Notes under the pieces: generated by a model
Seen by the model: the letters and a program-made list of their open reading frames with translations, nothing else
Databases searched by the model: none
Told to the model about the DNA's origin: nothing
Origin: a virus
Lineage: Duplodnaviria > Caudoviricetes
Length of the DNA: 64,000 bases
Strand: one strand, 5' to 3'
Virus record (IMG/VR): IMGVR_UViG_3300020050_009955
Location: 35,356 to 99,355 of that record
Position numbers and translations under genes: made by a program
Part shown: piece after piece, positions 1 through 64,000 of the stretch
Layout: the number at the start of each line of letters is the position of its first letter
Position numbering within the stretch: the stretch's first letter is position 1

Positions 1-1
1 A

Positions 2-487
2 GTTCAAGCAGGTCTTCAAAATTTAATGGCTAATAAGTATAAAGCAGATTCCCAAGTTCAAAGTCAGTACGATCAAATGAACAATCAAGCAAGAACTCAG
101 TATGAGCAAAGGTTACAACAACAAAATCAATTCAATGCTCAAACACTATCAGCTAACGATGATAAGAATGTTGCAAATAGAGCAGCATATACCAATAATT
201 TATATGGAGCTTTACAGACAGTTTCTAATGTTGGCAAAGGATTCAATCAGAAAGCAACATCCGAAAAAGCTGTTAATGCTTTAATTGCAAACGACCCACA
301 AGCTGCACAAGGATTCTTGGATGCTAATGGTCAAGTAGATCAAGCAGCTTTACAAAAAAATAATGAATTACGAAGACAAGTTTATCAAACAATAGATGAC
401 GGTATATTCTATCAAGGTGGTACTAAATATAAAAAGCTAGGAACATATCTTACAGGTGGTAAAATAAAATTAAGAAAGAGAAGATAA
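2..487 (+). CDS. Virion cargo/structural protein, 5'-partial (frame is open from the window edge)
   Basis: The frame is open upstream of the ATG at 26. The protein is Q/N-rich and helical, ends with two xxGG motifs (FYQGG, LTGGKI) and lies upstream of the giant RNAP gene. Confidence 0.6.
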   Translation, partial: VQAGLQNLMANKYKADSQVQSQYDQMNNQARTQYEQRLQQQNQFNAQTLSANDDKNVANRAAYTNNLYGALQTVSNVGKGFNQKATSEKAVNALIANDPQAAQGFLDANGQVDQAALQKNNELRRQVYQTIDDGIFYQGGTKYKKLGTYLTGGKIKLRKRR

Positions 488-488
488 T

Positions 489-2684
489 ATGTCAAATAGA
501 TTTGTACAATATAGACCATTAGACTATACTCCAGTTACGGAGCCTTTAGAGATACTAAAGGAAAGTCTAGTTAATAGGCGTAAGCTTATTGATATGATGG
601 AAGATGAGCAAGATAAGTTAGCTACAATACAGGCTCAAGGTATTGATGGAACTGACTGGCAGAATAAAGCTGTAAATGTTAATAAAGTACTTCAAAGTAA
701 GAAAGATGAAGTTTCTAATTATCTAATGGAGAATTCTGGAGATCTTTACGGAGCTAAAAGAAAAATTAGAGAGCTAAAAAATTATATAACTAGAGAATCT
801 ATATCCGGCGAATTAGGAGCTATTAATAATGCAAGTGCTGCATATGCTAAGAGAATGGAAGAACTGCAAAAAGAAGCTGGTAAGAAGGATAGCTTTTCAT
901 TATCTAGATTAGAGAAGCAGAATCAATTATTCAAAATGCAAAGTCAAAATTTAGGGAAGTTTAATTCTATTAGAGGTACTTATGAGAATGCAACTTCTTT
1001 AACTGCACCGCCTGCAGAATTTGATGTATATGAAAGGCTTACTGATGTGATAAAAAATACACCAGCATTGACTGAATATAGATTACAATCTGGAAGAGAT
1101 GGATGGCAATTAGTTGACAGAGTCACTGGTGTAGAACATAAAGATAGTAATACACTTGTTGCTAATATGTTAGATTCTTTAAAAACTAGTGCAGCTTATA
1201 AGGATGATTTAGAGTGGCAAACAAGATATACTGCTGTTGCAAGTGGATTAGATATGTCTAAACCAGAAAACCAAGAATTGATGGCTAGTTGGGCAGCACA
1301 AAAAATGGCTAATGATGCTAAAGGTATTTCAGGTTACGCTTATACTAAAGAAATGGCTCCAACAATTCATAGAACAAACGATCCTGAAATGCAGTTTGAA
1401 TTACAAAGAAGAAGATTCAAGCATGATGATGACAAGCTTGCAGGTTTAATGCGTGATAATTCTTTGCCAGGTGTAACAGTTCCTGTCGACTTTATACCAG
1501 CAAACGCGTCTATACTAGGAAATATAGATTTAAATAATGAAGCCGTTACCAATATAATAAATAAATATACTAAGAATGGTAGAGGTTCTAACTTCTTTGA
1601 TGCGGGTACATACTTTGACGAATTCGGTATCTCTTATAGAGATGCTAGCGCTACAGAACCTAATTATGTAAAAAATCCTTTCCCAGGTTTAACTAATTTA
1701 CCTGCTAAAGATTTACAAAACCTTGCTAATGAACTACAAAGTAAACAACCGAATTTCAACAAAGATAAGTTTATAGCATATATGGAAAAACAATCTAAAA
1801 ATTTATCGAAGTCTGCTTCAGATAAAATTAAGGACTACTTTAAAAACTTCGAAAAAGAAACAGGAACAAGACCTCAGGAAGTTAGGATGATTCCGTTTAG
1901 TTTAGATAACCAGCAATATGTTACTGCAAATGTTTTAATGAATGATATACTACCAGTGACAGTTGTTAAGAATGGGAAGATTATTCATAATGGGGAGAAT
2001 TTTACAATGGGGGATTTAAAGAAAAAATATGGAGTACATATTTATGATAAAACAACCAAAAAGACAGTGAATGTTTTAAATCCTGATAGCTCTAGAATTA
2101 TAGGTAGAGCTTTGCCTTCATCTATTAATAATAATATGACTCTAGTAATGACTCTTCCTGATGGTATGAAAGCATACATCCAAGATGGATTAAATTCTTC
2201 TAGTAATAGATATAATCCATCATTGCAAACAGCGAATGAATTGCGAATGTCTAAACAAAATCCAGCTAATTATGCAAACGGTATTAACGTAGGATTAACT
2301 ACAGATAATAGTACACCAGTACAAGAATTAAAAGATGCTTTACAGATGAAAGGAATACAATTACCTAGTAATATCCAATCTATGAAGTTAGTACCGGGCA
2401 CACCTTTTGAAGTTAAGAATATTGATGGTACTTACTCATTACAGCCTTCATATAAGAGAGTTGTTGTAAACTATGTAGATAATGGTAGAATGTTGAGTAA
2501 AGAAGTTTATAATGCTGAATACTTTGGAGGAAGTGAACTTCCACTTAATGAACCAGATAATCATATTGCACAACAGATATGGAATCAGCATTTAGCAGCA
2601 TATGGACAGACAAAAGAAAAATTAACTAAAGAGGGTCAAATTATACAAGCTATGTACCTTCAAAATTCACAATCAGATAATTAA
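489..2684 (+). CDS. Putative ejected/cargo virion protein (731 aa)
   Basis: Long ORF immediately upstream of the giant RNAP gene, with a coiled-coil N-terminus. This position matches crAss-like cargo genes. Confidence 0.55.
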   Translation: MSNRFVQYRPLDYTPVTEPLEILKESLVNRRKLIDMMEDEQDKLATIQAQGIDGTDWQNKAVNVNKVLQSKKDEVSNYLMENSGDLYGAKRKIRELKNYITRESISGELGAINNASAAYAKRMEELQKEAGKKDSFSLSRLEKQNQLFKMQSQNLGKFNSIRGTYENATSLTAPPAEFDVYERLTDVIKNTPALTEYRLQSGRDGWQLVDRVTGVEHKDSNTLVANMLDSLKTSAAYKDDLEWQTRYTAVASGLDMSKPENQELMASWAAQKMANDAKGISGYAYTKEMAPTIHRTNDPEMQFELQRRRFKHDDDKLAGLMRDNSLPGVTVPVDFIPANASILGNIDLNNEAVTNIINKYTKNGRGSNFFDAGTYFDEFGISYRDASATEPNYVKNPFPGLTNLPAKDLQNLANELQSKQPNFNKDKFIAYMEKQSKNLSKSASDKIKDYFKNFEKETGTRPQEVRMIPFSLDNQQYVTANVLMNDILPVTVVKNGKIIHNGENFTMGDLKKKYGVHIYDKTTKKTVNVLNPDSSRIIGRALPSSINNNMTLVMTLPDGMKAYIQDGLNSSSNRYNPSLQTANELRMSKQNPANYANGINVGLTTDNSTPVQELKDALQMKGIQLPSNIQSMKLVPGTPFEVKNIDGTYSLQPSYKRVVVNYVDNGRMLSKEVYNAEYFGGSELPLNEPDNHIAQQIWNQHLAAYGQTKEKLTKEGQIIQAMYLQNSQSDN

Positions 2685-2689
2685 TAATT

Positions 2690-5600
2690 ATGATAGATAC
2701 TACACCTTTAATTCCAAATACTCCTATACCTTATTCAGGGGAGCCTAGAAAACAGTACACACCAGGACCAGAAGTTCAGAGAAATAATGAACAACTAGCA
2801 AGGCAGATACAACATCCTACCTTTGGAGATATCTATACTAGAGATGTATCAGGTACTCCCTATAAGGATTTTAAATCCTATGATACCAATATTTCACCAT
2901 ATTCCAATCAAGCTTTTTTAAGAGGTGAGAATCAGAAGTGGTATGAACAAGCAGTTAATGGTACATTAAATATGATACCGTCTACAATTCTTAAAGTGGT
3001 TGGAACAGGAGCATCATTAGCAGGAGGTTTTGGTGGTCTTTTAAGTGGTAAAGGATTTATAAAAGGGGCATCTGAAAATGCGGCATCACAAAGTCTAAGA
3101 GAGATTGAAGATTATTTTAAAAATGAAATATTACCAGTACATGGTACTAGAGCATACTTCGAAGGTAACGCAGTATCTAGATTAGGAACAACATCATGGT
3201 TGTTTAATGATTTTGCAGATGGTGTATCTTTTATGGCATCGGCATACCTTACAGGTTTAGGTATTCAAGGAATCTTAGGAAAGATGGGAAGTATCACAAA
3301 AGGATTACAACAATTTGGTTTAACGGCTGCTAGTGAAAAAAATATAGCAAGTTTTGCAGCAAAACAATTAATAAAGTTTAAAGATGCATCAGGATTAGCT
3401 ACTAAACATCTAGCTACAGGTTTTGTCAATACAGTATTTGAAGCTTCAGCTGAGGCACATGATTCAAGAGAACAGATTGAAACCTACTACAACGCTAAAA
3501 TACAAGCTGCAGAATCTTCTGGGGATACACAATTAGTAAAGCAGTTAGAGCATGAAAAAGAAATAAATGCAGATTCGGCTATGGCGTCTACATTTCTTTT
3601 CAACGCAGCATTACTAGGTTTTACTAATACGCTATTAGAAGCCAAATGGTTTTTAAATAAAGCTGAAAGTAGTAACACTGCTTTAAAGAATGAGTTACTA
3701 GCTAAGGGTGTACGTGATCAATCTGATGAAGCTTTGGAAGGATTAATTAATTCTGCTAAAGAAGGAATTAAAAAACCAAATTATTTAAGAGAGTTTGGTA
3801 AGGGTGTTTTCAATGAAGCTTATATAGAGGAGAATTATCAGGCGGCCGTTCAAAATAGATTTTTTAATAAATATTCCCAGACTCAAGATGAGAAAGATAA
3901 TAGCATCTTTAGTAATATGGGTTATGACTTAGGATCTATTATATTACAATCAGCTAAGAATGCTAAAGGTTTTACTAAAGATGTACTAGCTTTACCATTT
4001 CACGCACTAGGTTTAGATACTTCTGGCTTTGAAACTAAAACAGGAAGTGCAGAAGATGAAGCTGCTCAGGCAATGTTTGCGGCGGTTGGTATATCAGGAC
4101 CCATGGCAATGAAAGCTGCACATAGTGAGTATATTCAAGATTTAGAAGCAGTAGGAGAAGTTAGTCAAGAAGTTAAAAATTTAGTAAATATTGTTAAACT
4201 ATCAGGCGAACATTTAATAGAGAATGTTAGACAACCTCTAAGAAAATTTACTAATACGTCAGTAGATGCGGATGGAAAAGCTAACACTGAGGAAACTATT
4301 GTTAATCCTGTAACTGGAAAACATGAATTTGATCCTGTCGAATTTGCTAAGGGGAATAAGAGAGGTGCAAATGTTTTAGATAAACATAAGAAAGCAGTAC
4401 AAGCTGTAATGGCTGAAGATGAAGAAGCCTTGTCTATTATATCAGATCAAGTAACTAATGAATGGGGATATGATTTATTTAGTTTAAGTCAAGGTAGAAT
4501 AACTGATGATGAGTTACAGATTATACTGGATAATCATCCAGCTTTTCAGAATAAAGATTTGCAACAGTTAGGTTTAGATAATATAATAGCTGATAGAAAA
4601 GATACTTTAAAAAAATCTGTAGAAACTTTAAAAAAATTAAGTTCTAAGTATGAAATCATGTCAGATTTTATTCCTCAAGCAGATTTGAGTAAGTTAACTG
4701 ATGAAGAAAGAGAAATTGAAATTAATAAAAGATTCGATAAAAGCTTAGACAGATCTATACGAAATGATGTAATGCGTACAGAGTTCTTTGTTAACTATAA
4801 TAAAGATGCTGTATTAAAAGCTGATGATACTTTACAAGCTTACAAGGATGATACAGCAATAGATGAAGAGGTATTAAAAAATATGACACCTGAACAAGGT
4901 GGCAGATATTTAGATTTAATTGATTATAATCAAGCTTTAGCGGATTTAGCTAAAGGGGATAAATCAATAACTAAACAAATAATAACTAAACAACTTACTA
5001 GGTCTTCTAAATTTCAACGAGATTATTTAGATATATTAAAAAGACATAATAAAGTCTCAGAAGATTTAAAAGAAGCTAAAACTGAAAAAGAAAAAGCTGA
5101 ATTATCACAAAAAAGTAAAGAGCTCCAAGAAGAATTTGACCAAAAGAAATATCTAAAAGAAGAAGAGGAGAAAATTGAAGGTTGGGAAGCTATTACAAGT
5201 TCATTACAAGTAGGAGATTCTAAAATATCTGTGCCACACTATAGTGTATCAGATAGTATAGAAAGAAAAGTAGGTGCTAGAAGATTATATAATGGAAATC
5301 TTAAAACTTCTATTAGAGCTAATACTGCTGGTAAACTTGTAGCTAAAGATGTTTTAGATGCAAGATTAACTCCAATATTAAATGAAATAAAAACAGGTCC
5401 TATTACAGGTCAAAGACTAGCAGAGATTGTACAAGAGTTATCAGATTTAGTAACTAATGTAAGTTCTGTAAGTTTAGGTAGTCCAGTGTTACTACAAATT
5501 CTAGAAAAGTTACGTAAAGATTATTTACTTTCTGAGGAGGCTATTATTTCTGCTAATAAAGACTTAAAAAATATTATTGTAGGAGATAACGGACCAGTAG

Positions 5601-8600
5601 ATACCAGTATAGTAGGAGAGTTGGAAACCTTGATAGAACTTATAGATGGCGGGCAGGGTGAAGAAGTTGCAGGGTTTTTAGATGATGAAGATTCCCCACT
5701 ACATAATTTATTTAATTTAGTAGATAAACAAAGGAATAATAGTAATGCTTCTCCAGAATTGAAGAAGGCTATAGTAGATACATATCAGCAATTTATTATA
5801 GATACGGCTAATAAGTTTTTAGAAGGTCCTGAATTAGCAGCCATCTTAGCAACTGATTTAAATTCTAATGAGGATGTCTTTAAACGTATTGTTTCTTTTG
5901 TAGTAGACATAGATAATTCAGAATCACTTGTAAAGTTAAGAGAATTTGTATCTGAATATTTTGACAAAAATGGATCTAATAATTCGCAAGCTATTGAACA
6001 ATTAAAGCAATTAATAAATACTAAAGCACCTAAGTCTAGGATTCAAGATGATTTAAATGCAGTAAAAGAAATAAAAAGAAATCCAGATGAATTCAATATA
6101 TCTGAAGCATATAAGAGCTTAACTAGTATTGCGCAGGAACTTATACCAATCTTTGCAGAATTAACAGATATCGCATTATTATATACTGGAGACGATCGTA
6201 TAAAGGTTGCTCAAAATCACACTGTTAAAGATACTAACATAAATAACTACACGGATCTAGAAAAAGTATTTCAAGCTATATATGATTTAAAGAACGCTAA
6301 AAAAGTTTTTGAAAATCGTAAAGATATATCAGATGAGTTTAGAACTAAGATGTTAGATAAGATAAATACTCAATTAACTCTATTAAATATTATAGAAGAA
6401 AGAGTACAAGCTAATGTTTATAAATCCGATTTACAAAATCAATTATATTTAGATCATAAAACATTTGGGTTATTATCAGCATTTGGAATAATGACTAAAA
6501 ATTCTGACGTTGATCCAGAAAATGCTGTAGTTAAGCTATTTCAAGAGATATTAAAAGATACTGATATAAATGTTGTAGATGAATTAACGAGACATAGGGA
6601 TTCAAAATCTCTATCTGCATTAATGGGTTTCATATCTCTAGCACAAACTAAAGCTAATCCTGAGCAGATAAAAGAAATTAATACCTTGTTGGATAATTTT
6701 GCTGAGGGGTTACAATTAGAGATTTTAAGTAAACATGCAAACTTGTTTAGAGGTAAGGAATCTGTACCTGGAACCTTTGCAGAATTTGCTAAAAATCCTT
6801 CAAAGAAAGCAAGATCATTTTTCTTACATACTTTCTTTATGTTTGATGGTAGGAAGATTAAAGATAATAAAGTTCAAGAAGATAAGCTTAATGCATATAA
6901 ACAAGATCCTAAATCTGGATTTTTTCAAATTACAGAACACAATAATTTTTTAGAGGCGTTAAAGATAGCTAATGAAGATGTTAAGAGAGGATTAATATCT
7001 GAAGTAGAATATGATAATTTAAAAATATTTGTAAATCAAATTTTAAGACCACTTCAAGGTATTGAAGCTCTAAAAAATAATTTAAATTCTAAATATTCTT
7101 ACGCAACACTTCAAGAAGAAGTATTTAAAATTTCTGGACAAAAGAACTTAAACTTATCACAGCAACAGTTTGCAGCTATGATGGATAGTTTATTATTTTT
7201 ATTGTCAGATAATAACTCTAATGTAGATCAATTAGGATACGCTGCAGTATTATCTGGAGTTTTAGGATCTGGAAAATCTACATTAGTTGGATTACTTACT
7301 AATATCCATGCAAAACTTACAGGAAAAGATAGTGTTAAACATGTATTAGGTACTGCACACGTTGATGTAGCATCAGAAAATATAAACAAACATATTGATT
7401 CAACTTCTACACAGAATAAAACAGTTGGGCAATTAACATCTGACGACTTAAAGGATACTGAAATCCTAGTTGTTGATGAAGCTTTTGCAATGTCAAATGA
7501 TCAAATAGACTCATTACATTTATTGATAAAAGAGATTAATGCTCTTAGAACTTCAAATAAAATAAAGGTATTATTTGTAGGAGATATGTCCCAAAATCGC
7601 TTAGACCAGGATCATATTTTAGCAAGTGATACATTTACAAGAGATAATGGAGTTATAAAATCTGCACAAGCACTTACTATAATATCACCCCTAGCTACTA
7701 TTTATAGAACATCTATTGATGCGATAGCGTCTACTCTATTTAAATTTAAGGATTCTATTGAAGATATTGCAGCAGTAGATACAAAATCTACAATAACTTC
7801 TTTACAGGAGTATACGAATCAAGCATTGGGTATTGTTCAAGTAAATTCTGAAGCTTTACCTCAATTTTTAGCAGCTAGAGATACTACAAGATCTGCATTA
7901 GTTATTGTAAATTCTTCTGAAGAAGTTGGAAAATTTATAGCTAGCCTTACTCAGTTTACACAAAAGTCTTTGAAAGAATTAAATATAGAAGTAAAATCAT
8001 ATTATGATGTTCAAAGTTTAACTAGAGATGAGGCATATATCCTATTAGATAAAACAAAACCAGGGCATCACGGCCAAATGTTTACTAATAAAACATTTAA
8101 TAGCGCTATGTATACTTCTATTGGTAGAGCTAAACAATTTGTAGGAATATCTGGAAATAGCGTTATAGTTAATTCAGAGAAACAAGAATTAGATGATGCA
8201 ATATCTATAGGAGAAATTATTAAGCAGAAACTAAAAGATGCTACAACTAATTTCGAAAATGGATTCATCTACGCAATGGGTAAATATTTTGATAAAGCAG
8301 TAACTAAAAACACCACTAAAGAAAAAGAAGCTGAAAAAACTGAAGAGACTGATGTTGTACCTATTGATATAGATAAAGATGATAAAGAAGATTTAGATGA
8401 AGATAATAACCCTATTCCGGATCAACCTGAGGATGAAGATTATACAAATCCTGATGGAACATCTAATGATATTATAACAGAGATAGGGTCTAAGACAGAT
8501 TCTTCATTGTCTGCAAGATTGAACAATACTAATAATGCAGCTATAAAACGTGTATTAAAAGGGCGGACATCAACAGATGGTGTCGATGCTATAGTTGTTA

Positions 8601-11600
8601 AAAGAGAAAAAGTTTTACCCACAGGTGGAACACAAATAATGTATTCTATAATGGTTCCAGATATATCTGGTAACTATCATGAAGTTGCTGTATTAGATAC
8701 AGAAGAACTTAATGGAACGTTTGTGTCATTAATTAATGATAATATACCAGTATTAGATGTCTTTAGAGAAGGTTTGAGGGAATCAGATTTAGCTCCACAT
8801 CAAGTAGGGAGATTTAAGCTCTCTTATTTATCCAATGGAAAATATGATAATACTGGAGAGGAGAAAAATACAAATTTATCAGATCTAGTAATTCAATGGG
8901 CTAAAGGTTTTTATGGAGATAATTGGAAAGACTCTCCTCTATTTAATAAAGACGGATCAATCGACTGGTCGAAGTTCCAAACATCTGTAATAACTAGAAA
9001 ATTGTATGATCAACTAAAACTATCTGAAAGAGGATTCTCTGCAGGAATTTTAGGGGCTACTATATTGAGAATAAAAGAGTATAATCCTAAAGCTCCAAAA
9101 TCCTTAGATCAATTTATTATATTAAACACACAACAAGCACATTTATCAAAAGGGTGGTACAATAAGACAGTTGCACCAATTCAAAAATTCTATGCAGCTA
9201 CAAAAGCTGTAGAAGATATCCTAGTGGCAGAACCTTTTGTTACAGCAAATGTTAATGATTATAATTTATATTTAGGGGATTCTAAATTAAGATTTAATAC
9301 AGATCTATTAGACGCCTTTGCTAGAGAAGCCTACACTTATGGTGATGTCGCATTACGAAAAAATTCATTAGAAATTCTTAGAAATATATTAAGTGGAGAT
9401 GCTTTGAAATTTAATATGAAAAACATTTCGGATGAACAACTTTTAAAATTGCAGGATGCTTTGCATGAATTAGTAGGCTTAGCTTATATTAAAAAATCTA
9501 AGCAGCTAGTAATTCCAAACACACCAGAAGCTATCAAAGAATTAGAAGATACTTATGGAAAAGGGTATACATTTGATTTAACTACCCACCCTACTCACAA
9601 TAAAAAGCCAAATACTAAATTCATTATAGTAAAGGTTTTGAATGAAAATAATGAACCTATTAAATTTTTAGTACAGAGCCATAGCTTAGGGAATTCTGAA
9701 GTACAAAAAGCTTTTAAAAATTTCTCAAGAAATGCAGGGGATAGAAAATTTAAGGGTCATACATTAAATGTAACACATACATATACAAAAGAAGGGCGTA
9801 ACGGGTTAGAAGTTGAAAAAGTATCTTCACCTAAAACTTTAGTATCTCTACGAAGAGGTTCTAAAAATGGTAAGACAGGTCAAAGTTCTATAGGTTGGTA
9901 TGGATTAATGAAAGCTAGATTTAGATGGATGATATCAGAACATCCAAATGGTACTAGATATGCTGAAAATGTACAAGATAAACAAGCTCTTTCTACATTA
10001 AGAAAAGAATTTAATAGGATTATTGATACTGAATTTAATGGGAAGGGTAAATATATAGGAGGTAATGACGAACTAATAGAAAGATTGTCTAGAGATTTTC
10101 CAGAAGAAATGAATCACGTTTTGGATTCATTATATGATGAATCTACAGTTCCTGTAACTTCTACTCTACTTCAAGCGATATCTGAAATTGCTGAAAATAC
10201 TCCAATATATTTAGATCCTCAACAAAAAGTTAATCCAGATGGTTCAGTAAGTGAAGGAGAACCTACGCCTCTTAGAATTAATATGGATGCAGGTATAGGT
10301 AGTAGGGTGATGACTGATAGTAAAACTAGAGATTTCGTAGAATCAGCCACTACGAATCGCTTCATTAACTACACTCCAGGGGGTGTTGAACTAGAACTAA
10401 AAGAAAAGCCTAATGATGGTGAAACTTTAAAATCAGCTTCATTAAAAAGAGTAAATGCTAACATAAATAATGAAGAAGCTGTATATAAAAAAGTTTCATA
10501 TAATCCAAATGTAGACACTATTGTGGAACAGCATATAAAAGTTATTGCTGATATGGTTAAAGATCACTTAGGATCTATTAACTTTTTTGTCGACGAGAAA
10601 CAAGGTGATGTTCTTGGAGGTGTTACTTACTTTAGAGATATAGATAATAATCCAGTTGTTTTATTTGGTAAAGAAACTATAGGCCTATCTTTATTCTATC
10701 ATGAAGTAATCCATGCTCTTACTCAACAAGTAATATTAAAAGATGATAAGGACTGTACAGAAAAAGAATTATTATTCAAGAAAAGAATATCCAATATCTT
10801 TAATTTATTTAAAGATAATTTAAAGGATTATTCTGATTTAAGTATAGAAGATATTTTAGGAAGTACTTGGTCAGATTTAGATGAACACGAATTTATTGCA
10901 AACTTAACTAATACGAAATTAGTTGAGATTTTACAACAGATGAAGGTTCAAGATATTAAATCTAAGAATCTATTTCAAGCAATACTAGATGCTATTTTAA
11001 ATTTATTTGGTTTAACAGAAAAAGATAATCCAGATTTATATGAATTAACTCTTAAATCTCTTTCAGACTTAATTACTAAGGATGCTGCAAATAGTGGTCC
11101 AGATGTAATAATAGCACCTGTACCAATTGATGTGATACCATTACCTTCTGAAAAGAAGCCATGGAAAGCGCGAACTAAACAAGAAACAGAAATTTCAAAT
11201 TTAGAATATAAAATTAGAGCTTTAGATATTGCTGATGATTCAGCAACTAAAGAAATAGAAAGATTAGAAGAAGCTAATAAACAACTTGAAGGAATAATTC
11301 CTGAAATACAAGAAGCTTTAGACAATGTTAAAAAGAAATTAAAAGAGAAAAAAGAATCTAAAACCCCTGTAGTTGGCGAGCAAAATCAATCACCAATAAC
11401 AGTACAACCTGATGAACAATTTCTATCAAATGTTGTAGAAAGTCAAGTAAGTATAGATGATATTGAAAATATAGCTGACGAGGAAGATATTGATGAAAGT
11501 GAAGTAGTAGATAGAATTAAACAAGAAGTACGTAACAGTATTGATAATCTTATACCTGCAAAACCTTTAGGTAAAACATTACAGAGAATCATAACTAAGA

Positions 11601-14600
11601 TACTGAACTCGTTATTCTCCTTTGCATTAGTAGTAACTACAATGTTCGGTAATTTACCCGGACTCAACGCGTATGATTATAGAGATAAAGTAATAACTAC
11701 TGAATCTATAAGTTCTCAATTTATAGAAAGTAAAATTAAAAATTCTGAAGTATATCAACAATTAACGGAAGATGGTAAAATTATATTAATTAACCAAGCT
11801 AAATTAAAAAGTGATAAACCATTTATTCTTGTAGATAAACCAACAGCTACTGCATATATCTTTAATAAAGATGGTGTATTACAGAAATCATTTCCTGTAG
11901 TATTAGGAGCAGCCATAGGCGATTCTGCAAATCAAGCAGACGTTAATTCTACTAGACCTGGAAAATACGCAACAACTCCCGCAGGTAGATATAATTTAAA
12001 ATATGGCGGAGGTAGTGAAGAAGACTATATTAATTATCACAACAAAGCGTATTACCTAACGGATAGTAAGACTGGTAAACTTGCAAAAAATGGAGTATCA
12101 CTACATATTGTTTATCAAGGAGAATTAGAGAAAAGAACAAAGGCTCTTAATACGCCAACTCCAAACGATAATAGATTATCTTGGGGTTGTGTAAATGTTG
12201 ATGAAAAAATTTGGGATGAATCTATAGCACCTATAGTGGATAGTGGTTTAGATGTCATAATTACTAGAGATTTTCAAACAACTCCTTTCTTATCATTTTC
12301 TAATGATACTTCTACAACAAATCGGATAGACGGAAGAGTAGCAAATATTATATCTGACTTGGAATTGAATAAAGCAAGTCTAGATTATGAATACTCAGAA
12401 AGAGCTCTTGAAACCTTATTAGACAGAGCTCGAAAAGTTATGACTGATAACAGAGATATTATTAAAAAATATCAAGATAAAATTAATAGTAATGCGAAAG
12501 AAAGAACATCATTACTAAAAGAATTAAAAAAATTAAAGAAAAATTTAGAACCGCAAGTAGAGGAGCCAAAACAGACCCCTAAACAAAGAGTTGATTCTTT
12601 TTCTCTAAAGGCTAGGAAATATATTAGTGAACATGGATGGTCCATGGAACCTTCCGAATTAATTAGATTTAATGAATTTTTAGAGAAAGTTGAAAAGTTT
12701 AAAGTTCCAGGAATGGCTGTTAAATACATTGAAAAAGTATTACCTACTTTTAATACTACAAACAAGTTATTCCATTTAAACTTCTCAACAACTTTAGGAG
12801 CTGATTCCCAAAGCACCTCTCCAGATAGTACTTTCTTAAAAGTTGCTAATCAAGGACTTATGTCTCTAACTAAAGAATTTGGTGGATCTGTAGCTCTTTT
12901 AAATGAAGCATTATTCCAAACTAGAAAGTCTGTTTATGAGGCTATGAATGGTAATACCTTAACAGGATTAGCAGATCCTATTAGTTTTCAAAAAGCTAAA
13001 GGTATAGCTTATAAGAATTTGTCTGAAGATGCAGGAAATATGGTTCAACAGTTTCTAATTACATTAGAAAACTCTGGACCTCTTATTAATTCATTAAATA
13101 TAGATTCTATACAAAAAGCTGTAAGAGTATTTGAAGAGAAAAGACAAGCACTATCTTTACTAGATGAGGGTACAGATTTATATAATGACACTGAAACTAT
13201 TGTTGAAACTTTAAATAATATTATTCTTCAATATAGAACACCTATTTTAGCTTTAGAGAAGATGGCTAATGATAAGAGTATATTTTTTAAATTATTAAAT
13301 CAAGTATTTAATAATTGGACAGTCTTTGAATTGACTCCTGAAGATGAGCAAACTGAAAAAGATCAAGCAAACTTAGCCAATGAAATTCAAAATAACGAAG
13401 AAGTTAACATAATAGAATCATTCTCTACAGAAGTTAAAAATTTCTTATCTCTAATACCTATAAGAGATGAAAATGATAGGATAGTTAGTTTTGTTATGCC
13501 TAAAACTGCAATAACATTCTTGGCAGAATTATTACACGATGATATAGATTTATATAGTGTAGAATCTACAAGACAACTAAGAGTATCTTTAGTTACCATG
13601 CAAAGAAATGGAATTATAGATAAATCTAAAAAAGCAATTTTAGATAAACTTATACAGACTATTGAGAGATTTAACCTATCTCAAAATGAAGTTGTAACAA
13701 GAGATAAACAAGGCAGGGAAACAGGTAGAAAGATAGAAAATATTTTACCTAAAACTACTACAATATTTATAGACTACTTTGGTGATCATTTAGATGCAAT
13801 TAATATTCCAGTATATCTTATTCAAGCTGTAGATCCAGCAGATTCTTTAGATCTTACAGGAATGAGTCATAAAGAAGCTGTATATGAGTATGGTGATAGA
13901 GTTACTGTAACTAAGTATGCAGATATGGAAACTTTATTAAAAGCAAATCCTGAGGCTAATCAAGATTTACTAAAAAAGATGTATTATATTCATCAAGCAT
14001 ATAATGATTTAACAAATATTAAAGTATACTTAGGTAGCTTAATGAATGTAAATTATATTCAAGGTTCTGAAGATTCTTACTCCACGGGTTATGGTGAGGA
14101 AAGAATTCTAGATAGAAAAAGTTCATTAACTAGAGTTAGTGGTTCTAATATTTTAAATAAAAGTAAAAATCAATTAGCTAATCTATTAATAGATATCTTC
14201 TCAGGTTCTGCTTTTAGAATGAATGGTAAGGTAGTAACTGTAAATAAGAGTAATGTTAGGGACGTATTTTCAGGATTAATAAATAAATTATCAACTGATC
14301 CACAAAGTGGTGTTTTAGAATTACTGAAAATATTAAATAGTGCTAATCTTTTAAATTTTGATGATAGTGTAAAATCAACAATAGCTTACAATGAGTTAAT
14401 TAAAAATATTGCTACATCATTTGTAGAATTATATAATAAAGTTTTAGATGATAAAGAAGTTTTAAATAGAATCTTCGAGTTAAATAATTCAGAAGATAAA
14501 CTAAATGAAACACAAATAGATCAACGTAGAGAACTTAATGCTTTATTTTATAGAGATGTAAAGTTTGATGCACTTGCTGTAAGTTTTAGACAATTAGCTA

Positions 14601-17600
14601 AAGCTCATGTGGAAGTTAGAGGTTTTAATTCTATTAAAACTGTAGATGGAAAACGTTTAGCATCGTTTATTCCTACTTCTACCTTTAGAGAAGTATTGAA
14701 AGATTATAGAAGATATAAAGAAGGAAAAACTTCTAGATTTTTGAATTCAGAATTTTTTGGAGAAAACATATTTTTAAATGGCGTAAACTCTATTAAAGAT
14801 ACTACAACACGTTTCTATGCTTTAGAAAGTGGGAGATATATTTATAATGCTACTGGGCTATCAGCAGCTAAAAAAGTTAGTATAGCTTTTAATGACGCTT
14901 TTATTTCATCTATAGCAAATACTGATGTTTATTTCCAAATGATATACCAACAAGGAGAAGCTACTAAACCAGAAATGCCACAAGTATCATTCCTTAAATA
15001 TGAAGGAATAGAAAAAGCTTTAGACTCTATGTTAAAACAACTTTTGGTTTTGGATACAGATCAAGTTGCTCAGAAAAAATATCAGAAAGAACATAGGCTG
15101 AATTTCTCGTTATATGAAAATGCTAAAAAGGATTTAGGTAAAGAAGATTCTTCTTTAAGTGATGCTAATTATAGAAAACAATTAGTAGATCATATGATTA
15201 AGCAATTATTTTCTAGAGCTCAAGAAATGAGAAAAGGTCTAAAGTCATCTCAGATTCCATTAACAGGAAATCTAAGAAAAGCATACACTAAGGTAAAAGC
15301 TTCTTATGTTGATAGTAGAAGTAATACAGCATTAGCTTCAGTATTAGATTTTACACAATTGGCGGAAAATTTGGATGACTACTATCCGCATAGTACTAGC
15401 TTTAAAGATAGAATCTACCCCGATGATAATGAATTAGACTTAATTTTATTTAGTTTTGTAGCTAATAATTATGTTAACTCTTTTGGTTTAAGTCAATTAG
15501 CTTATGGGGATTTTAATATGTATGGAGATATTGAAACTCTAGTTAAGAGAGCTCAGATGAGTGCATCTCCTGGATATCTTCCATTAATACATTCAAAATA
15601 TGGTGTAGAGAGGTATGCTAATATCTTAATGGGTACGGATGTCGAAACACCTGGTTCTGAGTATATGAAATTATTAGGAAATTTTAATTTATCTGCAAGG
15701 GAAATAGAAGAAATTAGAGATCAATTACGTGATGGAGATAAATTCGATTCTATAGAGAGAACAGATGGTGTAGTATTTGTGACTCCAAGATACTTTGCAA
15801 AATTACAAAAATCTTTTGGATCTGGATTGAACTTAAGGAATGTAATGAAAGACCAAGCTTTTGGCTGGTCTGAAGAAATTATCGCAGATAAAGAACATTA
15901 CTTTGCAACTAAAGAGGAATTATATAAATATCTTAAAGAGACAAAGGGTTTAGAGAAACCTATTCAAAATACACACTATATAGAAGAACTTGCTGAAGGA
16001 TATAAAGATGTTATATCTGGCTATTATCCAACAAAAGTTAAGATGCAACCAGTTGGATTAAAGAATGCTATGGTTGTTCTAGATGAGGCATTTATTCAGC
16101 AGAATAGTGCAAGTAGAGAACAATTAACTAAGCTTAAAAAATTATTAGATACTGCAGAAGTCAATGGTAAAAACATAGATATGCTAGTATTTAAATCATC
16201 TAATAAAGTAGGAGCAGAATCTACTCATAATATATTTGATAATGATGGAAAATTAATAGAAAATTCTGAGCAAAATATCGAAGATTCTATCATTAAGTTG
16301 GATATGTCTTTGTTTAAAATCCAATACAATCCGCATTCAGAAGATACTACAACAGCAGTACCTAGACAATTATTACATTTTGCTAATACTATTGTAGATT
16401 CACCTAATAGTCCCGAAGCGCAAGAGTTGTATTCAACTTTAGCATCTATACAAAATCTTTCTTATTTAAATAAATTTGGTTCTTATGATTTAGATATGTC
16501 TACTATACGTGGAATGTTTGAATCTACAGTGCAAAAAGGAGATGAGAATTTTGTTATCCTTTCTGGTATAAGTGCTGGGTTACCATTAGATCACCCATCT
16601 TTAGCAGTTAAGGCTATATCATCTTTAGGATCTACTTTAAACTCTATAGCTTCTAGAATTAGAGTGCCTGGAGGGAAATTGATACTAAGATCAGATATAG
16701 GTTATGAATTAAAGGATGGAAAAACAAAAAGAAAATTAACTATAGGGACTAGTGAACTAGGAACTCCTTATGCAGAAGCTGTTATTCCTGCACATTTCTT
16801 AACATCTGCGCAAAAAGACGCTATAGCTTCAGGTAAACCTTTATTTATAATACCAGAGATGTTTGGATTTAGAATACCTTCTGGAGATATGAATGCAGGA
16901 TTAATGATAAAGGTTGTTGATTTCTATGAAACTGAAGGTAGATCTAATATTGCAATACTTCCAGATTTAGAAATCTTTAAACAAGGTTGGGATTTTGATG
17001 TGGATGCTCTATTTTTACTAAACTTTGCAGAGCTAGATAAAGATTATTCTATAGGAAAATTAAATCTCACCAAAGGTTCTCTACCTGGATTTGAATTATC
17101 TAAAGATGGTAAATCTGTTTATAATATTCTAAATGGTGACAGCTTCGAAGAATTTGAAAAAGACTTAATAGCTGAAGTTAAAAGTGCTAATAATAGAATA
17201 GATAGTATAGAAAATAAATTACAAAGCTTTAAAACAGCAGAATCTAAAGAATCTTTAGAATATAAAGAATTAAGTAGTAATCTTAGACGTGAAAAGAAAG
17301 CAATAAAAGATTTAAATAAAATTAGAATTACTGCTCTAAAAAACAGATTTGTAAGAGGATTCTTTATGCTATATAATAATCCTAAAAATGCTGGTAGGAT
17401 ATTAGATGTTACTACAACAAAAGTTATTGACAATGCTATAGCTATGTTACGTAAAGACGGTCTATACGACGAAACTCCAAGTATGGATCTATCATTCCTA
17501 GAAGACAATATAGCTCAGTATTTAAATGTAAATGAAGCATCTAAAGCCATAGGTATCTATGCTAAGGGTTCTAGTGTAAATGCATACATAGGACACGCAG

Positions 17601-20600
17601 GTCAATTGGGCACTAACAATAGACCACAAATTGGTGAGGAGATGCAGTTCACTATGAATGGTGTTTTAGTAGATAGGATTGATCCTGTAACATATGCATT
17701 TGGTAAGAAGACTTCTGCTTATACTTTAAATAATAAACTTCTAAATGCATTCTTAGATGCATTAAAAAATCCAAAGATTTTTACAATAGGTTTTAATGGA
17801 GCTAATGCTAATTTAGTAGATTCGGCTCTATCTGTAGGTGGATTGAATTTTGAAGATGTAGTATTGATGTTTAATCACCCTTTAATAAAAGAAGCCTTTA
17901 AGAAAAGATCTTTCAATGATTTAATGAAAGAGGTTGAAAAATCAGTTGTAGACGCTGAAGGTAAGTATAAAGAAAGTTTCTTAAAATTAGCAGTTACAAC
18001 TAATGATTTAAAAGAAGCATATAAAATACATAAAGCAAATTTACTTTCAGAAGTAGCTATAGCTAAAGATGATACTGCAGATGCTACTTTTAAACAGAGT
18101 GATGATGATGCTTTACAAACTTCAGAACAAATACCATCATCTGAAGAAACTACATCAGAAGGATTCAAGCAAGAAGATAATTTAGGACTTGATACAGATG
18201 ATGCACTAACAAAGATGTTACAAGTATTGCTAAAAATACATAAGATATCAGGTCAAAAATTCAAATACATAGCATTAATTAATAATGCACAAGACAAACC
18301 TTCTTCACTTTCTGATATATTTAAATGGGAAACAGACATTAAGAAATTATTTAATGAAGAATTTTTAGAAGATTTAGTAAGCAAAGCAGCAATCTTAGAT
18401 TCTAAGAAAACTGTAGATGATTTATATAAAAATTTAAAAAGTTTAATAGGTGACCTTAGAGAAAAGAATTCTAAGAAAACTATTTTGGCTCCAGATGTAC
18501 AATTTGATACTGAAAAGATCTTAGAAAAAACCCCTCATTTAATTGTATCTCTAATGCAAACGTTGATTCATATAGAAAATTTAAAAAAGAATTTTGCTAT
18601 TCTTTCTCCAAATGCATTAGCTGTTGCAGGTTCATTCTTACCTACTTTAGATGCCCAGAGAGCTGATTCTAATTCCGCAAAAATGTTATCTGTATATACA
18701 TTATCAGACATGCTAATATCTAGTTTTGTTTCTGATTTAATTAATACAAGAGGAGCTACTATTAGTAAATATAATTCTAAAGAATCTGAATTAAGCAGAA
18801 GATCTTATGAGGGTATTGCAGCATTTAACCATAAATTTGCGCAGAAAATAAAAGCTGTTGAAGAATTAGAATCTAAATTACAGTTAAAGAATAAATACTT
18901 TAGAAAAAATATATTCCTAGAACATATTCTCGTAAATATTGGTAATCTAATTCAAGTAAAAGCTTCTGAAGCATATTCTATAGCAAATTTTGAAAGTGTT
19001 GATTATTTCACAGCATTTAATAATCTATCTAGATATGCATTTGAAGAAGTGTTAGATGAGAATGGAAACTTTGTTGGATATTCAGCTTATGAAGATTTTG
19101 CACAAACTGAATCTTCTTTACAGCAAGATTTTGTAACATATGCCACATTTAAATATGGACTTAGAGCTGCAGGAAATAATTACATAGGGGCTATAGCTCC
19201 TGAATACTTAGCTAAATATACTAAGTTTATAAATAGGATGTATAAAATTTGGTTAACACGTAATCCAGATGTATCTAATCTTAAAGATCTATTTAAAATA
19301 TATGCAGGATTAAAATATTTCAAATCAGTTCCTACTGTAGCTAAGTACACAAAAGATGATACTGGTAATTACGAAACAACTCTTAGAGATAATAAAGATG
19401 GAGTATTCACTACAGCTTTAAAGAACGAGCTAAGAAAAGAATTTGGTAGAGATTTTTATTTTGACCATGCAATTATGTATGATTCTAAAAATGCTACACC
19501 TGATCTCTTTCTAAGACTCAATGATGAGAAGAATATTCAGAAGCAAAAATTTTTAGTGCGAGTAGCTGTACTAAAAGAAGGTGGACAAAAGGCTGTTGCA
19601 TTATATCAAAAGATATCTCATGGTGAAACTTTACTAACACAAAGACCTTATAAAATAGCAGATCACTTTTTAACAGATAAGCCAACTATGAAATTTATAC
19701 CTAGTGTTGGGTATTTCATACATGATGAAACTGTTTTGGATTCTGAAGGAAATCAAGTAGCAAATGAGTTCTCTGTACCTTATAATAAAGAAACACATAA
19801 AGATCATAACTTAGCCCCACAGATTTATGGTACTTATTATGATGATGTTTTAAGACATAATTTATCTCTATTGGAATTAGTTAATTACGAGACTTATAAG
19901 GAAGATAATGTATTAAAATTTAGGGTTGTTCAATCAGATATAGGGTATAGGAATTTTGATGAGAGTACAAATAGGTACACTGATTCTAAGCAAACACAAG
20001 ATGAAATAAATCAAAAGGATGTTAAACTTAGAAGACAATATTTTGCTATGCAAAAAGCTCCTATTGATTATTTTGATATATCAAAAGGATCTAGATATTT
20101 TGGACCTAATAATGTATTAGTACATATGACTAATGAGGTAAATATACCTCTTAACAAACAAGCTAAATTAGCACATTTCTCTAACAGAGATGGTAAACTT
20201 TCTGGAAAGAGGAAGAAATTGTCACAAATGGATTATTCTGAAATAGGAACAACTAATAAGTTAGTAACAGGCAAGAAAGGATTTGGTTTCCCTCTTGTTG
20301 TTAATCAAACAAACGATTCTAAGAATCCTACCAAAGAGTTTAATGCTTCAAAATCTACAATAGTTAAAAGTTTAAGACTACTATTTACTGAAGCAAAAAA
20401 TAATCCTGATAAGATTTTCCAAATGGTATTTAATGATGTAGCAGATGGATCTAAATTGACTCTAGCTGAGTTTGCTTCTTATATTGTAAATGCAAAAGTT
20501 CCAATACCTTCTAACATATTCATGAATCCTAAGCTATATAATGAAGTAAAAAGATTATCTGATATACAAAGAGAAGATAAATTAGTAACCCCTAAAGAGA

Positions 20601-21652
20601 AAGTAGTAGATTTGGCACAACCTATTGATGTAATAATATTAGACAGCACTGTAGCTGAAGAAGCTGAAGAAATTAAAAAGAATTGTGAAGGGTCTGGAGG
20701 ACTTACAGCAGAGTCTGGATTAACAATTGGATTCACTCCAGGATCTAAATGGTCTTTAGTTAAAGATCTTAAAGGTCCTTCACATGCACAAGGTGGTATA
20801 GATTTATCTATTGATAATGGAAAAGTTATGTACTCAGATGGAAATACTAAGTTTCATGCAGCTAATGGATTAGTATTACCAGCAAATACTCCTGATCCTC
20901 TTTTGGGGAATATAGCAAACACAATAAATTTACCAGAAATTGAAATTACGGCTAAAAGAACTTTGTTAGATAATTTAAAAGGAGGTGTTAGAAAGATTAA
21001 AAATAATGTAACTAATACAATAAATAAAATTCCAAATTATTTGATGGATGCTGTAGAACAAACAAAGAACTTTGTAACTCATCCAAAAGTTCCTCAAAGC
21101 AATGTGGGATATTATATGAAGGAATATTCATCTTTAGCAGCCGCACCATTAAATGCTAGACTTTTAATTGCGGATATTCTAGGAAATCGTGAACCCATTA
21201 CTGAAAGAGATTTAACTGATCAAGAGTTAGAAGCATTAAGAAATGTAGCTAATACAGCTATGAAAAAAGGACATTCATACATAAAATACCCTGATTACAG
21301 TTCTGGAAATAGTAATATAAAACAAGCAAATAATCCAGAAAGTAGATTACAGTTTTTAAAAAATCAATTTGATCCAGAATATAGAATAAAAACTGCTATA
21401 GGTCAAGCAAACATAGAAATTAATGATAAAGACACTTTCGTAGTAGATAAATATAATTTTAATGATGCTGGAAAAAAATCTTTAAAAGAGATTTTAGCTA
21501 TACAAAATGGTAGTCCTTATAGTGCTGTAAGAGGTCTTGCATCTTTGATGGGATCACCTAAGGGAGAAGGAGCACCAATTAAAATTAAATTAAATAAGAA
21601 AAAACAGAAATCTATACCATTGCAAAATAGATGGGATTTAATAACTGATTAA
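2690..21652 (+). CDS. Giant virion-packaged RNA polymerase polyprotein (6320 aa) with SF1 helicase, zincin, L,D-transpeptidase and macro-like domains
   Basis: Double-psi-barrel RNAP motifs: TDG (~15761), FRIPS (~16870) and GWDFDVDALF (16985-17014). Also Walker A SGVLGSGKST, VVDEA, VGDMSQ, YTSIGRAK, HEVIH and H..(x)..SWGC. Confidence 0.9.
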   Translation: MIDTTPLIPNTPIPYSGEPRKQYTPGPEVQRNNEQLARQIQHPTFGDIYTRDVSGTPYKDFKSYDTNISPYSNQAFLRGENQKWYEQAVNGTLNMIPSTILKVVGTGASLAGGFGGLLSGKGFIKGASENAASQSLREIEDYFKNEILPVHGTRAYFEGNAVSRLGTTSWLFNDFADGVSFMASAYLTGLGIQGILGKMGSITKGLQQFGLTAASEKNIASFAAKQLIKFKDASGLATKHLATGFVNTVFEASAEAHDSREQIETYYNAKIQAAESSGDTQLVKQLEHEKEINADSAMASTFLFNAALLGFTNTLLEAKWFLNKAESSNTALKNELLAKGVRDQSDEALEGLINSAKEGIKKPNYLREFGKGVFNEAYIEENYQAAVQNRFFNKYSQTQDEKDNSIFSNMGYDLGSIILQSAKNAKGFTKDVLALPFHALGLDTSGFETKTGSAEDEAAQAMFAAVGISGPMAMKAAHSEYIQDLEAVGEVSQEVKNLVNIVKLSGEHLIENVRQPLRKFTNTSVDADGKANTEETIVNPVTGKHEFDPVEFAKGNKRGANVLDKHKKAVQAVMAEDEEALSIISDQVTNEWGYDLFSLSQGRITDDELQIILDNHPAFQNKDLQQLGLDNIIADRKDTLKKSVETLKKLSSKYEIMSDFIPQADLSKLTDEEREIEINKRFDKSLDRSIRNDVMRTEFFVNYNKDAVLKADDTLQAYKDDTAIDEEVLKNMTPEQGGRYLDLIDYNQALADLAKGDKSITKQIITKQLTRSSKFQRDYLDILKRHNKVSEDLKEAKTEKEKAELSQKSKELQEEFDQKKYLKEEEEKIEGWEAITSSLQVGDSKISVPHYSVSDSIERKVGARRLYNGNLKTSIRANTAGKLVAKDVLDARLTPILNEIKTGPITGQRLAEIVQELSDLVTNVSSVSLGSPVLLQILEKLRKDYLLSEEAIISANKDLKNIIVGDNGPVDTSIVGELETLIELIDGGQGEEVAGFLDDEDSPLHNLFNLVDKQRNNSNASPELKKAIVDTYQQFIIDTANKFLEGPELAAILATDLNSNEDVFKRIVSFVVDIDNSESLVKLREFVSEYFDKNGSNNSQAIEQLKQLINTKAPKSRIQDDLNAVKEIKRNPDEFNISEAYKSLTSIAQELIPIFAELTDIALLYTGDDRIKVAQNHTVKDTNINNYTDLEKVFQAIYDLKNAKKVFENRKDISDEFRTKMLDKINTQLTLLNIIEERVQANVYKSDLQNQLYLDHKTFGLLSAFGIMTKNSDVDPENAVVKLFQEILKDTDINVVDELTRHRDSKSLSALMGFISLAQTKANPEQIKEINTLLDNFAEGLQLEILSKHANLFRGKESVPGTFAEFAKNPSKKARSFFLHTFFMFDGRKIKDNKVQEDKLNAYKQDPKSGFFQITEHNNFLEALKIANEDVKRGLISEVEYDNLKIFVNQILRPLQGIEALKNNLNSKYSYATLQEEVFKISGQKNLNLSQQQFAAMMDSLLFLLSDNNSNVDQLGYAAVLSGVLGSGKSTLVGLLTNIHAKLTGKDSVKHVLGTAHVDVASENINKHIDSTSTQNKTVGQLTSDDLKDTEILVVDEAFAMSNDQIDSLHLLIKEINALRTSNKIKVLFVGDMSQNRLDQDHILASDTFTRDNGVIKSAQALTIISPLATIYRTSIDAIASTLFKFKDSIEDIAAVDTKSTITSLQEYTNQALGIVQVNSEALPQFLAARDTTRSALVIVNSSEEVGKFIASLTQFTQKSLKELNIEVKSYYDVQSLTRDEAYILLDKTKPGHHGQMFTNKTFNSAMYTSIGRAKQFVGISGNSVIVNSEKQELDDAISIGEIIKQKLKDATTNFENGFIYAMGKYFDKAVTKNTTKEKEAEKTEETDVVPIDIDKDDKEDLDEDNNPIPDQPEDEDYTNPDGTSNDIITEIGSKTDSSLSARLNNTNNAAIKRVLKGRTSTDGVDAIVVKREKVLPTGGTQIMYSIMVPDISGNYHEVAVLDTEELNGTFVSLINDNIPVLDVFREGLRESDLAPHQVGRFKLSYLSNGKYDNTGEEKNTNLSDLVIQWAKGFYGDNWKDSPLFNKDGSIDWSKFQTSVITRKLYDQLKLSERGFSAGILGATILRIKEYNPKAPKSLDQFIILNTQQAHLSKGWYNKTVAPIQKFYAATKAVEDILVAEPFVTANVNDYNLYLGDSKLRFNTDLLDAFAREAYTYGDVALRKNSLEILRNILSGDALKFNMKNISDEQLLKLQDALHELVGLAYIKKSKQLVIPNTPEAIKELEDTYGKGYTFDLTTHPTHNKKPNTKFIIVKVLNENNEPIKFLVQSHSLGNSEVQKAFKNFSRNAGDRKFKGHTLNVTHTYTKEGRNGLEVEKVSSPKTLVSLRRGSKNGKTGQSSIGWYGLMKARFRWMISEHPNGTRYAENVQDKQALSTLRKEFNRIIDTEFNGKGKYIGGNDELIERLSRDFPEEMNHVLDSLYDESTVPVTSTLLQAISEIAENTPIYLDPQQKVNPDGSVSEGEPTPLRINMDAGIGSRVMTDSKTRDFVESATTNRFINYTPGGVELELKEKPNDGETLKSASLKRVNANINNEEAVYKKVSYNPNVDTIVEQHIKVIADMVKDHLGSINFFVDEKQGDVLGGVTYFRDIDNNPVVLFGKETIGLSLFYHEVIHALTQQVILKDDKDCTEKELLFKKRISNIFNLFKDNLKDYSDLSIEDILGSTWSDLDEHEFIANLTNTKLVEILQQMKVQDIKSKNLFQAILDAILNLFGLTEKDNPDLYELTLKSLSDLITKDAANSGPDVIIAPVPIDVIPLPSEKKPWKARTKQETEISNLEYKIRALDIADDSATKEIERLEEANKQLEGIIPEIQEALDNVKKKLKEKKESKTPVVGEQNQSPITVQPDEQFLSNVVESQVSIDDIENIADEEDIDESEVVDRIKQEVRNSIDNLIPAKPLGKTLQRIITKILNSLFSFALVVTTMFGNLPGLNAYDYRDKVITTESISSQFIESKIKNSEVYQQLTEDGKIILINQAKLKSDKPFILVDKPTATAYIFNKDGVLQKSFPVVLGAAIGDSANQADVNSTRPGKYATTPAGRYNLKYGGGSEEDYINYHNKAYYLTDSKTGKLAKNGVSLHIVYQGELEKRTKALNTPTPNDNRLSWGCVNVDEKIWDESIAPIVDSGLDVIITRDFQTTPFLSFSNDTSTTNRIDGRVANIISDLELNKASLDYEYSERALETLLDRARKVMTDNRDIIKKYQDKINSNAKERTSLLKELKKLKKNLEPQVEEPKQTPKQRVDSFSLKARKYISEHGWSMEPSELIRFNEFLEKVEKFKVPGMAVKYIEKVLPTFNTTNKLFHLNFSTTLGADSQSTSPDSTFLKVANQGLMSLTKEFGGSVALLNEALFQTRKSVYEAMNGNTLTGLADPISFQKAKGIAYKNLSEDAGNMVQQFLITLENSGPLINSLNIDSIQKAVRVFEEKRQALSLLDEGTDLYNDTETIVETLNNIILQYRTPILALEKMANDKSIFFKLLNQVFNNWTVFELTPEDEQTEKDQANLANEIQNNEEVNIIESFSTEVKNFLSLIPIRDENDRIVSFVMPKTAITFLAELLHDDIDLYSVESTRQLRVSLVTMQRNGIIDKSKKAILDKLIQTIERFNLSQNEVVTRDKQGRETGRKIENILPKTTTIFIDYFGDHLDAINIPVYLIQAVDPADSLDLTGMSHKEAVYEYGDRVTVTKYADMETLLKANPEANQDLLKKMYYIHQAYNDLTNIKVYLGSLMNVNYIQGSEDSYSTGYGEERILDRKSSLTRVSGSNILNKSKNQLANLLIDIFSGSAFRMNGKVVTVNKSNVRDVFSGLINKLSTDPQSGVLELLKILNSANLLNFDDSVKSTIAYNELIKNIATSFVELYNKVLDDKEVLNRIFELNNSEDKLNETQIDQRRELNALFYRDVKFDALAVSFRQLAKAHVEVRGFNSIKTVDGKRLASFIPTSTFREVLKDYRRYKEGKTSRFLNSEFFGENIFLNGVNSIKDTTTRFYALESGRYIYNATGLSAAKKVSIAFNDAFISSIANTDVYFQMIYQQGEATKPEMPQVSFLKYEGIEKALDSMLKQLLVLDTDQVAQKKYQKEHRLNFSLYENAKKDLGKEDSSLSDANYRKQLVDHMIKQLFSRAQEMRKGLKSSQIPLTGNLRKAYTKVKASYVDSRSNTALASVLDFTQLAENLDDYYPHSTSFKDRIYPDDNELDLILFSFVANNYVNSFGLSQLAYGDFNMYGDIETLVKRAQMSASPGYLPLIHSKYGVERYANILMGTDVETPGSEYMKLLGNFNLSAREIEEIRDQLRDGDKFDSIERTDGVVFVTPRYFAKLQKSFGSGLNLRNVMKDQAFGWSEEIIADKEHYFATKEELYKYLKETKGLEKPIQNTHYIEELAEGYKDVISGYYPTKVKMQPVGLKNAMVVLDEAFIQQNSASREQLTKLKKLLDTAEVNGKNIDMLVFKSSNKVGAESTHNIFDNDGKLIENSEQNIEDSIIKLDMSLFKIQYNPHSEDTTTAVPRQLLHFANTIVDSPNSPEAQELYSTLASIQNLSYLNKFGSYDLDMSTIRGMFESTVQKGDENFVILSGISAGLPLDHPSLAVKAISSLGSTLNSIASRIRVPGGKLILRSDIGYELKDGKTKRKLTIGTSELGTPYAEAVIPAHFLTSAQKDAIASGKPLFIIPEMFGFRIPSGDMNAGLMIKVVDFYETEGRSNIAILPDLEIFKQGWDFDVDALFLLNFAELDKDYSIGKLNLTKGSLPGFELSKDGKSVYNILNGDSFEEFEKDLIAEVKSANNRIDSIENKLQSFKTAESKESLEYKELSSNLRREKKAIKDLNKIRITALKNRFVRGFFMLYNNPKNAGRILDVTTTKVIDNAIAMLRKDGLYDETPSMDLSFLEDNIAQYLNVNEASKAIGIYAKGSSVNAYIGHAGQLGTNNRPQIGEEMQFTMNGVLVDRIDPVTYAFGKKTSAYTLNNKLLNAFLDALKNPKIFTIGFNGANANLVDSALSVGGLNFEDVVLMFNHPLIKEAFKKRSFNDLMKEVEKSVVDAEGKYKESFLKLAVTTNDLKEAYKIHKANLLSEVAIAKDDTADATFKQSDDDALQTSEQIPSSEETTSEGFKQEDNLGLDTDDALTKMLQVLLKIHKISGQKFKYIALINNAQDKPSSLSDIFKWETDIKKLFNEEFLEDLVSKAAILDSKKTVDDLYKNLKSLIGDLREKNSKKTILAPDVQFDTEKILEKTPHLIVSLMQTLIHIENLKKNFAILSPNALAVAGSFLPTLDAQRADSNSAKMLSVYTLSDMLISSFVSDLINTRGATISKYNSKESELSRRSYEGIAAFNHKFAQKIKAVEELESKLQLKNKYFRKNIFLEHILVNIGNLIQVKASEAYSIANFESVDYFTAFNNLSRYAFEEVLDENGNFVGYSAYEDFAQTESSLQQDFVTYATFKYGLRAAGNNYIGAIAPEYLAKYTKFINRMYKIWLTRNPDVSNLKDLFKIYAGLKYFKSVPTVAKYTKDDTGNYETTLRDNKDGVFTTALKNELRKEFGRDFYFDHAIMYDSKNATPDLFLRLNDEKNIQKQKFLVRVAVLKEGGQKAVALYQKISHGETLLTQRPYKIADHFLTDKPTMKFIPSVGYFIHDETVLDSEGNQVANEFSVPYNKETHKDHNLAPQIYGTYYDDVLRHNLSLLELVNYETYKEDNVLKFRVVQSDIGYRNFDESTNRYTDSKQTQDEINQKDVKLRRQYFAMQKAPIDYFDISKGSRYFGPNNVLVHMTNEVNIPLNKQAKLAHFSNRDGKLSGKRKKLSQMDYSEIGTTNKLVTGKKGFGFPLVVNQTNDSKNPTKEFNASKSTIVKSLRLLFTEAKNNPDKIFQMVFNDVADGSKLTLAEFASYIVNAKVPIPSNIFMNPKLYNEVKRLSDIQREDKLVTPKEKVVDLAQPIDVIILDSTVAEEAEEIKKNCEGSGGLTAESGLTIGFTPGSKWSLVKDLKGPSHAQGGIDLSIDNGKVMYSDGNTKFHAANGLVLPANTPDPLLGNIANTINLPEIEITAKRTLLDNLKGGVRKIKNNVTNTINKIPNYLMDAVEQTKNFVTHPKVPQSNVGYYMKEYSSLAAAPLNARLLIADILGNREPITERDLTDQELEALRNVANTAMKKGHSYIKYPDYSSGNSNIKQANNPESRLQFLKNQFDPEYRIKTAIGQANIEINDKDTFVVDKYNFNDAGKKSLKEILAIQNGSPYSAVRGLASLMGSPKGEGAPIKIKLNKKKQKSIPLQNRWDLITD

Positions 21653-21656
21653 AAAT

Positions 21657-21993
21657 ATGAAAACTAAAGTAGAAGCACAAGGTGGTGTTTATAGTATAAA
21701 AAATAATATTAATAATAAAATTTATATAGGATCAACCTCAAATTTTAAAAGAAACTGAAGAAAAACTATCACTACATATGATTGAAACAAGAAAAAGCAA
21801 AGATTGGCCTATTTTTGTTGGAGAAAATAATCCAAATAGTAAATTTACAGATATACAAGTTTCCAATATTAAAGAAATGCTGCATGAAGGTATTAAGCAA
21901 AGTGACATTGCTAAAATGTTTAATGTTTCAAAAAGTTGTATTAATAAAATTTTTAAGAATAAAAGTTATAAAAATATAAGACATGCGTATTAA
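21657..21993 (+). pseudogene. Decayed GIY-YIG homing endonuclease (N-terminal GIY-YIG fragment plus a frameshifted NUMOD3/HTH remnant)
   Basis: 21657-21758 reads MKTKVEAQGGVYSIKNNINNKIYIGSTSNFKRN*. The +1 frame continues ETEEKLSLH...GENNPNSKFT...IAKMFNVSKSCI (HTH). The central catalytic part is missing. Confidence 0.8.
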
Positions 21994-22954
21994 TGCACAG
22001 GGAGGCGAGTTAGTATTACGAAACGAACATGGTGATACTATCATTGTACCACGAGAAAGAAGGAAAGAAGCTATGAAAGCTTTATTAAAAGATGATCATA
22101 GGGCTATAGATTCATTAGCTTTGCAGTTACCAAAAGCTGAATCTTATGCTGCTGAAGGCACAGTCATGAAAGGTGGGGATCCAGGAAAAGATTTATTTAG
22201 ACCTGATGGGACAAGAAAAGGAAAAGGATTTTATGGAAACTTGCCAAACAAAAATGGCAATATTTCTTCTGAATTGTCTATATCTTCTGGAGATATAGAA
22301 GACGGAAAAGATGTACTTATTCCTACTTTAATTCCTGGATTAAATAAAAGTGAAATAGATTATCTATTATCTAATAAATATAATCCACAATCAAGAAAAG
22401 GTATGGATGATATTATATCTAGGAAAGCTATAGATTTTGCGAGAAGTAGAAAACAACAAGGTTTTCCATATTTTGCACATGATATAGAAGAAGGAGCTTT
22501 TAAAATGCCTAATTATGCTACTGGAGGTACTGTATTAAATGGAGAAGATCCATTTAATACCACACTATTAAAACCACAACCATATAAACCCTCTAATAGA
22601 GTTTTAGATGCTAAAGGAGCTCTAGCAGGATTATCTCTAGCTGGTAATGCATTTGCACCTACTATTGGCTATGGTGCTCAGTTACTAAATGTAGGAGGAG
22701 ATTTGTATACAGGTACTAGGTATGCTATGGATGGGCAATATAAAAATGCTGCAATAGATTATGGCGAAGCTTTAGTTGGATTGATTCCTTCATCAAGAAT
22801 AATTGGTGGTAAAGGACCATTTGATAAAATTAGAGTAGTGGATAATACATACGCTAATAATTTTAATATAGCTCTAGATCTTTTAGACTTATCAAATACT
22901 CCAAATAATTATGATATGAAAAAACAAAATAATAAAAACAAAACTAAAAAGTAA
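21983..22954 (+). CDS. Modular virion-associated protein (323 aa) with repeated YAxxGTV..DP linkers
   Basis: ORF track. It begins NAQGGE, and YAAEGTVMKGGDP and YATGGTVLNGEDP separate three modules. Confidence 0.6.
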   Translation: MRINAQGGELVLRNEHGDTIIVPRERRKEAMKALLKDDHRAIDSLALQLPKAESYAAEGTVMKGGDPGKDLFRPDGTRKGKGFYGNLPNKNGNISSELSISSGDIEDGKDVLIPTLIPGLNKSEIDYLLSNKYNPQSRKGMDDIISRKAIDFARSRKQQGFPYFAHDIEEGAFKMPNYATGGTVLNGEDPFNTTLLKPQPYKPSNRVLDAKGALAGLSLAGNAFAPTIGYGAQLLNVGGDLYTGTRYAMDGQYKNAAIDYGEALVGLIPSSRIIGGKGPFDKIRVVDNTYANNFNIALDLLDLSNTPNNYDMKKQNNKNKTKK

Positions 22955-23367
22955 TGGCATATAATTTAGCAAATGAGGAAGAATTCGAATCTTCTCAAGA
23001 AAAGAAATCAGAAAACACAATAGCATATGTTCTATCTTGTATGATGGAGCTTAGAGATAATGCACATATAGCACATCTTCAATCTCGATCTTACGCAGAA
23101 CATATAGCTTTAAGCGAATTATACGATGCTATACCTGGCTTATTAGACAGCTTAGCAGAATCTTGGCAAGGTAAATATGGAATCATATCTGGTTACCATG
23201 CACCTATGATTCAAGAGGGTATGAATTTTATCGACTACCTTAAATCTAAGGTAGAAGAAGTAAATGAGTTTAGAAAAACTGTAAAAGATACTTACATTCA
23301 AAATCAACTAGATACTATAGTAGAAACATTCTCTGGTATCCTATATAAATTACAATACTTAAAATAA
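22954..23367 (+). CDS. Ferritin/Dps-like four-helix-bundle protein (DUF5856-like)
   Basis: HIAHLQ-x4-AEHIALSELYD-x6-DSLAESWQGKYG and a C-terminal QNQLD...LYKL pattern, typical of phage ferritin-like proteins. Confidence 0.75.
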   Translation: MAYNLANEEEFESSQEKKSENTIAYVLSCMMELRDNAHIAHLQSRSYAEHIALSELYDAIPGLLDSLAESWQGKYGIISGYHAPMIQEGMNFIDYLKSKVEEVNEFRKTVKDTYIQNQLDTIVETFSGILYKLQYLK

Positions 23368-23372
23368 ATTAA

Positions 23373-26300
23373 ATGAGTTGTCCCAATATTAATAGTCCAG
23401 AATGGAAAGATTTAGTCGAACTGGTTGGAGAACCTATGGCTTATAGAGTCTTTGCTGTAGATCCTGAATTAACTAGAGTTAATGAATTGCGCCAGAATTT
23501 TCTAGATGAAAAAAGAAAATTCTCATTTGCTATACGTAGGCCTAGAAATACATCTTCAAGGGCAAAATCAGAAATAAGTGAAACTTATGAGAAGGTTTTA
23601 AAAAGTATTGATAGAGCTAATAGTGTTGAAAGTAGAAGTAGTTCCTTCACTAAAGTTTTAAATTTAGGAGCTACTCTTGATTCTACAATAGATTATAAAG
23701 GATTAACCACACCTGATGGGGTTATTAATAAATTTAGACAAAAAGCACATATAGATTCAGTAGAGTACATAAGGAAGCAGGCAGAAGAATTATATAAAGA
23801 TACAGTACCAGGAACTAAAATCTTACATGTTTTCTCTAAAGATCCTTTAACAAAAGAAGAGTATATAGAAAATAGAAAGAGATACAGTGAGTATGCTGCA
23901 CATAGGGGGAAGGTTATGGAATTGATATTAACTATTCCTTTGATGACACAAGGTGTGGAACAAGATAAAGCATTTGAAGAGTTAGATGATTTATATGATA
24001 AGATAAATGAGTATAAAGAGTTTTTAGAATCTATATTAGAAGAAAAAAAAGCTAAGATTAATGATACTTGGCATGGTTGGGCGTTAGAAGATAAGAGATT
24101 CCCTAAAAGAATATTCGATATTTTAGGTATAGATATTTTTTCAGAGGATTCTACAGTGCATTATACTTTCCAACCTACGATGAAATCAGATATCTTAGAG
24201 ACTAAAGCGGTATTAGATATGCTTATAGAGCATGAGCCTCATAGGTATTCTATAATAGATTTTAAGGCTGGTTTTAAATTTGGACAAATGTCTAGTTCTA
24301 TACCTTTAAAATATTATAGGCAGGCCACTGGAGATATTAGTGATAACCCACAAGATATAGCGAAACTTCAAATAATGTGGGAAGCTATGTTAGTTAGGAT
24401 AAATGATCCTAAAGCAACTTTTCAAAATCTAACAGCTATATGGATAACAGAAGAAAACTCTTTATATAAATCTGGAATAAAGTTTCATGTTAATCCTAGA
24501 GATTACATAGGAATTATAGTGGAATATTTAAAAGCTGAACATCCTGAAAAATATGAAAAGCTTTTATTAATTGATCCAGAGTTATTTGATTTTAGGACAT
24601 ATACTGCTGAGAGTACTGAATCAAAAGAATTTAAAAAACGATTTCCTGATTCTGCAGAAGATAAGTTATTGAATGATGTTACTCAGGAGATAATATATCG
24701 GCAAAATTATATGGACTATAATACTGATGGAGAACGTAGAGGTGTAGATAATAAAATTAGAGATCTATATGACTTAATGTTAGATCACAATGCTGATAAT
24801 GTGGCTAAGACTGGAATGGGTCTTAATAAGAATATGGATTTTAAGACTATTCGAGATTTATCTTTAGGTGAATATTGGGTAGGTTCTTTCTATAATATTA
24901 AACATGCTGTGATATCAGCAACTTTAGAGGTTGTTCATAAACAAATGCTTAAAGCTACTACTGATTACAATAAAGATAGTTTAATATTTAGGTCTATTAT
25001 GAAAAACATTATAATAGACTATGCAAAGGATAGAGACGCGGGTTCGGTAGATCGTTTACAAAACTTATTAGCGGATCCATTTACCGAGTGGAGTCCTGCC
25101 TTAAGAAAAATTTTAGGTACATTCGATCAAAATATTTTAAATGGTTGGATATATGTTACAAAATTTGACAAAGAATCTAATGCAAATGAAATGTTATACG
25201 CAACTACTGAAGAAGAGTTATTAGAAAATGCAAAAGATCCTAAGTATAAGTGGATTTTAGATTCTTCTGGTAAGGTAAAAAAACCATATATTCAAATGAT
25301 GCAATTCTTAAATGAGAAATATGGTTCTGTTTTAGATGCTAAGAGAAAAGATTCTATGTGGAATACTAAATTATCATATAAGTTAGTACATGGAAAACCT
25401 GTAGACATTTCATTTGGAGATGAAATCAATTCTTCAGAATATAGAAAAAGATCTCCATTTAAATATAAAAAAGGGTTCTTTCCAAAAGTTGCCAAATTGA
25501 GAGAAGAGTTTCCTGTATTATCTTTTAGAAACTTTTTTAAAAAATATTTCACAAACTTCTATGAATTAGCTTTTATGGAGTATGGAAATAATGATGAATT
25601 AATTCCAATACAAGGATTAACATCTAAGTATAATAGTATTGAAGGAGAATTTTCTATGTCTTTAGAAAATCAATTTGAGACTTTTATGAAGAGTGCGTAT
25701 GCGAAACAACATCTAACAAAAGCTTATGCTCTAATAGAGGCTATAAAAATTAAAAATTCAGATGTAAAAACTGGTAAGGTTTTATTACCTAGATTACAAT
25801 CTTGGTTAACTGCTCAACAAGAAATGGCTTTACGTGGAAGACGTCCACAATTAACGAATACCTTTTCTAGATCCCTACCATTTTCATTCTCATTTGCCAG
25901 TAAAGATGATGATCAAATGATTAAAACTATGCAAACATTTGACTTAGGAAAGTTTCTACAATCCTTTGGACAGCTTACAGGTTATATGCGATTAGGGTTT
26001 AATTTACCAGGTGGTTTTAAAAATACAATGGGTATAATGATGTCTTCTTTCACAGAAGCTTCTAAGCAATCTTTAATGCAAAGATTCTATAATGATCCAA
26101 AAGCAACTAGATTTATTAATGACTTTACTACTATGGGTGCTGCAGAATTTGCTTTAGCTTTAAAACCTGCAATAGGTATCCAAATAGATGGAATGAAGGG
26201 AAATCTTAATAAAAATAAAGCATGGGTTTTAATGAATAAATTTGGATATATTCCTTCAATCTCCCCATTAAGATCTGAAACTAAATATTTTACCTCTAAG

Positions 26301-27410
26301 CAGACTTCTTTATTAAGTACAGATACAGCTTTATTACCATATAGTACTTCAGAAGAAGTCATGGTGGCTATGTATTTTATTGCACAAATGAATCATATAA
26401 AGATCAAACAAGGTCCTATGAAGGGTAAATCTATGTGGGATATGTATGATGCTGTAGTTGAAAGAGATCCTATTACAGGAGTAGAATATACAGATTTTAA
26501 ATATAAAACAGATCCTACAACTGGTAAGCCTTATGTTAGAGGGGTAATTACAGACTCTCACGGTAATATTCAAGAGATGACTGAATTAACAAATAAAGAA
26601 ATAATGGCAATGCATGCTATCTATGAAGAAAAACAAGGAGGTTTTGCACAATTAGATAGGACTTTTATAGAGTCTTCTATTTTAGGGCAAATGTTTGTAC
26701 AATTTAGAAGACACTTACAATCTATAATACGGCATGGTCTTCAAAGTTATGGAACTTCTTATATAAAAGGTAGATATCAAGATACTAAAAAATTAGATGC
26801 TAATGGTAATGTAATATATGAATTTACTCCAAAACAAATCGAAGGTAAGTGGATGACTATATTGGGAACTCTTCTATATTATATTCCTTTAATTAGTCAA
26901 GTATTTGGAAAGAATACCAAAATTGCTAAATGGACAGAAGGTACTTTTCCTAAAGGATTAGATTCATATGCATTAAATAAACTAGATCAAGGACAATTAG
27001 AAAACTTAATAGATGCAAGTATGAATATAATGCTATGGGCAGCTATGAAAGCTTGTACGTTTTTAGCATTTGGAGGTACAGATAAAGATGACAGAGCTAC
27101 TAGATTAGCTCAAAAAATTATTGATGAAACATTACAGCATTGGAAAGTTTGGAAAATTGTTCAAGATATTCAACAAACTCCAGCCACACTTAAAGTAATA
27201 TCTTCTATGATAGAAGGTACGGCAACTTTAAGTGCTTCTGTATTATTATATGGATTTAATGATATGGTGTTTGATATTGAAGAAAAGGAATATATGACTA
27301 GAGATAACGAACTAAGAGGTCTCACAGAATTTGAAAAAAATGTTCCAGTGTTCTCCTCCTTACGTACTACATACCTCACGGCATTAGATTTTATGGGAGA
27401 TGAAGAATAA
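23373..27410 (+). CDS. Large virion protein (1345 aa) with a PD-(D/E)xK nuclease-like domain
   Basis: N-terminal MSCPNINSPEWKDL motif, as seen in crAss-like large proteins. HRGKVME, LDMLIE...IIDFKAG and KLQIMWEAM follow a RecB/PD-(D/E)xK pattern. Confidence 0.6.
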   Translation: MSCPNINSPEWKDLVELVGEPMAYRVFAVDPELTRVNELRQNFLDEKRKFSFAIRRPRNTSSRAKSEISETYEKVLKSIDRANSVESRSSSFTKVLNLGATLDSTIDYKGLTTPDGVINKFRQKAHIDSVEYIRKQAEELYKDTVPGTKILHVFSKDPLTKEEYIENRKRYSEYAAHRGKVMELILTIPLMTQGVEQDKAFEELDDLYDKINEYKEFLESILEEKKAKINDTWHGWALEDKRFPKRIFDILGIDIFSEDSTVHYTFQPTMKSDILETKAVLDMLIEHEPHRYSIIDFKAGFKFGQMSSSIPLKYYRQATGDISDNPQDIAKLQIMWEAMLVRINDPKATFQNLTAIWITEENSLYKSGIKFHVNPRDYIGIIVEYLKAEHPEKYEKLLLIDPELFDFRTYTAESTESKEFKKRFPDSAEDKLLNDVTQEIIYRQNYMDYNTDGERRGVDNKIRDLYDLMLDHNADNVAKTGMGLNKNMDFKTIRDLSLGEYWVGSFYNIKHAVISATLEVVHKQMLKATTDYNKDSLIFRSIMKNIIIDYAKDRDAGSVDRLQNLLADPFTEWSPALRKILGTFDQNILNGWIYVTKFDKESNANEMLYATTEEELLENAKDPKYKWILDSSGKVKKPYIQMMQFLNEKYGSVLDAKRKDSMWNTKLSYKLVHGKPVDISFGDEINSSEYRKRSPFKYKKGFFPKVAKLREEFPVLSFRNFFKKYFTNFYELAFMEYGNNDELIPIQGLTSKYNSIEGEFSMSLENQFETFMKSAYAKQHLTKAYALIEAIKIKNSDVKTGKVLLPRLQSWLTAQQEMALRGRRPQLTNTFSRSLPFSFSFASKDDDQMIKTMQTFDLGKFLQSFGQLTGYMRLGFNLPGGFKNTMGIMMSSFTEASKQSLMQRFYNDPKATRFINDFTTMGAAEFALALKPAIGIQIDGMKGNLNKNKAWVLMNKFGYIPSISPLRSETKYFTSKQTSLLSTDTALLPYSTSEEVMVAMYFIAQMNHIKIKQGPMKGKSMWDMYDAVVERDPITGVEYTDFKYKTDPTTGKPYVRGVITDSHGNIQEMTELTNKEIMAMHAIYEEKQGGFAQLDRTFIESSILGQMFVQFRRHLQSIIRHGLQSYGTSYIKGRYQDTKKLDANGNVIYEFTPKQIEGKWMTILGTLLYYIPLISQVFGKNTKIAKWTEGTFPKGLDSYALNKLDQGQLENLIDASMNIMLWAAMKACTFLAFGGTDKDDRATRLAQKIIDETLQHWKVWKIVQDIQQTPATLKVISSMIEGTATLSASVLLYGFNDMVFDIEEKEYMTRDNELRGLTEFEKNVPVFSSLRTTYLTALDFMGDEE

Positions 27411-27684
27411 AGACTACTCCCTTAATCCAGATGAGTATAGTATGTATATCTATAAAAAACCTAATTCAGAAGGATTAATGGTTTTATATACAGTATATAC
27501 TCAAGAACAATGTATTATAGAACATGTGTCTAAAAAGCACGCATTGAAAATGTATAAATCTTTATTTGAAATAGAAAATCCTTGTATAATATTACCTGTT
27601 AAAGATATAATCTTAAAATTATTTCTGGATGCTCAAACTGTAGAAACAATAAAGGATATAATAGAACGCTACTACAATCTGTAG
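27400..27684 (+). CDS. Hypothetical protein (94 aa)
   Basis: ORF overlaps the previous stop and ends just before the terminator. Confidence 0.6.
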   Translation: MKNKDYSLNPDEYSMYIYKKPNSEGLMVLYTVYTQEQCIIEHVSKKHALKMYKSLFEIENPCIILPVKDIILKLFLDAQTVETIKDIIERYYNL

Positions 27685-27732
27685 TAAAAAAAAGGCCCTA
27701 CCAAGATTTCTCTCAGTAGGGCCTAATTATTT
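27685..27732. terminator. Bidirectional intrinsic terminator at the convergent strand switch
   Basis: A8-GGCCCTAC-loop-GTAGGGCC-TAATTATTT, lying between convergent gene blocks. Confidence 0.85.
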
Positions 27733-27743
27733 AATCACCAAAC

Positions 27744-28202
27744 TTATTTCACAACAGCTTCCTGGCGTTTCTTAACGCCATATTTTTTTACATACCAAGA
27801 ATAAAATAAGTTAACTGCCAAATCAGCTTCGGGATCTTCACTAACTTTTGTTTTAACGATCTCTAAATGCTTTTCAGACGGTTTGAATTTAAACTCATTA
27901 TTATTAACGAGTTTTTTACTCTTATATGTTTTACGTACTTCGTACAAAAAGTCTTCAAGAGGGCCTTCCAATTTAGCAGGAGCTACAATCTTCTTCTCTT
28001 CGACAGTCTTGTTTAATCTCCTTTTTACTAAATCTTGATACTCCTCTATAGTTATCTTTAGAATATCTAAAGCTTCACGCCTGCTTACTGCAGGCTTTTG
28101 TATTTCTTGTATTTTTGTTTCAACAGGTGTTGGTTTAACATCCTGAACTAGAAATTGAGCCAGCTTCTGGCGCAAGTTCAGTGTCTGATTTAGGATACCC
28201 AT
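27744..28202 (-). CDS. Hypothetical protein (152 aa)
   Basis: ORF track; K/E-rich. Confidence 0.6.
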   Translation of the reverse strand: MGILNQTLNLRQKLAQFLVQDVKPTPVETKIQEIQKPAVSRREALDILKITIEEYQDLVKRRLNKTVEEKKIVAPAKLEGPLEDFLYEVRKTYKSKKLVNNNEFKFKPSEKHLEIVKTKVSEDPEADLAVNLFYSWYVKKYGVKKRQEAVVK

Positions 28203-28716
28203 AAATTTCGTTCTCTTTTTCGGGTCTGCTCCAGACCTCCATATCTTCGGTAAATTCTACTCCAATTCTTTCCTCCCAATACTTACGTAAATCAGGATGT
28301 TTGACTAGAACTTTGTAGTTATTGGAAAAATCAGGTTTTCCATTAGCCCCTATAGCAACTTCATTAAAGTTTTTTCGTGTATAATCCCTACATATTTTGG
28401 AATATTTACCTTCTAAAAAAGGCGCAACTATTTTTCTATAATTATCTTCTGTAATATGAAATTCTAATAATAAATCAGAATCAAGTAATTCCGCTGAAAT
28501 ATATTCTGGGCGTTTTATTAACTCTGTTCTAAATGCAGGGCTTATTTGATTTAAATTAAATAAAAGATAAATAGACTCTCCCCACTTATCTTTAGTTTTA
28601 TGATAAGCCCCTAAATAAGAATCTTTAAATCCTTCTTTTAGAAGAGTTTTATAAGGTATATCTAATATATTCTTTATAAAAGACGTAGTTAGCGTCATAA
28701 CTAATTGTTTTACCAA
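28135..28716 (-). CDS. Conserved crAss-like hypothetical protein (start may be the ATG at 28698)
   Basis: ORF track; FLEGKYSK and LRKYWEERIG...EVWS motifs. Confidence 0.6.
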   Translation of the reverse strand: MVKQLVMTLTTSFIKNILDIPYKTLLKEGFKDSYLGAYHKTKDKWGESIYLLFNLNQISPAFRTELIKRPEYISAELLDSDLLLEFHITEDNYRKIVAPFLEGKYSKICRDYTRKNFNEVAIGANGKPDFSNNYKVLVKHPDLRKYWEERIGVEFTEDMEVWSRPEKENEIYGYPKSDTELAPEAGSISSSGC

Positions 28717-28734
28717 TTATTTTCGGTTGGTTTA

Positions 28735-28768
28735 GGTTTGGGCACATACACCCGAACCTTTTCTTTTT
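28735..28768 (+). terminator. Plus-strand-oriented intrinsic terminator inside the minus-strand block
   Basis: GGTTTGGG-cacataca-CCCGAACC followed by TTTTCTTTTT. The G.U pair forms only in the plus-strand RNA. Confidence 0.5.
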
Positions 28769-29811
28769 TAGGTACCTTCCGTACCTTCTTCACTTTGGAC
28801 TGTTCCATAAGAAAAAACATTTAATTTTAATCTGCCTTTGCCTTCAAAAACCTCTTGTGGTAAATCCCATTGCTGTGATTCTGTATGGTATTTAAAAGCC
28901 TCTATTAATTGATTTACTCCTTTGTAATGTTTCCCATATCTATAACCTCCAGTTAATCCGGCTTGGATGTCTTCTGGTGTAGTTTCAAATATAAGAGCAG
29001 GATATGATGAGGATAGTTTAGAATCTACTACAATGAAACTGAATGGTAACCACGCGTAGTCTAACAACTCTGGTCTGTTTTCTTCAATCCATTTTCGTAG
29101 AGCTATTGTATAAAAGGCTGCTTGCCTGTAGTATCCAAATTGAACAAATGATATAGGAAATTCATAGACATTTTTACCTATTGTTTTTAAATCAAAGGGT
29201 TCTATCTCTTTAGTTTCATGGTTAATTCTTACACCATCCATAAGAGCTTTACAATCATAACCCATATACTCAAAGTAAATAGGTAATTGGTGAATCAATT
29301 CTACATGATCGTAATCATTCCTAAAGTATTGATATGTAAAAGTATTTGCAATGAGCTTGTCTTTACAAGCTATAACAGTCTCATACTCATCCTTAGCGAG
29401 TATTGATTTACCTTGCGTATTTCTAGTAGCGTTATAGTATTCTACAGCTGTAGGGTTAGTCCAGAAAGAGTCTATAACTCTATCAATTTTCATTTTATAA
29501 CCAGCTTTATCATAAGCCTCTTTGTACATGTCTACAGAAGCTTCTGGAGTAATACCAGCAGGTAGAGATTCTACAAACTTACCCATAAACCCAAAAGGCT
29601 TAGAAGCATCTACAACTAGAAATTCATCTTCAAATACACCATTTCCTGTAAGAATACAGTCTAAAGCAGACCCTATCCTAAAATGTTTTTTATCATCGTC
29701 TTCCATATCGGGATTATCCATTTTCATTTTAACCCAACGTGGATTTACTAGCGAGCCTAATATCGAATTTGACAGGCGTTTCGCAGCAAAATATTCTTTA
29801 ATTTTGTCCAA
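28768..29811 (-). CDS. PD-(D/E)xK exonuclease (RecE/exonuclease VIII-like, DUF3799-type)
   Basis: LSNS, FRIGSALDC, QLPIY, CKALMD, FDLKT and YYRQAAFY motifs; TTG start. Confidence 0.8.
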   Translation of the reverse strand: MDKIKEYFAAKRLSNSILGSLVNPRWVKMKMDNPDMEDDDKKHFRIGSALDCILTGNGVFEDEFLVVDASKPFGFMGKFVESLPAGITPEASVDMYKEAYDKAGYKMKIDRVIDSFWTNPTAVEYYNATRNTQGKSILAKDEYETVIACKDKLIANTFTYQYFRNDYDHVELIHQLPIYFEYMGYDCKALMDGVRINHETKEIEPFDLKTIGKNVYEFPISFVQFGYYRQAAFYTIALRKWIEENRPELLDYAWLPFSFIVVDSKLSSSYPALIFETTPEDIQAGLTGGYRYGKHYKGVNQLIEAFKYHTESQQWDLPQEVFEGKGRLKLNVFSYGTVQSEEGTEGT

Positions 29812-29839
29812 AAGTTTATAATTTAAACTTTATATTCGT

Positions 29840-29986
29840 TTAATAGATTGAAGCTAGATAGAACCAGATAGATAGTATTACTACTACCACACCTAGTAAT
29901 ATCCACTTCATATTCCATAGGGCATTGACCTCACATTCTTTATAGCAAGGAGTCCCTGGATTGCAAGTACATTTGTGTGGTCTCAT
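29840..29986 (-). CDS. Small Cys-rich single-pass membrane protein (48 aa; not in the ORF track)
   Basis: Reads MRPHKCTCNPGTPCYKECEVNALWNMKWILLGVVVVILSIWFYLASIY*. It has a TAATG overlap with the upstream stop and fills the gap exactly. Confidence 0.7.
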   Translation of the reverse strand: MRPHKCTCNPGTPCYKECEVNALWNMKWILLGVVVVILSIWFYLASIY

Positions 29987-30411
29987 TATTTTAAACCTTT
30001 TATGATTTCGATACTAAGATCAATTTGTTTATTACTAGTTGGAAGAAATAATCTAAAGTGTAAATTATTGGCGTATAAATAAGCCTTGAACATTTTCCAT
30101 TTGATATTGAATTCAGGAGTTCTATGTCCTTTAGTTTCAATTATCCAATCTGATCCTACAAAATCTGGAATATATTTAACTTTATTAATCTTTCTTCCGA
30201 GGTTGGAGAATACATTCTCCCCCTTTAATCTTTTAGGTTCCCAGACTTCGAAGTCGTGATAGAACTCGTCTAATAAGATAAAGGCTGTTGGTTCATATTC
30301 GAACTCTAGATTATTTTCTTTTAATTTTGCATAGCAGTAAGACTCTAGCTTAGACCTAAATTGGTTTCCACTAGAGTCTGTTGTTTTTTCTGCTTTGTAT
30401 TTACCTGACAT
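29986..30411 (-). CDS. T7 endonuclease I-like / PD-(D/E)xK Holliday junction resolvase
   Basis: FRSKLE, FEYE, YIPDF and IIETKG motifs. Confidence 0.8.
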   Translation of the reverse strand: MSGKYKAEKTTDSSGNQFRSKLESYCYAKLKENNLEFEYEPTAFILLDEFYHDFEVWEPKRLKGENVFSNLGRKINKVKYIPDFVGSDWIIETKGHRTPEFNIKWKMFKAYLYANNLHFRLFLPTSNKQIDLSIEIIKGLK

Positions 30412-30478
30412 TATATGTATTTTCGCACAATATACGAAACTTTATTTTAAAATGTACAAAATGTACATGGCGAGTATT

Positions 30479-31486
30479 TTAATTGACAACAGCGATTCTT
30501 CCATATGTCCTTGAAAGACCTCTTGCACTAACAGAACGTAAATATTTTTCTGCAATCATATGAGGTAAGGCTTGTTGGTAATGTTGAGCTGTTACATTAG
30601 GACATGGGTTATCTGGAATAACATCCATTCCTGGGTTTGTATTAGTTTCTGAGATATAGAATTTTCTTGTATGCTTGTTATACATAACATCAGTGCAACA
30701 GAAATCTAATCCCATTAATTCAGCAGCCTTCACAGAGGCTTCTACCATTTTGTCCCATTCTTCGGGTTTTCTAAAATTTGATGAGAAAGTAACTACTCCA
30801 GTAGCAAAATTCCTAGTTGCAGGATTTATTGCATATGGATTACGTAACTTCTTTTCGATTCCTAAAATTTCACCATTAGATCTAAGGTGTGTTCCACCAG
30901 AACGTACTGTCCAACTCCCTTCAGGAGTCTTTAAAGCATATTCATATTTGTAAACAATACTTTTATCTTTTAATAATGGTGAAACATGAATCCTGTATTC
31001 GTTTGTGAAAAGAAAATATTCCTCAAAGAAATATTCCCTAATTTTACTTGGCGGTATTTCGGCCACAAACTTTTGCAGATCCTCCGCATTATTAAGGAAA
31101 TACATACCTTTACCGCCAAATCCATATTTTAATTTAGCAACCATTGGGAATCCTATTTCCTGTTCTAGCAGATCTAATTTAGTTTGTCTAGCATCAATGT
31201 ATCTCGATGCATGATTGTATTTAAGCAACACTGGACAGTGTTCTTTAATTGTATCTTTCGTTAGAGTTTTAGAAGAACTAATTCTAATGCCAGAAGGAGT
31301 ATTAATTCGAAGTCTTTGTGGTTCGGAAGGTTTAGTAGAACCAAAGGAAACATCAACTGGGTAAGAAAAAACACAATTCTTAATAGGATATCTATCTGGA
31401 GAACCTATTGGAAAATTCGTATTTTTTCTAAAATAGCGCTTCATTTTTGAAGATTTGCCCCCAAAGAAGTTAGGATAATAACGCAT
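30479..31486 (-). CDS. ATP-grasp (RimK-like) amide ligase
   Basis: FPMVAK..GFGGKGM, EEY, EYRIHV, GLDFCCTDV and ISETNTNPG. Confidence 0.85.
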   Translation of the reverse strand: MRYYPNFFGGKSSKMKRYFRKNTNFPIGSPDRYPIKNCVFSYPVDVSFGSTKPSEPQRLRINTPSGIRISSSKTLTKDTIKEHCPVLLKYNHASRYIDARQTKLDLLEQEIGFPMVAKLKYGFGGKGMYFLNNAEDLQKFVAEIPPSKIREYFFEEYFLFTNEYRIHVSPLLKDKSIVYKYEYALKTPEGSWTVRSGGTHLRSNGEILGIEKKLRNPYAINPATRNFATGVVTFSSNFRKPEEWDKMVEASVKAAELMGLDFCCTDVMYNKHTRKFYISETNTNPGMDVIPDNPCPNVTAQHYQQALPHMIAEKYLRSVSARGLSRTYGRIAVVN

Positions 31487-31503
31487 AATTTAAGTTTAAA
31501 AAG

Positions 31504-32136
31504 TTACCAATTTATTTCTGAAAGCTTTTTGGTTTTTAAAAATTTGTTAATTTGAGTAAAAGGTTTTGAACCTTTAAATGGTGGAAATTTTCCACACGGT
31601 TTCTCCCACGAAAGCGGGGATGGGTGCGATGATGCAACAATTTTATGTTTCTTTTGATCTATATATGGTAGATAGCTAATAGCATTAGCGCCCCATAATA
31701 CAAATATGACAAAGTCTTTGCTTTGTGAAATATGTCCTAATAATTCTTTAGTAAATGGGTCCCATAAATTTTTATGAATGTTAGGCATACCTTGCTCTAC
31801 TGTGAGAGCTGTGTTTAATAATAACACCCCCTGAGCTGGGAGTTTATTTAATTCTCCAATTGGTTGTTTGGTATCGTACATCATCTCTGAAAGTATATTT
31901 CTAAGAGATGGTTGTGGTTTAGAATAATCTAAAACATCAAATGCTAAACCTGTAGCTACCCCTGGTGTGTGATAAGGATCCTGCCCAAGAATGACGACTT
32001 TAACGTCGTCTAATGGACATTCTTCTAAGGCTCTAAAAACATTATTTCTAGAAGGGTATATCGTCTTCTCTATTAAGGATGACATTATTTCTGCTGTCTT
32101 GCTTTCCAGAGTAGGCGTGGAATAAGAATTTTTCAT
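31504..32136 (-). CDS. ung: Uracil-DNA glycosylase, family 1
   Basis: GQDPYH, GLAF, PSLRNI, QGVLLLNTALTV, LWG and HPSPLS. Confidence 0.95.
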   Translation of the reverse strand: MKNSYSTPTLESKTAEIMSSLIEKTIYPSRNNVFRALEECPLDDVKVVILGQDPYHTPGVATGLAFDVLDYSKPQPSLRNILSEMMYDTKQPIGELNKLPAQGVLLLNTALTVEQGMPNIHKNLWDPFTKELLGHISQSKDFVIFVLWGANAISYLPYIDQKKHKIVASSHPSPLSWEKPCGKFPPFKGSKPFTQINKFLKTKKLSEINW

Positions 32137-33103
32137 ATCTGTGATACGATTTGGATAGTATTCGTTTTAACATCCTATATGATGAGTATTTTCCATATCT
32201 CTTATAATAATCCGAAATGTCCTTCGATTTAAATAGAAACATGTAAGGGATGTCTAATTTTAGAGCAGCTTGTATTCCAGCATTATCGTAGTCATAGAAA
32301 CTTACGATGTATTGAAATCTTTTACGTAACTCTTTAATAACTGTATTAGGTATGTTAGTGGATTCAGAATTTGGACAAATGGCTGGTATGCCTAACTCGT
32401 GTAGCACCATTACATCCTTTAGAGATTTTGTTATTACTAACAACTTCCCTTGCAACGGTAACTGAGTTAAACCCCACAATACATTTTTATTAGTTTTCGC
32501 TAGCCACTTAAATGTGGAACTTAAAGGTCTGTATAATTTAAATTTTGTAGAATCGTTTGTAGTGTACACAAAGATAGGATTACCTTTAGTACTACGCCAG
32601 CCATTGTCTCCAAATTTTACTGCTTTAACACAGTATACACCATACTTGAGGAGAGTATCTGAGCTGACCCCATAGTGAGCCCAGTACTCTATCTCATTTT
32701 TTTCGTATGGTTTGATTGAATAAGTGATTTCAATATCAGTCTTAGTAGTTTCTATGATTTTTATCTCAAGTTCTTTATTTACAGGACTAGGGTTAGTTGT
32801 ACCTAATTTTAAATTTAAATCATCATTTATTAACTTAAGAACTTGACCAAAGTTTAGTTTATATTTCTCCATAATAGCTTCGAAGCAATTCCAGCTCATA
32901 TCCTGAGCAAAATCATGCAGAACTAAACGACCGGAGGAATTCCGGTAAAAACCGCATGATGCTTTCTTATCTGTTCTGAATGGAGAACATATTGAACCTT
33001 CGACTTTAGAGATATACTTAGAAAATATCTGCTCATCGCTGACCCGCAATAATATATTAGCAGCTGTCAATTTAGATTCTAACAGATCTTTTCCTTGTAA
33101 CAT
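32048..33103 (-). CDS. DNA primase (crAss-type, TOPRIM)
   Basis: SPFRTD..SC..LHDF N-terminal domain, FKLYRP, ITKSLKDVM and YDYDNAG TOPRIM motifs. Confidence 0.85.
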   Translation of the reverse strand: MLQGKDLLESKLTAANILLRVSDEQIFSKYISKVEGSICSPFRTDKKASCGFYRNSSGRLVLHDFAQDMSWNCFEAIMEKYKLNFGQVLKLINDDLNLKLGTTNPSPVNKELEIKIIETTKTDIEITYSIKPYEKNEIEYWAHYGVSSDTLLKYGVYCVKAVKFGDNGWRSTKGNPIFVYTTNDSTKFKLYRPLSSTFKWLAKTNKNVLWGLTQLPLQGKLLVITKSLKDVMVLHELGIPAICPNSESTNIPNTVIKELRKRFQYIVSFYDYDNAGIQAALKLDIPYMFLFKSKDISDYYKRYGKYSSYRMLKRILSKSYHRYEKFLFHAYSGKQDSRNNVILNREDDIPF

Positions 33104-33104
33104 A

Positions 33105-33683
33105 TTATACTACGTCTGAGATATCTGGTTTACTAGAAGCATCGGACTGAGAGTTCGCATGCATTCTACTTAGCTCGGATGGTTTGAATGTAAGTTTAGG
33201 AGCTTGTCCATCTACATACGGTTCCAAATAACCCACGTACCTAGAGATATCTGGATATTTACCATCCATAGTTTTTATAACTTTCAGATTTACGAATTTC
33301 GTGTTGGTATATGGCATAAGCAATGTTCGAATTGCTGTAGCAGTAGATTTGAGATCGCTAATCGGAATATTGGAAGCGGTCTCTACGCCCACCATATTCT
33401 TGGCTAAATCTAACAAATGATATAATGCTTCATGGATTCGTAGCTCATACGTTTCCTGCACGGACATTCCTTCTTTAGCTGTGGTTTTAGCCATATCAGG
33501 AATCCATAAACGTTTGTTTATAGTAGCGCCATTGGCAGGGTCCTCAAATAGTATATCGACATAAGTGTCAGTTATCTCAATATCTTTGAGCTTAATCTTC
33601 GAATGTATTCCTGATGGAATTTTGCTAGATCCTCCAGAGTTCATTTTGTCAAAAAGATCTTTACCAAATAAATTTGTTTGCAT
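33105..33683 (-). CDS. Putative single-stranded DNA-binding protein
   Basis: Lies between the AAA ATPase and primase. It has a beta-rich N-terminus (IPSGIH..IKLKDI) and a flexible S/D-rich tail. Confidence 0.45.
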   Translation of the reverse strand: MQTNLFGKDLFDKMNSGGSSKIPSGIHSKIKLKDIEITDTYVDILFEDPANGATINKRLWIPDMAKTTAKEGMSVQETYELRIHEALYHLLDLAKNMVGVETASNIPISDLKSTATAIRTLLMPYTNTKFVNLKVIKTMDGKYPDISRYVGYLEPYVDGQAPKLTFKPSELSRMHANSQSDASSKPDISDVV

Positions 33684-33717
33684 AACGTTGTGGTTTTTTA
33701 AACGTTATATTCGGATA

Positions 33718-35221
33718 TTAGGCATAATATTCATTAGCCTTATTAATTACAAAGTCAAGGTCATTGGGAATTTCTATATCATCAAACATACCCATTGGAC
33801 TTTTCCCTGGGTGTGTATCTGTTGTATTAGTTACAAATGTATAATCAGCTTTCTTAGCTACAGGATCATAATTAACTTTAGTATATAAGATACAAGTTAG
33901 GTTTTCTTCTGGAGAAAACTTTTCCTTAATCATTTTACCACCAAGTTTAATTTCTTTAGTTATACCATAACCATCTTTCATTTCCATATTTTCGTGAAAC
34001 ATGAAGACTATATTTAAATCTTCTCTACAGTTTTTAGCTGCTTGCATTATTTGAAAGAAATGGTTAGCCATATCAGAAAATTTGCTATCCGTGTGTATTT
34101 CTACACACGATGGACTATATCTTAACTTTGATTTTGTCTTACTTTTTGATTTATAATTTTTTCAATATCCCAACCTTTATGTTTTCTATCGACAATATTT
34201 AATATAGGTATACCAGACATTTCAGATAATTCTGTTAAAGTATATGATTGTCCTTTATAGTGATATAATTTATTAAATGGATCTTTTTGAATTGCTTGTT
34301 CAAATGTTAATCCACTTCTTGTGATTCTACCATACAAAGTATTGTATTTTATACCTAACTCTTTTGCCCAAGTTTTTAACGTCTGCGTCTTATTTTTATA
34401 AGTGATAAAAACATTGTGATTTATTTTATTATTAGCTTGAGTATATTTATCCGCCCATCTACAATTATCTTTAGTATAATTTCCATTACCATCTATTCTG
34501 TCTATGGAACATCCTTCCGGACATATTCCCATATCTTCTATAAAATTTTTAAATGAATTCCACCGTATATCAACTTGTATATTATGTAATTGGTAATAAG
34601 TGTTACTAAAGCATGTTGAATTACATCGAGCTCTTAAAGCTTTCCATATTCTATACTCTCTGGGATATTGTTTTTTAAATGATTCTTTCATTGTACACAT
34701 TGTTATTATTTTCAAAGTTCCCTCCGTTTCGGCTTAATAAGCCTACGTCTTACGACTAGTCTCTGAACGTTTCCCATTTTACAAGGACTTCGCTGCTGAT
34801 TGTCTAATATTAATAGTTTTTAAACATTCACGATTACAGTTTTCTGTTGCGTTGTAGTCTATTAATCTTAAAGAGTTTCCAGCAATTAGAAGGGTTTATA
34901 CAGAGCATAGCATTAATACCCTGCTTCATTAGAACGTTTAAATTCTTCTATGAACATAGTATAACCTACATCTTCTAGTACCACAGTTTTAATATCTGGT
35001 CTATCTGAAGATATCTTTTGCAAGATGGTTATAATTTGATCGTAACTAGAAATGTCAGCTAGATTTTTGGCTTCTTTATTGTATAATTTTTCGCTGCCCT
35101 TGAAGGGTAAAGCTTTACCTAATACGTTGATGATATATGTGGATTTGGGATCGAGGGTTCTAATCGAGGTAGATTTCCCTGACCCAGATTTGCCCACTAT
35201 CCCTATGAGACGTTTGTTCAT
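33718..35221 (-). CDS. AAA_24/Sak4-like ATPase, two exons (35221-34918 and 34088-33718; about 224 aa spliced)
   Basis: GKSGSGKSTS Walker A and VVLED Walker B in exon 1. The spliced junction reads AG-Y-SKFSDMANH. Exon 2 carries FHE, GKM and KSPMGMF..IPNDL. Confidence 0.88.
34089..34917 (-). mobile_element. Group I self-splicing intron carrying an HNH endonuclease
   Basis: Core elements P AATTGCTGGAAA, Q AATCAGCAG, R TTCAGAGACTA and S AAGATATAGTCC. P1 is GCAGGGU/GCUCUGU with the U.G pair, P10 is UGCUAU/AUAGCA, and there is a P9 hairpin and a terminal G. Confidence 0.92.
34122..34715 (-). CDS. Intron-encoded HNH homing endonuclease
   Basis: SIDRIDGNGNYTKDNCRWAD..QANN, followed by two C-terminal HTH-like repeats. 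Confidence 0.9.
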   Translation of the reverse strand: MKIITMCTMKESFKKQYPREYRIWKALRARCNSTCFSNTYYQLHNIQVDIRWNSFKNFIEDMGICPEGCSIDRIDGNGNYTKDNCRWADKYTQANNKINHNVFITYKNKTQTLKTWAKELGIKYNTLYGRITRSGLTFEQAIQKDPFNKLYHYKGQSYTLTELSEMSGIPILNIVDRKHKGWDIEKIINQKVRQNQS

Positions 35222-35329
35222 TTAGCATTATTAAAACGCTATATTCGGATAAATAAAGCCAAAGTGTAGAATACACTTACGACTTTAAGAAATTCAAAGA
35301 ATTCCATTTTAGTTTTATTTTTGAGTTAA

Positions 35330-37156
35330 CTAATATTCGAGTATTCTCGAATGTTTAAAGTTATCTACCATCATCAGGATTTGCGATGAGGAGAATCTAG
35401 ATTTTAATATGTGCCAATATATCATGGCTTGTTGTGGATCTTTAGGATTAAAAACAGGTAATCCATAAACATATTCTGATCCTCGTGGTGGCCCATAATA
35501 GACACCTATTCCTTCTATTACTGCCGGTTTATGAGTGACAATAACGTAGTCCGAACAATAGTAGGCAGCACTAGATGCGAATAGGTCATTCTTATTAGGA
35601 TACTGTAACATAGGATTTGTAATTCTTTCCGATTTTTCAATATCTCGGTTGAGCTGGGATAATACTATAAAGATACACTTTAAATTGATAGTCTCAAAAT
35701 ATTTTTTTAATTGTATTAGAGTCTTATAAAGTTTATCTATTATTTGTTTCTCAGCATCTTCATTAACAGCTCCTTTAACAAGCAAACTATGGTCGAAAGT
35801 ACATACAAAACCTTTTCCTTTGGAAGCTAGTTGATTTTCTTGTACAAAGTTTAAAATCGTACTGACTATCTCTTCCACAGTGCCTACATCATCTACGATG
35901 TATATAGGATAATATTTCATTTTGTCCGCCTCTGTGCTTATTTTGGTGTACTGTGCATCTGTTAATTTAGATCCCGCAGAATACAATTCTTTTGTAGACA
36001 ATTCAACCTTAGACGATATGTCTCTAGCTACTTGATCTACACCTAGCATTTCCATCTCGAAAGATAAGATATCAAATTCCTGATCCTTGTTATAGTCCAC
36101 TATATCACGTTTGATCTGAGAGAGCATTAAGCTCTTTCCTGAGTTATGTACTACGATTCCATTAGCAATAAAATTATTGTAAGGAGCATTACACATAATA
36201 TCATATGTTTCTTCTACTCCACACGATTCAATTGATATAATTTTATCGTATTCAATAGTATACATATTATTCCTTAGTATTAAATGCTCTAGAGCATGTT
36301 CTTTCTTTGAAAGCAACTCTAAGTTATCAATAGAATTATTAGAAGTATTTCCATCTTTATGGTGAATTTCCATAGAACTATCTGAAAATATAAGATTTGA
36401 AGGATTATTAATACATTCTATTAGAAAGTCCTTTATATTTGTAAAACCGTTTAAATAGGCATCATACACAGCACGTTGTTCTAAACATTCTGCATAAACA
36501 TTATTATTTATAATTTTTAATCGAGCATTCGGATAATTAAAAAACTTTCCTGTAATACTTTTTCTATAATGACTCTTTTTAGGTTTTATTTTACTTTTGA
36601 ATCTAGATACTAAAAGATCTCCAATATGTAAATCAGATAGTGATTTATAGTGTTCTTCTGATTTATTTCCTATATGTGTTAAAAATTTATGATCTTTAGT
36701 AGCCTTTATTTTTTTACCAGATTCTGTAGTAATTTCAAATACTTCCTTCTTTCCGCTAAAAATAACAGCATTAATTTGTGTTTTCCCAATTGTATTTAAA
36801 TCTTCTTTATAACATTTGATATAAGATGGAATTTTTTTATTCCATTTACCATTTCCAGTAAATAAAAGATTATATTTTTCATATAATTCTTTTATCGTAT
36901 ACTTTCTAGAACTACTTCTTTTTCCTCTATTAACTTCAATAATAGTATCTGCAGATAGACATCCTGATAATCCGGCAATGGTTATAATTCTATTCCACTC
37001 CAAGCCTTCAAATAGGGCATCATTTAGTTTTTTAAACGAAGTTTTTAAAGAGGGTGCTTCACCCTTCATTCTTTTCTTTATAAATACTTTAGCATCATCT
37101 ATTTTTTTAGAATAATGAGCCACTGGTAAACTCGGCTTAAATGAATTCTTTTCCAT
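35330..37156 (-). CDS. dnaB: DnaB-like replicative helicase with an intein
   Basis: IAGLSG|SGKS Walker A after intein removal, SFEM, DH, SQLNR, DL..S and ILKSR motifs. Confidence 0.9.
   Translation of the reverse strand: MEKNSFKPSLPVAHYSKKIDDAKVFIKKRMKGEAPSLKTSFKKLNDALFEGLEWNRIITIAGLSGCLSADTIIEVNRGKRSSSRKYTIKELYEKYNLLFTGNGKWNKKIPSYIKCYKEDLNTIGKTQINAVIFSGKKEVFEITTESGKKIKATKDHKFLTHIGNKSEEHYKSLSDLHIGDLLVSRFKSKIKPKKSHYRKSITGKFFNYPNARLKIINNNVYAECLEQRAVYDAYLNGFTNIKDFLIECINNPSNLIFSDSSMEIHHKDGNTSNNSIDNLELLSKKEHALEHLILRNNMYTIEYDKIISIESCGVEETYDIMCNAPYNNFIANGIVVHNSGKSLMLSQIKRDIVDYNKDQEFDILSFEMEMLGVDQVARDISSKVELSTKELYSAGSKLTDAQYTKISTEADKMKYYPIYIVDDVGTVEEIVSTILNFVQENQLASKGKGFVCTFDHSLLVKGAVNEDAEKQIIDKLYKTLIQLKKYFETINLKCIFIVLSQLNRDIEKSERITNPMLQYPNKNDLFASSAAYYCSDYVIVTHKPAVIEGIGVYYGPPRGSEYVYGLPVFNPKDPQQAMIYWHILKSRFSSSQILMMVDNFKHSRILEY
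36143..36961 (-). mobile_element. Intein (273 aa) with an HNH endonuclease, inserted in the DnaB P-loop
   Basis: Starts CLSADT, has block B ATKDHKF, ends YDI...NFIANGIVVHN and is followed by Ser. Internal EIHHKDGNTSNNSIDNLELL..EH. Confidence 0.93.
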
Positions 37157-37703
37157 ATTCTGAGAATGTTGTATTATTTTCAGATATAGAAGAACTCAAT
37201 AGATATGTTTCGTTAGTCAACCATGTAACTGGTGACTGTAGATATGATAACTGATTCTCTTTAACGGAATTCTTTTTTCTAAAATCTACTTCTTTTTGTA
37301 AAGCAAGTAGTAAAAATTCTGGTGTTACTGCCTTTTTATTTACGGCATTCATATATAGAGCTTTAGCTTTAGCTTTTGATCCAGTTCTAATTAATCTTCT
37401 AGCTCCGTAATTACCGTGAGCATCGTTAGCTGGAAAGTTATTCCACCAGTTTTCAAATTCGGTATCAATATTATCATTGTTTTTTTCTGTAAAGAATATC
37501 TCTTTACATAATTGAGTACCTTCTCTAGTAATGTTCCGTGAAGCTGTTAAAAATTTATTTAAGATTAGTTGGTCATATTCCTCAGCAGCAGGTCTATAAT
37601 GAGTTAGTGATTTTGTTCCTGTACATTTACAGTACAATATCAAAGCTTGATCTAATGTCAAATTGTATAGAATTATCTTATCTAAGATAAATTCGTCAAT
37701 CAT
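37137..37703 (-). CDS. Putative replication initiator / helicase-loader-like protein
   Basis: FENWWNNFP...KAKAKALY...TWLTNE pattern of phage replication-protein C-terminal domains; adjacent to dnaB. Confidence 0.55.
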   Translation of the reverse strand: MIDEFILDKIILYNLTLDQALILYCKCTGTKSLTHYRPAAEEYDQLILNKFLTASRNITREGTQLCKEIFFTEKNNDNIDTEFENWWNNFPANDAHGNYGARRLIRTGSKAKAKALYMNAVNKKAVTPEFLLLALQKEVDFRKKNSVKENQLSYLQSPVTWLTNETYLLSSSISENNTTFSEYGKEFI

Positions 37704-37730
37704 GTATTTGTATTATAATTGTATTTTCGG

Positions 37731-38750
37731 TTAAAGTATCAATTTTGTTTGAATATTTTTTAGAGGAATAATACCTTCTTTCAATAGTTCATAAACACGT
37801 TTTGAAGCCTTATAAGCTAGCACTTCTGGAGGATGGTCTTTAGAAATATCATCTACTGTAGATATAATTTGTGCTTCATTTTTATTTTTATATACTTTAT
37901 AAATAGCATATCCTCGACCATTTGTGCTAACATTTATATAAATATCTTGTATTGGATGTTTAATTATGACTTCATTTTTAGGATCATGTGAAGATAAAGC
38001 ACATATCCTGCAATATATTTTAGGCTTGTATTGCTCTATAGGATTGTCTGTAAATTGTGTTAAATCATTAATTAATTCTGTGCCACATACTTCGCAGTTG
38101 GGTCTATCTATCAGGTTTCTACATCCAGGATACTTTTTATAGAAACAAGCAGGACATGCATGTTTACCTTTTGTATGTAAAGTACATCTAGAGTTATATT
38201 CATGATTAGCTATAGGATATCTGTTACTACAATTTGTACAAGTATCTGTATAGCCAATATGATTTGTCAATGTGGTGTTGTGACTTAACAAATAATCGTT
38301 GCATCTATCACAAACTTTAACAATACCTCCATAACTATGTAAGGAATCTCCTGAAGGAATTTCTAAATCCCATGGGACACCTATAAACGAGTTTGCACAG
38401 AATATACAACAGTCTGATTTCTTTCCACCTTCTAGATAATCAAATTTGTCTACGGGTAGGAAAAATAATTCTGAATAATCTCTTAGATTTTGTAATCTTT
38501 TCTTTTCCACATTAAAATTTAATTCTATTTGTCCCCGCACTAAATGATTTTCAATAGCATTATGACAATCTAAACATTTGAATGTATTCTGCTCTGGACC
38601 ATTATCGGAGCTGGTAAAAGGCATACTATCATGCTCCATCCCACAGAATACGCAAAACATTGCATCTGGACCGTCTGGAAAATAACGATCGATATCTTCA
38701 GGAATTACATTATCCTGAAGATATTTTTCTAATCTATGTGATAAAGTCAT
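37731..38750 (-). CDS. Multi-CxxC zinc-finger protein (339 aa)
   Basis: About eight CxxC pairs. Confidence 0.7.
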   Translation of the reverse strand: MTLSHRLEKYLQDNVIPEDIDRYFPDGPDAMFCVFCGMEHDSMPFTSSDNGPEQNTFKCLDCHNAIENHLVRGQIELNFNVEKKRLQNLRDYSELFFLPVDKFDYLEGGKKSDCCIFCANSFIGVPWDLEIPSGDSLHSYGGIVKVCDRCNDYLLSHNTTLTNHIGYTDTCTNCSNRYPIANHEYNSRCTLHTKGKHACPACFYKKYPGCRNLIDRPNCEVCGTELINDLTQFTDNPIEQYKPKIYCRICALSSHDPKNEVIIKHPIQDIYINVSTNGRGYAIYKVYKNKNEAQIISTVDDISKDHPPEVLAYKASKRVYELLKEGIIPLKNIQTKLIL

Positions 38751-39939
38751 GCTTAATAGAATTTACCCATTGTGAAGAAATATTTTTAGTACGATTAGTA
38801 ACCCAAATCATTTCTTGTGTATTATCACAAGCTAGATTTATCATTACAGGTGTTTTACCTTCTTTGTATCTGTTAATACGTCCTATCATTTGTATACCAA
38901 CTAATTCTGTTGAAACCCCAGATGCACATATTGCAGCATCCAAGTCTGGTAAGTTATATCCTACATTTAAAGCTTCAGCAGATACTAAAACTTTATACTT
39001 AGGGTCTGAAATAGTGGCTAAAACTGCAGCCCTATCGTTATCTTTCATATTAGAGTGGTACGCTAGTGTAAGAATACCTTCAGAATTCAGCATTTGTGCT
39101 AAATCTTCTACAAATTTAATTTCTTTTGAAAATACTATCCATTTTTTATCTGGAAACTTTTTTATTAAATCAATGCATACTTTCTTTTTAGATTCTGCTC
39201 TATAGCAAACCCATTTACGCATAGACATTGATGACCAGTAAGCTTTTCCTACTTTGTGTAATGGATGATTAACCGCTCTAGAAGCATCTGCAGCTAAATC
39301 AAATACATCCATATCTTGATATAGAGTATTATTTTTAATTGTTTGTGCTAATTCGATTCTAGCTTTCTCAAACATCTTATTATATATAACGTATCTTGCA
39401 CGTTCTCCAGCATTAAGTTTAACTTTTAAATTAAACACTTGGAAAGCAGGAACAATTTCTTGTGCTACACATTCAGCTAGAGATATACTAAAGAATACTG
39501 GAAGACGTTCTAATAGAACATCTAAATGATGTTCGTTATGCTCTGGTAGAGTTGCTGTTAAGCCTAACATATAGTCACAAGGAATATCTAAAACTTTCCC
39601 ATGAACATCAGATAAAGCCATATGGACTTCATCTATAATAATAAGATCATAATGATCTTCAAATTTATATGCAGTTTGTTTGCATTCAATTGTAATATTT
39701 AACTTTCCTAAGCCGAGTAATTTAATTTCAGCTGGCCAACTATCATCTTTAAGAACCGTAGTAGGAGTAACTATTAAGCAAGACTTAATATCTTTAGACT
39801 TAAATAAGTTTTCAGCAATCTGTAAAGCTACTCTAGTCTTACCAACTCCTGTTGGAAGCACAATAGTACTCCTACTAGGTTTCTCTTTAATGTATTTGGT
39901 AATAATTTTTTCTTGTAATTCGGATTTCTTATCCATCAT
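38734..39939 (-). CDS. Superfamily 2 (DEAD/H-like) helicase; likely start at MMDKK, 39939
   Basis: PTGVGKT, DEVH, GLTAT, VGYNLPDL and QMIGRINR. Confidence 0.9.
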   Translation of the reverse strand: MMDKKSELQEKIITKYIKEKPSRSTIVLPTGVGKTRVALQIAENLFKSKDIKSCLIVTPTTVLKDDSWPAEIKLLGLGKLNITIECKQTAYKFEDHYDLIIIDEVHMALSDVHGKVLDIPCDYMLGLTATLPEHNEHHLDVLLERLPVFFSISLAECVAQEIVPAFQVFNLKVKLNAGERARYVIYNKMFEKARIELAQTIKNNTLYQDMDVFDLAADASRAVNHPLHKVGKAYWSSMSMRKWVCYRAESKKKVCIDLIKKFPDKKWIVFSKEIKFVEDLAQMLNSEGILTLAYHSNMKDNDRAAVLATISDPKYKVLVSAEALNVGYNLPDLDAAICASGVSTELVGIQMIGRINRYKEGKTPVMINLACDNTQEMIWVTNRTKNISSQWVNSIKHDFIT

Positions 39940-40708
39940 AGTCATTAATACATGTATCGCATATACCCATTTCAATGTGAGCGAAATTAGAGTTACATAC
40001 AGTACATATAGTATATTCGGATTCGTGTTCTTCACAAATACCATTTGCATTTGCAGTATTATGACATCGAGGAATTATACATTCTGGCGGCCTATTTCTA
40101 GCAGCACAATTTTCACAATATCCTCTAAAATCTGTGTAAATTTTCATACAAATATCCCCACAATTAGTACAGATAACTGATTCTTTACAAATATCACATT
40201 CTGCAGAGTTGTCATCGCTATAAAAGAAACTACCACATTTTACACATCTTTTTGTACAAAGCCTGCATGTAGATTGTTCTGGAGAACTTGGTAAAAATAT
40301 CTCCTGACAAGATTCACAAGTATCCAAATCAGTTTGATTTGCATTGCAACAATCTTCACAAATTGTTCTACCATTAAATGGTACTTGTAACGTGTATTTT
40401 ACACCACAATTATCACAAGTATGCAAATCTTCTTGTTTTTGTAAATCTAAATTTCTTTTAAAGGCTAAACAATCTTCACATAATAGTGAACCTTTGTATT
40501 CATGTAAAGATTCGTAAGGATAATGAACAGATTTGCTACAATTATCACAAACTTTTGAGCAAGTTTCACACACTTCTCCAGCTATTGGTACTATTGAAGT
40601 ATGACATATAGGACATCTAAATTTAGGACAATCCGGACTTGTACATTTACCGATAGTATGAGATTCGCAATTGTCACCCAATTCACAATGGAAACTGGGT
40701 GTCGTTAG
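39929..40708 (-). CDS. Poly-CxxC zinc-ribbon domain, probably translated as a -1 frameshift extension of the upstream membrane protein
   Basis: More than 15 CxxC pairs. The frame opens at the GGGAAAC slippery site and has no N-terminal ATG, only an internal TTG at 40681. Confidence 0.75.
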   Translation of the reverse strand, partial: LTTPSFHCELGDNCESHTIGKCTSPDCPKFRCPICHTSIVPIAGEVCETCSKVCDNCSKSVHYPYESLHEYKGSLLCEDCLAFKRNLDLQKQEDLHTCDNCGVKYTLQVPFNGRTICEDCCNANQTDLDTCESCQEIFLPSSPEQSTCRLCTKRCVKCGSFFYSDDNSAECDICKESVICTNCGDICMKIYTDFRGYCENCAARNRPPECIIPRCHNTANANGICEEHESEYTICTVCNSNFAHIEMGICDTCINDYDG

Positions 40709-40714
40709 TTTCCC
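40670..40714 (-). other. Predicted -1 programmed ribosomal frameshift signal
   Basis: G_GGA_AAC directly before the TAA, a 6-nt spacer, then a 10-bp stem-loop CACCCAGTTT/GAATTGGGTG. Confidence 0.75.
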
Positions 40715-41754
40715 ACTTCAGCTATCTTTGGTAAAGTAAGACCAAAACCTTCACCATTTCTAGTCGAAGCTGCAAATAGGTTATAAATCTTCTTACGCAA
40801 TTCTATTTTCTCTGCTTTTTTAGCGTCTGCAGCAAGTTTATAAGAAGTCCTATCAAATTCTTCAATCTTTTCAACCATTGCTGCAATATTAGAACTTAAA
40901 CGAGCTTTTGCTCCAGTTTCTAATGCATTGTGAATATTGTGTGCAGCTGTAATTTTAGACTTCTCTACATCTTCAGCTAAAGAACCATTTGAGTATCTCT
41001 TGACAAGCTTTGTAATAGGATCTTTACTATCCTTAGAATTATCGTTCTTATTTTTATCTCCTTTATCTTCTTTCTTATCTTCTTTTTTAGCTTCTTTCTT
41101 ATTGTAAATTATAAAAGCTCCATCCAGTACAACTAGAAAATAGTGAGCAAATGTTACATAGATTGAAGTAATCATAGGGTATTGCATAGCACCAGACGGT
41201 GAGAACATTGGCGATAACCCTATACTTTGATAATATGACGACATGTCATTAAATGGATTTAAATCCAAGATGTATAAACTTAATAATTGAGTCTGTTTTA
41301 GACCATTTGCAATTAGCAATACATTTATATATGGTAGCGCGATTGTTCCGAATACTGCCATAATAAATATAAACAAGGTAGCTGCTCGCTTTTTATTCTC
41401 TTTAGCAAATAAATCTGCAAAGAATGTTGGTAACATCAAACCACAAGTTATGGCAGCAATTGCTATAACCATATGGGACAATATCCTAGCTAGAGGATTC
41501 ACTTGTACTTCTCCTGAAGGAGTAATTGAAGCAGCCATAAGAGCTTCAGCAAAATTTATTATAAAACAAGTTATAATAAATACAGAAACTTTCTCTCTAA
41601 GAAACAAGTTATTCACTATGTCTCCGAAAGTAAGTTCTGGATTCTTTTTTATTAGTGTTCTAGCCCACCATATAACGCCAAGTAGCATAGCTAAACCTAG
41701 CATGATGATAGTGGAATAACTGGTCACTACACCTTGAACATCTTGATTATCCAT
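40705..41754 (-). CDS. Multi-pass membrane protein (about 5 TM segments) with a charged C-terminal domain
   Basis: Several 20-aa hydrophobic stretches, then a KKEDKK linker and a helical tail. Confidence 0.75.
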   Translation of the reverse strand: MDNQDVQGVVTSYSTIIMLGLAMLLGVIWWARTLIKKNPELTFGDIVNNLFLREKVSVFIITCFIINFAEALMAASITPSGEVQVNPLARILSHMVIAIAAITCGLMLPTFFADLFAKENKKRAATLFIFIMAVFGTIALPYINVLLIANGLKQTQLLSLYILDLNPFNDMSSYYQSIGLSPMFSPSGAMQYPMITSIYVTFAHYFLVVLDGAFIIYNKKEAKKEDKKEDKGDKNKNDNSKDSKDPITKLVKRYSNGSLAEDVEKSKITAAHNIHNALETGAKARLSSNIAAMVEKIEEFDRTSYKLAADAKKAEKIELRKKIYNLFAASTRNGEGFGLTLPKIAEVGN

Positions 41755-41762
41755 TGTGAATG

Positions 41763-43721
41763 TTATTTAATTAAAAATTCAGAAATTTTTGGTACTGCAG
41801 TCATAGGCAGTTTTTTTACGAATACTTTTCCAGCATTCTCCATAGAGCGCTTTAATATTTTAGAAACTCTATTACTAATAGAAATGTCACACTCAACATT
41901 TATTTCATCATGGACTATATTGACGATATATGCTCTATTTGACCAGCCTAGTTTTTCCATTTCTTTGTCAAATAATACGGCAGCCAATTTTGTCATAGAA
42001 CCACCAGTCCCTTGTATTCTAAAGTTTTGTGCATCTCTTTCATACCCACCTTTTAACTTAAAATAAGTACTCCACACTTTAGACGGAATCTTATACGACG
42101 GGTGAAGAAGTAAAGAATTATTTATAAATTGCTCTACATTTTTAAATTCATTGTAATCTTGTAAATATGATCTTCTTTTTGTTACACTATCTATTAAATG
42201 ATACCCTTTAGATAATGCAAACTTTTGTTGTTTTTCAAAATATAGTTTAAGAGCAGGATATGATGTGAAAAACATATTAATCCACTCTTGAGCTTGTTTC
42301 ATAGAAACTTGTGCAGAGTCTGAAATTTTATGAGCAGATGCGCCGTAAGCTATTGCAAAATTTAACATCTTAGCAATAGGTCTATTTTGTGATGTTACTT
42401 CACCAAACATTTTTACAGCAGTGAAGCTATGGAAATCCCCATCACCATTTATAACAAAATCTATCATACTTTCTTCATTAGCATATTCTGCTAATATACG
42501 ACTTTCTTGTGAAGAATAATCACAAACGATAAATGTTTTGTTTTTCTCTGCTACAAAGCATGCTCTAAACTCTTCAGTTGCAGGAATATTCTGCATATTA
42601 GGATCAGAAGAAGATACTCTACCAGTGTTGAGTATTTGATAAATATCAGTATGAACTCTTTTAGATATAGGATTAACATTCGTTAAGAACTTAAATCCGT
42701 ATGTGTTTACTGCAGTTTGTAATTTTTTGTAAGATAGATAGATAGGTAAAATATCGTATTTAGATTTATACTTACCTACATGTGCTTTACCTACAGTATT
42801 TTTATACACAATTTCTTGACCTATAGAATTCTTTTTATCAATAATCTGAATTGGTATATCTAATTCTTTAAACAAAGGTACGATTTGTTTGGAACTATTC
42901 CAATTAATTCCTAAGTAATGTTCTAAATTATTATCAATTAAATAACGGTTTAGTTGGTATTCTGTATCTGCTAATTGTTTTTTATTTTTGGCTAATAAAT
43001 CTAGCCATTTTTGAGGATCTAATTTGATACCTCTTAATTCCCATCTAGCTACAACCTTAGTAAAATTGTTTTCAAGGCTAACTGTTTTAGTTAGTTGATT
43101 TTCTTTAACTTTCTTTAATATCTTAGGATATGCTAATGACGGTATAACAACGTCTGCAGCAGAATACTTAATTAACTCTAAAGTAAGATCATCATAAGCA
43201 AGCTTTTCATAATCTTTTACCGTATTCTTTGATACATAATTTTCGAATAAGCTTAATTGCTTCGAATTTAAATTTAAATTTAGATATTTTTCTGAGATGG
43301 CTGCTAATGACCACGAAGCTTTTAAACCACAATTCAACACAGCTTCAGCTAAACCTATATCATATATATTTTCTAATTCTACACCTAAATGATGTTTAAT
43401 CATTTTAAAATCAAACTTAAGATTTACTCCTAGTTTAATAATAGATTTAGAAGTTAGAATTTTAGATATAAGTCCTATGTTAACATATCTAGTATCTATT
43501 ACGAACTGTTGATTCTCATCACCAATCTGTAATGATATTAGCATAGAAGTATACGGATCTAAACCAGATCCTATTCCTACATATAGTGGATGTACCGAGG
43601 TCTCAGTATCTACAGTAACTACCTTACATTTTCTAAGATAAGAATATGCTTGATTAATTGTAACATTTTCTACACCTTCTACTGAATAAGGAGCTATTAA
43701 TTTTATTTTGGATAAATCCAT
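41763..43721 (-). CDS. polA: DNA polymerase family A with a 3'-5' exonuclease domain
   Basis: VDTET, NLKFD, YSAADV, TGRVSS.DPNMQNIP, DYSSQESR, K..NFAIAYG, NFRIQG and VHDEI. Confidence 0.95.
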   Translation of the reverse strand: MDLSKIKLIAPYSVEGVENVTINQAYSYLRKCKVVTVDTETSVHPLYVGIGSGLDPYTSMLISLQIGDENQQFVIDTRYVNIGLISKILTSKSIIKLGVNLKFDFKMIKHHLGVELENIYDIGLAEAVLNCGLKASWSLAAISEKYLNLNLNSKQLSLFENYVSKNTVKDYEKLAYDDLTLELIKYSAADVVIPSLAYPKILKKVKENQLTKTVSLENNFTKVVARWELRGIKLDPQKWLDLLAKNKKQLADTEYQLNRYLIDNNLEHYLGINWNSSKQIVPLFKELDIPIQIIDKKNSIGQEIVYKNTVGKAHVGKYKSKYDILPIYLSYKKLQTAVNTYGFKFLTNVNPISKRVHTDIYQILNTGRVSSSDPNMQNIPATEEFRACFVAEKNKTFIVCDYSSQESRILAEYANEESMIDFVINGDGDFHSFTAVKMFGEVTSQNRPIAKMLNFAIAYGASAHKISDSAQVSMKQAQEWINMFFTSYPALKLYFEKQQKFALSKGYHLIDSVTKRRSYLQDYNEFKNVEQFINNSLLLHPSYKIPSKVWSTYFKLKGGYERDAQNFRIQGTGGSMTKLAAVLFDKEMEKLGWSNRAYIVNIVHDEINVECDISISNRVSKILKRSMENAGKVFVKKLPMTAVPKISEFLIK

Positions 43722-43748
43722 TAAGAATGATTAAAACATCATCTTCGG

Positions 43749-44138
43749 TTAAATGTCTTCAGCTAAAATTCTTTCGACATTTCTATAACGTATTCTTGTT
43801 AAAAGTTGGTATGAACTAATAGTTCCTGGGTTTATGGTAAATTTCTTACCATTCTTCTCTCCAGTCTCAATAATGCCTATATTTAGTAAGGCTTGACCAA
43901 AATGAGTTTTTGGGTTATCTTCTAGGTATTTGGTTAGAAATTGTAATATTTCATTGTTACATTCAACAATGGTAGATTTCTGTTTTTTGGGATGACTCTC
44001 TTCCTTTTTGGATGGCTTCATTATCATATAAACAATTAGTACGATAAGTAGCATTCCTAAGAAGTAAATAATCATCTCAGGATTTTCGTTTGCCCACATT
44101 TTAAGTTTTTCCATAATTATTGTTTTTGAATTTCCCAA
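43749..44138 (-). CDS. Single-pass membrane protein
   Basis: N-terminal TM segment IIYFLGMLLIVLIVYMI. Confidence 0.6.
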   Translation of the reverse strand: MGNSKTIIMEKLKMWANENPEMIIYFLGMLLIVLIVYMIMKPSKKEESHPKKQKSTIVECNNEILQFLTKYLEDNPKTHFGQALLNIGIIETGEKNGKKFTINPGTISSYQLLTRIRYRNVERILAEDI

Positions 44139-44563
44139 TTACCAGAAGGGATCTCTGGAAAAGACCCTTTAGGAGATTGATTAATTACGTTAAGAAGTCT
44201 ATTACCGGCTATATAAATAAAAGCTTTTTTGCCTTCACTAATAAAATAAGAATGTAAATCAAATAAATTGTTTTCTCTTGTGTCGTTATAGCCTTCTAAA
44301 ATATTAATTGTATTTAATACTAATCTTGTAACTTTATACAATTCTCCATGTATTTCTGGACCGTTTTCATCAAATACTAATGCTGGATATTGATTGTATA
44401 TATTCAATAGCTTAAACGTTCCTTGACGTATTGTTGTTTCTTCAATAAATTCAGATCCTTTTACATCTAGATATCTGTGATTACTACCACCTCTTTTTAA
44501 AGTTCCGTAAACAAATACGAAGATATCCTCTTCTTGTTCTTGTTTGTTTTTCTTTTTAGGCAT
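44117..44563 (-). CDS. Gamma-glutamylcyclotransferase (AIG2/GGACT-like)
   Basis: VFVYGTLKRG..NH, YPAL, GELY and LEGY. Confidence 0.9.
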   Translation of the reverse strand: MPKKKNKQEQEEDIFVFVYGTLKRGGSNHRYLDVKGSEFIEETTIRQGTFKLLNIYNQYPALVFDENGPEIHGELYKVTRLVLNTINILEGYNDTRENNLFDLHSYFISEGKKAFIYIAGNRLLNVINQSPKGSFPEIPSGNWEIQKQ

Positions 44564-44564
44564 A

Positions 44565-45212
44565 TTACTCGATTAATAAATTAATAATAGATTTTTTTAA
44601 CTCGACTAATTTTTTAGTAGCTGCATTTTTTTCAGCAACTTTATTTTGAAATTTCTTTTGCCAATTAAGTACAGCAATTTCGTAGTTTTTACAAGATTCT
44701 TGTAAAGATGTGTTTATTGATGCTAATTCTTCATTTCGTGCAACTGCTTCTCTAAGACTTGCTTTGTAGCTTTGATGAGTCTCTTCTGCAGTTTTTTTAA
44801 ATTCTGTAAAATCTGTTTTACAATTTTCAAATTTCTTCTGCCAATTAACTATAGCAATTTCATAGCTTTTACAAGCATCTTGTAGGGCTGTGTTTTTTAA
44901 TGTTAATTCTGAAACTTCTCCATTAAGTCTTTCAACTTCTTTTTTTAATTCTTCAGTTTTCTTTTCAAATTTATCAACTAATTCTTTCTCAAAATTTTCT
45001 GTAATTTTAACAATATGTGCTTCAGCTCTTAGCCTTCCTTCGATTTCAATTTTTATAGCTTCTTTCAAACTACGTACTTCATTTTCTAACATAGTTTTCT
45101 TCTTTACCCTTTCAAAGTATTTATTTTTTAAACTTATATTTTCTGATGCTAGTCTTGAAACTTCTTCTGAAAGCTTTTCGACTTCCTTTTTCAATTCTTC
45201 AATTGCAGCCAT
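44565..45212 (-). CDS. Coiled-coil protein with internal duplications
   Basis: Heptad pattern, with EELKKEVE twice and NTxLQxxCKxYEIAxxNWQKKF twice. Confidence 0.7.
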   Translation of the reverse strand: MAAIEELKKEVEKLSEEVSRLASENISLKNKYFERVKKKTMLENEVRSLKEAIKIEIEGRLRAEAHIVKITENFEKELVDKFEKKTEELKKEVERLNGEVSELTLKNTALQDACKSYEIAIVNWQKKFENCKTDFTEFKKTAEETHQSYKASLREAVARNEELASINTSLQESCKNYEIAVLNWQKKFQNKVAEKNAATKKLVELKKSIINLLIE

Positions 45213-45228
45213 AAGGTAATTTTTATTG

Positions 45229-45555
45229 TTAGTAAATCTCTTTCCCGTTTACCTTAAGAAATGAATCTTTAGGTAGTTTATCCAGTTCATCAATTTCTTT
45301 GTTTGCTACTGGACCTATTTTATGTAGTACTCTAACTTTGTACGTGCTAGATGCATTTGGTATTGTACCGTCTACGAATTCTACTTGGTATCTATCAAAG
45401 CGATAGACTAGTTGTTTTTGAGTAGGTGATTCGTATTCTGTTTCAGATTTGAGAATAATAGGCAGGCCAAGGCTAATCAATTTGACTAGCCTGGCTTTCC
45501 CTATCAATTCAGTTTGTAATTCGTCGTGGTAAATATTTACAACCTCTCCAATCAT
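45229..45555 (-). CDS. Hypothetical protein (likely start MIGEVV)
   Basis: ORF track; the ATG sits 1 nt after the upstream stop. Confidence 0.55.
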   Translation of the reverse strand: MIGEVVNIYHDELQTELIGKARLVKLISLGLPIILKSETEYESPTQKQLVYRFDRYQVEFVDGTIPNASSTYKVRVLHKIGPVANKEIDELDKLPKDSFLKVNGKEIY

Positions 45556-45556
45556 A

Positions 45557-46249
45557 TTATAACTTATACATATGAATGTGCAATCCAGTCGCACGTCTAT
45601 TTTCAAATATATATTCACTAAATCTATCTCTAAATTCGTCTAATCGACGAGATCTAGGTTTATCTTCCACGTAAAAAGAAAGCTTATGGTCTTGCAGCCA
45701 TTCTAGGCCCCCGGGGCTTATAAGCCATTCTAACATATTGCGGCCATGTTTATCCATGTTGATATCGATGGCTTCGCCTGTGGAGTGTTTGGAGTGCTTG
45801 CAATAGAGCCTCCGCATTGAGGTTATTAAAACACTTCCAGGTCCATTATAAGATTTAAGTGCTTTACATAGCGAACTATGTAAGTATCTGTCAACGTTAG
45901 ATGCTACTCTAAATCCTTCAAAAGACATTATTGACGATTTTTTGGATTTATTGATCTTGCGATTCTTAGCAACGTTGTCAGATTTTTTATTTGAACGGTT
46001 TTCGTGCTTCTGGACAGTAAGTTCTGCTAAGGAGTCCACATTACATTGATAGTAATCTATAATCTCTAACAATTCATCTGTTTTTTGCACAGTCATTTGA
46101 TGGGTTTCTTTAATTTCTGTATACAAATAAGTACAAGTTGCTAATAGCAGCATATTCATAAATATAGATACTAATTGAAATTGAGAAAGTTTGAATTCTT
46201 TAATCTTGGATTCTATTTTCTCTGTAACCCATTTTGAAGCTAAATACAT
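45557..46249 (-). CDS. Membrane-anchored M15-like (LAS) Zn peptidase, putative peptidoglycan endopeptidase
   Basis: ITS.RR...SKHSTGEAIDI (H-x6-D) and GLHIH (HxH), with an N-terminal hydrophobic anchor. Confidence 0.7.
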   Translation of the reverse strand: MYLASKWVTEKIESKIKEFKLSQFQLVSIFMNMLLLATCTYLYTEIKETHQMTVQKTDELLEIIDYYQCNVDSLAELTVQKHENRSNKKSDNVAKNRKINKSKKSSIMSFEGFRVASNVDRYLHSSLCKALKSYNGPGSVLITSMRRLYCKHSKHSTGEAIDINMDKHGRNMLEWLISPGGLEWLQDHKLSFYVEDKPRSRRLDEFRDRFSEYIFENRRATGLHIHMYKL

Positions 46250-46271
46250 AATATTAATTTAAGTAATTTCA

Positions 46272-46526
46272 AAACACACTTTAAACTGATCTGTTTCACC
46301 CTCAGCAGGCGCAGACATTTAATATCTGCGGTCAGGTGTGTATAGCATACGAAGAGCCTTGTCAGTTCAAAGAATCTCTGCTTTTTGGAAAGCAGGATTA
46401 TTGTGATTCCTCGGTGTGAACTTTTCAACGTATACTCGATTGGATGGCGTAGTATCTCCTACGATTTTTGGCACCCAAACCGAATCTTTAATCCCATCTC
46501 TTCACGAGCCTGAGATATATGCTCTT
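46272..46526 (-). ncRNA. Candidate structured RNA, family unassigned
   Basis: GC-enriched intergenic region with nested helices AGCAUAU/GUAUGCU, GAAGAG/CUCUUC, CGUAG/CUACG, CUGCUUU/AAAGCAG, CGCAGAUA/UGUCUGCG and ACACAC/GUGUGU. Confidence 0.5.
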
Positions 46527-46565
46527 TTATAATATAGAAGTTTTCCTTCTTTATTTGTAATTTGT

Positions 46566-47921
46566 TTAATACCGTCTAGACCGTATCCGATACCTAGCGG
46601 CTTGTGCGTTTGTACGTCTCGAAGAACTAGAAATTGGTTTGCGGCTATTAGATCCACTATTCATTGTTCTAGCTTTTTCGGCGTTCAGTTCTTCTTCACG
46701 TTTTCTTTTGAGTAATTCATTGCGTTTAATTTTTAGTTTAGAAATTGGTTCCAAGTCAGAAGCTGTAACGACTTTGTCAACTACAGCTTTAGTTTTTAAA
46801 TGTTTTTGTCTTTTTAAATACCAGTTTTGTAATACTGGATGAGTTATCACATCAAAGATGTGTATATCTGATTCTATAGGTTTATCAAAATCGTATGCGT
46901 ATTGGCATAAACACTGTAACGCTAAAATCCAATTTTCTAATTGATAAATATCAGAGGTTGCATTTACAAATCTGAATTCTTGAAAATTTGCATTAGATTT
47001 GGTTGGATATAAAGCATTATATTTTACATCATAATGATTAAACATATAATTAATGACGTCATTTATTGATGTATAACGAGAAGTAAAAAATTTACAATAA
47101 TCATTATCTATTCTGTGTCTTGGTACTATATGTGTAAATCCAGGTTCCAAATATACAAATAAAGTTAATAGTCTGGTAAGATATTGCCTTTTATTTGCAA
47201 TATTTAATGTCGGAAGTTTGAAGTTTATATGCAATCCACATGAAGGGTTAACAAACATACAAGGATTCCCATCATTAGCTTTAACTTTGAAAAGAAAAAA
47301 AGCTTTTCGCAATTCTTTGAAATCATACAAAGCTGGTGTAGAAAATTCTATTTTATAAGCAGCTGTAGAAAGTGTTAAGCTAATTTCTTCATCCAAAGTT
47401 GGAGATTTTGTAATACGTTTAATATTACTGGTAAGGACTTTTAGGTATTCCTTAGTTTCAGCTAAACTGTTTTTTATATCTTCCGGTACTTTTTCCATAT
47501 CTTCAGGAGATAATGTATAATTAACTGCCGCATCCCCTCTATAATTTAAATTATTTATACTTTTTGTATCTATTGTATATGGAAACTTACCTTCAGTAGC
47601 TAATTTCTTTAACTTTTCTTCATCTACTCTAATACTACCATCATGATGTAGATACCAATAAGGATATGGGTATAGATCGCCACTAGAACCGCCACTACTA
47701 TTAGGATTTATAGAACATCCAACAGATTTCATTAATTGCCTCATTGTAATACGATCATAAGCCGTCCAAGCTTCTATCTCTACGTATGGTAAAAAGTTTG
47801 TATCGATTTTAGGTCTAGGGTTTTGTCTAAGGAATTTAGCTAACTCAAGACGAGTTAATTCATCCTCTAATATTTTTCCGTCTTCTAAGCATTTTAAAGC
47901 TTTTTCAGTTATGTTCGGCAT
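46566..47921 (-). CDS. Putative amidoligase (COOH-NH2 ligase / glutamine-synthetase-like fold)
   Basis: VEIE, HHDGSI, IEFSTP, SCGLHIN, R..NDYC, KYNAL and EFR. Confidence 0.8.
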   Translation of the reverse strand: MPNITEKALKCLEDGKILEDELTRLELAKFLRQNPRPKIDTNFLPYVEIEAWTAYDRITMRQLMKSVGCSINPNSSGGSSGDLYPYPYWYLHHDGSIRVDEEKLKKLATEGKFPYTIDTKSINNLNYRGDAAVNYTLSPEDMEKVPEDIKNSLAETKEYLKVLTSNIKRITKSPTLDEEISLTLSTAAYKIEFSTPALYDFKELRKAFFLFKVKANDGNPCMFVNPSCGLHINFKLPTLNIANKRQYLTRLLTLFVYLEPGFTHIVPRHRIDNDYCKFFTSRYTSINDVINYMFNHYDVKYNALYPTKSNANFQEFRFVNATSDIYQLENWILALQCLCQYAYDFDKPIESDIHIFDVITHPVLQNWYLKRQKHLKTKAVVDKVVTASDLEPISKLKIKRNELLKRKREEELNAEKARTMNSGSNSRKPISSSSRRTNAQAARYRIRSRRY

Positions 47922-48825
47922 TATTTTTCAATTTGTAAAGTGAAGAAATTCTCTTTATCAGATTAGAGTATTTTGAAGGTTCAAGTAGAACAAAGTCAAT
48001 AAAATTTTCTTTAAGTAAGTTATTATTTGAAGACTTTTTACAAAAATGTATTAAAGCAAATCCAAACTCTACAATGGAATTAAATTCTTCTATATTTAGT
48101 GTAGATCCGAACCAACGAACCTCTAAGCATCTTCTTCCACACTTTGATGCCCATAAATTGAAAACACTATTAAAAGAAGTTTTATGATTATCATCCTTAA
48201 AGAATTTTACAATTTGATCTCTGTGATCAGAAAAACTTCTGAAAACTATTCTTGGATCTTCTGTACCGTAAGTATTTCCTAAAAAGGAGTTCATATCGGT
48301 CAATATTTGAGCACCTCTTTTTCTAGAGGACATCCGGATCATAAAATCAATGTTATTAAATGCGAATTCGCATAGTTTTTTGATTACTAACGCTCTTTCC
48401 CTGGCATTTTTGCCTAAAAAATCATAATCAATATTAAGATGTATTCCGGCAGTCAGCTTCTCATCAGAAAATCCTAAGCTTTTTGCTGTTTCCATGAATT
48501 TTTTAAGATTGTCTTGAAACCTTGAATTTTTATAAAGAGTCAAACATCTTGGTGCAATATTAGCTTCTACACCACCACCATCTAAAACAAAGTCTTCGTG
48601 TAGTGGAAATTCTTCTTTAAAATATGGTATTAAAACGTTTAAAATAACATCGGCACTTGGTTTTATACCTTCTGCAACTAATTTATTTGTTGTAATCCAC
48701 TGCCAAGTAGCACGTTTTTGTATGTGGTCTGGATCGTAAGCAATTTCATATTCAACTGAAATCATATCAGGATCAGAATTAGTTACATATCCAGTATATT
48801 TACCTAAATTAATTTCCTTTTGCAT
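47905..48825 (-). CDS. Second putative amidoligase
   Basis: SVEYE, LDGGGVE, AGIHLN, SSR and LEVRWF.STL. Confidence 0.75.
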   Translation of the reverse strand: MQKEINLGKYTGYVTNSDPDMISVEYEIAYDPDHIQKRATWQWITTNKLVAEGIKPSADVILNVLIPYFKEEFPLHEDFVLDGGGVEANIAPRCLTLYKNSRFQDNLKKFMETAKSLGFSDEKLTAGIHLNIDYDFLGKNARERALVIKKLCEFAFNNIDFMIRMSSRKRGAQILTDMNSFLGNTYGTEDPRIVFRSFSDHRDQIVKFFKDDNHKTSFNSVFNLWASKCGRRCLEVRWFGSTLNIEEFNSIVEFGFALIHFCKKSSNNNLLKENFIDFVLLEPSKYSNLIKRISSLYKLKNNAEHN

Positions 48826-49561
48826 TTTTACTCATTATTTCGTTAATCAATTCGTGAGTAATTAAATCACCAATAAGACTTCCAGTTTGTTTGAAAGTCG
48901 ATGATGATAATAAGTTGTACATCCTTTCGGGATGATGTTGTACTCCAGCTATAGGGAGTGTTTTATGCTTAAAAGCTTCTACACATTCTACATTATCAGC
49001 ACTACCAGCACCACTAAAAGCTACAGCTTCTAGATCAGAGCCTAAAATACTAACAGCTTGGTGATGAGAAGTATTTACTTTATACTCGTGGTTTTTTGAT
49101 TTGATAATATGCAGTCCTGTATTTACATCATGACCGTCTATATGAGCATACATTTTTGAGCCGAAGTGTGCAGCTAGTAGCTGAAAGCCTAGACATATTC
49201 CAAATATTGGAATCTTGTGTTCAATATAAGAATCTAATAGAAATGTTCTAAAAAATTCAATATGTGGATCAGTCTTACCATGTTGATAAGATAATTTTCG
49301 ACCTAAGAATGCTTTATTAGTAGCACTCAGGTCAGCACCTCCAGTAATAATTAATAAGTCAAGATCACCTCGAAATTCATCCGGCATTACAAGGCGAGGA
49401 TTGCCTTTGGTGGCGGCAAAATCGAGATATTGTGACATGGAGTGATTGGAGGTATGTGGTGAGAATAGAACTCCGACAGTTCTTCCTGAATTTCCCGATC
49501 CCTCTTTGGAGGTGGGGGTAATGATTTCGGGGACGAACGGACTAACAATGGTTTGTGACAT
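48809..49561 (-). CDS. Class I glutamine amidotransferase / gamma-glutamyl hydrolase (peptidase C26-like)
   Basis: TGGAD, GICLGFQ, VNTSHHQAV and GVQHHPE (C-H-E triad). Confidence 0.9.
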   Translation of the reverse strand: MSQTIVSPFVPEIITPTSKEGSGNSGRTVGVLFSPHTSNHSMSQYLDFAATKGNPRLVMPDEFRGDLDLLIITGGADLSATNKAFLGRKLSYQHGKTDPHIEFFRTFLLDSYIEHKIPIFGICLGFQLLAAHFGSKMYAHIDGHDVNTGLHIIKSKNHEYKVNTSHHQAVSILGSDLEAVAFSGAGSADNVECVEAFKHKTLPIAGVQHHPERMYNLLSSSTFKQTGSLIGDLITHELINEIMSKNAKGN

Positions 49562-49716
49562 ACCTTAGAATTGGGTTTTGGTTTTTTAATGAATCTTTTA
49601 GTTTTTCCTACGTAATCAACCACAGGTTTAACTGCGATAATCGTAGGCTCCGGGTCATTAGTTTCAATATCAAATACTTCAACTAACGTGTCTAAAGCTT
49701 CTTCTCTACTGATCAT
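49387..49716 (-). CDS. Hypothetical protein overlapping the 5' end of the GATase gene
   Basis: ATG at 49716 just after the upstream stop; Pro-rich tail in the 175-nt overlap. Confidence 0.5.
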   Translation of the reverse strand: MISREEALDTLVEVFDIETNDPEPTIIAVKPVVDYVGKTKRFIKKPKPNSKVCHKPLLVRSSPKSLPPPPKRDREIQEELSEFYSHHIPPITPCHNISILPPPKAILAL

Positions 49717-49723
49717 ACGCTAT

Positions 49724-50482
49724 TTATTTAATTCTTATTCTCTCTCCTGGAAAAACAACGAAATTTTCTCTATTTTTTACCTTAGGATTGAGATTTAATA
49801 ATGTTCGAACTTCAATACATTTTGAATCTGCTAACAGCTTTAAGTTTTCACCAGCTTTTATAATGTGGTATTCAGTACCATTTGATGTACAGACAGTATT
49901 GTTGGATGGTTTTGGTATTATAGGCGCTTTAGCATAAAATTTGTTTTCTCCTAGTTTAACATAAGATACTTTAGAATTCTTTAATCCGATTTCGAAATTA
50001 ATTTCTTTATTGGTTTCGGATGTTAAAGATGTTTTTAGAATGTTATATTCAATGGTTAAGTTTCGTGTCCACGGTTTGGAGACTGTAAAATCACAACCCA
50101 TAGTAATAGCCATGTTTTTATCATATTGCTGTAATGTCAGTTTTGTAGCATCTAAAAGGAAATAGAAAACTTTATCTGACTTATAGCCGTTATTAGCTGT
50201 GGGTAAATAGTGATAAAAAGTTAAAGATTTGTCTAAGACAATATTTTCTTTAATTTCTAAGTTCAAGGTTGAGTTTGAGGATTCTGGCTCTGGTGAGGAT
50301 TCTGCAATAGGTTGAGGATCTGGTTGCTTAGGTGCAACTTGTGTTGGAAAGGTGTTTTCCGAGCCATTTGTTAGTGATGATACAAAGGAAGTATCAACTA
50401 CAGGTGTAGAATTCTTAAAAGAATTGGGAGGTGTTGGCGTACATCCTATTAAAAATAGGAAAAATATAACAACATTACGCAT
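49724..50482 (-). CDS. Lipoprotein with a C-terminal LysM domain
   Basis: Signal peptide with lipobox LIGC, and YHIIKAGENL..LA.....RTLLNLNP......VFPGERIRI. Confidence 0.8.
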   Translation of the reverse strand: MRNVVIFFLFLIGCTPTPPNSFKNSTPVVDTSFVSSLTNGSENTFPTQVAPKQPDPQPIAESSPEPESSNSTLNLEIKENIVLDKSLTFYHYLPTANNGYKSDKVFYFLLDATKLTLQQYDKNMAITMGCDFTVSKPWTRNLTIEYNILKTSLTSETNKEINFEIGLKNSKVSYVKLGENKFYAKAPIIPKPSNNTVCTSNGTEYHIIKAGENLKLLADSKCIEVRTLLNLNPKVKNRENFVVFPGERIRIK

Positions 50483-51185
50483 AATTAAAGAATTTTAATG
50501 GTATATCAAGATAGATGTTTTCAATGTTAACTATTTTAACACGTAACTCATCTAATTTATCTGCTATGGCTAATTCTAGCCTTTTATCACTACCGTCTCT
50601 TTTAGACATATGTATATCTTCAAAAATGTATTCGTTATAAATGTTTTCTTTTACGTTATCTGCAGAGCTTGCTTGAGGATGCCCTAAAAATTGAACTACA
50701 TGTCCACTAAAATGATCTTTGCTTAACTCTAAAGGTTCTGCATAACGAACCTCAGTTTCATAGTGTTTATCCAAATTTATTACTTTATAGACAGATTTAT
50801 CTTTAGCATAATTTCCTCTCATGTGAGATCTTTCTAAAATGTTTACAGTACCTCTTATCAAATCTGGTTTCCCTAATTCATAAAATGGATCGTTCAGCAC
50901 TCTATACTTAGAGGACAACATGTTTTTACTAGGAATTATATAATTAAATGGGGGATCCATGTAGTTAAATAATTTAGAATGTAATGGATATCTAATAACC
51001 CATTTACGCCAATTGAAATTGACATGCATTTCAGCATCTTCAGCACTATAGTGAACAAAAATACCACAAGCTTCTTTTGGATTTATGTGTGACAATGTAG
51101 GCAATTCTTTTATTTGTACAAAATCTCCAATACTAATTGGAATAATGTTTTTTGAATGCAATAGTTTTGTTACTCTATCTGCCAT
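50475..51185 (-). CDS. Hypothetical protein (likely start MADRVT)
   Basis: ORF track; start chosen to minimise overlap. Confidence 0.55.
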   Translation of the reverse strand: MADRVTKLLHSKNIIPISIGDFVQIKELPTLSHINPKEACGIFVHYSAEDAEMHVNFNWRKWVIRYPLHSKLFNYMDPPFNYIIPSKNMLSSKYRVLNDPFYELGKPDLIRGTVNILERSHMRGNYAKDKSVYKVINLDKHYETEVRYAEPLELSKDHFSGHVVQFLGHPQASSADNVKENIYNEYIFEDIHMSKRDGSDKRLELAIADKLDELRVKIVNIENIYLDIPLKFFNYA

Positions 51186-51588
51186 TAGTTTTGTTTTCGA
51201 GTAAACAAACAGGGATAAAAAGATAAGTATAATTATATACAATTTTAGCCCAAATATCTGGAGAATCTGTTATTTCTCCTTTATAATCTTCAGCCTTTTG
51301 AGTTCTCATATTTGGCATTTTATGAAAAGAAACTATCTCGCCAGATATAGGCGGATTAGCATTATCAATAGTTCCAAATATCAAATTTCTAGGAATCGTA
51401 AACAGCGTTTTTCTGTCTGTTATTGTTTCGGCAATATCTTTCCTATAATTTCTTAAGGTATATGCCCAATAATACGAGGTTTTGTTTAACGCATGTTGTG
51501 TTAATCTCCCACTTTTTGGGTTTTCTGGATCCTTAGCTGTAGAAATTCTATAAGGTCTTATAAGTTTTACTGTATCTCCTATTTTCAT
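51175..51588 (-). CDS. Hypothetical protein (MKIGDTVK, SH3/KOW-like start)
   Basis: ORF track. Confidence 0.55.
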   Translation of the reverse strand: MKIGDTVKLIRPYRISTAKDPENPKSGRLTQHALNKTSYYWAYTLRNYRKDIAETITDRKTLFTIPRNLIFGTIDNANPPISGEIVSFHKMPNMRTQKAEDYKGEITDSPDIWAKIVYNYTYLFIPVCLLENKTNGR

Positions 51589-51956
51589 TATAATTCTTTT
51601 AAAGTTTCTATAGGCAAGTAGCCATAAACACTATGCCCATTTACTATGACTACTACTTTGGCGTATAATCCGACTTCATCAAAGTCAGCACCTTCGTAAG
51701 TTTTAAATTTTGTAATTTTCTGTTCGTGGGTTTGTTCTAATAGGTCTATACATTCTACCAATTCCACTAAATAGAACGGACCATCCAAAGTTTTAGAATC
51801 TGCTGGAAGATAACAGAACCAAGTTCTTGGCAATTCGTCTTTAGTGCTAATTTGCCACACTAAATCATACTTACCTAATACAGAATCAATTAAACATTCG
51901 GCATGAGCTATTGCGTATTCTTTAGCTAATGTAACAGTTTTCATGTAAAGATACAT
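51588..51956 (-). CDS. Hypothetical protein
   Basis: ORF track; coupled TAATG junction. Confidence 0.55.
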   Translation of the reverse strand: MYLYMKTVTLAKEYAIAHAECLIDSVLGKYDLVWQISTKDELPRTWFCYLPADSKTLDGPFYLVELVECIDLLEQTHEQKITKFKTYEGADFDEVGLYAKVVVIVNGHSVYGYLPIETLKEL

Positions 51957-51961
51957 TTTAT

Positions 51962-52339
51962 TTATGACAAATTGTATTTTTTCAACAATATTAATGGCAA
52001 AGTAATATAAAAATTATGTAAAGGCACAACTGTTACTATTTTTGCTGAATAATATGTTGTATACGTACTAGTCAGTATAGCTTTTGTTAAAGCTCTGTGA
52101 TGATTTTTACTAAAAATCTGCACAATTTCACCTATTATAGTGTTTTTTCCAATAAAAACAGATAAACTATTATCTGAAAAGTTGCTGTCTAACTCAAAAA
52201 TAATATCATATGGTATAGAATATTCTTCACCTGTAGCGTCATCTTTATAAACTCCACAATTTAGGCGGTCATCCCATCTCAAATAGAGATCTTTCTGAAT
52301 AGTTACTGTATCACCTGCTTGAAATAATATAGCAGACAT
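51962..52339 (-). CDS. Hypothetical protein (FQAGDTV start)
   Basis: ORF track. Confidence 0.55.
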   Translation of the reverse strand: MSAILFQAGDTVTIQKDLYLRWDDRLNCGVYKDDATGEEYSIPYDIIFELDSNFSDNSLSVFIGKNTIIGEIVQIFSKNHHRALTKAILTSTYTTYYSAKIVTVVPLHNFYITLPLILLKKYNLS

Positions 52340-52358
52340 AATTTTTATACATTTAAAT

Positions 52359-52399
52359 AAAAGAATTATAGGCCGGTTATAATAGACCGGCCTATTTTT
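52359..52399. terminator. Intrinsic terminator, possibly bidirectional
   Basis: ATAGGCCGGT-tataatag-ACCGGCCTAT with A/T tracts on both sides. Confidence 0.75.
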
Positions 52400-52658
52400 A
52401 CTAATTTCCTAATACTTTAAAGTAAGTAGTTTAACTACATTCAAAAGAGTTTATCTTACGGTATTTTTTCTTTGTTCAATCATAAAAAAGATTATCCACA
52501 TACTTGCCGAACCCCATCCAATCATTCCAGAAATATTATTTTTATATACATCTAGTAGACAGTTTGCAATTGCCAGAAGTAGATTCACTATATCAAATGT
52601 TGGTATTTTCTTTTCCTTTTCACTTAAGATGTATTGTAGATTTAACTAAGATTATTTT

Positions 52659-52887
52659 AAAAACAGCCGGCTAAAAACTTTATGAGACCCCTTACAGGGT
52701 CGAATACTACGAATAGCTTAGCCCCAACTAAGTTTGGACCTTAACCAGGTTAATTAACCGGCTGAATGTTTTGTACCCTCTTTGTTTAGAGACTGCCCTT
52801 TTACTTCTTACAGAAGCTATTGTATACTAACCCGATGGTACGTTTGCCCGAGACAAGGGCGTCACTTCGGGCGAGCTACAAAGAGGG
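52659..52887 (-). ncRNA. Two tandem candidate structured RNA domains
   Basis: Closing helices CAGCCGGUUAA/UUAGCCGGCUG (52664-52764) and CCCUCUUUGU/ACAAAGAGGG (52776-52887), each enclosing several hairpins. Confidence 0.55.
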
Positions 52888-52893
52888 CTTTGC

Positions 52894-54516
52894 TTATTTC
52901 TTCCTGTTAGCAATAATAGGAACAACATTGTCCTTTAGCTTAGGAGGAGTTTGTGTTTTTTCAAGTTTTGTACCTTTAGATTGCACAGCCTCTTTCAAAG
53001 CATCTGCAATTGGTACAGGGACTACGCAATGATGAATATCTGCTAGAGTAATTTCATTCTCTAGAGCATATGGTTTATCAGCACCAGGTAGAGTATTTTT
53101 CGTTTTCAGTGTATGCTCATAGAGCTTCTGATCAAATACATCAACAATTGGATCAATATTCTCTTTAATTTTCTCAACAGCTTTATCAGCTGTAGGTTTC
53201 TTAAGAGGTGTTAAATGTATTGCAACATCAACTCTACCAGCTCTAAAAGCAGCAGGATTGACATGGCTTTGCTCAGCATTGAATATCAGAATGTACACTG
53301 TATTGTATTGACGTCTATGTTCACCATCTAGCATAGCAAGAAGTATTTGAGACGATGCTTTTGTATCATCTAATGCAATTTGAGCTTCATCAATAACCAT
53401 AATGTTTAATTGACGTTCAGATTCTTTTCCTGCACTATACACATCGTTTAGTGATTGACCTTCTGGACTAATATACAAACTCTCTGATATATCTTTCGCA
53501 CCACTATCAGTATTAAAGATCATAGGGGCAAAACCTTCGAATTCAGGTGTAATTACCGCTTCTACTGTTGAGGCGTTAAGATAAAAGACTTTACCAATAT
53601 TCTGTTTAGATAATTCATAACATAAATAACCACCTAATACAGTTTTACCTGTACCTACAGTACCCATGATATAAATATTATGCTTAGATTGGACAGCTTT
53701 GATAATACCTTCAGAAATGTCACTGAGACTTATTCTGTGTTTCTCATTGTTGAAATCGATGGTAATATCTTCATACATTGTTCTCAAATCTTCTGGACCG
53801 TTTATCAAGCTAAATGATTTGACGGATTGAGTAATATACTCAGCTCCTCTCTTCACTATCTTGTGAATGTAGAAAATTGGATTTTTAGAAGAATTTTCAG
53901 TTTTGATAGTAACACTATGGCTCCTAACAATTTTGATAACTTCATCAAATTTAAACTTTGTTTTTCTATCATGATAGATTATAACATCACTCATGGTATT
54001 TACAAGCTTTTTAGGATCATTTGGTAAAACCTTTTTGTACACTGTGTACAACATAATGATTTTTTCTCCTTCATGTGAAATAGACAAATAGATTTTATTT
54101 GCTTTAGATTCAGGAGCAGGTTCAGCATTAGTGATAACAACGTCAGATTGAAACTCAACTTTAGATTCTGGAAATCTTTCCAAAATGGCGTCTATAGTTG
54201 GGTCGTTTAAATAATAAACTCTTTCACTCGTTCCCGATTTTTGTTGGTTTTCTACAGAAAGCCTAGTAGAGAAGGTGAACTTTTTTCGTATACCCAACAA
54301 TTTGGCAGCTATATCAGCTTCTCCTAATTCTCCAAATTTATAGGAGTCTATAATATTTGCAGTAGGCATTACAGGACTAGCAATTTCTTGTTCAGCCAAT
54401 TGTCGCATTTTTGCATTATGTCTAATATACATAACTACAAATACTATCACAATGATAGTGAAGAAAAATGCAAATATAGGAAAAAATATTCCTATTTGAG
54501 AAATTTCTAACAACAT
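52894..54516 (-). CDS. Membrane-anchored AAA+ ATPase (BCS1-like architecture)
   Basis: N-terminal TM segment, GTVGTGKT, MVIDE, LLAMLDG and AAFRAGRVD second region of homology. Confidence 0.8.
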   Translation of the reverse strand: MLLEISQIGIFFPIFAFFFTIIVIVFVVMYIRHNAKMRQLAEQEIASPVMPTANIIDSYKFGELGEADIAAKLLGIRKKFTFSTRLSVENQQKSGTSERVYYLNDPTIDAILERFPESKVEFQSDVVITNAEPAPESKANKIYLSISHEGEKIIMLYTVYKKVLPNDPKKLVNTMSDVIIYHDRKTKFKFDEVIKIVRSHSVTIKTENSSKNPIFYIHKIVKRGAEYITQSVKSFSLINGPEDLRTMYEDITIDFNNEKHRISLSDISEGIIKAVQSKHNIYIMGTVGTGKTVLGGYLCYELSKQNIGKVFYLNASTVEAVITPEFEGFAPMIFNTDSGAKDISESLYISPEGQSLNDVYSAGKESERQLNIMVIDEAQIALDDTKASSQILLAMLDGEHRRQYNTVYILIFNAEQSHVNPAAFRAGRVDVAIHLTPLKKPTADKAVEKIKENIDPIVDVFDQKLYEHTLKTKNTLPGADKPYALENEITLADIHHCVVPVPIADALKEAVQSKGTKLEKTQTPPKLKDNVVPIIANRKK

Positions 54517-54569
54517 AATTTTTACATTTTTTATGTGAATAAATAAATACTTAAACAGAGGCCTCCCCG

Positions 54570-55103
54570 TTAAGAGGAGGCTTGTTTCTTAAGTTCATGA
54601 ACTTTTTGTACATAACTGAGAATATCTCTCAACTTTGTGGGGTAAGATTTATCCTCAGCATAACCATAATCAACGAGGAATTGAATATACTCCTCATTGG
54701 TTTTGACCTTCTTACCACGACTAGCTTCATATCGGGACAGGTACTTCTGTTGCCATGCTATGTAGTCTTTCAACGAAGCGCTAAAATCCCCACCATAATC
54801 TGCATGACCTAGTTGTGATCCCTTAGAGAATCCCCTCTTGTTGTGTTTCATACCGAAACCATTCCCATTCTTCAAAAATACCTCTGAAGACGCATATCCT
54901 GTTTCCAAGATAAATTGAGACATAACAACTTCAGGGAATCTTGCCCCAGCATCTACTATAGGCTCGAATGCTTTGTTCCACTTCTCTATTACCGGAGTAA
55001 CTCCCCGAATAACAGTAGAAATGCGTGGACGCTCAGTAAACAATATTACAGCTATTAATGCGGCTGTACAAAAACCGGCAGCGAAAGCTAATGTATTTTT
55101 CAT
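54570..55103 (-). CDS. GH73 glucosaminidase (peptidoglycan hydrolase) with an N-terminal anchor
   Basis: SQFILETGY, NGFGMK and GYAEDKSY.KL. Confidence 0.85.
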   Translation of the reverse strand: MKNTLAFAAGFCTAALIAVILFTERPRISTVIRGVTPVIEKWNKAFEPIVDAGARFPEVVMSQFILETGYASSEVFLKNGNGFGMKHNKRGFSKGSQLGHADYGGDFSASLKDYIAWQQKYLSRYEASRGKKVKTNEEYIQFLVDYGYAEDKSYPTKLRDILSYVQKVHELKKQASS

Positions 55104-55151
55104 GATGTATTTTTTTAGATGTCCTCGACACGATTTTTAAATTAATTATAA

Positions 55152-55853
55152 TTAACATTTTTCGAAAGCAAACATTGGATATTTCACATCTGTTTTGCCT
55201 ACAAATTTTAATTTTGTTTTTTCTTCGATTGCTTTTATCGCAGCTTCTATTGATTTTGCGGCAGCTGCATACTCAGTAATTAAAACTCTTAATTGATTTT
55301 CTGAATATGCGATAATTGTTGGAGAATCTTGCATTTTAGCAATAATATCATCCATAATTGGTACACCAGTGGTTACCAACTTTACTTTGTCAGCTATGAA
55401 TTTCTCCTCCCCTTTGTGAAAGAATTTCTGTAGAACAAATTCTACTTTATCATTCACTTTAAACGGGATATTGATATCAAAATTCTTTCTTTGAGCAGTA
55501 TAAATCATTGGAACTCCATCAATAATAGTACCAATCTTCAACATATTAATGTTGTTGTGTGGTTCTGATCTTTGGATACCTGATATTACACCGGTCTTAG
55601 TCATTGATTTTTCAGTTCTCGGTGGAACTTTGAATAGCGGAGTTTTGGGATTTTCTGGAGCAATATTCTCCACAACTTCTTCTGAAACTATTGGCGCTAT
55701 TGGTGCAATAGGTTCTATCGGAGCGATATCAATTACTGGTGGAATAATTTCTTGTTTAGATTTTTCCACGTCAATGATTTTGCTCAAATCTTCGAGGGTT
55801 GATGCTACTTTTCTCGGTTTATTCCCTCCCTTGTTACGACTTCTTCTTCCCAT
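55152..55853 (-). CDS. Hypothetical protein with a possible cold-shock/OB-fold domain
   Basis: Basic N-terminus, PIA repeats and KTGVI...FKVNDKVEF...ADKVKL. Confidence 0.45.
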   Translation of the reverse strand: MGRRSRNKGGNKPRKVASTLEDLSKIIDVEKSKQEIIPPVIDIAPIEPIAPIAPIVSEEVVENIAPENPKTPLFKVPPRTEKSMTKTGVISGIQRSEPHNNINMLKIGTIIDGVPMIYTAQRKNFDINIPFKVNDKVEFVLQKFFHKGEEKFIADKVKLVTTGVPIMDDIIAKMQDSPTIIAYSENQLRVLITEYAAAAKSIEAAIKAIEEKTKLKFVGKTDVKYPMFAFEKC

Positions 55854-56169
55854 GGTTAATGTTCAAATTTTTTAGTTTAGTTAATAATTGTGTAAAATAG
55901 CTTCCTGAGGCAGAGGCTATGGTATGAAAGGTAAGTAAAGATGCTATGCTTTCTAAAGCTTCTTTGTCTTTATCTGAAAAGCCAAATTCTTTAAAATCAT
56001 TACCATAATCATGTCTAAATGCGTTGTACATTTCTACAGTTAATACCTCTTCAGTTTGCAGTATCTCTACTAGCTTAATTGTATTTTTGAGAGTTCTTTT
56101 CATCCAAGCTTTGTTTTTCGAAGCTATCGATAATTTCCTCCCATTTGTGCTCTTTAATGAGCCTTCCAT
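55834..56169 (-). CDS. Hypothetical protein (start may be 56103)
   Basis: ORF track. Confidence 0.5.
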   Translation of the reverse strand: MEGSLKSTNGRKLSIASKNKAWMKRTLKNTIKLVEILQTEEVLTVEMYNAFRHDYGNDFKEFGFSDKDKEALESIASLLTFHTIASASGSYFTQLLTKLKNLNINHGKKKS

Positions 56170-56458
56170 AAAAAATCAAATTTTTAATTAGTAAAATAAT
56201 GCTTACAAACGGTCCAAATAATACAACTATAGTCATAATTATGGAGCGTCTTACAGTTTTGGGTTTGTCAGATACATAAAATGTAATGACTTTCGAAGCA
56301 GAATAATACAAGCTGCCTAAAACCCAGATAAAAGCCATGATATAAATCATACTATCAGATCTGAATAGAGTTCTCTGGAACTGGTATACTAATAGAGCAT
56401 TGATAACACCTCCAATTAGTGGCATCCATTGTATAAACTGCAATAATTTTCCTCTCAT
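56075..56458 (-). CDS. Three-TM membrane protein
   Basis: Three hydrophobic segments. Confidence 0.6.
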   Translation of the reverse strand: MRGKLLQFIQWMPLIGGVINALLVYQFQRTLFRSDSMIYIMAFIWVLGSLYYSASKVITFYVSDKPKTVRRSIIMTIVVLFGPFVSIILLIKNLIFYGRLIKEHKWEEIIDSFEKQSLDEKNSQKYN

Positions 56459-56771
56459 CTTTATTAATTAAGAGTTTAAAAGATTTAAATTTTAGAAGAA
56501 AACTAAATTGCTCAGATAAAATCAAAGTAAAATAGTCTGTTCTAATATTGGCTACTATAAGATCAGTTAAGTCAACTTCTTGTATAAGTTGACTGAGAGG
56601 CTTAAGAATGTCTCTAGGTCTAGCCACACATAGAGCACGCTTCTTATCCGTTGTATGTCCGATAATATCAACTATCAGATCATTTTTATAAACACCCAGG
56701 GTATCATTGAGTGTTATTTTTTTAAGCCATAAGCGGCCATCCATTAGTTTAGTCCGAAATCTACTTGCCAT
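56355..56771 (-). CDS. Hypothetical protein
   Basis: ORF track. Confidence 0.45.
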   Translation of the reverse strand: MASRFRTKLMDGRLWLKKITLNDTLGVYKNDLIVDIIGHTTDKKRALCVARPRDILKPLSQLIQEVDLTDLIVANIRTDYFTLILSEQFSFLLKFKSFKLLINKDERKIIAVYTMDATNWRCYQCSISIPVPENSIQI

Positions 56772-57031
56772 GATATAACCATTAAACTTTTTATAGGATG
56801 TTCTTCAAAATTTAAAGAATAAACAGAATATCCTAATATTGATAAAATAGATACTGTTTCATGCATCTTGTCAGATATGTATATAGTTACTTCAGTTTGA
56901 AATTTGTGATTTCTTGCGGCATTTCGAATTTTCATCAAAACCATTACAGTAAGAGAACTTAATGCCATTTTAGGATTAGGCGGCATATTTCTCTTGAACT
57001 TGGTATAATAAAATATGTCGGAAGCTCTCAT
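56744..57031 (-). CDS. Hypothetical protein
   Basis: ORF track; ATGA overlap. Confidence 0.55.
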   Translation of the reverse strand: MRASDIFYYTKFKRNMPPNPKMALSSLTVMVLMKIRNAARNHKFQTEVTIYISDKMHETVSILSILGYSVYSLNFEEHPIKSLMVISWQVDFGLN

Positions 57032-57489
57032 CTTTTAGAAGACTTAAAATCCTTACAATATTTATAAAATGTATCTTTAATGCCTTTACATCGTATTTGT
57101 AGTTGTCTAAGCTCATCTACACCAAGTAATCTTTCAACTTTGTGTACTAGAACCAAATTAGGTCTTTGAGGTTTAGTTTCAACTAAAAACGGATTCAGCT
57201 TTGATACATGTATATCATATGGAAAACATAATTCTTCCAAATGTTTTCTTGCTGTAGGTATATCTATTACACTGCTACTTCCAAATAAATTCTTTATTTC
57301 TCTTGACATAACTAATTTATAAGCAACTTGTGTTTGAATACCATTAGCATCTGAAATGTAGGTTATAGTTAATGGGTGTAAATAGATAGGAGGAGATATT
57401 ACAATTTTACTGTATACAATCTCTTTCTTTCTCTCTTCTGGAGTAGACCATTCTGTCTGAAATCCAGGTTTAACTTTATCATTTTCCAT
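57028..57489 (-). CDS. Hypothetical protein
   Basis: ORF track; coupled junctions. Confidence 0.55.
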   Translation of the reverse strand: MENDKVKPGFQTEWSTPEERKKEIVYSKIVISPPIYLHPLTITYISDANGIQTQVAYKLVMSREIKNLFGSSSVIDIPTARKHLEELCFPYDIHVSKLNPFLVETKPQRPNLVLVHKVERLLGVDELRQLQIRCKGIKDTFYKYCKDFKSSKR

Positions 57490-57842
57490 TAGTATTTGAA
57501 TTTTAATTCTTGATTAATTTTATATAGAACGTCAAAAATTTCTGGGAATCTTTTAACAATGTTTTCAAAATTGATATCCTCAACATTATGTAAAACAAAG
57601 AAAAATATAGATATAGCATCTATATTCTCTTTCTTAATAAATTGAAATTCTAATCTTGTAACATCGTTTAACTCTTGGCACATTATTGGAATTAGAGCCT
57701 CTTTAATAGTTGAGAATTTTTTAATTCTGAACTTAAACAATAGTCTACTCACATCATCAGTAAATACTGTGAATGTAGCTAATTTTCTGTCTAGAGTCGG
57801 GCTGAGCTTCTCAGCTTCATGGATTAACTTAAATAGAGCCAT
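57489..57842 (-). CDS. Hypothetical protein
   Basis: ORF track. Confidence 0.55.
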   Translation of the reverse strand: MALFKLIHEAEKLSPTLDRKLATFTVFTDDVSRLLFKFRIKKFSTIKEALIPIMCQELNDVTRLEFQFIKKENIDAISIFFFVLHNVEDINFENIVKRFPEIFDVLYKINQELKFKY

Positions 57843-57921
57843 GATTTTATTTTAATTAGTTAATAAATAATTAAAGAGAGTTATAATATTTTTCAACATG
57901 AAACTCTCCAAATCCAAGATA

Positions 57922-58485
57922 CTACTTTTCAGTTACTTCATCTAATTCATCGATATGCCAATTAGGCTCATAACTCAGTTTATCCTCTTCAACTTCTTCA
58001 AGAGGTTTTTTAGATGAAGTAACTACATATTCATCCCAATCTGTTAATTCCCAGTATTGAGATATTTGCTGTAAAGCTGCTTTCCATTTAAGAAAAGCTA
58101 ATGGAGTTTTGATATCTGCATTGAAATTGAACTTCTTAGATTCATAAAATTCTCTGGGAGACATCCGTCCTGATAAAGTATAAGAATACGAAGTTGGCAA
58201 TTCTCCGCGCATAACTACAACATTCTTATAATCTTTTGATAATGTAACTTCTATTGAAGGAACATAATGTTCGTAGTAATCTACTACGAATCCTGACCCT
58301 TTCTGCAACTTGTGACATTTGATGTTGTAAGATAGACCTTTTTTAATGCCTTTTTTGAATTTATCTGGTACTAAAATAATGTGATCTTTTCCCAAGATAT
58401 TAGTTTGACCAATTGTGGCACCGTTTTTAAGGGATTTAAAGAATACGATATTAACAAAATCGTATTGTCTAGGATTTTTTTCCAT
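57922..58485 (-). CDS. Hypothetical protein with an acidic tail
   Basis: ORF track. Confidence 0.55.
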   Translation of the reverse strand: MEKNPRQYDFVNIVFFKSLKNGATIGQTNILGKDHIILVPDKFKKGIKKGLSYNIKCHKLQKGSGFVVDYYEHYVPSIEVTLSKDYKNVVVMRGELPTSYSYTLSGRMSPREFYESKKFNFNADIKTPLAFLKWKAALQQISQYWELTDWDEYVVTSSKKPLEEVEEDKLSYEPNWHIDELDEVTEK

Positions 58486-58672
58486 GATTTTTATTCTTTT
58501 TAAATGTTTTATTGATAGATTTTATAAATTCAGCATCTTGTTTTGATTGTGGTACATCTGGGCACATAGATGCTAATTTGTCCCAAGTGTTAAATGCAGA
58601 TTCATTGTTAGAGTCGCATATTATCTGGATCCTTGACCCAGACAGTTTAATTTCTGGTAGAACGATTTGCAT
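58469..58672 (-). CDS. Small hypothetical protein
   Basis: ORF track; fills the gap. Confidence 0.45.
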   Translation of the reverse strand: MQIVLPEIKLSGSRIQIICDSNNESAFNTWDKLASMCPDVPQSKQDAEFIKSINKTFKKNKNHGKKS

Positions 58673-59243
58673 ATCCTTTTTGTATTAAGAATATTAATTG
58701 TGAGTTAATTAATCTGTCTAGAGATTGTTTAGCAGCTAACAATTGTTTTGAATTCTTAACATTAGAGTTAAAATACTCATTACATTGTGCCATTTGTCGT
58801 TTGACATCAATTTCTGGTAATACTAAATCACCTTTGATTTTATGGTCAATGTGATAGTCAGATATTAAATACTGTAATTGTATTCCTGTTGTATCTAATA
58901 GGAATGTTTTTGATGCATTGTTAATTTGAATTATGGAAGTATCTATATTTACATAAAAAGATACCTTACCTGTTGTAGTCACAACTACTGGAACCTTTGA
59001 TTTAAATGGTACAGTATAATTATAAGTACAAGAGTCATTAACATCAAATTCACCGTGTATTAGTCTGAGCTTCTCAAAGAAGTCAGTTTCAGTATGTACA
59101 TATGTAGAATCAGACAATTGCGGTAACAGGAATCTCTCAGGTATAACCTTAACTAGAGTTTCCATTGCAGTTTTAGGTGAGTACAAATAGAATAGCGCAA
59201 ATGCACCAATTCCTAAGAACACCCATGTTATTACTCTTTTCAT
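58647..59243 (-). CDS. Membrane-anchored protein, DUF4230-like
   Basis: N-terminal TM segment, then a beta-rich body (VTTTGKVSFYVNID) and a C-terminal LLAAKQSL helix. Confidence 0.45.
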   Translation of the reverse strand: MKRVITWVFLGIGAFALFYLYSPKTAMETLVKVIPERFLLPQLSDSTYVHTETDFFEKLRLIHGEFDVNDSCTYNYTVPFKSKVPVVVTTTGKVSFYVNIDTSIIQINNASKTFLLDTTGIQLQYLISDYHIDHKIKGDLVLPEIDVKRQMAQCNEYFNSNVKNSKQLLAAKQSLDRLINSQLIFLIQKGYANRSTRN

Positions 59244-59563
59244 GTTTTATAAGGATTAAAGGGTTCAGGTGGTCCAATAAGTGCTTCTGCTAGTATAACT
59301 ATTATACATAATAACAGCACAAATAATACTGTGCTGCCTATAGGAGACATTTCTTTAATTGTCTCCCATTCTCCAAACTTTTTAGAAGAGTGGATAGTAT
59401 AATTTTGTGGTTTTGTTGATGGGCTTGTATATACTGCTAAAGCAGTCCCATCTTTGTATACATCTATAATTTGTACTCTCTTCTCTATAGTAAATATTTC
59501 GGAGTTGTATATTAGCATCATTAATAGAGAAATAATGACACATACTCCAAACCTTTTGAGCAT
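59240..59563 (-). CDS. Two-TM membrane protein
   Basis: N- and C-terminal hydrophobic segments. Confidence 0.6.
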   Translation of the reverse strand: MLKRFGVCVIISLLMMLIYNSEIFTIEKRVQIIDVYKDGTALAVYTSPSTKPQNYTIHSSKKFGEWETIKEMSPIGSTVLFVLLLCIIVILAEALIGPPEPFNPYKT

Positions 59564-59580
59564 TAGATTTTATTTTAGAT

Positions 59581-59614
59581 AAAAAAATGAGGGTGAGAAC
59601 ATATCCCCACCCTC
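59581..59614 (-). terminator. Intrinsic terminator
   Basis: Minus strand GAGGGTGGGGA-tatg-TTCTCACCCTC-ATTTTTTT. Confidence 0.85.
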
Positions 59615-59628
59615 TAGAAAAATCCGGG

Positions 59629-60219
59629 TTATGCTTTTGCAGTCAATCTAGCTCTTGTTTTAGCTAGTTGAATTTTTAAGTCAGCTGGAAGCATTTTGAT
59701 GTCAGCAATTTCAGCATGAGAAGCTAACTGAAGAACTAAACCAATGTTCGCCATCAAATTTGATGGATCATTGTTTAACTCATCAGTGATTTCAGCAAGA
59801 TAGAATTGACCTTCTTCTTCATTTTCTTCTTCACTATCATCTGCTTCTTTTTTAACTGTATCCAAAACGATTTCATCAGTTTTGTTTTCAACTGCAACAA
59901 TGGCTGCAGCTTTCTCAGCTTTCTCAGCTTTCTCAGCTTCCTCTACTTGTTGTAGAGTATCGAGATACAATGCGGCATATTCTTCTTTAGCCTGTTTTGC
60001 CAAATTGAAACCAGCAACATAACTAGGATTAGCTTTTACAGTTTCCTCCTTCATATCCCAATAAGCTTTACGAAACTCTGGAGTATTAGAATTTCCAAAT
60101 TTCTGGAAACTCTCCAATTTTTCCATTATTTCAGCTCCATTTTGAAACAATTTTACAGCTTCATCAAAACTGAGAGCTATTACTTCAGCACCTTTTGTGA
60201 TTTTTTCCATGATTTTCAT
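59629..60219 (-). CDS. Acidic helical hypothetical protein (AEK repeats)
   Basis: ORF track; followed by a strong terminator. Confidence 0.65.
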   Translation of the reverse strand: MKIMEKITKGAEVIALSFDEAVKLFQNGAEIMEKLESFQKFGNSNTPEFRKAYWDMKEETVKANPSYVAGFNLAKQAKEEYAALYLDTLQQVEEAEKAEKAEKAAAIVAVENKTDEIVLDTVKKEADDSEEENEEEGQFYLAEITDELNNDPSNLMANIGLVLQLASHAEIADIKMLPADLKIQLAKTRARLTAKA

Positions 60220-60231
60220 GATTTTTAAAAA

Positions 60232-60531
60232 TTAAATAATATTGTTATCTTCGAGCTTATCCAAATATTCATATTTGGCATAAAGATCGCCAATCACAGA
60301 CGCTCGAATCTGTGCAGCGGTTTTTGTGTTATTTGTATTATCTAAACTATCATACATCTCATCATAATCTTTAAAGATTCTCAGAGTAATTTTATGGACA
60401 TTATCTAAGGTCCACCGTTCTATTTCGGCAGGACTGTAATTATCCCTAATAGTTTTAATAATTACATTAGCAGGTACGCTAGATACAGCGCAATCTACCA
60501 GTAATTTACTTATTGGCAACAGTGTAGCCAT
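60232..60531 (-). CDS. Hypothetical protein
   Basis: ORF track. Confidence 0.55.
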   Translation of the reverse strand: MATLLPISKLLVDCAVSSVPANVIIKTIRDNYSPAEIERWTLDNVHKITLRIFKDYDEMYDSLDNTNNTKTAAQIRASVIGDLYAKYEYLDKLEDNNII

Positions 60532-60823
60532 GACTCGGGCATTTATCTCCTAAAGCTTTAACTTTACGCTTACAAGGAGTTCCTTTTTTGGTTAATGCTC
60601 CACATGTAATAGCTGGAGTTTCTGTACCATCAGTACCGGTTGTTTTGTTACAGCATTTAGCAGGAGTATATCCTGTCAGGTCACTGATTACCTTTGCTGG
60701 ATTAAAATACCTACAAGTAGATTGATGGTATTTTTTAGATGAGGTGGATCCAGACACCTGTGCATGTGCTCCTATGGACCATAAGAGTAGTGTCATTACA
60801 ATAATAAAAATAGATGGTTTCAT
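60506..60823 (-). CDS. Secreted protein with a C-terminal C-x-A-x-TKKG-x2-C-x-C-x2-H zinc-binding domain (DUF5763-like)
   Basis: Signal peptide ending AHA; CGALTKKGTPCKRKV....KCPSH. Confidence 0.65.
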   Translation of the reverse strand: MKPSIFIIVMTLLLWSIGAHAQVSGSTSSKKYHQSTCRYFNPAKVISDLTGYTPAKCCNKTTGTDGTETPAITCGALTKKGTPCKRKVKALGDKCPSHGYTVANK

Positions 60824-60860
60824 ATATATGAATTTTGGTTAAAAAAAATTATTTACAGGT

Positions 60861-60894
60861 AAAAAAAACGTGGCATATTCTAGTACTATGCCAC
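60861..60894 (-). terminator. Intrinsic terminator
   Basis: Minus strand GTGGCATA-loop-TATGCCAC-GTTTTTTTT. Confidence 0.75.
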
Positions 60895-61122
60895 TGTAAA
60901 TTTCCCTATTAACGACGTACAGATTTAATCAAAGGTGAGATAGGAGACTAGAACATCCTATATATTTTAAAAACCCTGGCTTGTGCGGCTAACCAACCAA
61001 AATAGAATCAGAGTGACTATGAATGAAAATTCAAGAGAGTTGCACAATTGGTAATGCCAGGGTTGATCATTATTCTTCTTTTGGTTTTTTATAAACCTTT
61101 ACAATGTATATTACAACAACTG

Positions 61123-61536
61123 TTATTGCTGTATAGTTCCTGGTAACGCAAACCAAGGAATTTCGATCTCTTCATAACAGGATTTATCCTGATTAAATAA
61201 TTCATGCTCATTAGGCAATATTACAAAACTTGCTTTTGCTACAGGCTCTTCCTGGTTATCCTTAAAAAATAATACTACAGAAACTTTGCTATTTTTTGAA
61301 ATAATTGTAAATGTACTAGTACGAGATCCAATTTGCGTTCCTTTTATGCAAGTTTTGTCGTAAGTTTTGTCAAAAAAGATAGGATATTCTACGTAATATA
61401 TAGACCCTTTACAAAAATCTTTTTTGGTCAAGTTCATAGTATACTTTTCTTCATCAGTATACCCATATTTTACAGGTTGGTTTTCAATCGGCATTTCTTC
61501 TCTTTCTGCGATTATTTTTTTCTTAAATATAGACAT
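61123..61536 (-). CDS. Hypothetical protein
   Basis: ORF track. Confidence 0.55.
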   Translation of the reverse strand: MSIFKKKIIAEREEMPIENQPVKYGYTDEEKYTMNLTKKDFCKGSIYYVEYPIFFDKTYDKTCIKGTQIGSRTSTFTIISKNSKVSVVLFFKDNQEEPVAKASFVILPNEHELFNQDKSCYEEIEIPWFALPGTIQQ

Positions 61537-61665
61537 AGTAATTTCTTTTTTATCAATTATTAAATCGATTAAAACCTAGATAGGAGCAAGCTGGATAGGA
61601 AAACAAATTGGATATATAAATCGGCTCGCCTGCCCCTTATCTAGGAAAATCATGACAATTATCTT

Positions 61666-61842
61666 CTATCTTCTGTGTAACTTATTTTTTATATAGTTTC
61701 GCAACAATGCTGTAAACAGCATTAATGTAATTAATGGGTGTACTATTACAAATAGTATGACGTTAAATTCCTTGTAGGTTAAACCTAACATAGGAGAAAC
61801 ATCCTCCATTATCTTTACGCAGATATCAAATATTGTATCCAT
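61666..61842 (-). CDS. Small membrane protein (58 aa; not in the ORF track)
   Basis: Reads MDTIFDICVKIMEDVSPMLGLTYKEFNVILFVIVHPLITLMLFTALLRNYIKNKLHRR*; overlaps the upstream stop. Confidence 0.65.
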   Translation of the reverse strand: MDTIFDICVKIMEDVSPMLGLTYKEFNVILFVIVHPLITLMLFTALLRNYIKNKLHRR

Positions 61843-62681
61843 CATCTCATATCTTTTTGAAGTGCCATAAAAATAGAATGCTCTACAAAATTTATAGAGA
61901 TTGAAATTAGATCACCTTTTAGATTTTCTACAAAATATGTAACAATTTTATCTGGATTATCTTCATTATCTACGAAACCAGTAGAATAAATATCACCTTG
62001 CAAGTATTTTAAAAACTTATTTATTTCTTTGTTATTATTGAAAGTTTGGCAATAATATACTACTACACCATCTTCAACATACATTGCTAATAATGTTTCA
62101 GGATATTTCCAATATCTCCATCTCTTACCATAATCATCATTATAGTATCTAGGGATACCAAATCCTGAATTTGAATCTTCTGCCCAATGTGTGGCATATG
62201 GAAATCCTACAACAACTGTAGCAATATTGTCCAACAATTCCATTGTAACACTAGATCTTATTCCAATTGGAGTAAGAATATGATCTCTTCCTACTTGAGC
62301 CTCACTGACTCGAGTGATTAGCATAATGGCTATAACAATTAACCACACCTTATATTTTAAAGGCTCATTGTTTAGTTGTTCTAGCTTACGCTTTTTTTCT
62401 AATTTCTTTTCATATTCCCCATCAGGTTGACAGAGCAAATACGCTCTATAGGCTCTAAAGCCTATTAAAGGTACCAGGAGAAAGAAAAAGATAGTAATAT
62501 CACCACCGGCTGCATAAATCATACAACCTATCCAGGCTGTCATAATTATAAGCATTCCAATGAATGATTTGTAATGTTTGTATACTATCATAACTATGAT
62601 AGATACAATTAGTGCAATAAAAATTATTAGTGACACATTTGCACAATATATGTTTACTAGGTTAATAAAAGACTGTTTCAT
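61842..62681 (-). CDS. Multi-pass membrane protein with a C-terminal soluble domain
   Basis: Four hydrophobic segments in the N-terminal half. Confidence 0.65.
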   Translation of the reverse strand: MKQSFINLVNIYCANVSLIIFIALIVSIIVMIVYKHYKSFIGMLIIMTAWIGCMIYAAGGDITIFFFLLVPLIGFRAYRAYLLCQPDGEYEKKLEKKRKLEQLNNEPLKYKVWLIVIAIMLITRVSEAQVGRDHILTPIGIRSSVTMELLDNIATVVVGFPYATHWAEDSNSGFGIPRYYNDDYGKRWRYWKYPETLLAMYVEDGVVVYYCQTFNNNKEINKFLKYLQGDIYSTGFVDNEDNPDKIVTYFVENLKGDLISISINFVEHSIFMALQKDMR

Positions 62682-62809
62682 AATTTGTATTTTTTAAAAT
62701 TGTTAATTAATAGATTTAACATGTTTTTATCTGGGATAAATAAGGCGCCGAGTATAGCTATAATCATTAATGCTGTGAAATTAGCTAATTCTATTATTCG
62801 CTTTCTCAT
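62678..62809 (-). CDS. Small membrane protein (43 aa; not in the ORF track)
   Basis: Reads MRKRIIELANFTALMIIAILGALFIPDKNMLNLLINNFKKYKL*, with ATGA overlaps at both ends. Confidence 0.6.
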   Translation of the reverse strand: MRKRIIELANFTALMIIAILGALFIPDKNMLNLLINNFKKYKL

Positions 62810-63018
62810 GGTAGCGGTTTTATATGTTTAACATAATACTCTCTTAATGAGATTATAACCAACCACCAATGTATGTATAGGAAATAAATGAATGCCCAAA
62901 CATCATCCTGAATACATTGTAAATAGGTAGCCCCAAATATAAGACCAACTGTGCTAAATAGTAAATAATATCCTACGGTAAGCACAAAGTACAGTAGGAT
63001 GAAAATAATAACTTTCAT
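62806..63018 (-). CDS. Two-TM small membrane protein
   Basis: ORF track; hydrophobic. Confidence 0.6.
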   Translation of the reverse strand: MKVIIFILLYFVLTVGYYLLFSTVGLIFGATYLQCIQDDVWAFIYFLYIHWWLVIISLREYYVKHIKPLP

Positions 63019-63365
63019 GATAGTATTTTTTGACTTTCAGTGAACAATGCATAGATATGTGGATCATCACCAGACTTGACAGGGTTTAGATAATTATTTA
63101 TAGAATCTACAAGTCCTCTAGGATAACTTATAGTTCCAAACTTAAGTATCATTATTACACTTGTCTTACCAATAAACAGTTCGATATCTTTATCACTATG
63201 AGTGAAATCTATTTCCCCTTTCAACTTATGAATAAATTCGCCCCAATCAGTAGGGTATTCTGAATCAACTTCAACTAAATTTATTAGTTTGTGGTATTCA
63301 ACAGCTGTTTTGACATGGATAGTCACCACTAGGTTTTGTGATAATATCCGATAACTAATTTCCAT
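63015..63365 (-). CDS. Hypothetical protein
   Basis: ORF track; ATGA overlap. Confidence 0.55.
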   Translation of the reverse strand: MEISYRILSQNLVVTIHVKTAVEYHKLINLVEVDSEYPTDWGEFIHKLKGEIDFTHSDKDIELFIGKTSVIMILKFGTISYPRGLVDSINNYLNPVKSGDDPHIYALFTESQKILS

Positions 63366-64000
63366 TTGTAATTATTTTAAAAGGTTGATTAATAATTTAA
63401 AAATTTAATCCCTCGCAAATTAAACCGTACTACCGCTAACATTGGTTTGGTCTTACGTGGCTGAAAATACTTTACGCATAAGCCACGCAATACCAAGCCT
63501 TTTTCCATTAGCGGTAAGTTTAGTGAAACCTACGATAGTCAGAATGTTGCTTATCCATTTCTTCGGACTGTTCTATGGCATCTCAACCTAAACCAACAGA
63601 ACAAGTGATGAGATTCTCTTTGGTGAAGATGAAAATGAACCTGTTACTAAGGAGCCTTTTAAAAGTTAATAATGAACTCCCGAAAACTGAGTAGGGAGTT
63701 ATTTCTTAACAGACTGTTGTAAAACAGACATTAAAATTATAATAATTATTAACGTCAAAAAATTGCAAGGGGTTACAAGATAATGTAGTTAAAGCTTGTT
63801 ATACCCCAAAGAAAAAGGAAAGAGCGGAACAGAGCAGAGTAACGATACTAACTTAGTTAGACTCGTCTAGCCAGTACTCGAAAAACAGAGACTGTTAAAC
63901 TGGCAATAAATAGATAAAGATAGTCCATTGTGACCTAGGGTATGTCATTAAAAGACCCTTTTTTATATAATAGAAATATTACAAGGGTTCAGATTAGCAC
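63366..64000. other. Long non-coding region with several hairpins (possible early leader / regulatory region)
   Basis: No ORF of 60 aa or more. Inverted repeats at 63431-63516, 63671-63704 and 63769-63807. Confidence 0.5.

Follow-up and report, generated by a model that had tools for sequence, protein, structure and literature searches.

The closest described counterparts of the locus reported here are homologous proteins of the crass phages phi14:2 and crAss001, which are reported to be packed in the virion and translocated, to be fused in some phages and to undergo probable cleavage (10.1101/2020.03.07.982082; PMC10172136). Crass phages with the three cargo proteins joined in a single polyprotein were described earlier, and the possible wall-digesting activity discussed in these papers is that of the zincin domain only (10.1101/2020.03.07.982082; PMC10172136). 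The crAss001 cargo protein gp45 has a predicted transmembrane helix and is packed nonetheless (PMC10172136). Zincin-type processing was proposed for polyvalent proteins (Iyer et al. 2017, PMC5512222), and the survey of these proteins lists lysozyme, SpoIID, DD-peptidase and zeta kinase, with YkuD absent (PMC5512222). YkuD-type domains, the Pfam family found here, are rare in phage lytic proteins, with 10 entries in PhaLP (PMC8310338).

The giant protein analysed here resembles the crAss001 and phi14:2 systems in its crass capsid and muzzle, in the DFDxD motif of its RNAP region, in an HExxH motif N-terminal of RNAP and in the placement of its gene past the muzzle and cargo genes. Its 6,320 aa are close to the 694 kDa summed for gp47, gp49 and gp50. 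Unlike the described members of this type, it contains a YkuD domain. Further afield, T7 gp16 has a lytic transglycosylase domain, and T5 Pb2 combines a coiled coil, membrane-active segments and a metallopeptidase. The giant protein is similar to these and to polyvalent proteins in carrying a putative wall-directed domain within a large multi-domain protein that is, or in the present case would be, ejected, near helical and hydrophobic segments. Its fold is a Cys/His YkuD, in contrast to their lysozyme, transglycosylase, M23 or DD-peptidase.

Genome context and domain content

The window is the whole 64,000-nucleotide stretch of DNA that was analysed, and all features given below lie on its + strand. 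The source phage is crAss-like, uncultured and from wastewater. The ORF at 2690..21652 encodes 6,320 aa and was identified as a fused Crassvirales cargo/RNAP polyprotein through its translation, crass genome markers and giant homologues. Crass_capsid (PF23898, 2.5e-76) and crAss_MUZ (PF25731, 1.2e-45) are encoded upstream of the ORF, and the nearest TerL is that of phi14:2 (32% identity). Homologous giants (n = 20) range from 3,980 to 6,833 aa. By sequence, the protein is the counterpart of crAss001 gp47, gp49 and gp50, or of phi14:2 gp65, gp66 and gp67, in fused form.

The Pfam search and motif scan showed an SF1 helicase-like P-loop domain (AAA_30/Viral_helicase1) at aa 1519-1636 (7244..7597), with Walker A at aa 1523; the same families are annotated (precomputed) in most of the related giants. 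The RNAP catalytic region (16049..17020), located by tblastn and pairwise alignment, terminates at a DFDVD metal-binding motif (aa 4768-4772, 16991-17005). It matched the 'putative RNAP catalytic subunit' of Rudgehvirus jaberico by tblastn (E 5e-6), and pairwise alignment (E 1e-12) placed GWDFDVDALF opposite GSDFDIDSVY. Together with the crass capsid and muzzle in the genome, this alignment bears out the placement, in a preliminary description of this DNA, of the YkuD domain within an RNA polymerase polyprotein. This one ORF combines YkuD and RNAP with the helicase-like P-loop domain and an HExxH motif, as is characteristic of polyvalent proteins.

The HExxH motif is a zincin-type HEVIH sequence found by motif scan at aa 2671-2675 (10700..10714), and six relatives (P0153-P0158) have HExxH at the matching position (aa 2660-2696). 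The region aligned weakly with a ZnMc-annotated Rudgehvirus protein (E 0.097) and had no match in the Pfam search of the giant protein; the zincin assignment is made at the motif level. A C-terminal module with GPSHAQGG (aa 5988-6320; 20651..21649), delimited by BLASTP, shares 96.7% identity with the C-terminal end of P0154, against 35-40% over the remainder of the two proteins. The family search gave no match for this module.

The YkuD domain

The YkuD (L,D-transpeptidase fold) catalytic domain comprises aa 3044-3191 (11819..12262) and was supported by Pfam, AF2, Foldseek and VIA-align. The Pfam YkuD profile PF03734 matched aa 3044-3174 with 34.2 bits (E 4.6e-8, profile positions 2-131 of 146), above its gathering cut-off of 23.4 bits. 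The peptides from which the domain had been proposed, FILVDKPTATAYIF, FPVVLG, TPAGRY, SLH and RLSWGCVNV, are in frame in the ORF, and the codons of the two putative catalytic residues, His3139 (12104..12106) and Cys3167 in SWGCVNV (12188..12190), are where they had been placed. The proposed His/Cys signature of L,D-transpeptidases was likewise upheld: in an alignment of 81 relatives, which takes in classical YkuD members of 200-300 aa, H, C, G, R and N are invariant (columns H180, C208 and N210 for the His, the Cys and the Asn). Both His and Cys are kept in all nine phage-type cassettes, and Cys3167 is one of just three cysteines in 6,320 aa.

The AF2 model of the YkuD piece had a pLDDT of 88.5 and a pTM of 0.79. 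Foldseek against the PDB gave a probability of 1.0 to at least 45 YkuD-fold entries, including Pgp2, Csd6, YkuD, LdtMt1/2 and DpaA. VIA-align found 81 chains at Z of at least 8, and all 50 entries listed have the YkuD fold; the Z scores were 11.4 for Csd6, 10.9 for Pgp2, 10.9 for YkuD and 10.5 for LdtMt2 (rmsd 2.4-2.9 Å over 110-116 residues). The core of the model superposes on residues 251-381 of LdtMt2 at 2.4-2.9 Å. The model thus has a YkuD fold, and the Foldseek and VIA-align matches are solely to YkuD-fold enzymes.

Compared with the solved enzymes Csd6 (4xzz), Pgp2 (6xj7), B. subtilis YkuD (1y7m), LdtMt2 (e.g. 4gsq), Ldtfm and DpaA (8ikr), the domain is alike in structure (Z 10-11.4, 110-163 residues aligned, 2.4-4.4 Å) and in its His...S-x-G-C-[IV]-N motif. 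LdtMt2 likewise has Asn, not Arg, two residues past the Cys. Identity to the solved enzymes is just 12-22%. Searches of PDB chains by sequence returned no match, so the tie to the solved enzymes comes from the Pfam profile and the fold comparison. The domain also differs from them in its longer His-Cys spacing, with an extra helix bearing an invariant Arg, and in sitting behind an internal anchor in a phage polyprotein rather than behind an N-terminal signal. The spacing is 28 residues, while that of textbook L,D-transpeptidases is about 16-18; with the longer spacing and the extra helix, substrate and chemistry could differ. From the sequence and the model, this is a genuine and probably active domain of the YkuD fold, either an L,D-peptidase or a transpeptidase.

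Cassette architecture

BLASTP block boundaries place the domain in an inserted cassette with outer bounds of aa 2850-3354 (11237..12751) and a minimal extent of aa 2883-3351. Composition windows identified a helical, coiled-coil-like flank upstream (aa 2831-2885; 11180..11344), where Pfam gave a weak THOC7 coiled-coil match at aa 2826-2889, and a second such flank downstream, followed by a Lys/Pro-rich linker (aa 3215-3285; 12332..12544). Both flanks (aa ~2831-2885 and ~3215-3285) are without Pro or Gly, about 49% charged and helix-like. Two flanking coiled coils had been claimed; the helix-like composition holds, and a coiled coil as such is plausible. Before the helix described next, phage-type cassettes carry a conserved acidic motif, IENIADEEDI...EVVDRIKQEV (11438..11548), as defined by the nine-cassette alignment.

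Hydropathy scans and AF2 defined a basic stretch and hydrophobic helix at aa 2962-2987 (11573..11650), a putative membrane anchor, for which AF2 predicts helical structure (residues 3-28 in the numbering of the model). Within it, ILNSLFSFALVVTTMFG is the sole 19-residue window of the giant protein with a mean Kyte-Doolittle value above 1.5 and also tops the 15-residue scan; the hydrophobic segment described before YkuD is, in effect, the most hydrophobic stretch of the protein. A helical linker at aa 3009-3039 (11714..11806; AF2 H50-80) joins the anchor to the catalytic domain. The giant protein has no N-terminal signal. The internal basic and hydrophobic helix, about 200 aa N-terminal of Cys3167, is conserved in relatives.

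Insertion and distribution

The five closest giants are collinear with the protein on both sides of the cassette. In BLASTP the first aligned block stops at aa ~2796-2882 and the next starts at aa ~3352-3376, and between these blocks the five giants have just 0-85 residues of their own. Phmmer with the cassette gave no match at E ≤ 10 among 19 related giants, and in the tree the cassette-bearing protein is nested within a cassette-less clade. As the closest giants are collinear yet cassette-less, and the protein is nested among them, the cassette represents a gain of about 470-505 aa. It interrupts the linker that joins the zincin-motif part (gp47/gp65-like) to the RNAP part (gp49/gp66-like). 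The suggestion of an inserted cassette was thus confirmed, and its distribution is patchy. Homologous cassettes are present in more distant crass giants. What is new here is the insertion event among the closest giants and the make-up of the cassette.

In the more distant giants, some cassettes terminate the ORF and some precede a second hydrophobic helix. The ORF ends directly past YkuD in P0005 and P0089. In P0007 it ends 110 aa past YkuD and is followed by an ORF of 2,803 aa, on a contig that also has crAss_MUZ. P0004 has a second hydrophobic segment and then KKKK just C-terminal of YkuD, and P0011 has a weaker such segment; in these two, YkuD would be an outward-facing loop. A further crass contig encodes a YkuD protein between the muzzle and cargo-2 genes. 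Across this divergent phage clade, identity is 33-50% and the catalytic residues are kept. The sister giant P0153 carries LysM and Amidase_2 at its C-terminus in place of YkuD, and P0157 carries PG_binding_1; most related giants are without any detectable wall enzyme.

Tblastn with the cassette gave no match among 50,697 phage records. BFVD contained large uncultured-phage proteins with a matching module, such as a 'Large polyvalent protein associated domain' protein (E 5e-13), and an 'L,D-TPase catalytic domain-containing protein [Podoviridae sp.]' likewise matched the YkuD module. The YkuD proteins of PhaLP and BFVD have automatic annotation only, and the literature search found no link between them and crass RNAP polyproteins.

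The best cellular matches were membrane-anchored YkuD proteins of 400-660 aa from CPR/Patescibacteria (Minisyncoccia, Paceibacterota and Saccharibacteria MAGs), with 36-45% identity and E values down to 1e-38. They share with the giant protein a unit made up of the basic-plus-hydrophobic helix, a linker of some 120 aa and YkuD, whose motif reads SWGCIN in the CPR proteins. They differ in being chromosomal, in a conserved locus (LysM-M23, large unknown gene, YkuD, large unknown gene, UvrD, KsgA), and in their short N-terminal coiled coil; beyond the YkuD unit, nothing is common to them and the phage giant. In most relatives, phage and cellular, the helix lies 180-236 aa N-terminal of the Cys, and this fixed spacing argues for the helix and YkuD cassette behaving as a functional unit.

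Proposed function

We assign a rough probability of 0.55 to the reading that the cassette-borne YkuD is a wall-editing enzyme delivered by the virion via an internal anchor in a cleaved polyprotein. Judged from its sequence, the domain probably has the wall of the infected host as its target. By homology with phi14:2 and crAss001, we infer that the polyprotein would be packed in the capsid and would later leave via the tail, ahead of the DNA or together with it. The hydrophobic helix would enter the host cytoplasmic membrane and leave the refolded YkuD on the wall side, in an N-in/C-out topology matching that of the cellular relatives. The Cys/His site could then attack an L,D bond of peptidoglycan stem peptides, which would loosen or remodel the wall locally, at the entry conduit. 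As the protein has a single hydrophobic helix, its N- and C-terminal parts would lie on opposite sides of the membrane unless cleaved and, since no second hydrophobic helix follows YkuD, the RNAP part would have to be proteolytically released to reach the cytoplasm. Proteolysis may take place near aa ~3280-3350, where related phages have a gene boundary. The wall-to-outer-membrane links mentioned in the preliminary description may not apply, given that the best cellular matches come from CPR bacteria.

The same enzyme could work in the synthetic direction, as an L,D-transpeptidase that forms 3-3 cross-links or tethers the conduit or polyprotein to stem peptides, with the entry channel fixed to the wall or the wall resealed post-entry. 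Most enzymes with its fold and motif act as transpeptidases (LdtMt2, Ldtfm, YcbB), and its nearest cellular relatives are membrane-anchored and encoded in a conserved chromosomal locus adjoining a LysM-M23 peptidase gene, a context that suggests housekeeping wall enzymes, not lysins. However, L,D-carboxypeptidases (Csd6, Pgp2) lead the structural matches, at scores tied with transpeptidases, the alternative module in the sister giant P0153 is a hydrolase, and we know of no described phage precedent for a tethering role. We consider the synthetic role rather unlikely; hydrolysis, as an L,D-carboxypeptidase or endopeptidase, appears somewhat more likely than cross-link synthesis.

It is improbable that the domain acts late, with newly made polyprotein inserting via an internal signal-anchor so that YkuD reaches the wall from inside and weakens or remodels it pre-lysis, or excludes superinfecting phages. 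Inserting so large a cargo protein (6,320 aa) into the membrane would compete with its packaging, and the cassette is linked to cargo genes in several phages. In favour of a late role, the helix, preceded by basic residues, resembles a signal anchor. A few lytic proteins of phages do contain YkuD domains (PMC8310338, PMC13284279), and an endolysin match was also found.

There is similarly little likelihood that the cassette is a tolerated passenger, a captured cellular module that a permissive linker accommodates and that either plays no part in infection or has a non-peptidoglycan substrate. The absence of the cassette from 19 of 19 related giants, and its position in a linker that measures 0-85 residues in relatives, would fit such a history. 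Against it, catalytic residues are kept across the phage clade despite its divergence, strain variation is mostly synonymous, composition fully matches the rest of the genome (GC 31% for the cassette, 30% for the gene and 32.5% for the genome), and wall-directed modules recur among sister giants.

An assembly artefact of the fusion, conceivable for a window taken from a metagenome-type virus record, or a chance motif is highly improbable, since independent contigs from other studies cross the junctions without indels and the Pfam, fold and family evidence agree. A 20-kb activated-sludge contig covers 10500-13500 with 11 substitutions and 0 indels, and in an 892-bp contig of a different study, which also spans the cassette, most changes are synonymous. 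These independent assemblies support the fusion of the cassette to the polyprotein.

The Giant Protein and Its Genome

The window comprised the final 64 kb of a virus record that consists of one contig of 99,355 bp, and its plus-strand ORF 2690-21652 was shown by ORF listing and translation to encode a giant protein of 6,320 residues. Genes for a crassvirus major capsid protein (PF23898, 2.5e-76), a muzzle protein of the crassvirus type (PF25731, 1.2e-45), a P22-like portal protein and a large terminase lie upstream of the window; the nearest relative of the terminase was that of Cellulophaga phage phi14:2 (32% identity, E 3e-85). Residues 4454-4777 of the giant aligned with the 'putative RNAP catalytic subunit' of Rudgehvirus jaberico (Crassvirales; tblastn E 5e-6, pairwise E 1e-12), the alignment ending with GWDFDVDALF opposite GSDFDIDSVY. 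The homology of the capsid and muzzle genes and the RNAP alignment with its DFDxD motif support the preliminary description, in which a YkuD domain was embedded in a putative virion RNA polymerase polyprotein. An SF1 helicase-like P-loop domain (AAA_30/Viral_helicase1; aa 1519-1636, window 7244-7597, plus strand) is present in the N-terminal third and is common to most of 20 related giants. The position of an HEVIH motif at aa 2671 is kept in six relatives, and the alignment of this region with a ZnMc-annotated crass protein was suggestive only (E 0.097). Searches of PHROGs and NCBIfam were uninformative throughout the giant.

In phi14:2, the DFDxD protein gp66 is an RNAP that is packed in the virion and translocated to the host; gp65 (zincin-like) and gp67, which are encoded next to it, are likewise found in virions, and in some phages the equivalents of all three form one fused polyprotein that is probably cleaved (10.1101/2020.03.07.982082). 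The virions of crAss001 contain gp47, gp49 and gp50, of 262.5, 154.5 and 276.9 kDa (PMC10172136); their sum of 694 kDa is close to the mass of the 6,320 residues of the giant. By homology with these cargo proteins, we infer that the giant would be packaged into the virion.

Identity and Predicted Fold of the YkuD Domain

The peptides quoted in the preliminary description were all in frame within the ORF, and the codons for His (12104, aa 3139) and Cys (12188, aa 3167) started where it had placed them. The two residues are 28 residues apart, and the catalytic cysteine is one of three cysteines in the whole protein. At 34.2 bits, the match of Pfam YkuD (PF03734) to aa 3044-3174 exceeded the curated cut-off of 23.4. 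With aa 3021-3204 as the query, 1.84 billion representative proteins yielded 603 matches at E<=1e-3, six of them at E<=1e-30. In an alignment of 81 of the 603, which takes in classical 200-300-aa YkuD proteins with N-terminal signals, a glycine, H3139, R3149, C3167 and N3169 were invariant.

The single-sequence AlphaFold2 model was poor (pLDDT 48), and the model based on the 81-sequence alignment, which was confident (pLDDT 88.5, pTM 0.79), was used instead. The predicted structure had the expected YkuD fold, as judged by Foldseek and VIA-align. The Foldseek matches listed against the PDB were only YkuD-fold enzymes (probability ~1.0) and included Pgp2, Csd6, B. subtilis YkuD, Bd1075, LdtMt1, DpaA, LdtMt2 and YcbB. 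VIA-align gave Z 10-11.4 for the modelled domain against solved YkuD-fold enzymes, with residues 251-381 of LdtMt2 superposing at 2.4-2.9 Å over 110-116 residues (~21% identity). An extra helix between His and Cys is predicted to carry the invariant Arg. Among PDB chains, no YkuD match was obtained by phmmer or hmmsearch, even with profiles; the search with the profile from one alignment (A2) was dominated by coiled-coil noise.

Anatomy and Insertion of the Cassette

On the plus strand, the cassette begins with a Pro/Gly-free, highly charged helical flank (aa ~2831-2885; composition windows), followed by the acidic motif IENIADEEDI...EVVDRIKQEV, conserved in the phage cassette alignment. Basic residues then precede a hydrophobic helix (aa 2962-2987; hydropathy scans, AlphaFold2), which is joined by a helical linker (AlphaFold2) to the YkuD domain (aa 3044-3191; Pfam, AlphaFold2). 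A second charged helical stretch (aa ~3215-3285) and a Lys/Pro-rich linker follow, both from composition windows. In a Kyte-Doolittle scan of all 6,320 residues with 19-residue windows, only the hydrophobic helix scored above 1.5. Where two flanking coiled coils had been described, the two flanks were Pro/Gly-free, charged and helix-like in composition, and coiled coils are plausible there.

The RNAP region (aa 4400-4900) retrieved 20 giants of 3,980-6,833 aa, and PF03734 was present in ours only (1 of 20), a patchy occurrence. The five closest homologues (P0153-P0157), 41-48% identical to the giant in that region, are collinear with it over aa ~20-2850 and ~3355-6320 and have 0-85 residues at the cassette site, versus about 470-505 in the giant. 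In P0156, the alignment runs to giant aa 2882 at its own residue 2883 and restarts at giant aa 3359 from the same residue 2883. A phmmer search with aa 2850-3355 found nothing at E<=10 in any of the 19 relatives. The suspicion that the domain lies in an inserted cassette was thus borne out by collinearity on both sides in cassette-free giants and by the empty phmmer search. The RNAP-region tree placed the giant as sister to P0153 and P0154 (SH-aLRT 99) within a six-member clade (SH-aLRT 100), with outgroups also lacking the cassette; as the giant is nested among cassette-less relatives, one gain on its branch is the simplest history.

The GC content of the cassette (31.5%) left no compositional trace of transfer relative to the gene (30.3%) and the genome (32.5%), and its best identity to any other copy was ~50%. 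A recent transfer was rejected on both grounds, and the gain is, as judged from these comparisons, not recent. There were no direct or inverted repeats at the cassette boundaries. An intein or homing-element origin was likewise rejected, since no such motifs were present and the catalytic residues are conserved.

Window 10500-13500 was present in wastewater, activated-sludge and digester metagenomes of several studies, with no RNA dataset among the sequencing runs listed for it. A 20-kb contig of one study covers this interval with 11 substitutions and no indels, and an 892-bp contig of another covers the entire helix-plus-YkuD part. The strain differences were mostly synonymous; the sole replacement in the YkuD domain was P3044S, and a change adjoining the Cys codon was silent.

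Cassette Copies in Other Phages

In the YkuD-domain tree, the module of the giant and six other proteins (1,691-4,838 aa) formed a clade (SH-aLRT 98). The six have only the cassette in common with the giant (aa ~2860-3200; 25-42% identity, mostly 33-42%), apart from a weak DFDxD-region match in one of them, P0004. They are found in crass-like phage settings. P0004 is encoded on a contig of 106 kb, and the gene for P0007 (1,930 aa), which has YkuD near its C-terminus, comes after a crAss_MUZ gene and before an ORF of 2,803 aa. P0005 and P0089 end about 25-30 residues past YkuD. In P0004, a second hydrophobic segment and then KKKK immediately follow YkuD, and P0011 has a weaker second segment followed by KKRK, a layout that would make YkuD an outward loop between two helices. 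The giant has no second hydrophobic helix after YkuD. Several other giants carry an HExxH motif 150-230 residues past the YkuD Cys.

A crass-like IMG/VR contig encoding ring protein 1, muzzle and cargo protein 2 (locus L024) encodes a 1,242-aa protein (8264-11992) between the muzzle and cargo-2 genes. It carries a more distantly related YkuD domain (SWGCINV), shows no obvious hydrophobic helix and marks a second place for the fold within the crass cargo genes. After the cargo-2 gene comes an ORF that resembles the N-terminus of the giant (aa 95-387).

When the cassette was searched by tblastn against 50,697 deposited phage genomes, nothing matched, so the studied crassviruses lack it. In IMG/VR, no relative came up with the single protein as query, and two viral contigs came up with another alignment (A3). 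BFVD contained uncultured-phage giants with a matching module under automatic names only.

Cellular Relatives

Outside the giants, the best matches were proteins of 400-660 aa (36-45% identity, E values as low as 1e-38) that share the unit of helix, ~120-residue linker and YkuD; those that could be placed came from MAGs named Minisyncoccia, Paceibacterota and Saccharibacteria. In Patescibacteria, the gene for the membrane-anchored YkuD protein has a conserved chromosomal setting (L004, L006, L007): on one side are a divergent LysM-M23 peptidase gene and a gene for an unknown protein of 770-980 aa, and on the other are genes for an unknown protein of 880-1,300 aa, UvrD and KsgA. In one Saccharibacteria MAG (L010), a single ORF of 1,808 aa comprises both YkuD and the unknown protein upstream of it. 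These CPR loci have nothing in common with the phage giant besides the helix-linker-YkuD unit. The phage clade was nested, with weak support, among the CPR-type relatives in the YkuD-domain tree, which makes capture of the cassette from a cellular enzyme of CPR type plausible.

Other Wall Modules and a Probable Module Exchange

The sister giant P0153 has LysM and Amidase_2 at its extreme C-terminus (about the last 700 aa), as read from its sequence, and Pfam identified PG_binding_1 in another, P0157. The C-terminal 333 residues of our giant (aa 5988-6320; window 20651-21649), which include a GPSHAQGG motif, share 96.7% identity with the C-terminus of P0154, a protein encoded on a 103.7-kb contig that bears the label Candidatus Dependentiae; outside this module the two giants are 35-40% identical. 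The difference points to a recent exchange of the module. At another locus (L003), the region of the GPSHAQGG-like motif is the end of a separate ORF. No family was assigned to aa 5988-6320, for which a protein-atlas search gave weak unnamed clusters only.

Proposed Role of the Cassette

Wall enzymes inside ejected phage proteins are a known principle, as in T7 gp16 and T5 Pb2. Polyvalent proteins are a further example, and their survey lists lysozyme, SpoIID, DD-peptidase and zeta-kinase domains, but not YkuD (PMC5512222). YkuD is rare among the catalytic domains of phage lytic proteins, with 10 PhaLP entries (PMC8310338), and no paper was found in the literature tying it to crass-like RNAP polyproteins. 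The structural and RNAP papers on crassviruses leave aside how the wall is crossed, apart from the suggestion that a zincin domain might digest peptidoglycan (10.1101/2020.03.07.982082; PMC10172136); the crAss001 structural paper does not mention peptidoglycan (PMC10172136). The conserved YkuD cassette with its putative anchor, and likewise the other wall modules of the sister giants, are concrete, testable candidates for this step.

In the most coherent model, the cargo polyprotein would be extruded and the hydrophobic helix would enter the cytoplasmic membrane, leaving the N-terminal part inside; on the wall side, YkuD would refold and attack L,D bonds of stem peptides, and the RNAP part would be split off by proteolysis. 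Separation near aa ~3280-3350 is implied by the gene boundaries in related phages and by the lack of a second helix in the giant. As to the reaction, the structural match lists (Foldseek, VIA-align) were topped by L,D-carboxypeptidases, with scores tied with those of transpeptidases, and a tethering or resealing transpeptidase was considered alongside bond cleavage. A role late in infection was also considered, in place of one during delivery. The cassette could, lastly, be a neutral passenger; we argue instead for a wall-directed job tied to cargo delivery, because divergent phage copies keep the catalytic residues, the cassette behaves as one unit together with its putative anchor, and sister giants carry wall modules.

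A more far-reaching reading is that environmental crassviruses may carry interchangeable wall-enzyme modules in ejected RNAP polyproteins (YkuD here, LysM and Amidase_2 in a sister), the YkuD version being a self-anchoring cassette that would have been captured from membrane-bound L,D-transpeptidases of CPR-type bacteria, would have been passed horizontally between distantly related giant genes and, after ejection, would face outward in the host membrane and edit wall L,D bonds. As one joint claim, this is tentative, and we give it roughly one chance in three (about 0.35). If true, it would bring to phage entry, as a new catalytic class of entry enzyme, the L,D-transpeptidase fold that is familiar from wall synthesis, cell shaping and carbapenem biology, and could be a clue to some crass-like phages infecting hosts outside Bacteroidota. 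The finding also shows clean swapping of whole functional cassettes as a mode of giant cargo gene evolution.

Other Features of the Genome

A full-length GroEL-type chaperonin (phrog_5725, E 3.9e-142) is encoded directly upstream of the terminase gene (2889-4508 of L001, the sequence upstream of the window; genome 2889-4508). It was 43% identical to Sphingomonas GroEL and 35% to that of a Muribaculaceae MAG, values that are uninformative on the host, and it found no GroEL match in the three CPR MAGs searched. Within the window, a DnaB-like replicative helicase ORF (35330-37156, minus strand) contains an HNH endonuclease-like stretch (~aa 258-300) before the helicase core, which may be a homing-type element that was inserted there or the remains of an intein.

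Follow-up and report, generated by a model that had tools for sequence, protein, structure and literature searches.

A probable programmed −1 ribosomal frameshift at the end of a membrane-protein gene in the replication module of ~100-kb phages

Among tailed phages, conserved programmed frameshifts are, to our knowledge, almost confined to tail-chaperone genes and some capsid genes. In E. coli, −1 programmed ribosomal frameshifting (PRF) occurs in copA/CopA(Z), a gene for a membrane protein, and phage phi29 has membrane proteins, p16.7 and p1, by which replication is organised at the membrane. The G/GT tail assembly chaperone of phage lambda arises from a −1 shift on G_GGA_AAG (Xu, Hendrix and Duda 2004, cited in PMC5009743), and for gp18/gp19 of Burkholderia phage KL1 the predicted shift site is a GGGAAAC immediately before the 0-frame stop (PMC3483164). 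Frameshifting also joins g and t in the haloarchaeal viruses HCTV-1, -2 and -5, and in E. coli dnaX (tau/gamma) −1 PRF takes place in a replication gene (PMC5009743). Here we describe a cassette in a 64,000-nucleotide stretch of phage DNA (the window, by which we mean the whole stretch analysed), where comparison of homologous sequences makes it very probable that a programmed −1 ribosomal frameshift of the tandem-slippage X_XXY_YYZ type operates at the end of a phage membrane-protein gene.

The cassette resembles tailed-phage G/GT in having an X_XXY_YYZ site near the 3′ end of a short ORF, with a short and a C-terminally extended product predicted from one start, and in the retention of this site across very divergent homologues, with the heptamer sequence varying and no universal stimulator. 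G/GT lies upstream of the tape-measure gene, whereas the window's cassette lies in a replication module and has an integral membrane protein as its upstream part and a zinc-finger array as the extension; its location beside PolA and an SF2 helicase, and the lack of a PHROG or Pfam match for either the membrane or the Zn-finger ORF, set it apart from the tail assembly chaperones. The micro-architecture of KL1 gp18/gp19 is that of the window, although the KL1 genes are tail genes and their site is predicted only, and the heptamer set of the HCTV viruses is common with that of the window's family (PMC5009743), although these have archaeal hosts and their genes are tail chaperones. Both dnaX and copA are likewise non-structural genes, but the shift in these brings translation to an early stop and shortens the product, whereas that in the window would add 260 residues; dnaX further relies on a strong hairpin and on a Shine-Dalgarno (SD)-like element upstream, and the window's family conserves neither. 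The likeness to phi29 p16.7 and p1 is a functional analogy between membrane-anchored proteins in a replication gene set, with no sequence or fold similarity detected and no frameshift in the phi29 genes.

The membrane-protein gene (40705..41754, minus strand) encodes 349 aa, predicted to comprise ~5 TM helices, a linker rich in Lys and Asp, and a helical C-terminal domain on the cytoplasmic side, the end of which carries a conserved GxGFGxxLP motif. Read along the minus strand (41754..40705), this ORF finishes ...GAA GTG GGA AAC TAA, with the proposed −1 shift site, the heptamer G_GGA_AAC (40708..40714, minus strand), in X_XXY_YYZ phase with the membrane ORF and the 0-frame stop TAA (40705..40707, minus strand), which ends the short isoform, directly 3′ of it. 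In the −1 frame a TGA lies two codons ahead of GGG, and the frame is open from there, running for 261 codons from GGG (39929..40714, minus strand) to a TAA at 39931..39929; its first in-frame ATG lies ~188 codons in, and the sole early start-like codon is a TTG (40679..40681, minus strand). A preliminary description, made from the DNA letters and translated ORFs, had reported the membrane ORF and its terminal codons, the in-phase GGGAAAC directly before the stop, the −1 frame opening at the heptamer with a TGA just upstream and no 5′ ATG, and one Cys ahead of the annotated TTG, all of which the sequence bears out.

Hydropathy and the positive-inside charge pattern suggest an N-out/C-in orientation for the membrane protein, and the Zn-finger tail would lie in the cytoplasm. 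The AF2 model of the membrane protein is all-helical (pLDDT 92.7), with a Foldseek search against the PDB giving E-values of at least 0.6 and no assignable fold, and a VIA-align wide search giving Z-scores of at most 10 to generic helical bundles, under the noise level quoted for helical proteins; ESM Atlas scores (at most 0.87) were uninformative. Searches of annotated phage genomes, by megablast with the locus and tblastn with the membrane protein, returned nothing, and the membrane-protein family itself comprises 183 clusters at 50% identity. The −1 ORF is predicted to form a short flexible linker followed by ~9 Zn-knuckle/ribbon modules, with an AF2 pLDDT of 71 for the array and disorder over residues 1-9. 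Its 37 Cys include several Cx3-5C spacings and 14 strict CxxC pairs, or 16 pairs counting CxxH, so that the earlier figure of more than 15 CxxC is about right. Amongst the zinc-ribbon families, such as DZR_2 (PF18912), the query protein has no Pfam match at E≤0.1, with DZR_2 appearing on homologues as a 'faint' precomputed flag only, and a PDB profile search with the array recovered generic FYVE, nuclear-receptor, and GATA Cys patterns only (E≥0.003).

In the mechanism we propose, most ribosomes would decode ...GGA AAC and stop at TAA to give the 349-aa protein, with a fraction slipping back one base on G_GGA_AAC, their tRNAs re-pairing on GGG AAA. The slipped ribosomes would then continue through ...VGK-LTTPSF... 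and translate 260 residues of zinc-binding Cys knuckles, so that the long product would be a ~608-aa membrane-anchored zinc-finger protein. Likely pause elements are the stop right after the heptamer, which may act as a 'shifty stop', and in this lineage also the hairpin 6 nt downstream. The purpose, by analogy with the tail-chaperone G/GT, is probably a fixed short:long ratio from one start codon. In E. coli, slippage is far weaker on heptamers that end in AAC than on those that end in AAG (PMC5009743), though E. coli may not be the host here. The two isoforms are those of the preliminary description, and comparison supports them, with heptamer, stop, and start-less ORF recurring together across lineages; the anatomy of the site is conserved and evolutionarily maintained, and the slip itself and its efficiency we infer.

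Fourteen lineages were compared at the DNA level, eight with an in-phase heptamer (four sequence types) and six atypical, five of the latter having been chosen for odd C-termini. Besides the window, seven lineages with 37-84% membrane-protein identity carry an in-phase X_XXA_AAZ and a homologous start-less Cys-rich −1 ORF, so that the heptamer proves conserved in homologues, with a varying sequence: GGGAAAC with TAA or TAG in L003, L007, and L013, CCCAAAC with TAG in L018, AAAAAAC with TAA in L019, AAAAAAG with TAG in L026, and AAAAAAG five codons ahead of the stop in L020. Of these, L003, L007, and L018 derive from sewage or gut sample sets. The stop thus abuts the heptamer in seven of the eight canonical lineages, which are related, such that per-lineage probabilities are not independent. 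The junction adjoining the heptamer is identical in three records, namely the window, a 63-kb IMG/VR contig (L001), and an ENA contig (L014); IMG/VR scans recovered the near-identical contig and L013 only, and a metagenome scan recovered one short contig of 99% identity.

Within the four GGGAAAC lineages the codon before GGA is GTG, TCG, ATG or TTG (V, S, M, L), the residue changing and the third-position G remaining constant, and the heptamer is maintained at synonymous sites by rare codons, with GTG, TCG, TTG, and AAC being used in this genome for 8%, 5%, 11%, and 19%, respectively, of the codons in their synonymous sets. GGGAAAC as such is not enriched (7 copies vs 3.7 expected), and among the 54 ORFs from our own scan that start with ATG and reach at least 100 aa, 0.96% of codons bear an in-phase XXXYYYZ; a heptamer abutting the stop together with a 260-codon start-less open −1 frame is found in one of these 54, the membrane-protein gene. 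Across representatives of the best 150 of the 183 clusters, the C-terminal dipeptide [KGPL][KN], which a heptamer can encode, is present in 75 of 150, compared with 7.4% at nearby positions (p=5e-44), and all seven such cases checked in DNA carry a heptamer. The dipeptide types are scattered on the family tree (44 parsimony changes); on the sequence evidence, what is kept is slipperiness, not one particular sequence.

Downstream of the site in the window lies a hairpin (40675..40701, minus strand) with a 10-bp stem including two G-U pairs, a 7-nt loop (CCATTGT), and a 6-nt spacer (TAACGA) from the heptamer, the stem and spacer being as first described. Its stability of −12.3 kcal/mol (45-nt window) places it in the top 0.9% of local windows. 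A stable hairpin with a 5-6 nt spacer is shared by the window, L007, and L018, is weak in L003, and is lacking in L013, L019, L020, and L026; the covariation that the preliminary description had looked to in homologous loci is absent, with 70% of stem cells paired vs 68% in shuffles, and the stem itself is not conserved. A lineage-specific stimulator is a possible role for the hairpin. The complementarity of its loop to the following ACAAT is real, but the pseudoknot suggested from it is sterically implausible, the second stem needing zero-length connecting loops across a 10-bp helix, a rejection we draw from H-type pseudoknot geometry. An SD-like AAGGGAG lies just upstream of the site in L013 and is absent from the other lineages. 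Many phage frameshift sites are missing a known stimulator.

ORF callers give a 250-aa protein started at the TTG (40681), as would be expected if the Zn-finger protein were a separate gene and the heptamer a coincidence, and the distant homologue L024 lacks a slippery site, its Cys-rich ORF lying in the +1 frame and beginning at an ATG of its own. This pairing, which the preliminary description named as evidence against a shift, is found in L024 alone among the lineages compared, with seven lineages besides the window being canonical. The TTG is replaced by TAT in L003 and by TTA in L007, is absent in L013, and in the window is buried in the 3′ arm of the stable hairpin. Homologues of the Cys-rich ORF from 11 lineages share an invariant first Cys, with conserved residues starting 9-10 codons after the shift site and a conserved HCE-GD-C motif upstream of the TTG, which itself lies two codons past that Cys; as the invariant Cys also precedes the ATGs called in L007 and L003, coding runs up to the heptamer. 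The callers' starts are moreover non-homologous in three lineages, with the ORF missed altogether in L023 and L030, and the maintenance of the heptamer at synonymous sites also argues against coincidence, making two separate genes very improbable. Coupled expression independent of the heptamer, by termination-reinitiation at a non-canonical codon or other stop-dependent repositioning, would leave the heptamer dispensable, and such a route may exist because the acidic-tail lineages (L022, L023, L030, L031) have intact −1 Cys-rich ORFs that open 2-8 codons ahead of the stop and lack both a canonical heptamer and a start; a stop also lies at or beside the junction in nearly all lineages. In the window and L013, however, there is no ATG, GTG, TTG or AUN between the −1 opening and the first invariant Cys, and the X_XXA_AAZ enrichment and synonymous-site maintenance would be left unexplained, such that we regard this account of the cassette as very improbable. 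Non-canonical slippage may instead explain the acidic-tail subgroup, since L031 has a near-canonical G_GGG_GAA; on a more speculative view, these lineages and the +1 lineages, which include L025 with a short start-less +1 ORF and no canonical heptamer, may use a not-yet-described shift signal.

That the two ORFs abut without a spacer is also how a frameshift mutation, or a 1-nt assembly error in a single membrane-Zn-finger gene, would look, but such an error is scarcely credible given the identity of the junction in three independent records and an out-of-frame arrangement persisting in lineages down to 37% identity, with both ORFs intact and conserved. No fused form, that is, none longer than 441 aa, occurs among the best 150 of the 183 membrane-protein clusters, and no Zn-finger homologue of at least 598 aa was found, the latter being weak evidence as the search was limited to that length. 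Slippage of the RNA polymerase, yielding −1 mRNAs, might be suspected from the A6 runs of L019, L020, and L026. For transcriptional slippage to be productive, however, runs of roughly 8-9 or longer are required, and the window, L003, L007, L013, and L018 have A3 only, with the phase-specific X_XXY_YYZ pattern pointing to the ribosome; this explanation too we consider extremely unlikely.

As first described, the cassette lies between polA (PolA, 41763..43721) and an SF2 helicase gene, in a replication module ordered polA - cassette - SF2 helicase - DnaB. The genome is 99 kb, and the best named relatives of its PolA are Crassvirales (27-30% identity); the carriers are ~100-kb phages that may be distantly related to Crassvirales. 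The cassette is absent beside polA in crAss001 and IAS virus, the structural genes have no matches in PHROG, and the window contains no tRNA genes.

The same signal turns up repeatedly in a large family of ~100-kb phages that have not been cultivated, and the cassette thus appears to represent a conserved frameshift family that is new and lies beyond the tail and capsid genes in which such sites are usually found. A wider reading, which we offer tentatively and with some doubt, is that it is a second broadly conserved phage recoding family of G/GT-like breadth, carried by a large clade of these uncultivated, crAss-related phages of ~100 kb. On this reading a membrane protein of the replication module would be produced at a set ratio to a longer, frameshifted form whose zinc-ribbon array, tethered to the membrane, might serve there as a scaffold or anchor for phage DNA or the replisome; the anchoring of replication to the membrane by the fusion protein is a guess. 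The current annotation would be wrong, with the Zn-finger ORF truncated at unrelated internal starts or missed, and the site offers a testable handle on an abundant uncharacterised protein family whose fold is confidently predicted yet unmatched. The interchange of GGGAAAC, CCCAAAC, AAAAAAC, and AAAAAAG, together with the heptamer-less exceptions, forms a natural series for the evolution of slippery sites, in hosts probably without SD-based stimulation. If family-wide, the frameshift would bring recoding into a functional class where it is new, that of a replication-module membrane protein.

The membrane-protein ORF of the window (41754..40705, minus strand; 349 aa) ends in GAA GTG GGA AAC TAA, with the heptamer GGGAAAC (40714..40708, minus) lying in the X_XXY_YYZ phase of a slippery site and the stop codon directly 3' of it. 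A 6-nt spacer separates the heptamer from a hairpin with a 10-bp stem and a 7-nt loop (40701..40675, minus), and the -1 frame, which has a TGA two codons 5' of GGG, is open from GGG for 261 codons to a stop at 39931..39929 (minus). On each of these elements of a proposed programmed -1 ribosomal frameshift, including the Cys-rich character of the -1 frame, the preliminary description of the minus strand was accurate. The -1 frame encodes 37 Cys residues (14 CxxC and 2 CxxH motifs, and several Cx3-5C), with the TTG used by ORF callers (40681..40679, minus) as its sole early start-like codon, and its first ATG ~188 codons in. Sequence comparison makes it very likely that the two ORFs are joined by -1 frameshifting.

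GGGAAAC itself shows no enrichment across the window (7 copies vs 3.7 expected), and in-phase XXXYYYZ heptamers occur at 0.96% of codons in the 54 ORFs (ATG start, ≥100 aa) from our own scan. Among these 54, the membrane ORF alone has both a heptamer abutting the stop and, beyond it, a long -1 frame that lacks a start; of the two other ORFs with near-terminal heptamers, one leads into a frame of 50 codons and the other into a gene that starts at an ATG of its own. An in-phase T_TTA_AAA two codons 5' of a stop, where the -1 frame stays open over 141 codons (51588..51956, minus), was rejected as a frameshift candidate, as the downstream gene's own ATG overlaps the stop in the manner of ordinary coupling.

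Neither ORF has a match among annotated phages, PHROG, or Pfam. The junction is identical in an IMG/VR contig (L001, 98% identity) and an ENA contig (L014, 99% identity), which rules out an assembly error. Contigs L003 and L007 are the sources of two homologues of the Cys-rich protein (73% and 40% identity, respectively), and contig L013 that of a membrane-protein homologue (51% identity). Alignment of these loci, a check proposed in the preliminary description, finds GGGAAAC retained in all three, with the membrane gene ending in xxG GGA AAC and then TAA or TAG, and the -1 frame open from the heptamer and homologous to that of the window from its first residues (GKL, a variable linker of 4–7 residues, then (H)C-E-x-G-D-x-C-x-S...GKC...DCPKFRCP). 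In the four GGGAAAC lineages the codon 5' of GGA specifies V (GTG), S (TCG), M (ATG), or L (TTG), and although the amino acid drifts, each codon keeps in third position the G needed for a complete heptamer; GTG (8%), TCG (5%), TTG (11%), and AAC (19%) are rare synonymous choices in the window's genome. The position of the window TTG is occupied by TAT in L003 and TTA in L007, and the ATG codons chosen by gene callers lie 60 and 19 codons in, respectively, with conserved Cys lost either way. Furthermore, alignment of the Cys-rich ORFs of 11 lineages reveals nine invariant Cys, the first lying 6–14 residues past the shift site, 5' of the window TTG. The L013 junction (L013:4040-4070) also carries an SD-like AAGGGAG 2 nt 5' of the heptamer and, 5 nt 3' of it, a TTTCCC able to pair with GGGAAA, both lineage-specific and absent from the window.

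The hairpin is real and locally very stable in the window (top 0.9% of nearby 45-nt windows by stability), however the covariation expected of its stem was not found when it was mapped onto the four GGGAAAC lineages (70% paired vs 68% in shuffles). Hairpins of unrelated sequence lie 5 nt past the heptamer in L018 (top 0.3% by stability) and L007 (top 3%), with a weak hairpin in L003 and none at that spacing in L013, L019, L020, and L026. The pseudoknot suggested earlier is rejected on geometry, as it would need connecting loops of zero length across a 10-bp stem. A stop abutting the heptamer is common to almost all lineages, and could serve as a pause for the ribosome, a concept referred to as a ‘shifty stop’ (PMC5009743). 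Burkholderia phage KL1 is predicted to have the same layout, in which the stop directly follows GGGAAAC (PMC3483164). Whilst the mechanism matches that of the tail-chaperone G/GT genes, the cassette falls outside that gene family, and we found no paper on frameshifting in this membrane-protein family, an absence that is not proof.

The virus record is 99,355 bp and 97% complete, with PolA and an SF2 helicase flanking the cassette, followed by a DnaB-like helicase. PolA is upstream in 9 of 13 relative lineages, and the SF2 helicase downstream in 6 of 13, both by Pfam flags, and additionally in L013 by alignment. The nearest named relatives of PolA belong to Crassvirales (27–30% identity), with no such cassette adjoining polA in crAss001 or IAS virus. 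For the SF2 helicase, the most likely start is the ATG at 39936..39934 (minus), which gives an 8-nt overlap with the zinc-finger stop (ATGGATAA), an arrangement also seen in L003, and the start assigned mechanically to the ORF (40050) probably lies too far 5'. PolA is a single 652-aa ORF in the window, and in relatives the gene calls break polA and the SF2 helicase gene into two or three parts (L003:1797-3755; L020:515-2494 and 4617-5828; L007:5842-7044), which may represent introns, inteins, or genuinely split genes. The DnaB-like helicase ORF (35330..37156, minus; 608 aa) has an HNH-endonuclease match at residues ~260–326, which, together with the shorter syntenic DnaB_C genes of L003 and L007 (333–335 aa), suggests an HNH insertion or fusion (intein or mobile element). 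Elsewhere in the window, a single 6320-aa ORF (2690..21652, plus) has a PHROG match in none of three segments, and the 323-, 137-, and 1345-aa ORFs 3' of it are likewise unmatched.

The AlphaFold model of the membrane protein (108 homologues) is confident and all-helical (pLDDT 92.7), comprising roughly five TM helices, a Lys/Asp-rich linker that is disordered (residues ~228–240), and a C-terminal helical domain with the conserved GFGxxLP motif at its end, and has no convincing match among solved folds. The invariant or near-invariant polar residues R90, H94, N144, and H204 lie within helices, suggesting a specific site. The charge distribution fits an N-out/C-in topology; the zinc-finger tail would then be cytoplasmic, an environment in which Cys-Zn sites are stable. 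In the model of the tail (pLDDT 71, pTM 0.27), small hairpin/helix knuckles follow one another and residues 1–9 are disordered; the tail has generic zinc-finger similarity alone, and its length differs between lineages (64–351 aa). A replication-anchor role, raised in the preliminary description, would be by analogy only, with phi29 p16.7/p1.

A membrane-protein profile search returned 183 clusters at 50% identity, the best 150 being nearly all 283–441 aa, with three shorter fragments and no fused ~600-aa form; a search for long forms found no zinc-finger homologues of at least 598 aa, which is weak evidence. The most telling result is that the C-terminus of 75 of these 150 representatives is [KGPL][KN], one of the dipeptides that X_XXA_AAZ encodes (KN 22, GN 19, KK 17, GK 7, PN 5, PK 4, LK 1), compared with a background of 7.4% over the preceding 29 positions (p=5e-44). 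Ten further representatives were checked at the DNA level besides the window lineage, L003, L007, and L013, and every checked representative whose C-terminus predicted a heptamer has one. Start-less Cys-rich ORFs in the -1 frame accompany C_CCA_AAC and TAG in L018, A_AAA_AAC and TAA in L019, A_AAA_AAG and TAG in L026, and A_AAA_AAG five codons 5' of the stop in L020, giving, with the four GGGAAAC lineages, eight heptamer lineages with four heptamer sequences.

Six lineages, five of them selected for atypical C-termini, are exceptions. In the four with acidic tails (L022:1108-1123, L023:3604-3631, L030:1770-1775, and L031:3042-3047), the -1 Cys-rich ORF opens only 2–8 codons before the stop and has neither a start codon nor a canonical heptamer, the junction reading GAG GTG TAA in L030 and a near-canonical G_GGG_GAA then TAA in L031. 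The remaining two are distant members of the membrane-protein family, with a Cys-rich +1 ORF in L024 (L024:1169-1729) that carries an ATG of its own and overlaps by 59 nt, and a start-less 64-aa +1 ORF in L025 (L025:3639-3833) adjoining a TTTT run (GAG TTT TCT). Homologues with an ATG and no slippery site, which the preliminary description held would count against frameshifting, are represented by L024. Some lineages must use another route, either non-canonical slippage or separate initiation, and it is mainly for this reason that our confidence in the frameshift reading is no higher. Fusion by slippage therefore appears to be the dominant arrangement, not a universal one. The dipeptide types are interspersed on the family tree (44 parsimony changes among 108 members), and slipperiness, rather than one sequence, is what evolution maintains.

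Follow-up and report, generated by a model that had tools for sequence, protein, structure and literature searches.

The gene cluster that combines an ATP-grasp ligase, a COOH-NH2 ligase, Amidoligase_2, a glutamine amidotransferase (GATase) and a gamma-glutamylcyclotransferase (GGCT) is widespread in phages and, to our knowledge, none of its members has been assigned a product or substrate. It was reportedly described by Iyer, Abhiman, Burroughs and Aravind, in Mol Biosyst in 2009. Intact clusters were seen in phi14:2 (g037-g041, in the order primase-GGCT-ATP-grasp-COOH.NH2 ligase-GAT-II-amidoligase-UDG), Bjorn (gp20-26), cr108_1 (gp028-033), Vibrio IME234 and Lbo-JY46; in all five phages they are devoid of wall enzymes and surrounded by replication genes. 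The LUZ24-like phage UFV-P2 carries the cluster as well (PMC3890496).

A rearranged cluster in a crAss-like phage

The window (the whole stretch of 64,000 nucleotides that was analysed) belongs to a distantly crAss-like phage of about 99 kb and of water origin, whose genome is 97% complete and holds about 90 ORFs. Relatives were compared at DNA level, namely L001, the closest sequenced relative, and L006, a 99%-identical strain. At positions 44117-50482, the sequence-only reading had described a co-oriented, tightly packed block that it linked to the amidoligase/ATP-grasp/GATase/GGCT clusters of the phiEco32-like type. Its gene list was largely right and its observation as a whole was partly confirmed: every gene of the block is on the minus strand, with overlaps or gaps of less than 20 nt, and the kinship is borne out by the intact clusters of the five phages. 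Judging from gene content and homology, the module appears to be a local, rearranged version of the known phage ATP-grasp/GS-like amidoligase/glutamine amidotransferase/GGCT cluster. Such a rearranged cluster, together with a TGA-bearing gene (ORFX, see below), is the overall explanation that we consider probable.

Like the canonical cluster, the module associates GS-like amidoligases, a glutamine amidotransferase, a RimK-like ATP-grasp and a GGCT, and it sits in the replication (early) arm of the phage, with adjoining primase, UDG and polymerase genes. It differs in that its GATase is of class I only, neither the class-II GATase nor the PF14395 ligase typical of the cluster having been found in this genome. 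Further differences are the presence of two Amidoligase_2 paralogues that have diverged very strongly, the distance of 15 kb between the module and its detached ATP-grasp gene, and the LysM lipoprotein, LAS peptidase and TGA-bearing genes inserted among the enzymes. Synteny with L001 covers the lipoprotein, a small ORF, the GATase, both ligases, ORFX, the LAS peptidase and a 108-aa gene. The cyclotransferase (GGACT) gene and a coiled-coil gene have no counterpart in L001.

Enzymes of the module

Amidoligases A (47905..48825, minus strand, 306 aa) and B (46566..47921, minus strand, 451 aa) were shown to be two very divergent paralogous Amidoligase_2 enzymes. The claim of two different amidoligases was upheld indirectly, through homologues matching PF12224 and, for A, also through a GS-like fold; direct Pfam searches with A and B gave no PF12224 match, even at E 10. 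A profile search retrieved 111 relatives of A, and PF12224 was matched by 14 of 60 homologues of A (best E 3.4e-10) and by two of five homologues of B (P0006 with 47% identity and P0007 with 38%; best E 2e-9). B also matched PHROG 7469 'amidoligase enzyme' (E 0.004). Alignment between the profiles of A and B is only weak (hhalign probability 6%), as is that of the window ligase profiles with the phi14:2 ligases. The catalytic set ExE...E...H...R...ExR occurs in the same order in both: E25, E27, E87 and R168 are invariant and H129, E235 and R237 nearly invariant in A, whereas E48, E50, E192, H231, R270, E315 and R317 are invariant in B. According to its structural model (pLDDT 95.6), A is predicted to fold as a YbdK/GCL/GS-like carboxylate-amine ligase, its best matches being YbdK (1r8g, Z 11.9), GCL (2gwc, Z 11.3), GS and Dop/PafA (Z ~10), with gamma-glutamyl-methylamide synthetase also among them. 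The last ~51 codons of B are overprinted by ORFX.

The class I GATase, or Peptidase_C26-like protein (48809..49561, minus strand), was recognized as had been proposed, with Peptidase_C26 as top Pfam match (E 9.6e-21), followed by GATase (E 2.1e-17), and with PHROG 7218 (E 3.7e-25); its Cys123, His210 and Glu212 triad is intact and invariant with respect to L001. No complex between GATase and amidoligase A could be demonstrated. The predicted gamma-glutamylcyclotransferase proved to be a GGACT/AIG2-like gamma-glutamyl(amine) cyclotransferase (44117..44563, minus strand; Pfam GGACT E 5.4e-16, PHROG 2520 E 4.4e-13) with YGTL and EG motifs in its translation, and its sole match among deposited phages was the GGCT gene of Bjorn, which is part of that phage's cluster. 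Similarly, the RimK-like ATP-grasp ligase at 30479..31486 (minus strand) was verified (CPSase_L_D2 E 1.8e-6; RimK E 0.002). This detached cluster member adjoins UDG and primase, and tblastn matched it to ATP-grasp genes of phi14:2, cr108_1, LUZ24-like phages, RIO-1 and Lbo-JY46. Its homologues carry the annotation S6 glutaminyl transferase, and those examined (phi14:2, cr108_1, UFV-P2) all lie inside amidoligase clusters. As it is located 15 kb from the module, we infer its functional link from other phages.

Cell-wall-linked proteins and small genes

The lipoprotein (49724..50482, minus strand) has a signal peptide with the lipobox L-I-G-C at its end. Its C-terminal LysM domain is sub-threshold in the window (E 0.088), and the LysM assignment is sustained indirectly by the 64%-identical orthologue L001:7473-8192, in which LysM passes the Pfam cut-off (E 7.4e-8). 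The M15-like peptidase (45557..46249, minus strand) would be a membrane-anchored LAS-type zinc peptidase (M15/M74-like, MepA-like), in which an N-terminal transmembrane helix and a long helix precede a disordered linker and a C-terminal catalytic domain. An invariant S-x-H-x2-G-x-A-x-D motif plus H-x-H, with H155-x6-D162 and H224-x-H kept in eight homologues, agrees with this assignment, as does a weak Peptidase_M15_4 match (E 0.049). The best structural matches of its modelled domain (residues 107-230) were weak and all LAS folds (MepA Z 5.5, Hedgehog-N Z 4.8, VldE, ChiX and 1lbu); motif and predicted fold give the assignment only moderate support. Among the HMM families suggested as a check, Peptidase_C26, GGACT and RimK were matched, whereas Amidoligase_2 had no direct match and LysM and Peptidase_M15_4 were sub-threshold or weak. 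Outside the module, the GH73 N-acetylglucosaminidase (54570..55103, minus strand; Pfam Glucosaminidase E 5.3e-11), a probable endolysin with 70% identity to L001, was found as announced.

Three further genes of the block are on the same minus strand. A 215-aa coiled-coil protein (44565..45212), absent from L001, gave only sub-threshold coiled-coil Pfam matches. Family searches gave no match for the conserved 108-aa protein (45229..45555; 67% identity to L001:12429-12758), the true start of which, as read from the sequence, is the ATG directly after the peptidase stop, nor for a small conserved ORF of 109 aa (49387..49716), which over 106 aa is 37% identical to L001:8195-8533. The 3' half of this small ORF and the 5' end of the GATase ORF overlap.

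Possible substrates

The making and breaking of gamma-glutamyl or amide bonds agrees with the chemistry of these families. With ATP, the two ligases would turn a carboxylate, most likely the gamma-carboxyl of glutamate, into an activated acyl-phosphate, which would then be joined to an amine. The GATase may supply ammonia from glutamine or hydrolyse gamma-glutamyl amides, and GGACT, where present, would release the amine with formation of 5-oxoproline. In this lineage, an exported LysM lipoprotein and a membrane-anchored LAS peptidase lie on either side of the ligases, which makes a target in the cell envelope possible, though unproven. The earlier interpretation, a write/erase system acting on peptidoglycan, is as a whole partly supported: cluster membership and family chemistry agree with it, whereas a peptidoglycan substrate was not established. 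Under this interpretation, the cytoplasmic enzymes would, in the manner of MurT/GatD, make or amidate a peptidoglycan precursor that contains glutamyl groups, and the exported lipoprotein and LAS peptidase would act on the altered wall, a possibility that we regard as rather doubtful. Its purpose would be superinfection exclusion or lysis control, with GGACT and C26 as erasers. In L001 DNA, the ligases are accompanied by the LysM and LAS genes, and this is probably so in two further lineages, as the LAS homologues P0122 and P0123 are on contigs of the same reported length as the ligase homologues P0002 and P0003/P0006, and these contigs are therefore probably shared. Moreover, no terminator-like site except two weak hairpins was found on the coding strand from 52368 to 43749, and the L001 lipoprotein shows a faint match to T4 Spackle (E 0.059). 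In MurT/GatD, which amidates the D-Glu of peptidoglycan (PMC3267633), a glutaminase subunit is paired with an ATP-dependent ligase acting on a glutamate carboxyl, a scheme that would fit the wall-protein neighbours here. MurT has a Mur-ligase fold, whereas the phage ligases are GS-like. The lack of wall enzymes in the canonical clusters, their location among replication genes, the dispensability of GGACT in L001 and the moderate support of the LAS assignment itself also argue against a wall substrate, and adjacency of genes in a phage operon does not by itself imply a common pathway.

Another explanation can be based on small-molecule gamma-glutamylation of the Puu/Pau type. In E. coli, the GS-like ligase PuuA (gamma-glutamylputrescine synthetase) and the C26 hydrolase PuuD represent an established pathway design, and mammalian GGACT, the family being named for gamma-glutamylamine cyclotransferase activity, acts on gamma-glutamyl amines. 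The phage module has the same make-and-break logic for gamma-glutamyl amides, with a GS-fold ligase whose top structural matches are YbdK, GCL, GS and gamma-glutamyl-methylamide synthetase, and a GATase with Peptidase_C26 as top match. Its ligases might gamma-glutamylate a polyamine or another amine, with C26 and GGACT recycling the product, and the host's pools of polyamines, glutamate or glutathione would be altered while replication proceeds; we hold this to be possible, if tentative. Orthology at sequence level was not demonstrated, no transporter, oxidase, dehydrogenase or other Puu-type gene lies nearby in this phage replication setting, and the presence of two different ligases in addition to an ATP-grasp speaks for a series of ligations instead of a single one. 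The Z values of about 10 for Dop and PafA, the RimK-like nature of the ATP-grasp with its S6 glutaminyl transferase homologues, and the host-protein modification proposed for related phage ATP-grasp ligases (PMC4431377) could point instead to a host or phage protein to which the ligases and the ATP-grasp attach glutamyl or peptide tags, in the way of the Pup ligase PafA or of RimK, with GATase and GGACT shortening these tags or taking them off. This seems somewhat unlikely, since the PafA/Dop values are no better than those of GS, no small tag-like protein with Glu or Gln as its last residue was identified and there is no known target. In viral contigs, amidoligase and amidotransferase domains are also found together with genes for thymidine hypermodification (PMC8989533), and the cluster is always in the replication module, beside UDG, primase or polymerase, so that decoration of a modified base, which is suspected for uncharacterised clusters of thymidine hypermodification, could be imagined. 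It is very improbable here: the 97%-complete genome yielded no thymidylate-synthase-like hydroxymethylase, and neither a 5-hmdU kinase nor a pyrophosphorylase was seen among annotated neighbours. A Tet/JBP search of the genome gave no match, but its controls likewise matched nothing.

A TGA-bearing gene in the supposed RNA gap

The sequence-only reading mistook a TGA-bearing protein gene for a structured RNA. ORFX (46319..46720, minus strand), a conserved gene of 133 codons, accounts for 247 of the 316 nt of the supposed RNA gap, for which an Rfam search gave no match. Its tryptophan positions, when TGA is translated as W, consist of one TGG and four in-frame TGA (codons 12, 20, 73 and 118). 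Sequence comparison suggests that ORFX is a conserved protein gene under purifying selection, readable only if UGA means tryptophan, a reading that would be needed three or four times. The homologue in L001 has 132 codons and is 67% identical, while flanking genes are at 38-50% identity, and the alignment contains a single whole-codon indel. Differences by codon position are 38/25/73, pN is 0.225 against a pS of 0.78 (a ratio of about 0.29, synonymous sites being saturated), and at Trp columns TGA in one of the two genes is matched by TGG in the other, in both directions. This conservation concerns two independent DNA lineages only, and family searches with ORFX gave no match.

A region left untranslated, be it a non-coding RNA or the remnant of a gene in decay, with an incidental open frame, would agree with the folding energy of the window spacer, which is below that of shuffles (z -3.7), and with four TGA codons that would halt standard translation in a phage using TGA stops and lacking a suppressor tRNA. 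However, the folding signal was not reproduced in L001 (z -1.2), the other two frames have 7-15 stops even under code 4, and, together with the codon-position bias and TGA/TGG swaps, this makes an untranslated region quite improbable. Among the about 90 ORFs, the putative ORFX protein alone requires TGA readthrough; 284 Trp codons are TGG, and TGA ends seven genes and appears as a stop in neighbouring genes. No tRNA gene, suppressors included, was found in this genome or in the L001 record; whatever decodes the TGA codons of ORFX is not phage-encoded.

In-frame TGA at Trp, AT-richness, preferred TAA stops and a distantly crAss-like relationship are shared with the TGA-recoded (code 4) phages of Borges et al. 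(bioRxiv 10.1101/2021.08.26.457843), whose hosts use the standard code. In their recoded clades, 26-71% of genes are affected, in contrast to one of about 91 here. Also unlike those phages, ORFX is in the replication arm and not among late or lysis genes, the genome is without suppressor tRNA, and TGA still ends seven genes.

In L006, ORFX is split by a 794-nt group I intron (Rfam RF00028, 71.7 bits, E 7.8e-18) with an HNH-like ORF, inserted at a blastn breakpoint corresponding to 46354..46355 (minus strand) of the window. Removal of L006:11568-12361 restored ORFX with 0 of 402 nt different. Like phage group I introns with HNH endonucleases, it follows U and ends in G; unlike those described in protein genes, its host gene is the small TGA-bearing ORFX. 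A further intron was observed in the Sak4-like ATPase gene of the same genome.

Genomic context of the module

Every gene of the block at 44117-50482 lay on the minus strand and packing was tight, in agreement with the sequence-only reading, which had taken it for a co-oriented, close-packed module. The virus record is 99,355 bp long with an estimated completeness of 97%, and the window represents its right-hand 64 kb. The minus-strand arm carried the replication genes (an intein-containing DnaB helicase, an SF2 helicase, primase, UDG and PolA) and the plus-strand arm a 6,320-codon ORF and other genes. PolA was only 27-32% identical to its counterparts in crAss001, IAS virus, cr111_1 and Leptolyngbya phage Lbo-JY46, so that this phage is just distantly crAss-like. 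Blastn comparison of the whole module region with deposited phages gave no match.

A 99%-identical copy of the phage (L006; RXKB01000023.1, 103,683 bp) was deposited within a 'Candidatus Dependentiae' MAG, isolate AWTP1-30. This placement is probably a binning artefact and is not evidence of host.

Two divergent amidoligases

Two different amidoligases had been proposed, A at 47905-48825 (-) (306 aa) and B at 46566-47921 (-) (451 aa). Up to E 10, neither protein matched any Pfam family directly, PF12224 included, and searching all six frames of the 97%-complete genome with PF12224 gave nothing. Profile searching across 1.8 billion representatives retrieved 111 relatives of amidoligase A; 60 were aligned and 14 of these matched PF12224 (best E 3.4e-10). 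For amidoligase B, the homologues P0006 and P0007 (47% and 38% identity; E 2e-120 and 3e-74 to the query) matched the same family at E 2e-9, and the protein itself hit PHROG 7469, 'amidoligase enzyme', at E 0.004. The AlphaFold model of amidoligase A (pLDDT 95.6) resembled YbdK (Z 11.9, 229 aligned residues, rmsd 4.0), plant glutamate-cysteine ligase (GCL; Z 11.3) and many glutamine synthetases and Dop/PafA (Z ~10), 152 chains reaching a Z of at least 8; this GS/GCL fold result covers ligase A, ligase B being supported by sequence. An ordered ExE...E...H...R...ExR set was common to both (E25, E27, E87, H129, R168, E235 and R237 in A; E48, E50, E192, H231, R270, E315 and R317 in B), which we take to be the catalytic set of the GS-like ligase superfamily. 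By homologues, the fold of ligase A and conserved residues, assignment of both proteins to the Amidoligase_2 / GS-like carboxylate-amine ligases is thus well supported despite the absence of a direct PF12224 match.

Alignment by hhalign of the two ligase profiles with each other, and of both with the ligases of Cellulophaga phage phi14:2, recovered no more than the H and ExR motifs, with low probability, and orthology to phi14:2 g039 or g041 is not claimed from these sequences. Tblastn of both ligases and of the neighboring peptidase against deposited phages gave no match. Scans of viral contigs with ligase B, an ORFX alignment, a closer ligase A alignment and a DNA pattern returned nothing or only L001, a relative carrying a syntenic block, and a metagenome scan returned only a near-duplicate of L001. 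Complex prediction for the GATase and amidoligase A scored 0.05, weighing neither for nor against binding.

A variant of a widespread phage gene cluster

The remaining enzymes were largely as anticipated. The class I GATase (48809-49561 (-)) matched Peptidase_C26 (E 1e-20, 75 bits against a cut-off of 20.5) with an invariant C123, H210, E212 triad, and the presumed gamma-glutamylcyclotransferase (44117-44563 (-)) matched GGACT over nearly the full domain, with 119 of the 120 profile positions (1-119) covered (E 5e-16; 59.7 bits, cut-off 22.8). The ATP-grasp protein at 30479-31486 and the GH73 hydrolase at 54570-55103 were both confirmed. In the window and in L001, a 109-aa ORF and the GATase ORF overlapped by 175 nt in different frames (49387-49561 (-)); one start is probably mis-set, the alternative being a second overprinted stretch.

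GS-like ligases, ATP-grasp, GATase and GGCT were thus all four found in the window, on one replication arm, and the module is a variant of a known phage cluster whose product is unexplained. The cluster is said to have been recognized by Iyer et al. in 2009. It is arranged as primase, GGCT, ATP-grasp, COOH.NH2 ligase, class-II amidotransferase, amidoligase and UDG in phi14:2, and as COOH.NH2 ligase, amidoligase, GFAT-like, ATP-grasp, GGCT and primase in Pseudomonas phage Bjorn. It was also found in crAss-like cr108_1, Vibrio phage IME234 and Lbo-JY46, and is carried by LUZ24-like UFV-P2 (PMC3890496). Homologues of the window ATP-grasp and GGACT proteins lie in the phi14:2 and Bjorn clusters, and relatives of its GATase, ATP-grasp and GGACT occur in phages with the contiguous cluster. 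With a range covering crAss-like, LUZ24-like, Bjorn-like, Vibrio and cyanobacterial phages, this is among the most widespread phage gene sets without a known product, and our literature search found no paper on that product.

Several features set the window variant apart. The canonical cluster is contiguous in phi14:2, Bjorn and LUZ24-like phages, whereas the window ATP-grasp gene lies 15 kb off, beside primase and UDG. The canonical cluster has a class-II GATase and a PF14395 ligase, whereas only a class-I GATase occurs here, PF13522 (class-II GATase) and the PF14395 ligase being absent from the 97%-complete genome. The variant has two divergent Amidoligase_2 paralogues, and its enzymes are interleaved with a LysM lipoprotein, ORFX (see below), a putative LAS peptidase and a 108-aa protein (45229-45555 (-)). 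This interleaving was kept in L001 and, judging from homologues on equally long contigs (67.6 kb for P0003, P0006 and P0123; 4.8 kb for P0002 and P0122), probably also in two more lineages. GGACT and the coiled-coil gene (44565-45212 (-)) had no counterpart in L001, indicating that they are accessory in this lineage.

In the cultured cyanophage Lbo-JY46 (record 16548-24853), GGCT, GATase and ATP-grasp followed immediately on PncB (nicotinate phosphoribosyltransferase) and PrsA (PRPP synthetase), an adjacency hinting that NAD or nucleotide metabolism is involved.

A protein gene in place of a structured RNA

The gap between amidoligase B and the peptidase gene (46250-46565, 316 nt) had been read as a structured RNA. 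It matched no Rfam family, and its favourable folding energy (z -3.7) was not reproduced by the L001 counterpart (z -1.2), so that this reading was abandoned. In alignment with L001, conservation of the gap exceeded that of the flanking genes. Most of it belongs to a conserved ORF, ORFX, that is readable with TGA as Trp: 133 codons in the window (46319-46720 (-)) and 132 in L001, 67% identical with a single one-codon indel. In the window, codons 12, 20, 73 and 118 were TGA and codon 82 was TGG; in L001, codons 19, 72 and 81 were TGA and codon 117 was TGG, which amounts to a reciprocal TGA/TGG swap at two Trp columns. Differences were distributed as 38/25/73 over codon positions 1/2/3 (pN 0.225 against a saturated pS of 0.78), and the remaining two frames were stop-ridden even under code 4. 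The product matched neither Pfam nor PHROG.

The first ~51 codons overlap the C-terminal tail of amidoligase B (46566-46720 (-)). Differences there were 15/7/25 in the ORFX frame; because substitutions follow this +1 frame, the basic tail of amidoligase B, kept in 5 of 5 homologues, looks overprinted. In the L006 strain, ORFX is interrupted by a group I intron of 794 nt that harbours an HNH-like ORF and scores 71.7 bits with RF00028 (gathering score 50); excision of the intron gave an ORFX identical to that of the window. This exact placement and the restored frame show that the stretch is transcribed and that homing targets the site.

No gene of the genome apart from ORFX depends on the reading of TGA; in ~90 further ORFs there are 284 TGG codons, and 7 of these ORFs stop with TGA. 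In the two cases of TGA-ended genes with a comparable orthologue, the orthologue stops with TAG or TAA. No tRNA was found in this genome or in the 95%-complete record of L001 by ARAGORN, with and without introns, or by Rfam. A code 4 stop-codon-recoded phage was therefore rejected, given a single TGA-read gene, the continued use of TGA as a stop and the lack of a suppressor tRNA. Recoding by the host was considered as well: the MAG containing L006 carries prfB and hence uses TGA as a stop, yet the binning of this MAG says nothing on the host. ORFX resembles the genes of TGA-to-Trp recoded gut phages (bioRxiv 10.1101/2021.08.26.457843) in its TGA-to-Trp reading, but differs from these phages in that one gene is affected, in the replication arm, with no suppressor tRNA and with TGA still a stop. 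A lone UGA-as-Trp gene in a tRNA-less phage with UGA stops does not match published descriptions, where recoding extends over whole blocks of late genes and is assisted by a suppressor tRNA, and coding genes in such phages can be mistaken for 'intergenic structured RNAs'.

Speculatively, ORFX may be a UGA-gated, amidoligase-overprinting gene, translated only when an opal-reading tRNA is supplied from outside the phage genome, and tied to the module as a sensor or timer. Candidate sources of the tRNA would be the host, with a variant tRNA-Trp, or a co-infecting TGA-recoded phage, with its suppressor, and ORFX might then report on or time module activity, e.g. for phage-phage competition.

A hairpin covers the ORFX stop codon in the window (46310-46330 (-), arms CGCAGA/TCTGCG) and in L001 (~11660-11685, arms CGTAAT/ATTACG). 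Both arms have changed and the pairing is preserved, and the hairpin may be a regulatory or terminator element.

Wall-related neighbors and possible acceptors

The lipoprotein (49724-50482 (-)) carries a lipobox. Its LysM domain was below cut-off in the window protein itself (E 0.088) and above it at the same C-terminal position of the 64%-identical L001 orthologue (E 7.4e-8, 32.7 bits against a cut-off of 20.9), which bears out its description as a LysM lipoprotein. This orthologue (L001:7473-8192) also gave a faint match, a lead only and far below threshold (E 0.059), to T4 Spackle, a periplasmic superinfection-exclusion protein.

The protein described as an M15-like peptidase (45557-46249 (-)) carries a membrane helix at its N-terminus. 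Two motifs, S-x-H-x2-G-x-A-x-D and H-x-H, were kept across 8 homologues of 44-81% identity; the zinc ligands H155...D162 and H224 were invariant in 8 of 8 and H226 was present in 7 of 8. The Peptidase_M15_4 match was below cut-off (E 0.049), and a PDB sequence search gave no relevant match. A structure search with the full-length model (pLDDT 71.6 overall, ~90 in the domain core) was dominated by the N-terminal helix; for the C-terminal domain (107-230), best matches were MepA (Z 5.5, 112 aligned residues), Hedgehog-N (Z 4.8), VldE, ChiX and 1lbu, every one a LAS-fold protein and all at low Z. The zinc-ligand motifs thus stood while profile and fold matches stayed weak, and the predicted assignment to LAS metallopeptidases (M15/M74/Hedgehog-N fold) has moderate support.

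Family chemistry suggests how the enzymes might act: the ligases would spend ATP on activating a carboxylate and then join this to an amine, the GATase would supply ammonia or hydrolyze gamma-glutamyl amides, and GGACT would cleave gamma-glutamyl amines. A small amine or peptide can be put forward, at low probability, as the acceptor, and a protein on about an equal footing; peptidoglycan precursors rank level with these or just behind. DNA bases are improbable: amidoligases do co-occur with thymidine-hypermodification genes in other systems (PMC8989533), but no hydroxymethylase was found in the 97%-complete genome. A Tet/JBP search, also empty, was uninformative because its controls matched nothing either. 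A minimal enzyme set with a LysM lipoprotein, predicted to be exported, and a putative LAS peptidase beside it makes for a testable envelope hypothesis with few genes to express.

Mobile elements and signals in the vicinity

The DnaB-like helicase gene (35330-37156 (-)) contains an intein (Intein_splicing E 1e-18) that includes an HNH endonuclease (HNH_3 E 4e-10); the L001 orthologue, of 335 aa, is without the insert. A second group I intron (34720-34894 (-), RF00028 54.7 bits) interrupts the gene of an AAA_24/Sak4-like ATPase, both halves of which match PF13479, with an ORF inside the intron and flanking ORFs at 34913-35221, 34122-34715 and 33718-34071. No further group I intron was found. 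The AAA ATPase gene is separated from the genes that lead into the module by a strong terminator-like hairpin of 10-11 pairs (52368-52395), which is bidirectional and was the sole strong site of this kind on the coding strand within 52900-43700.
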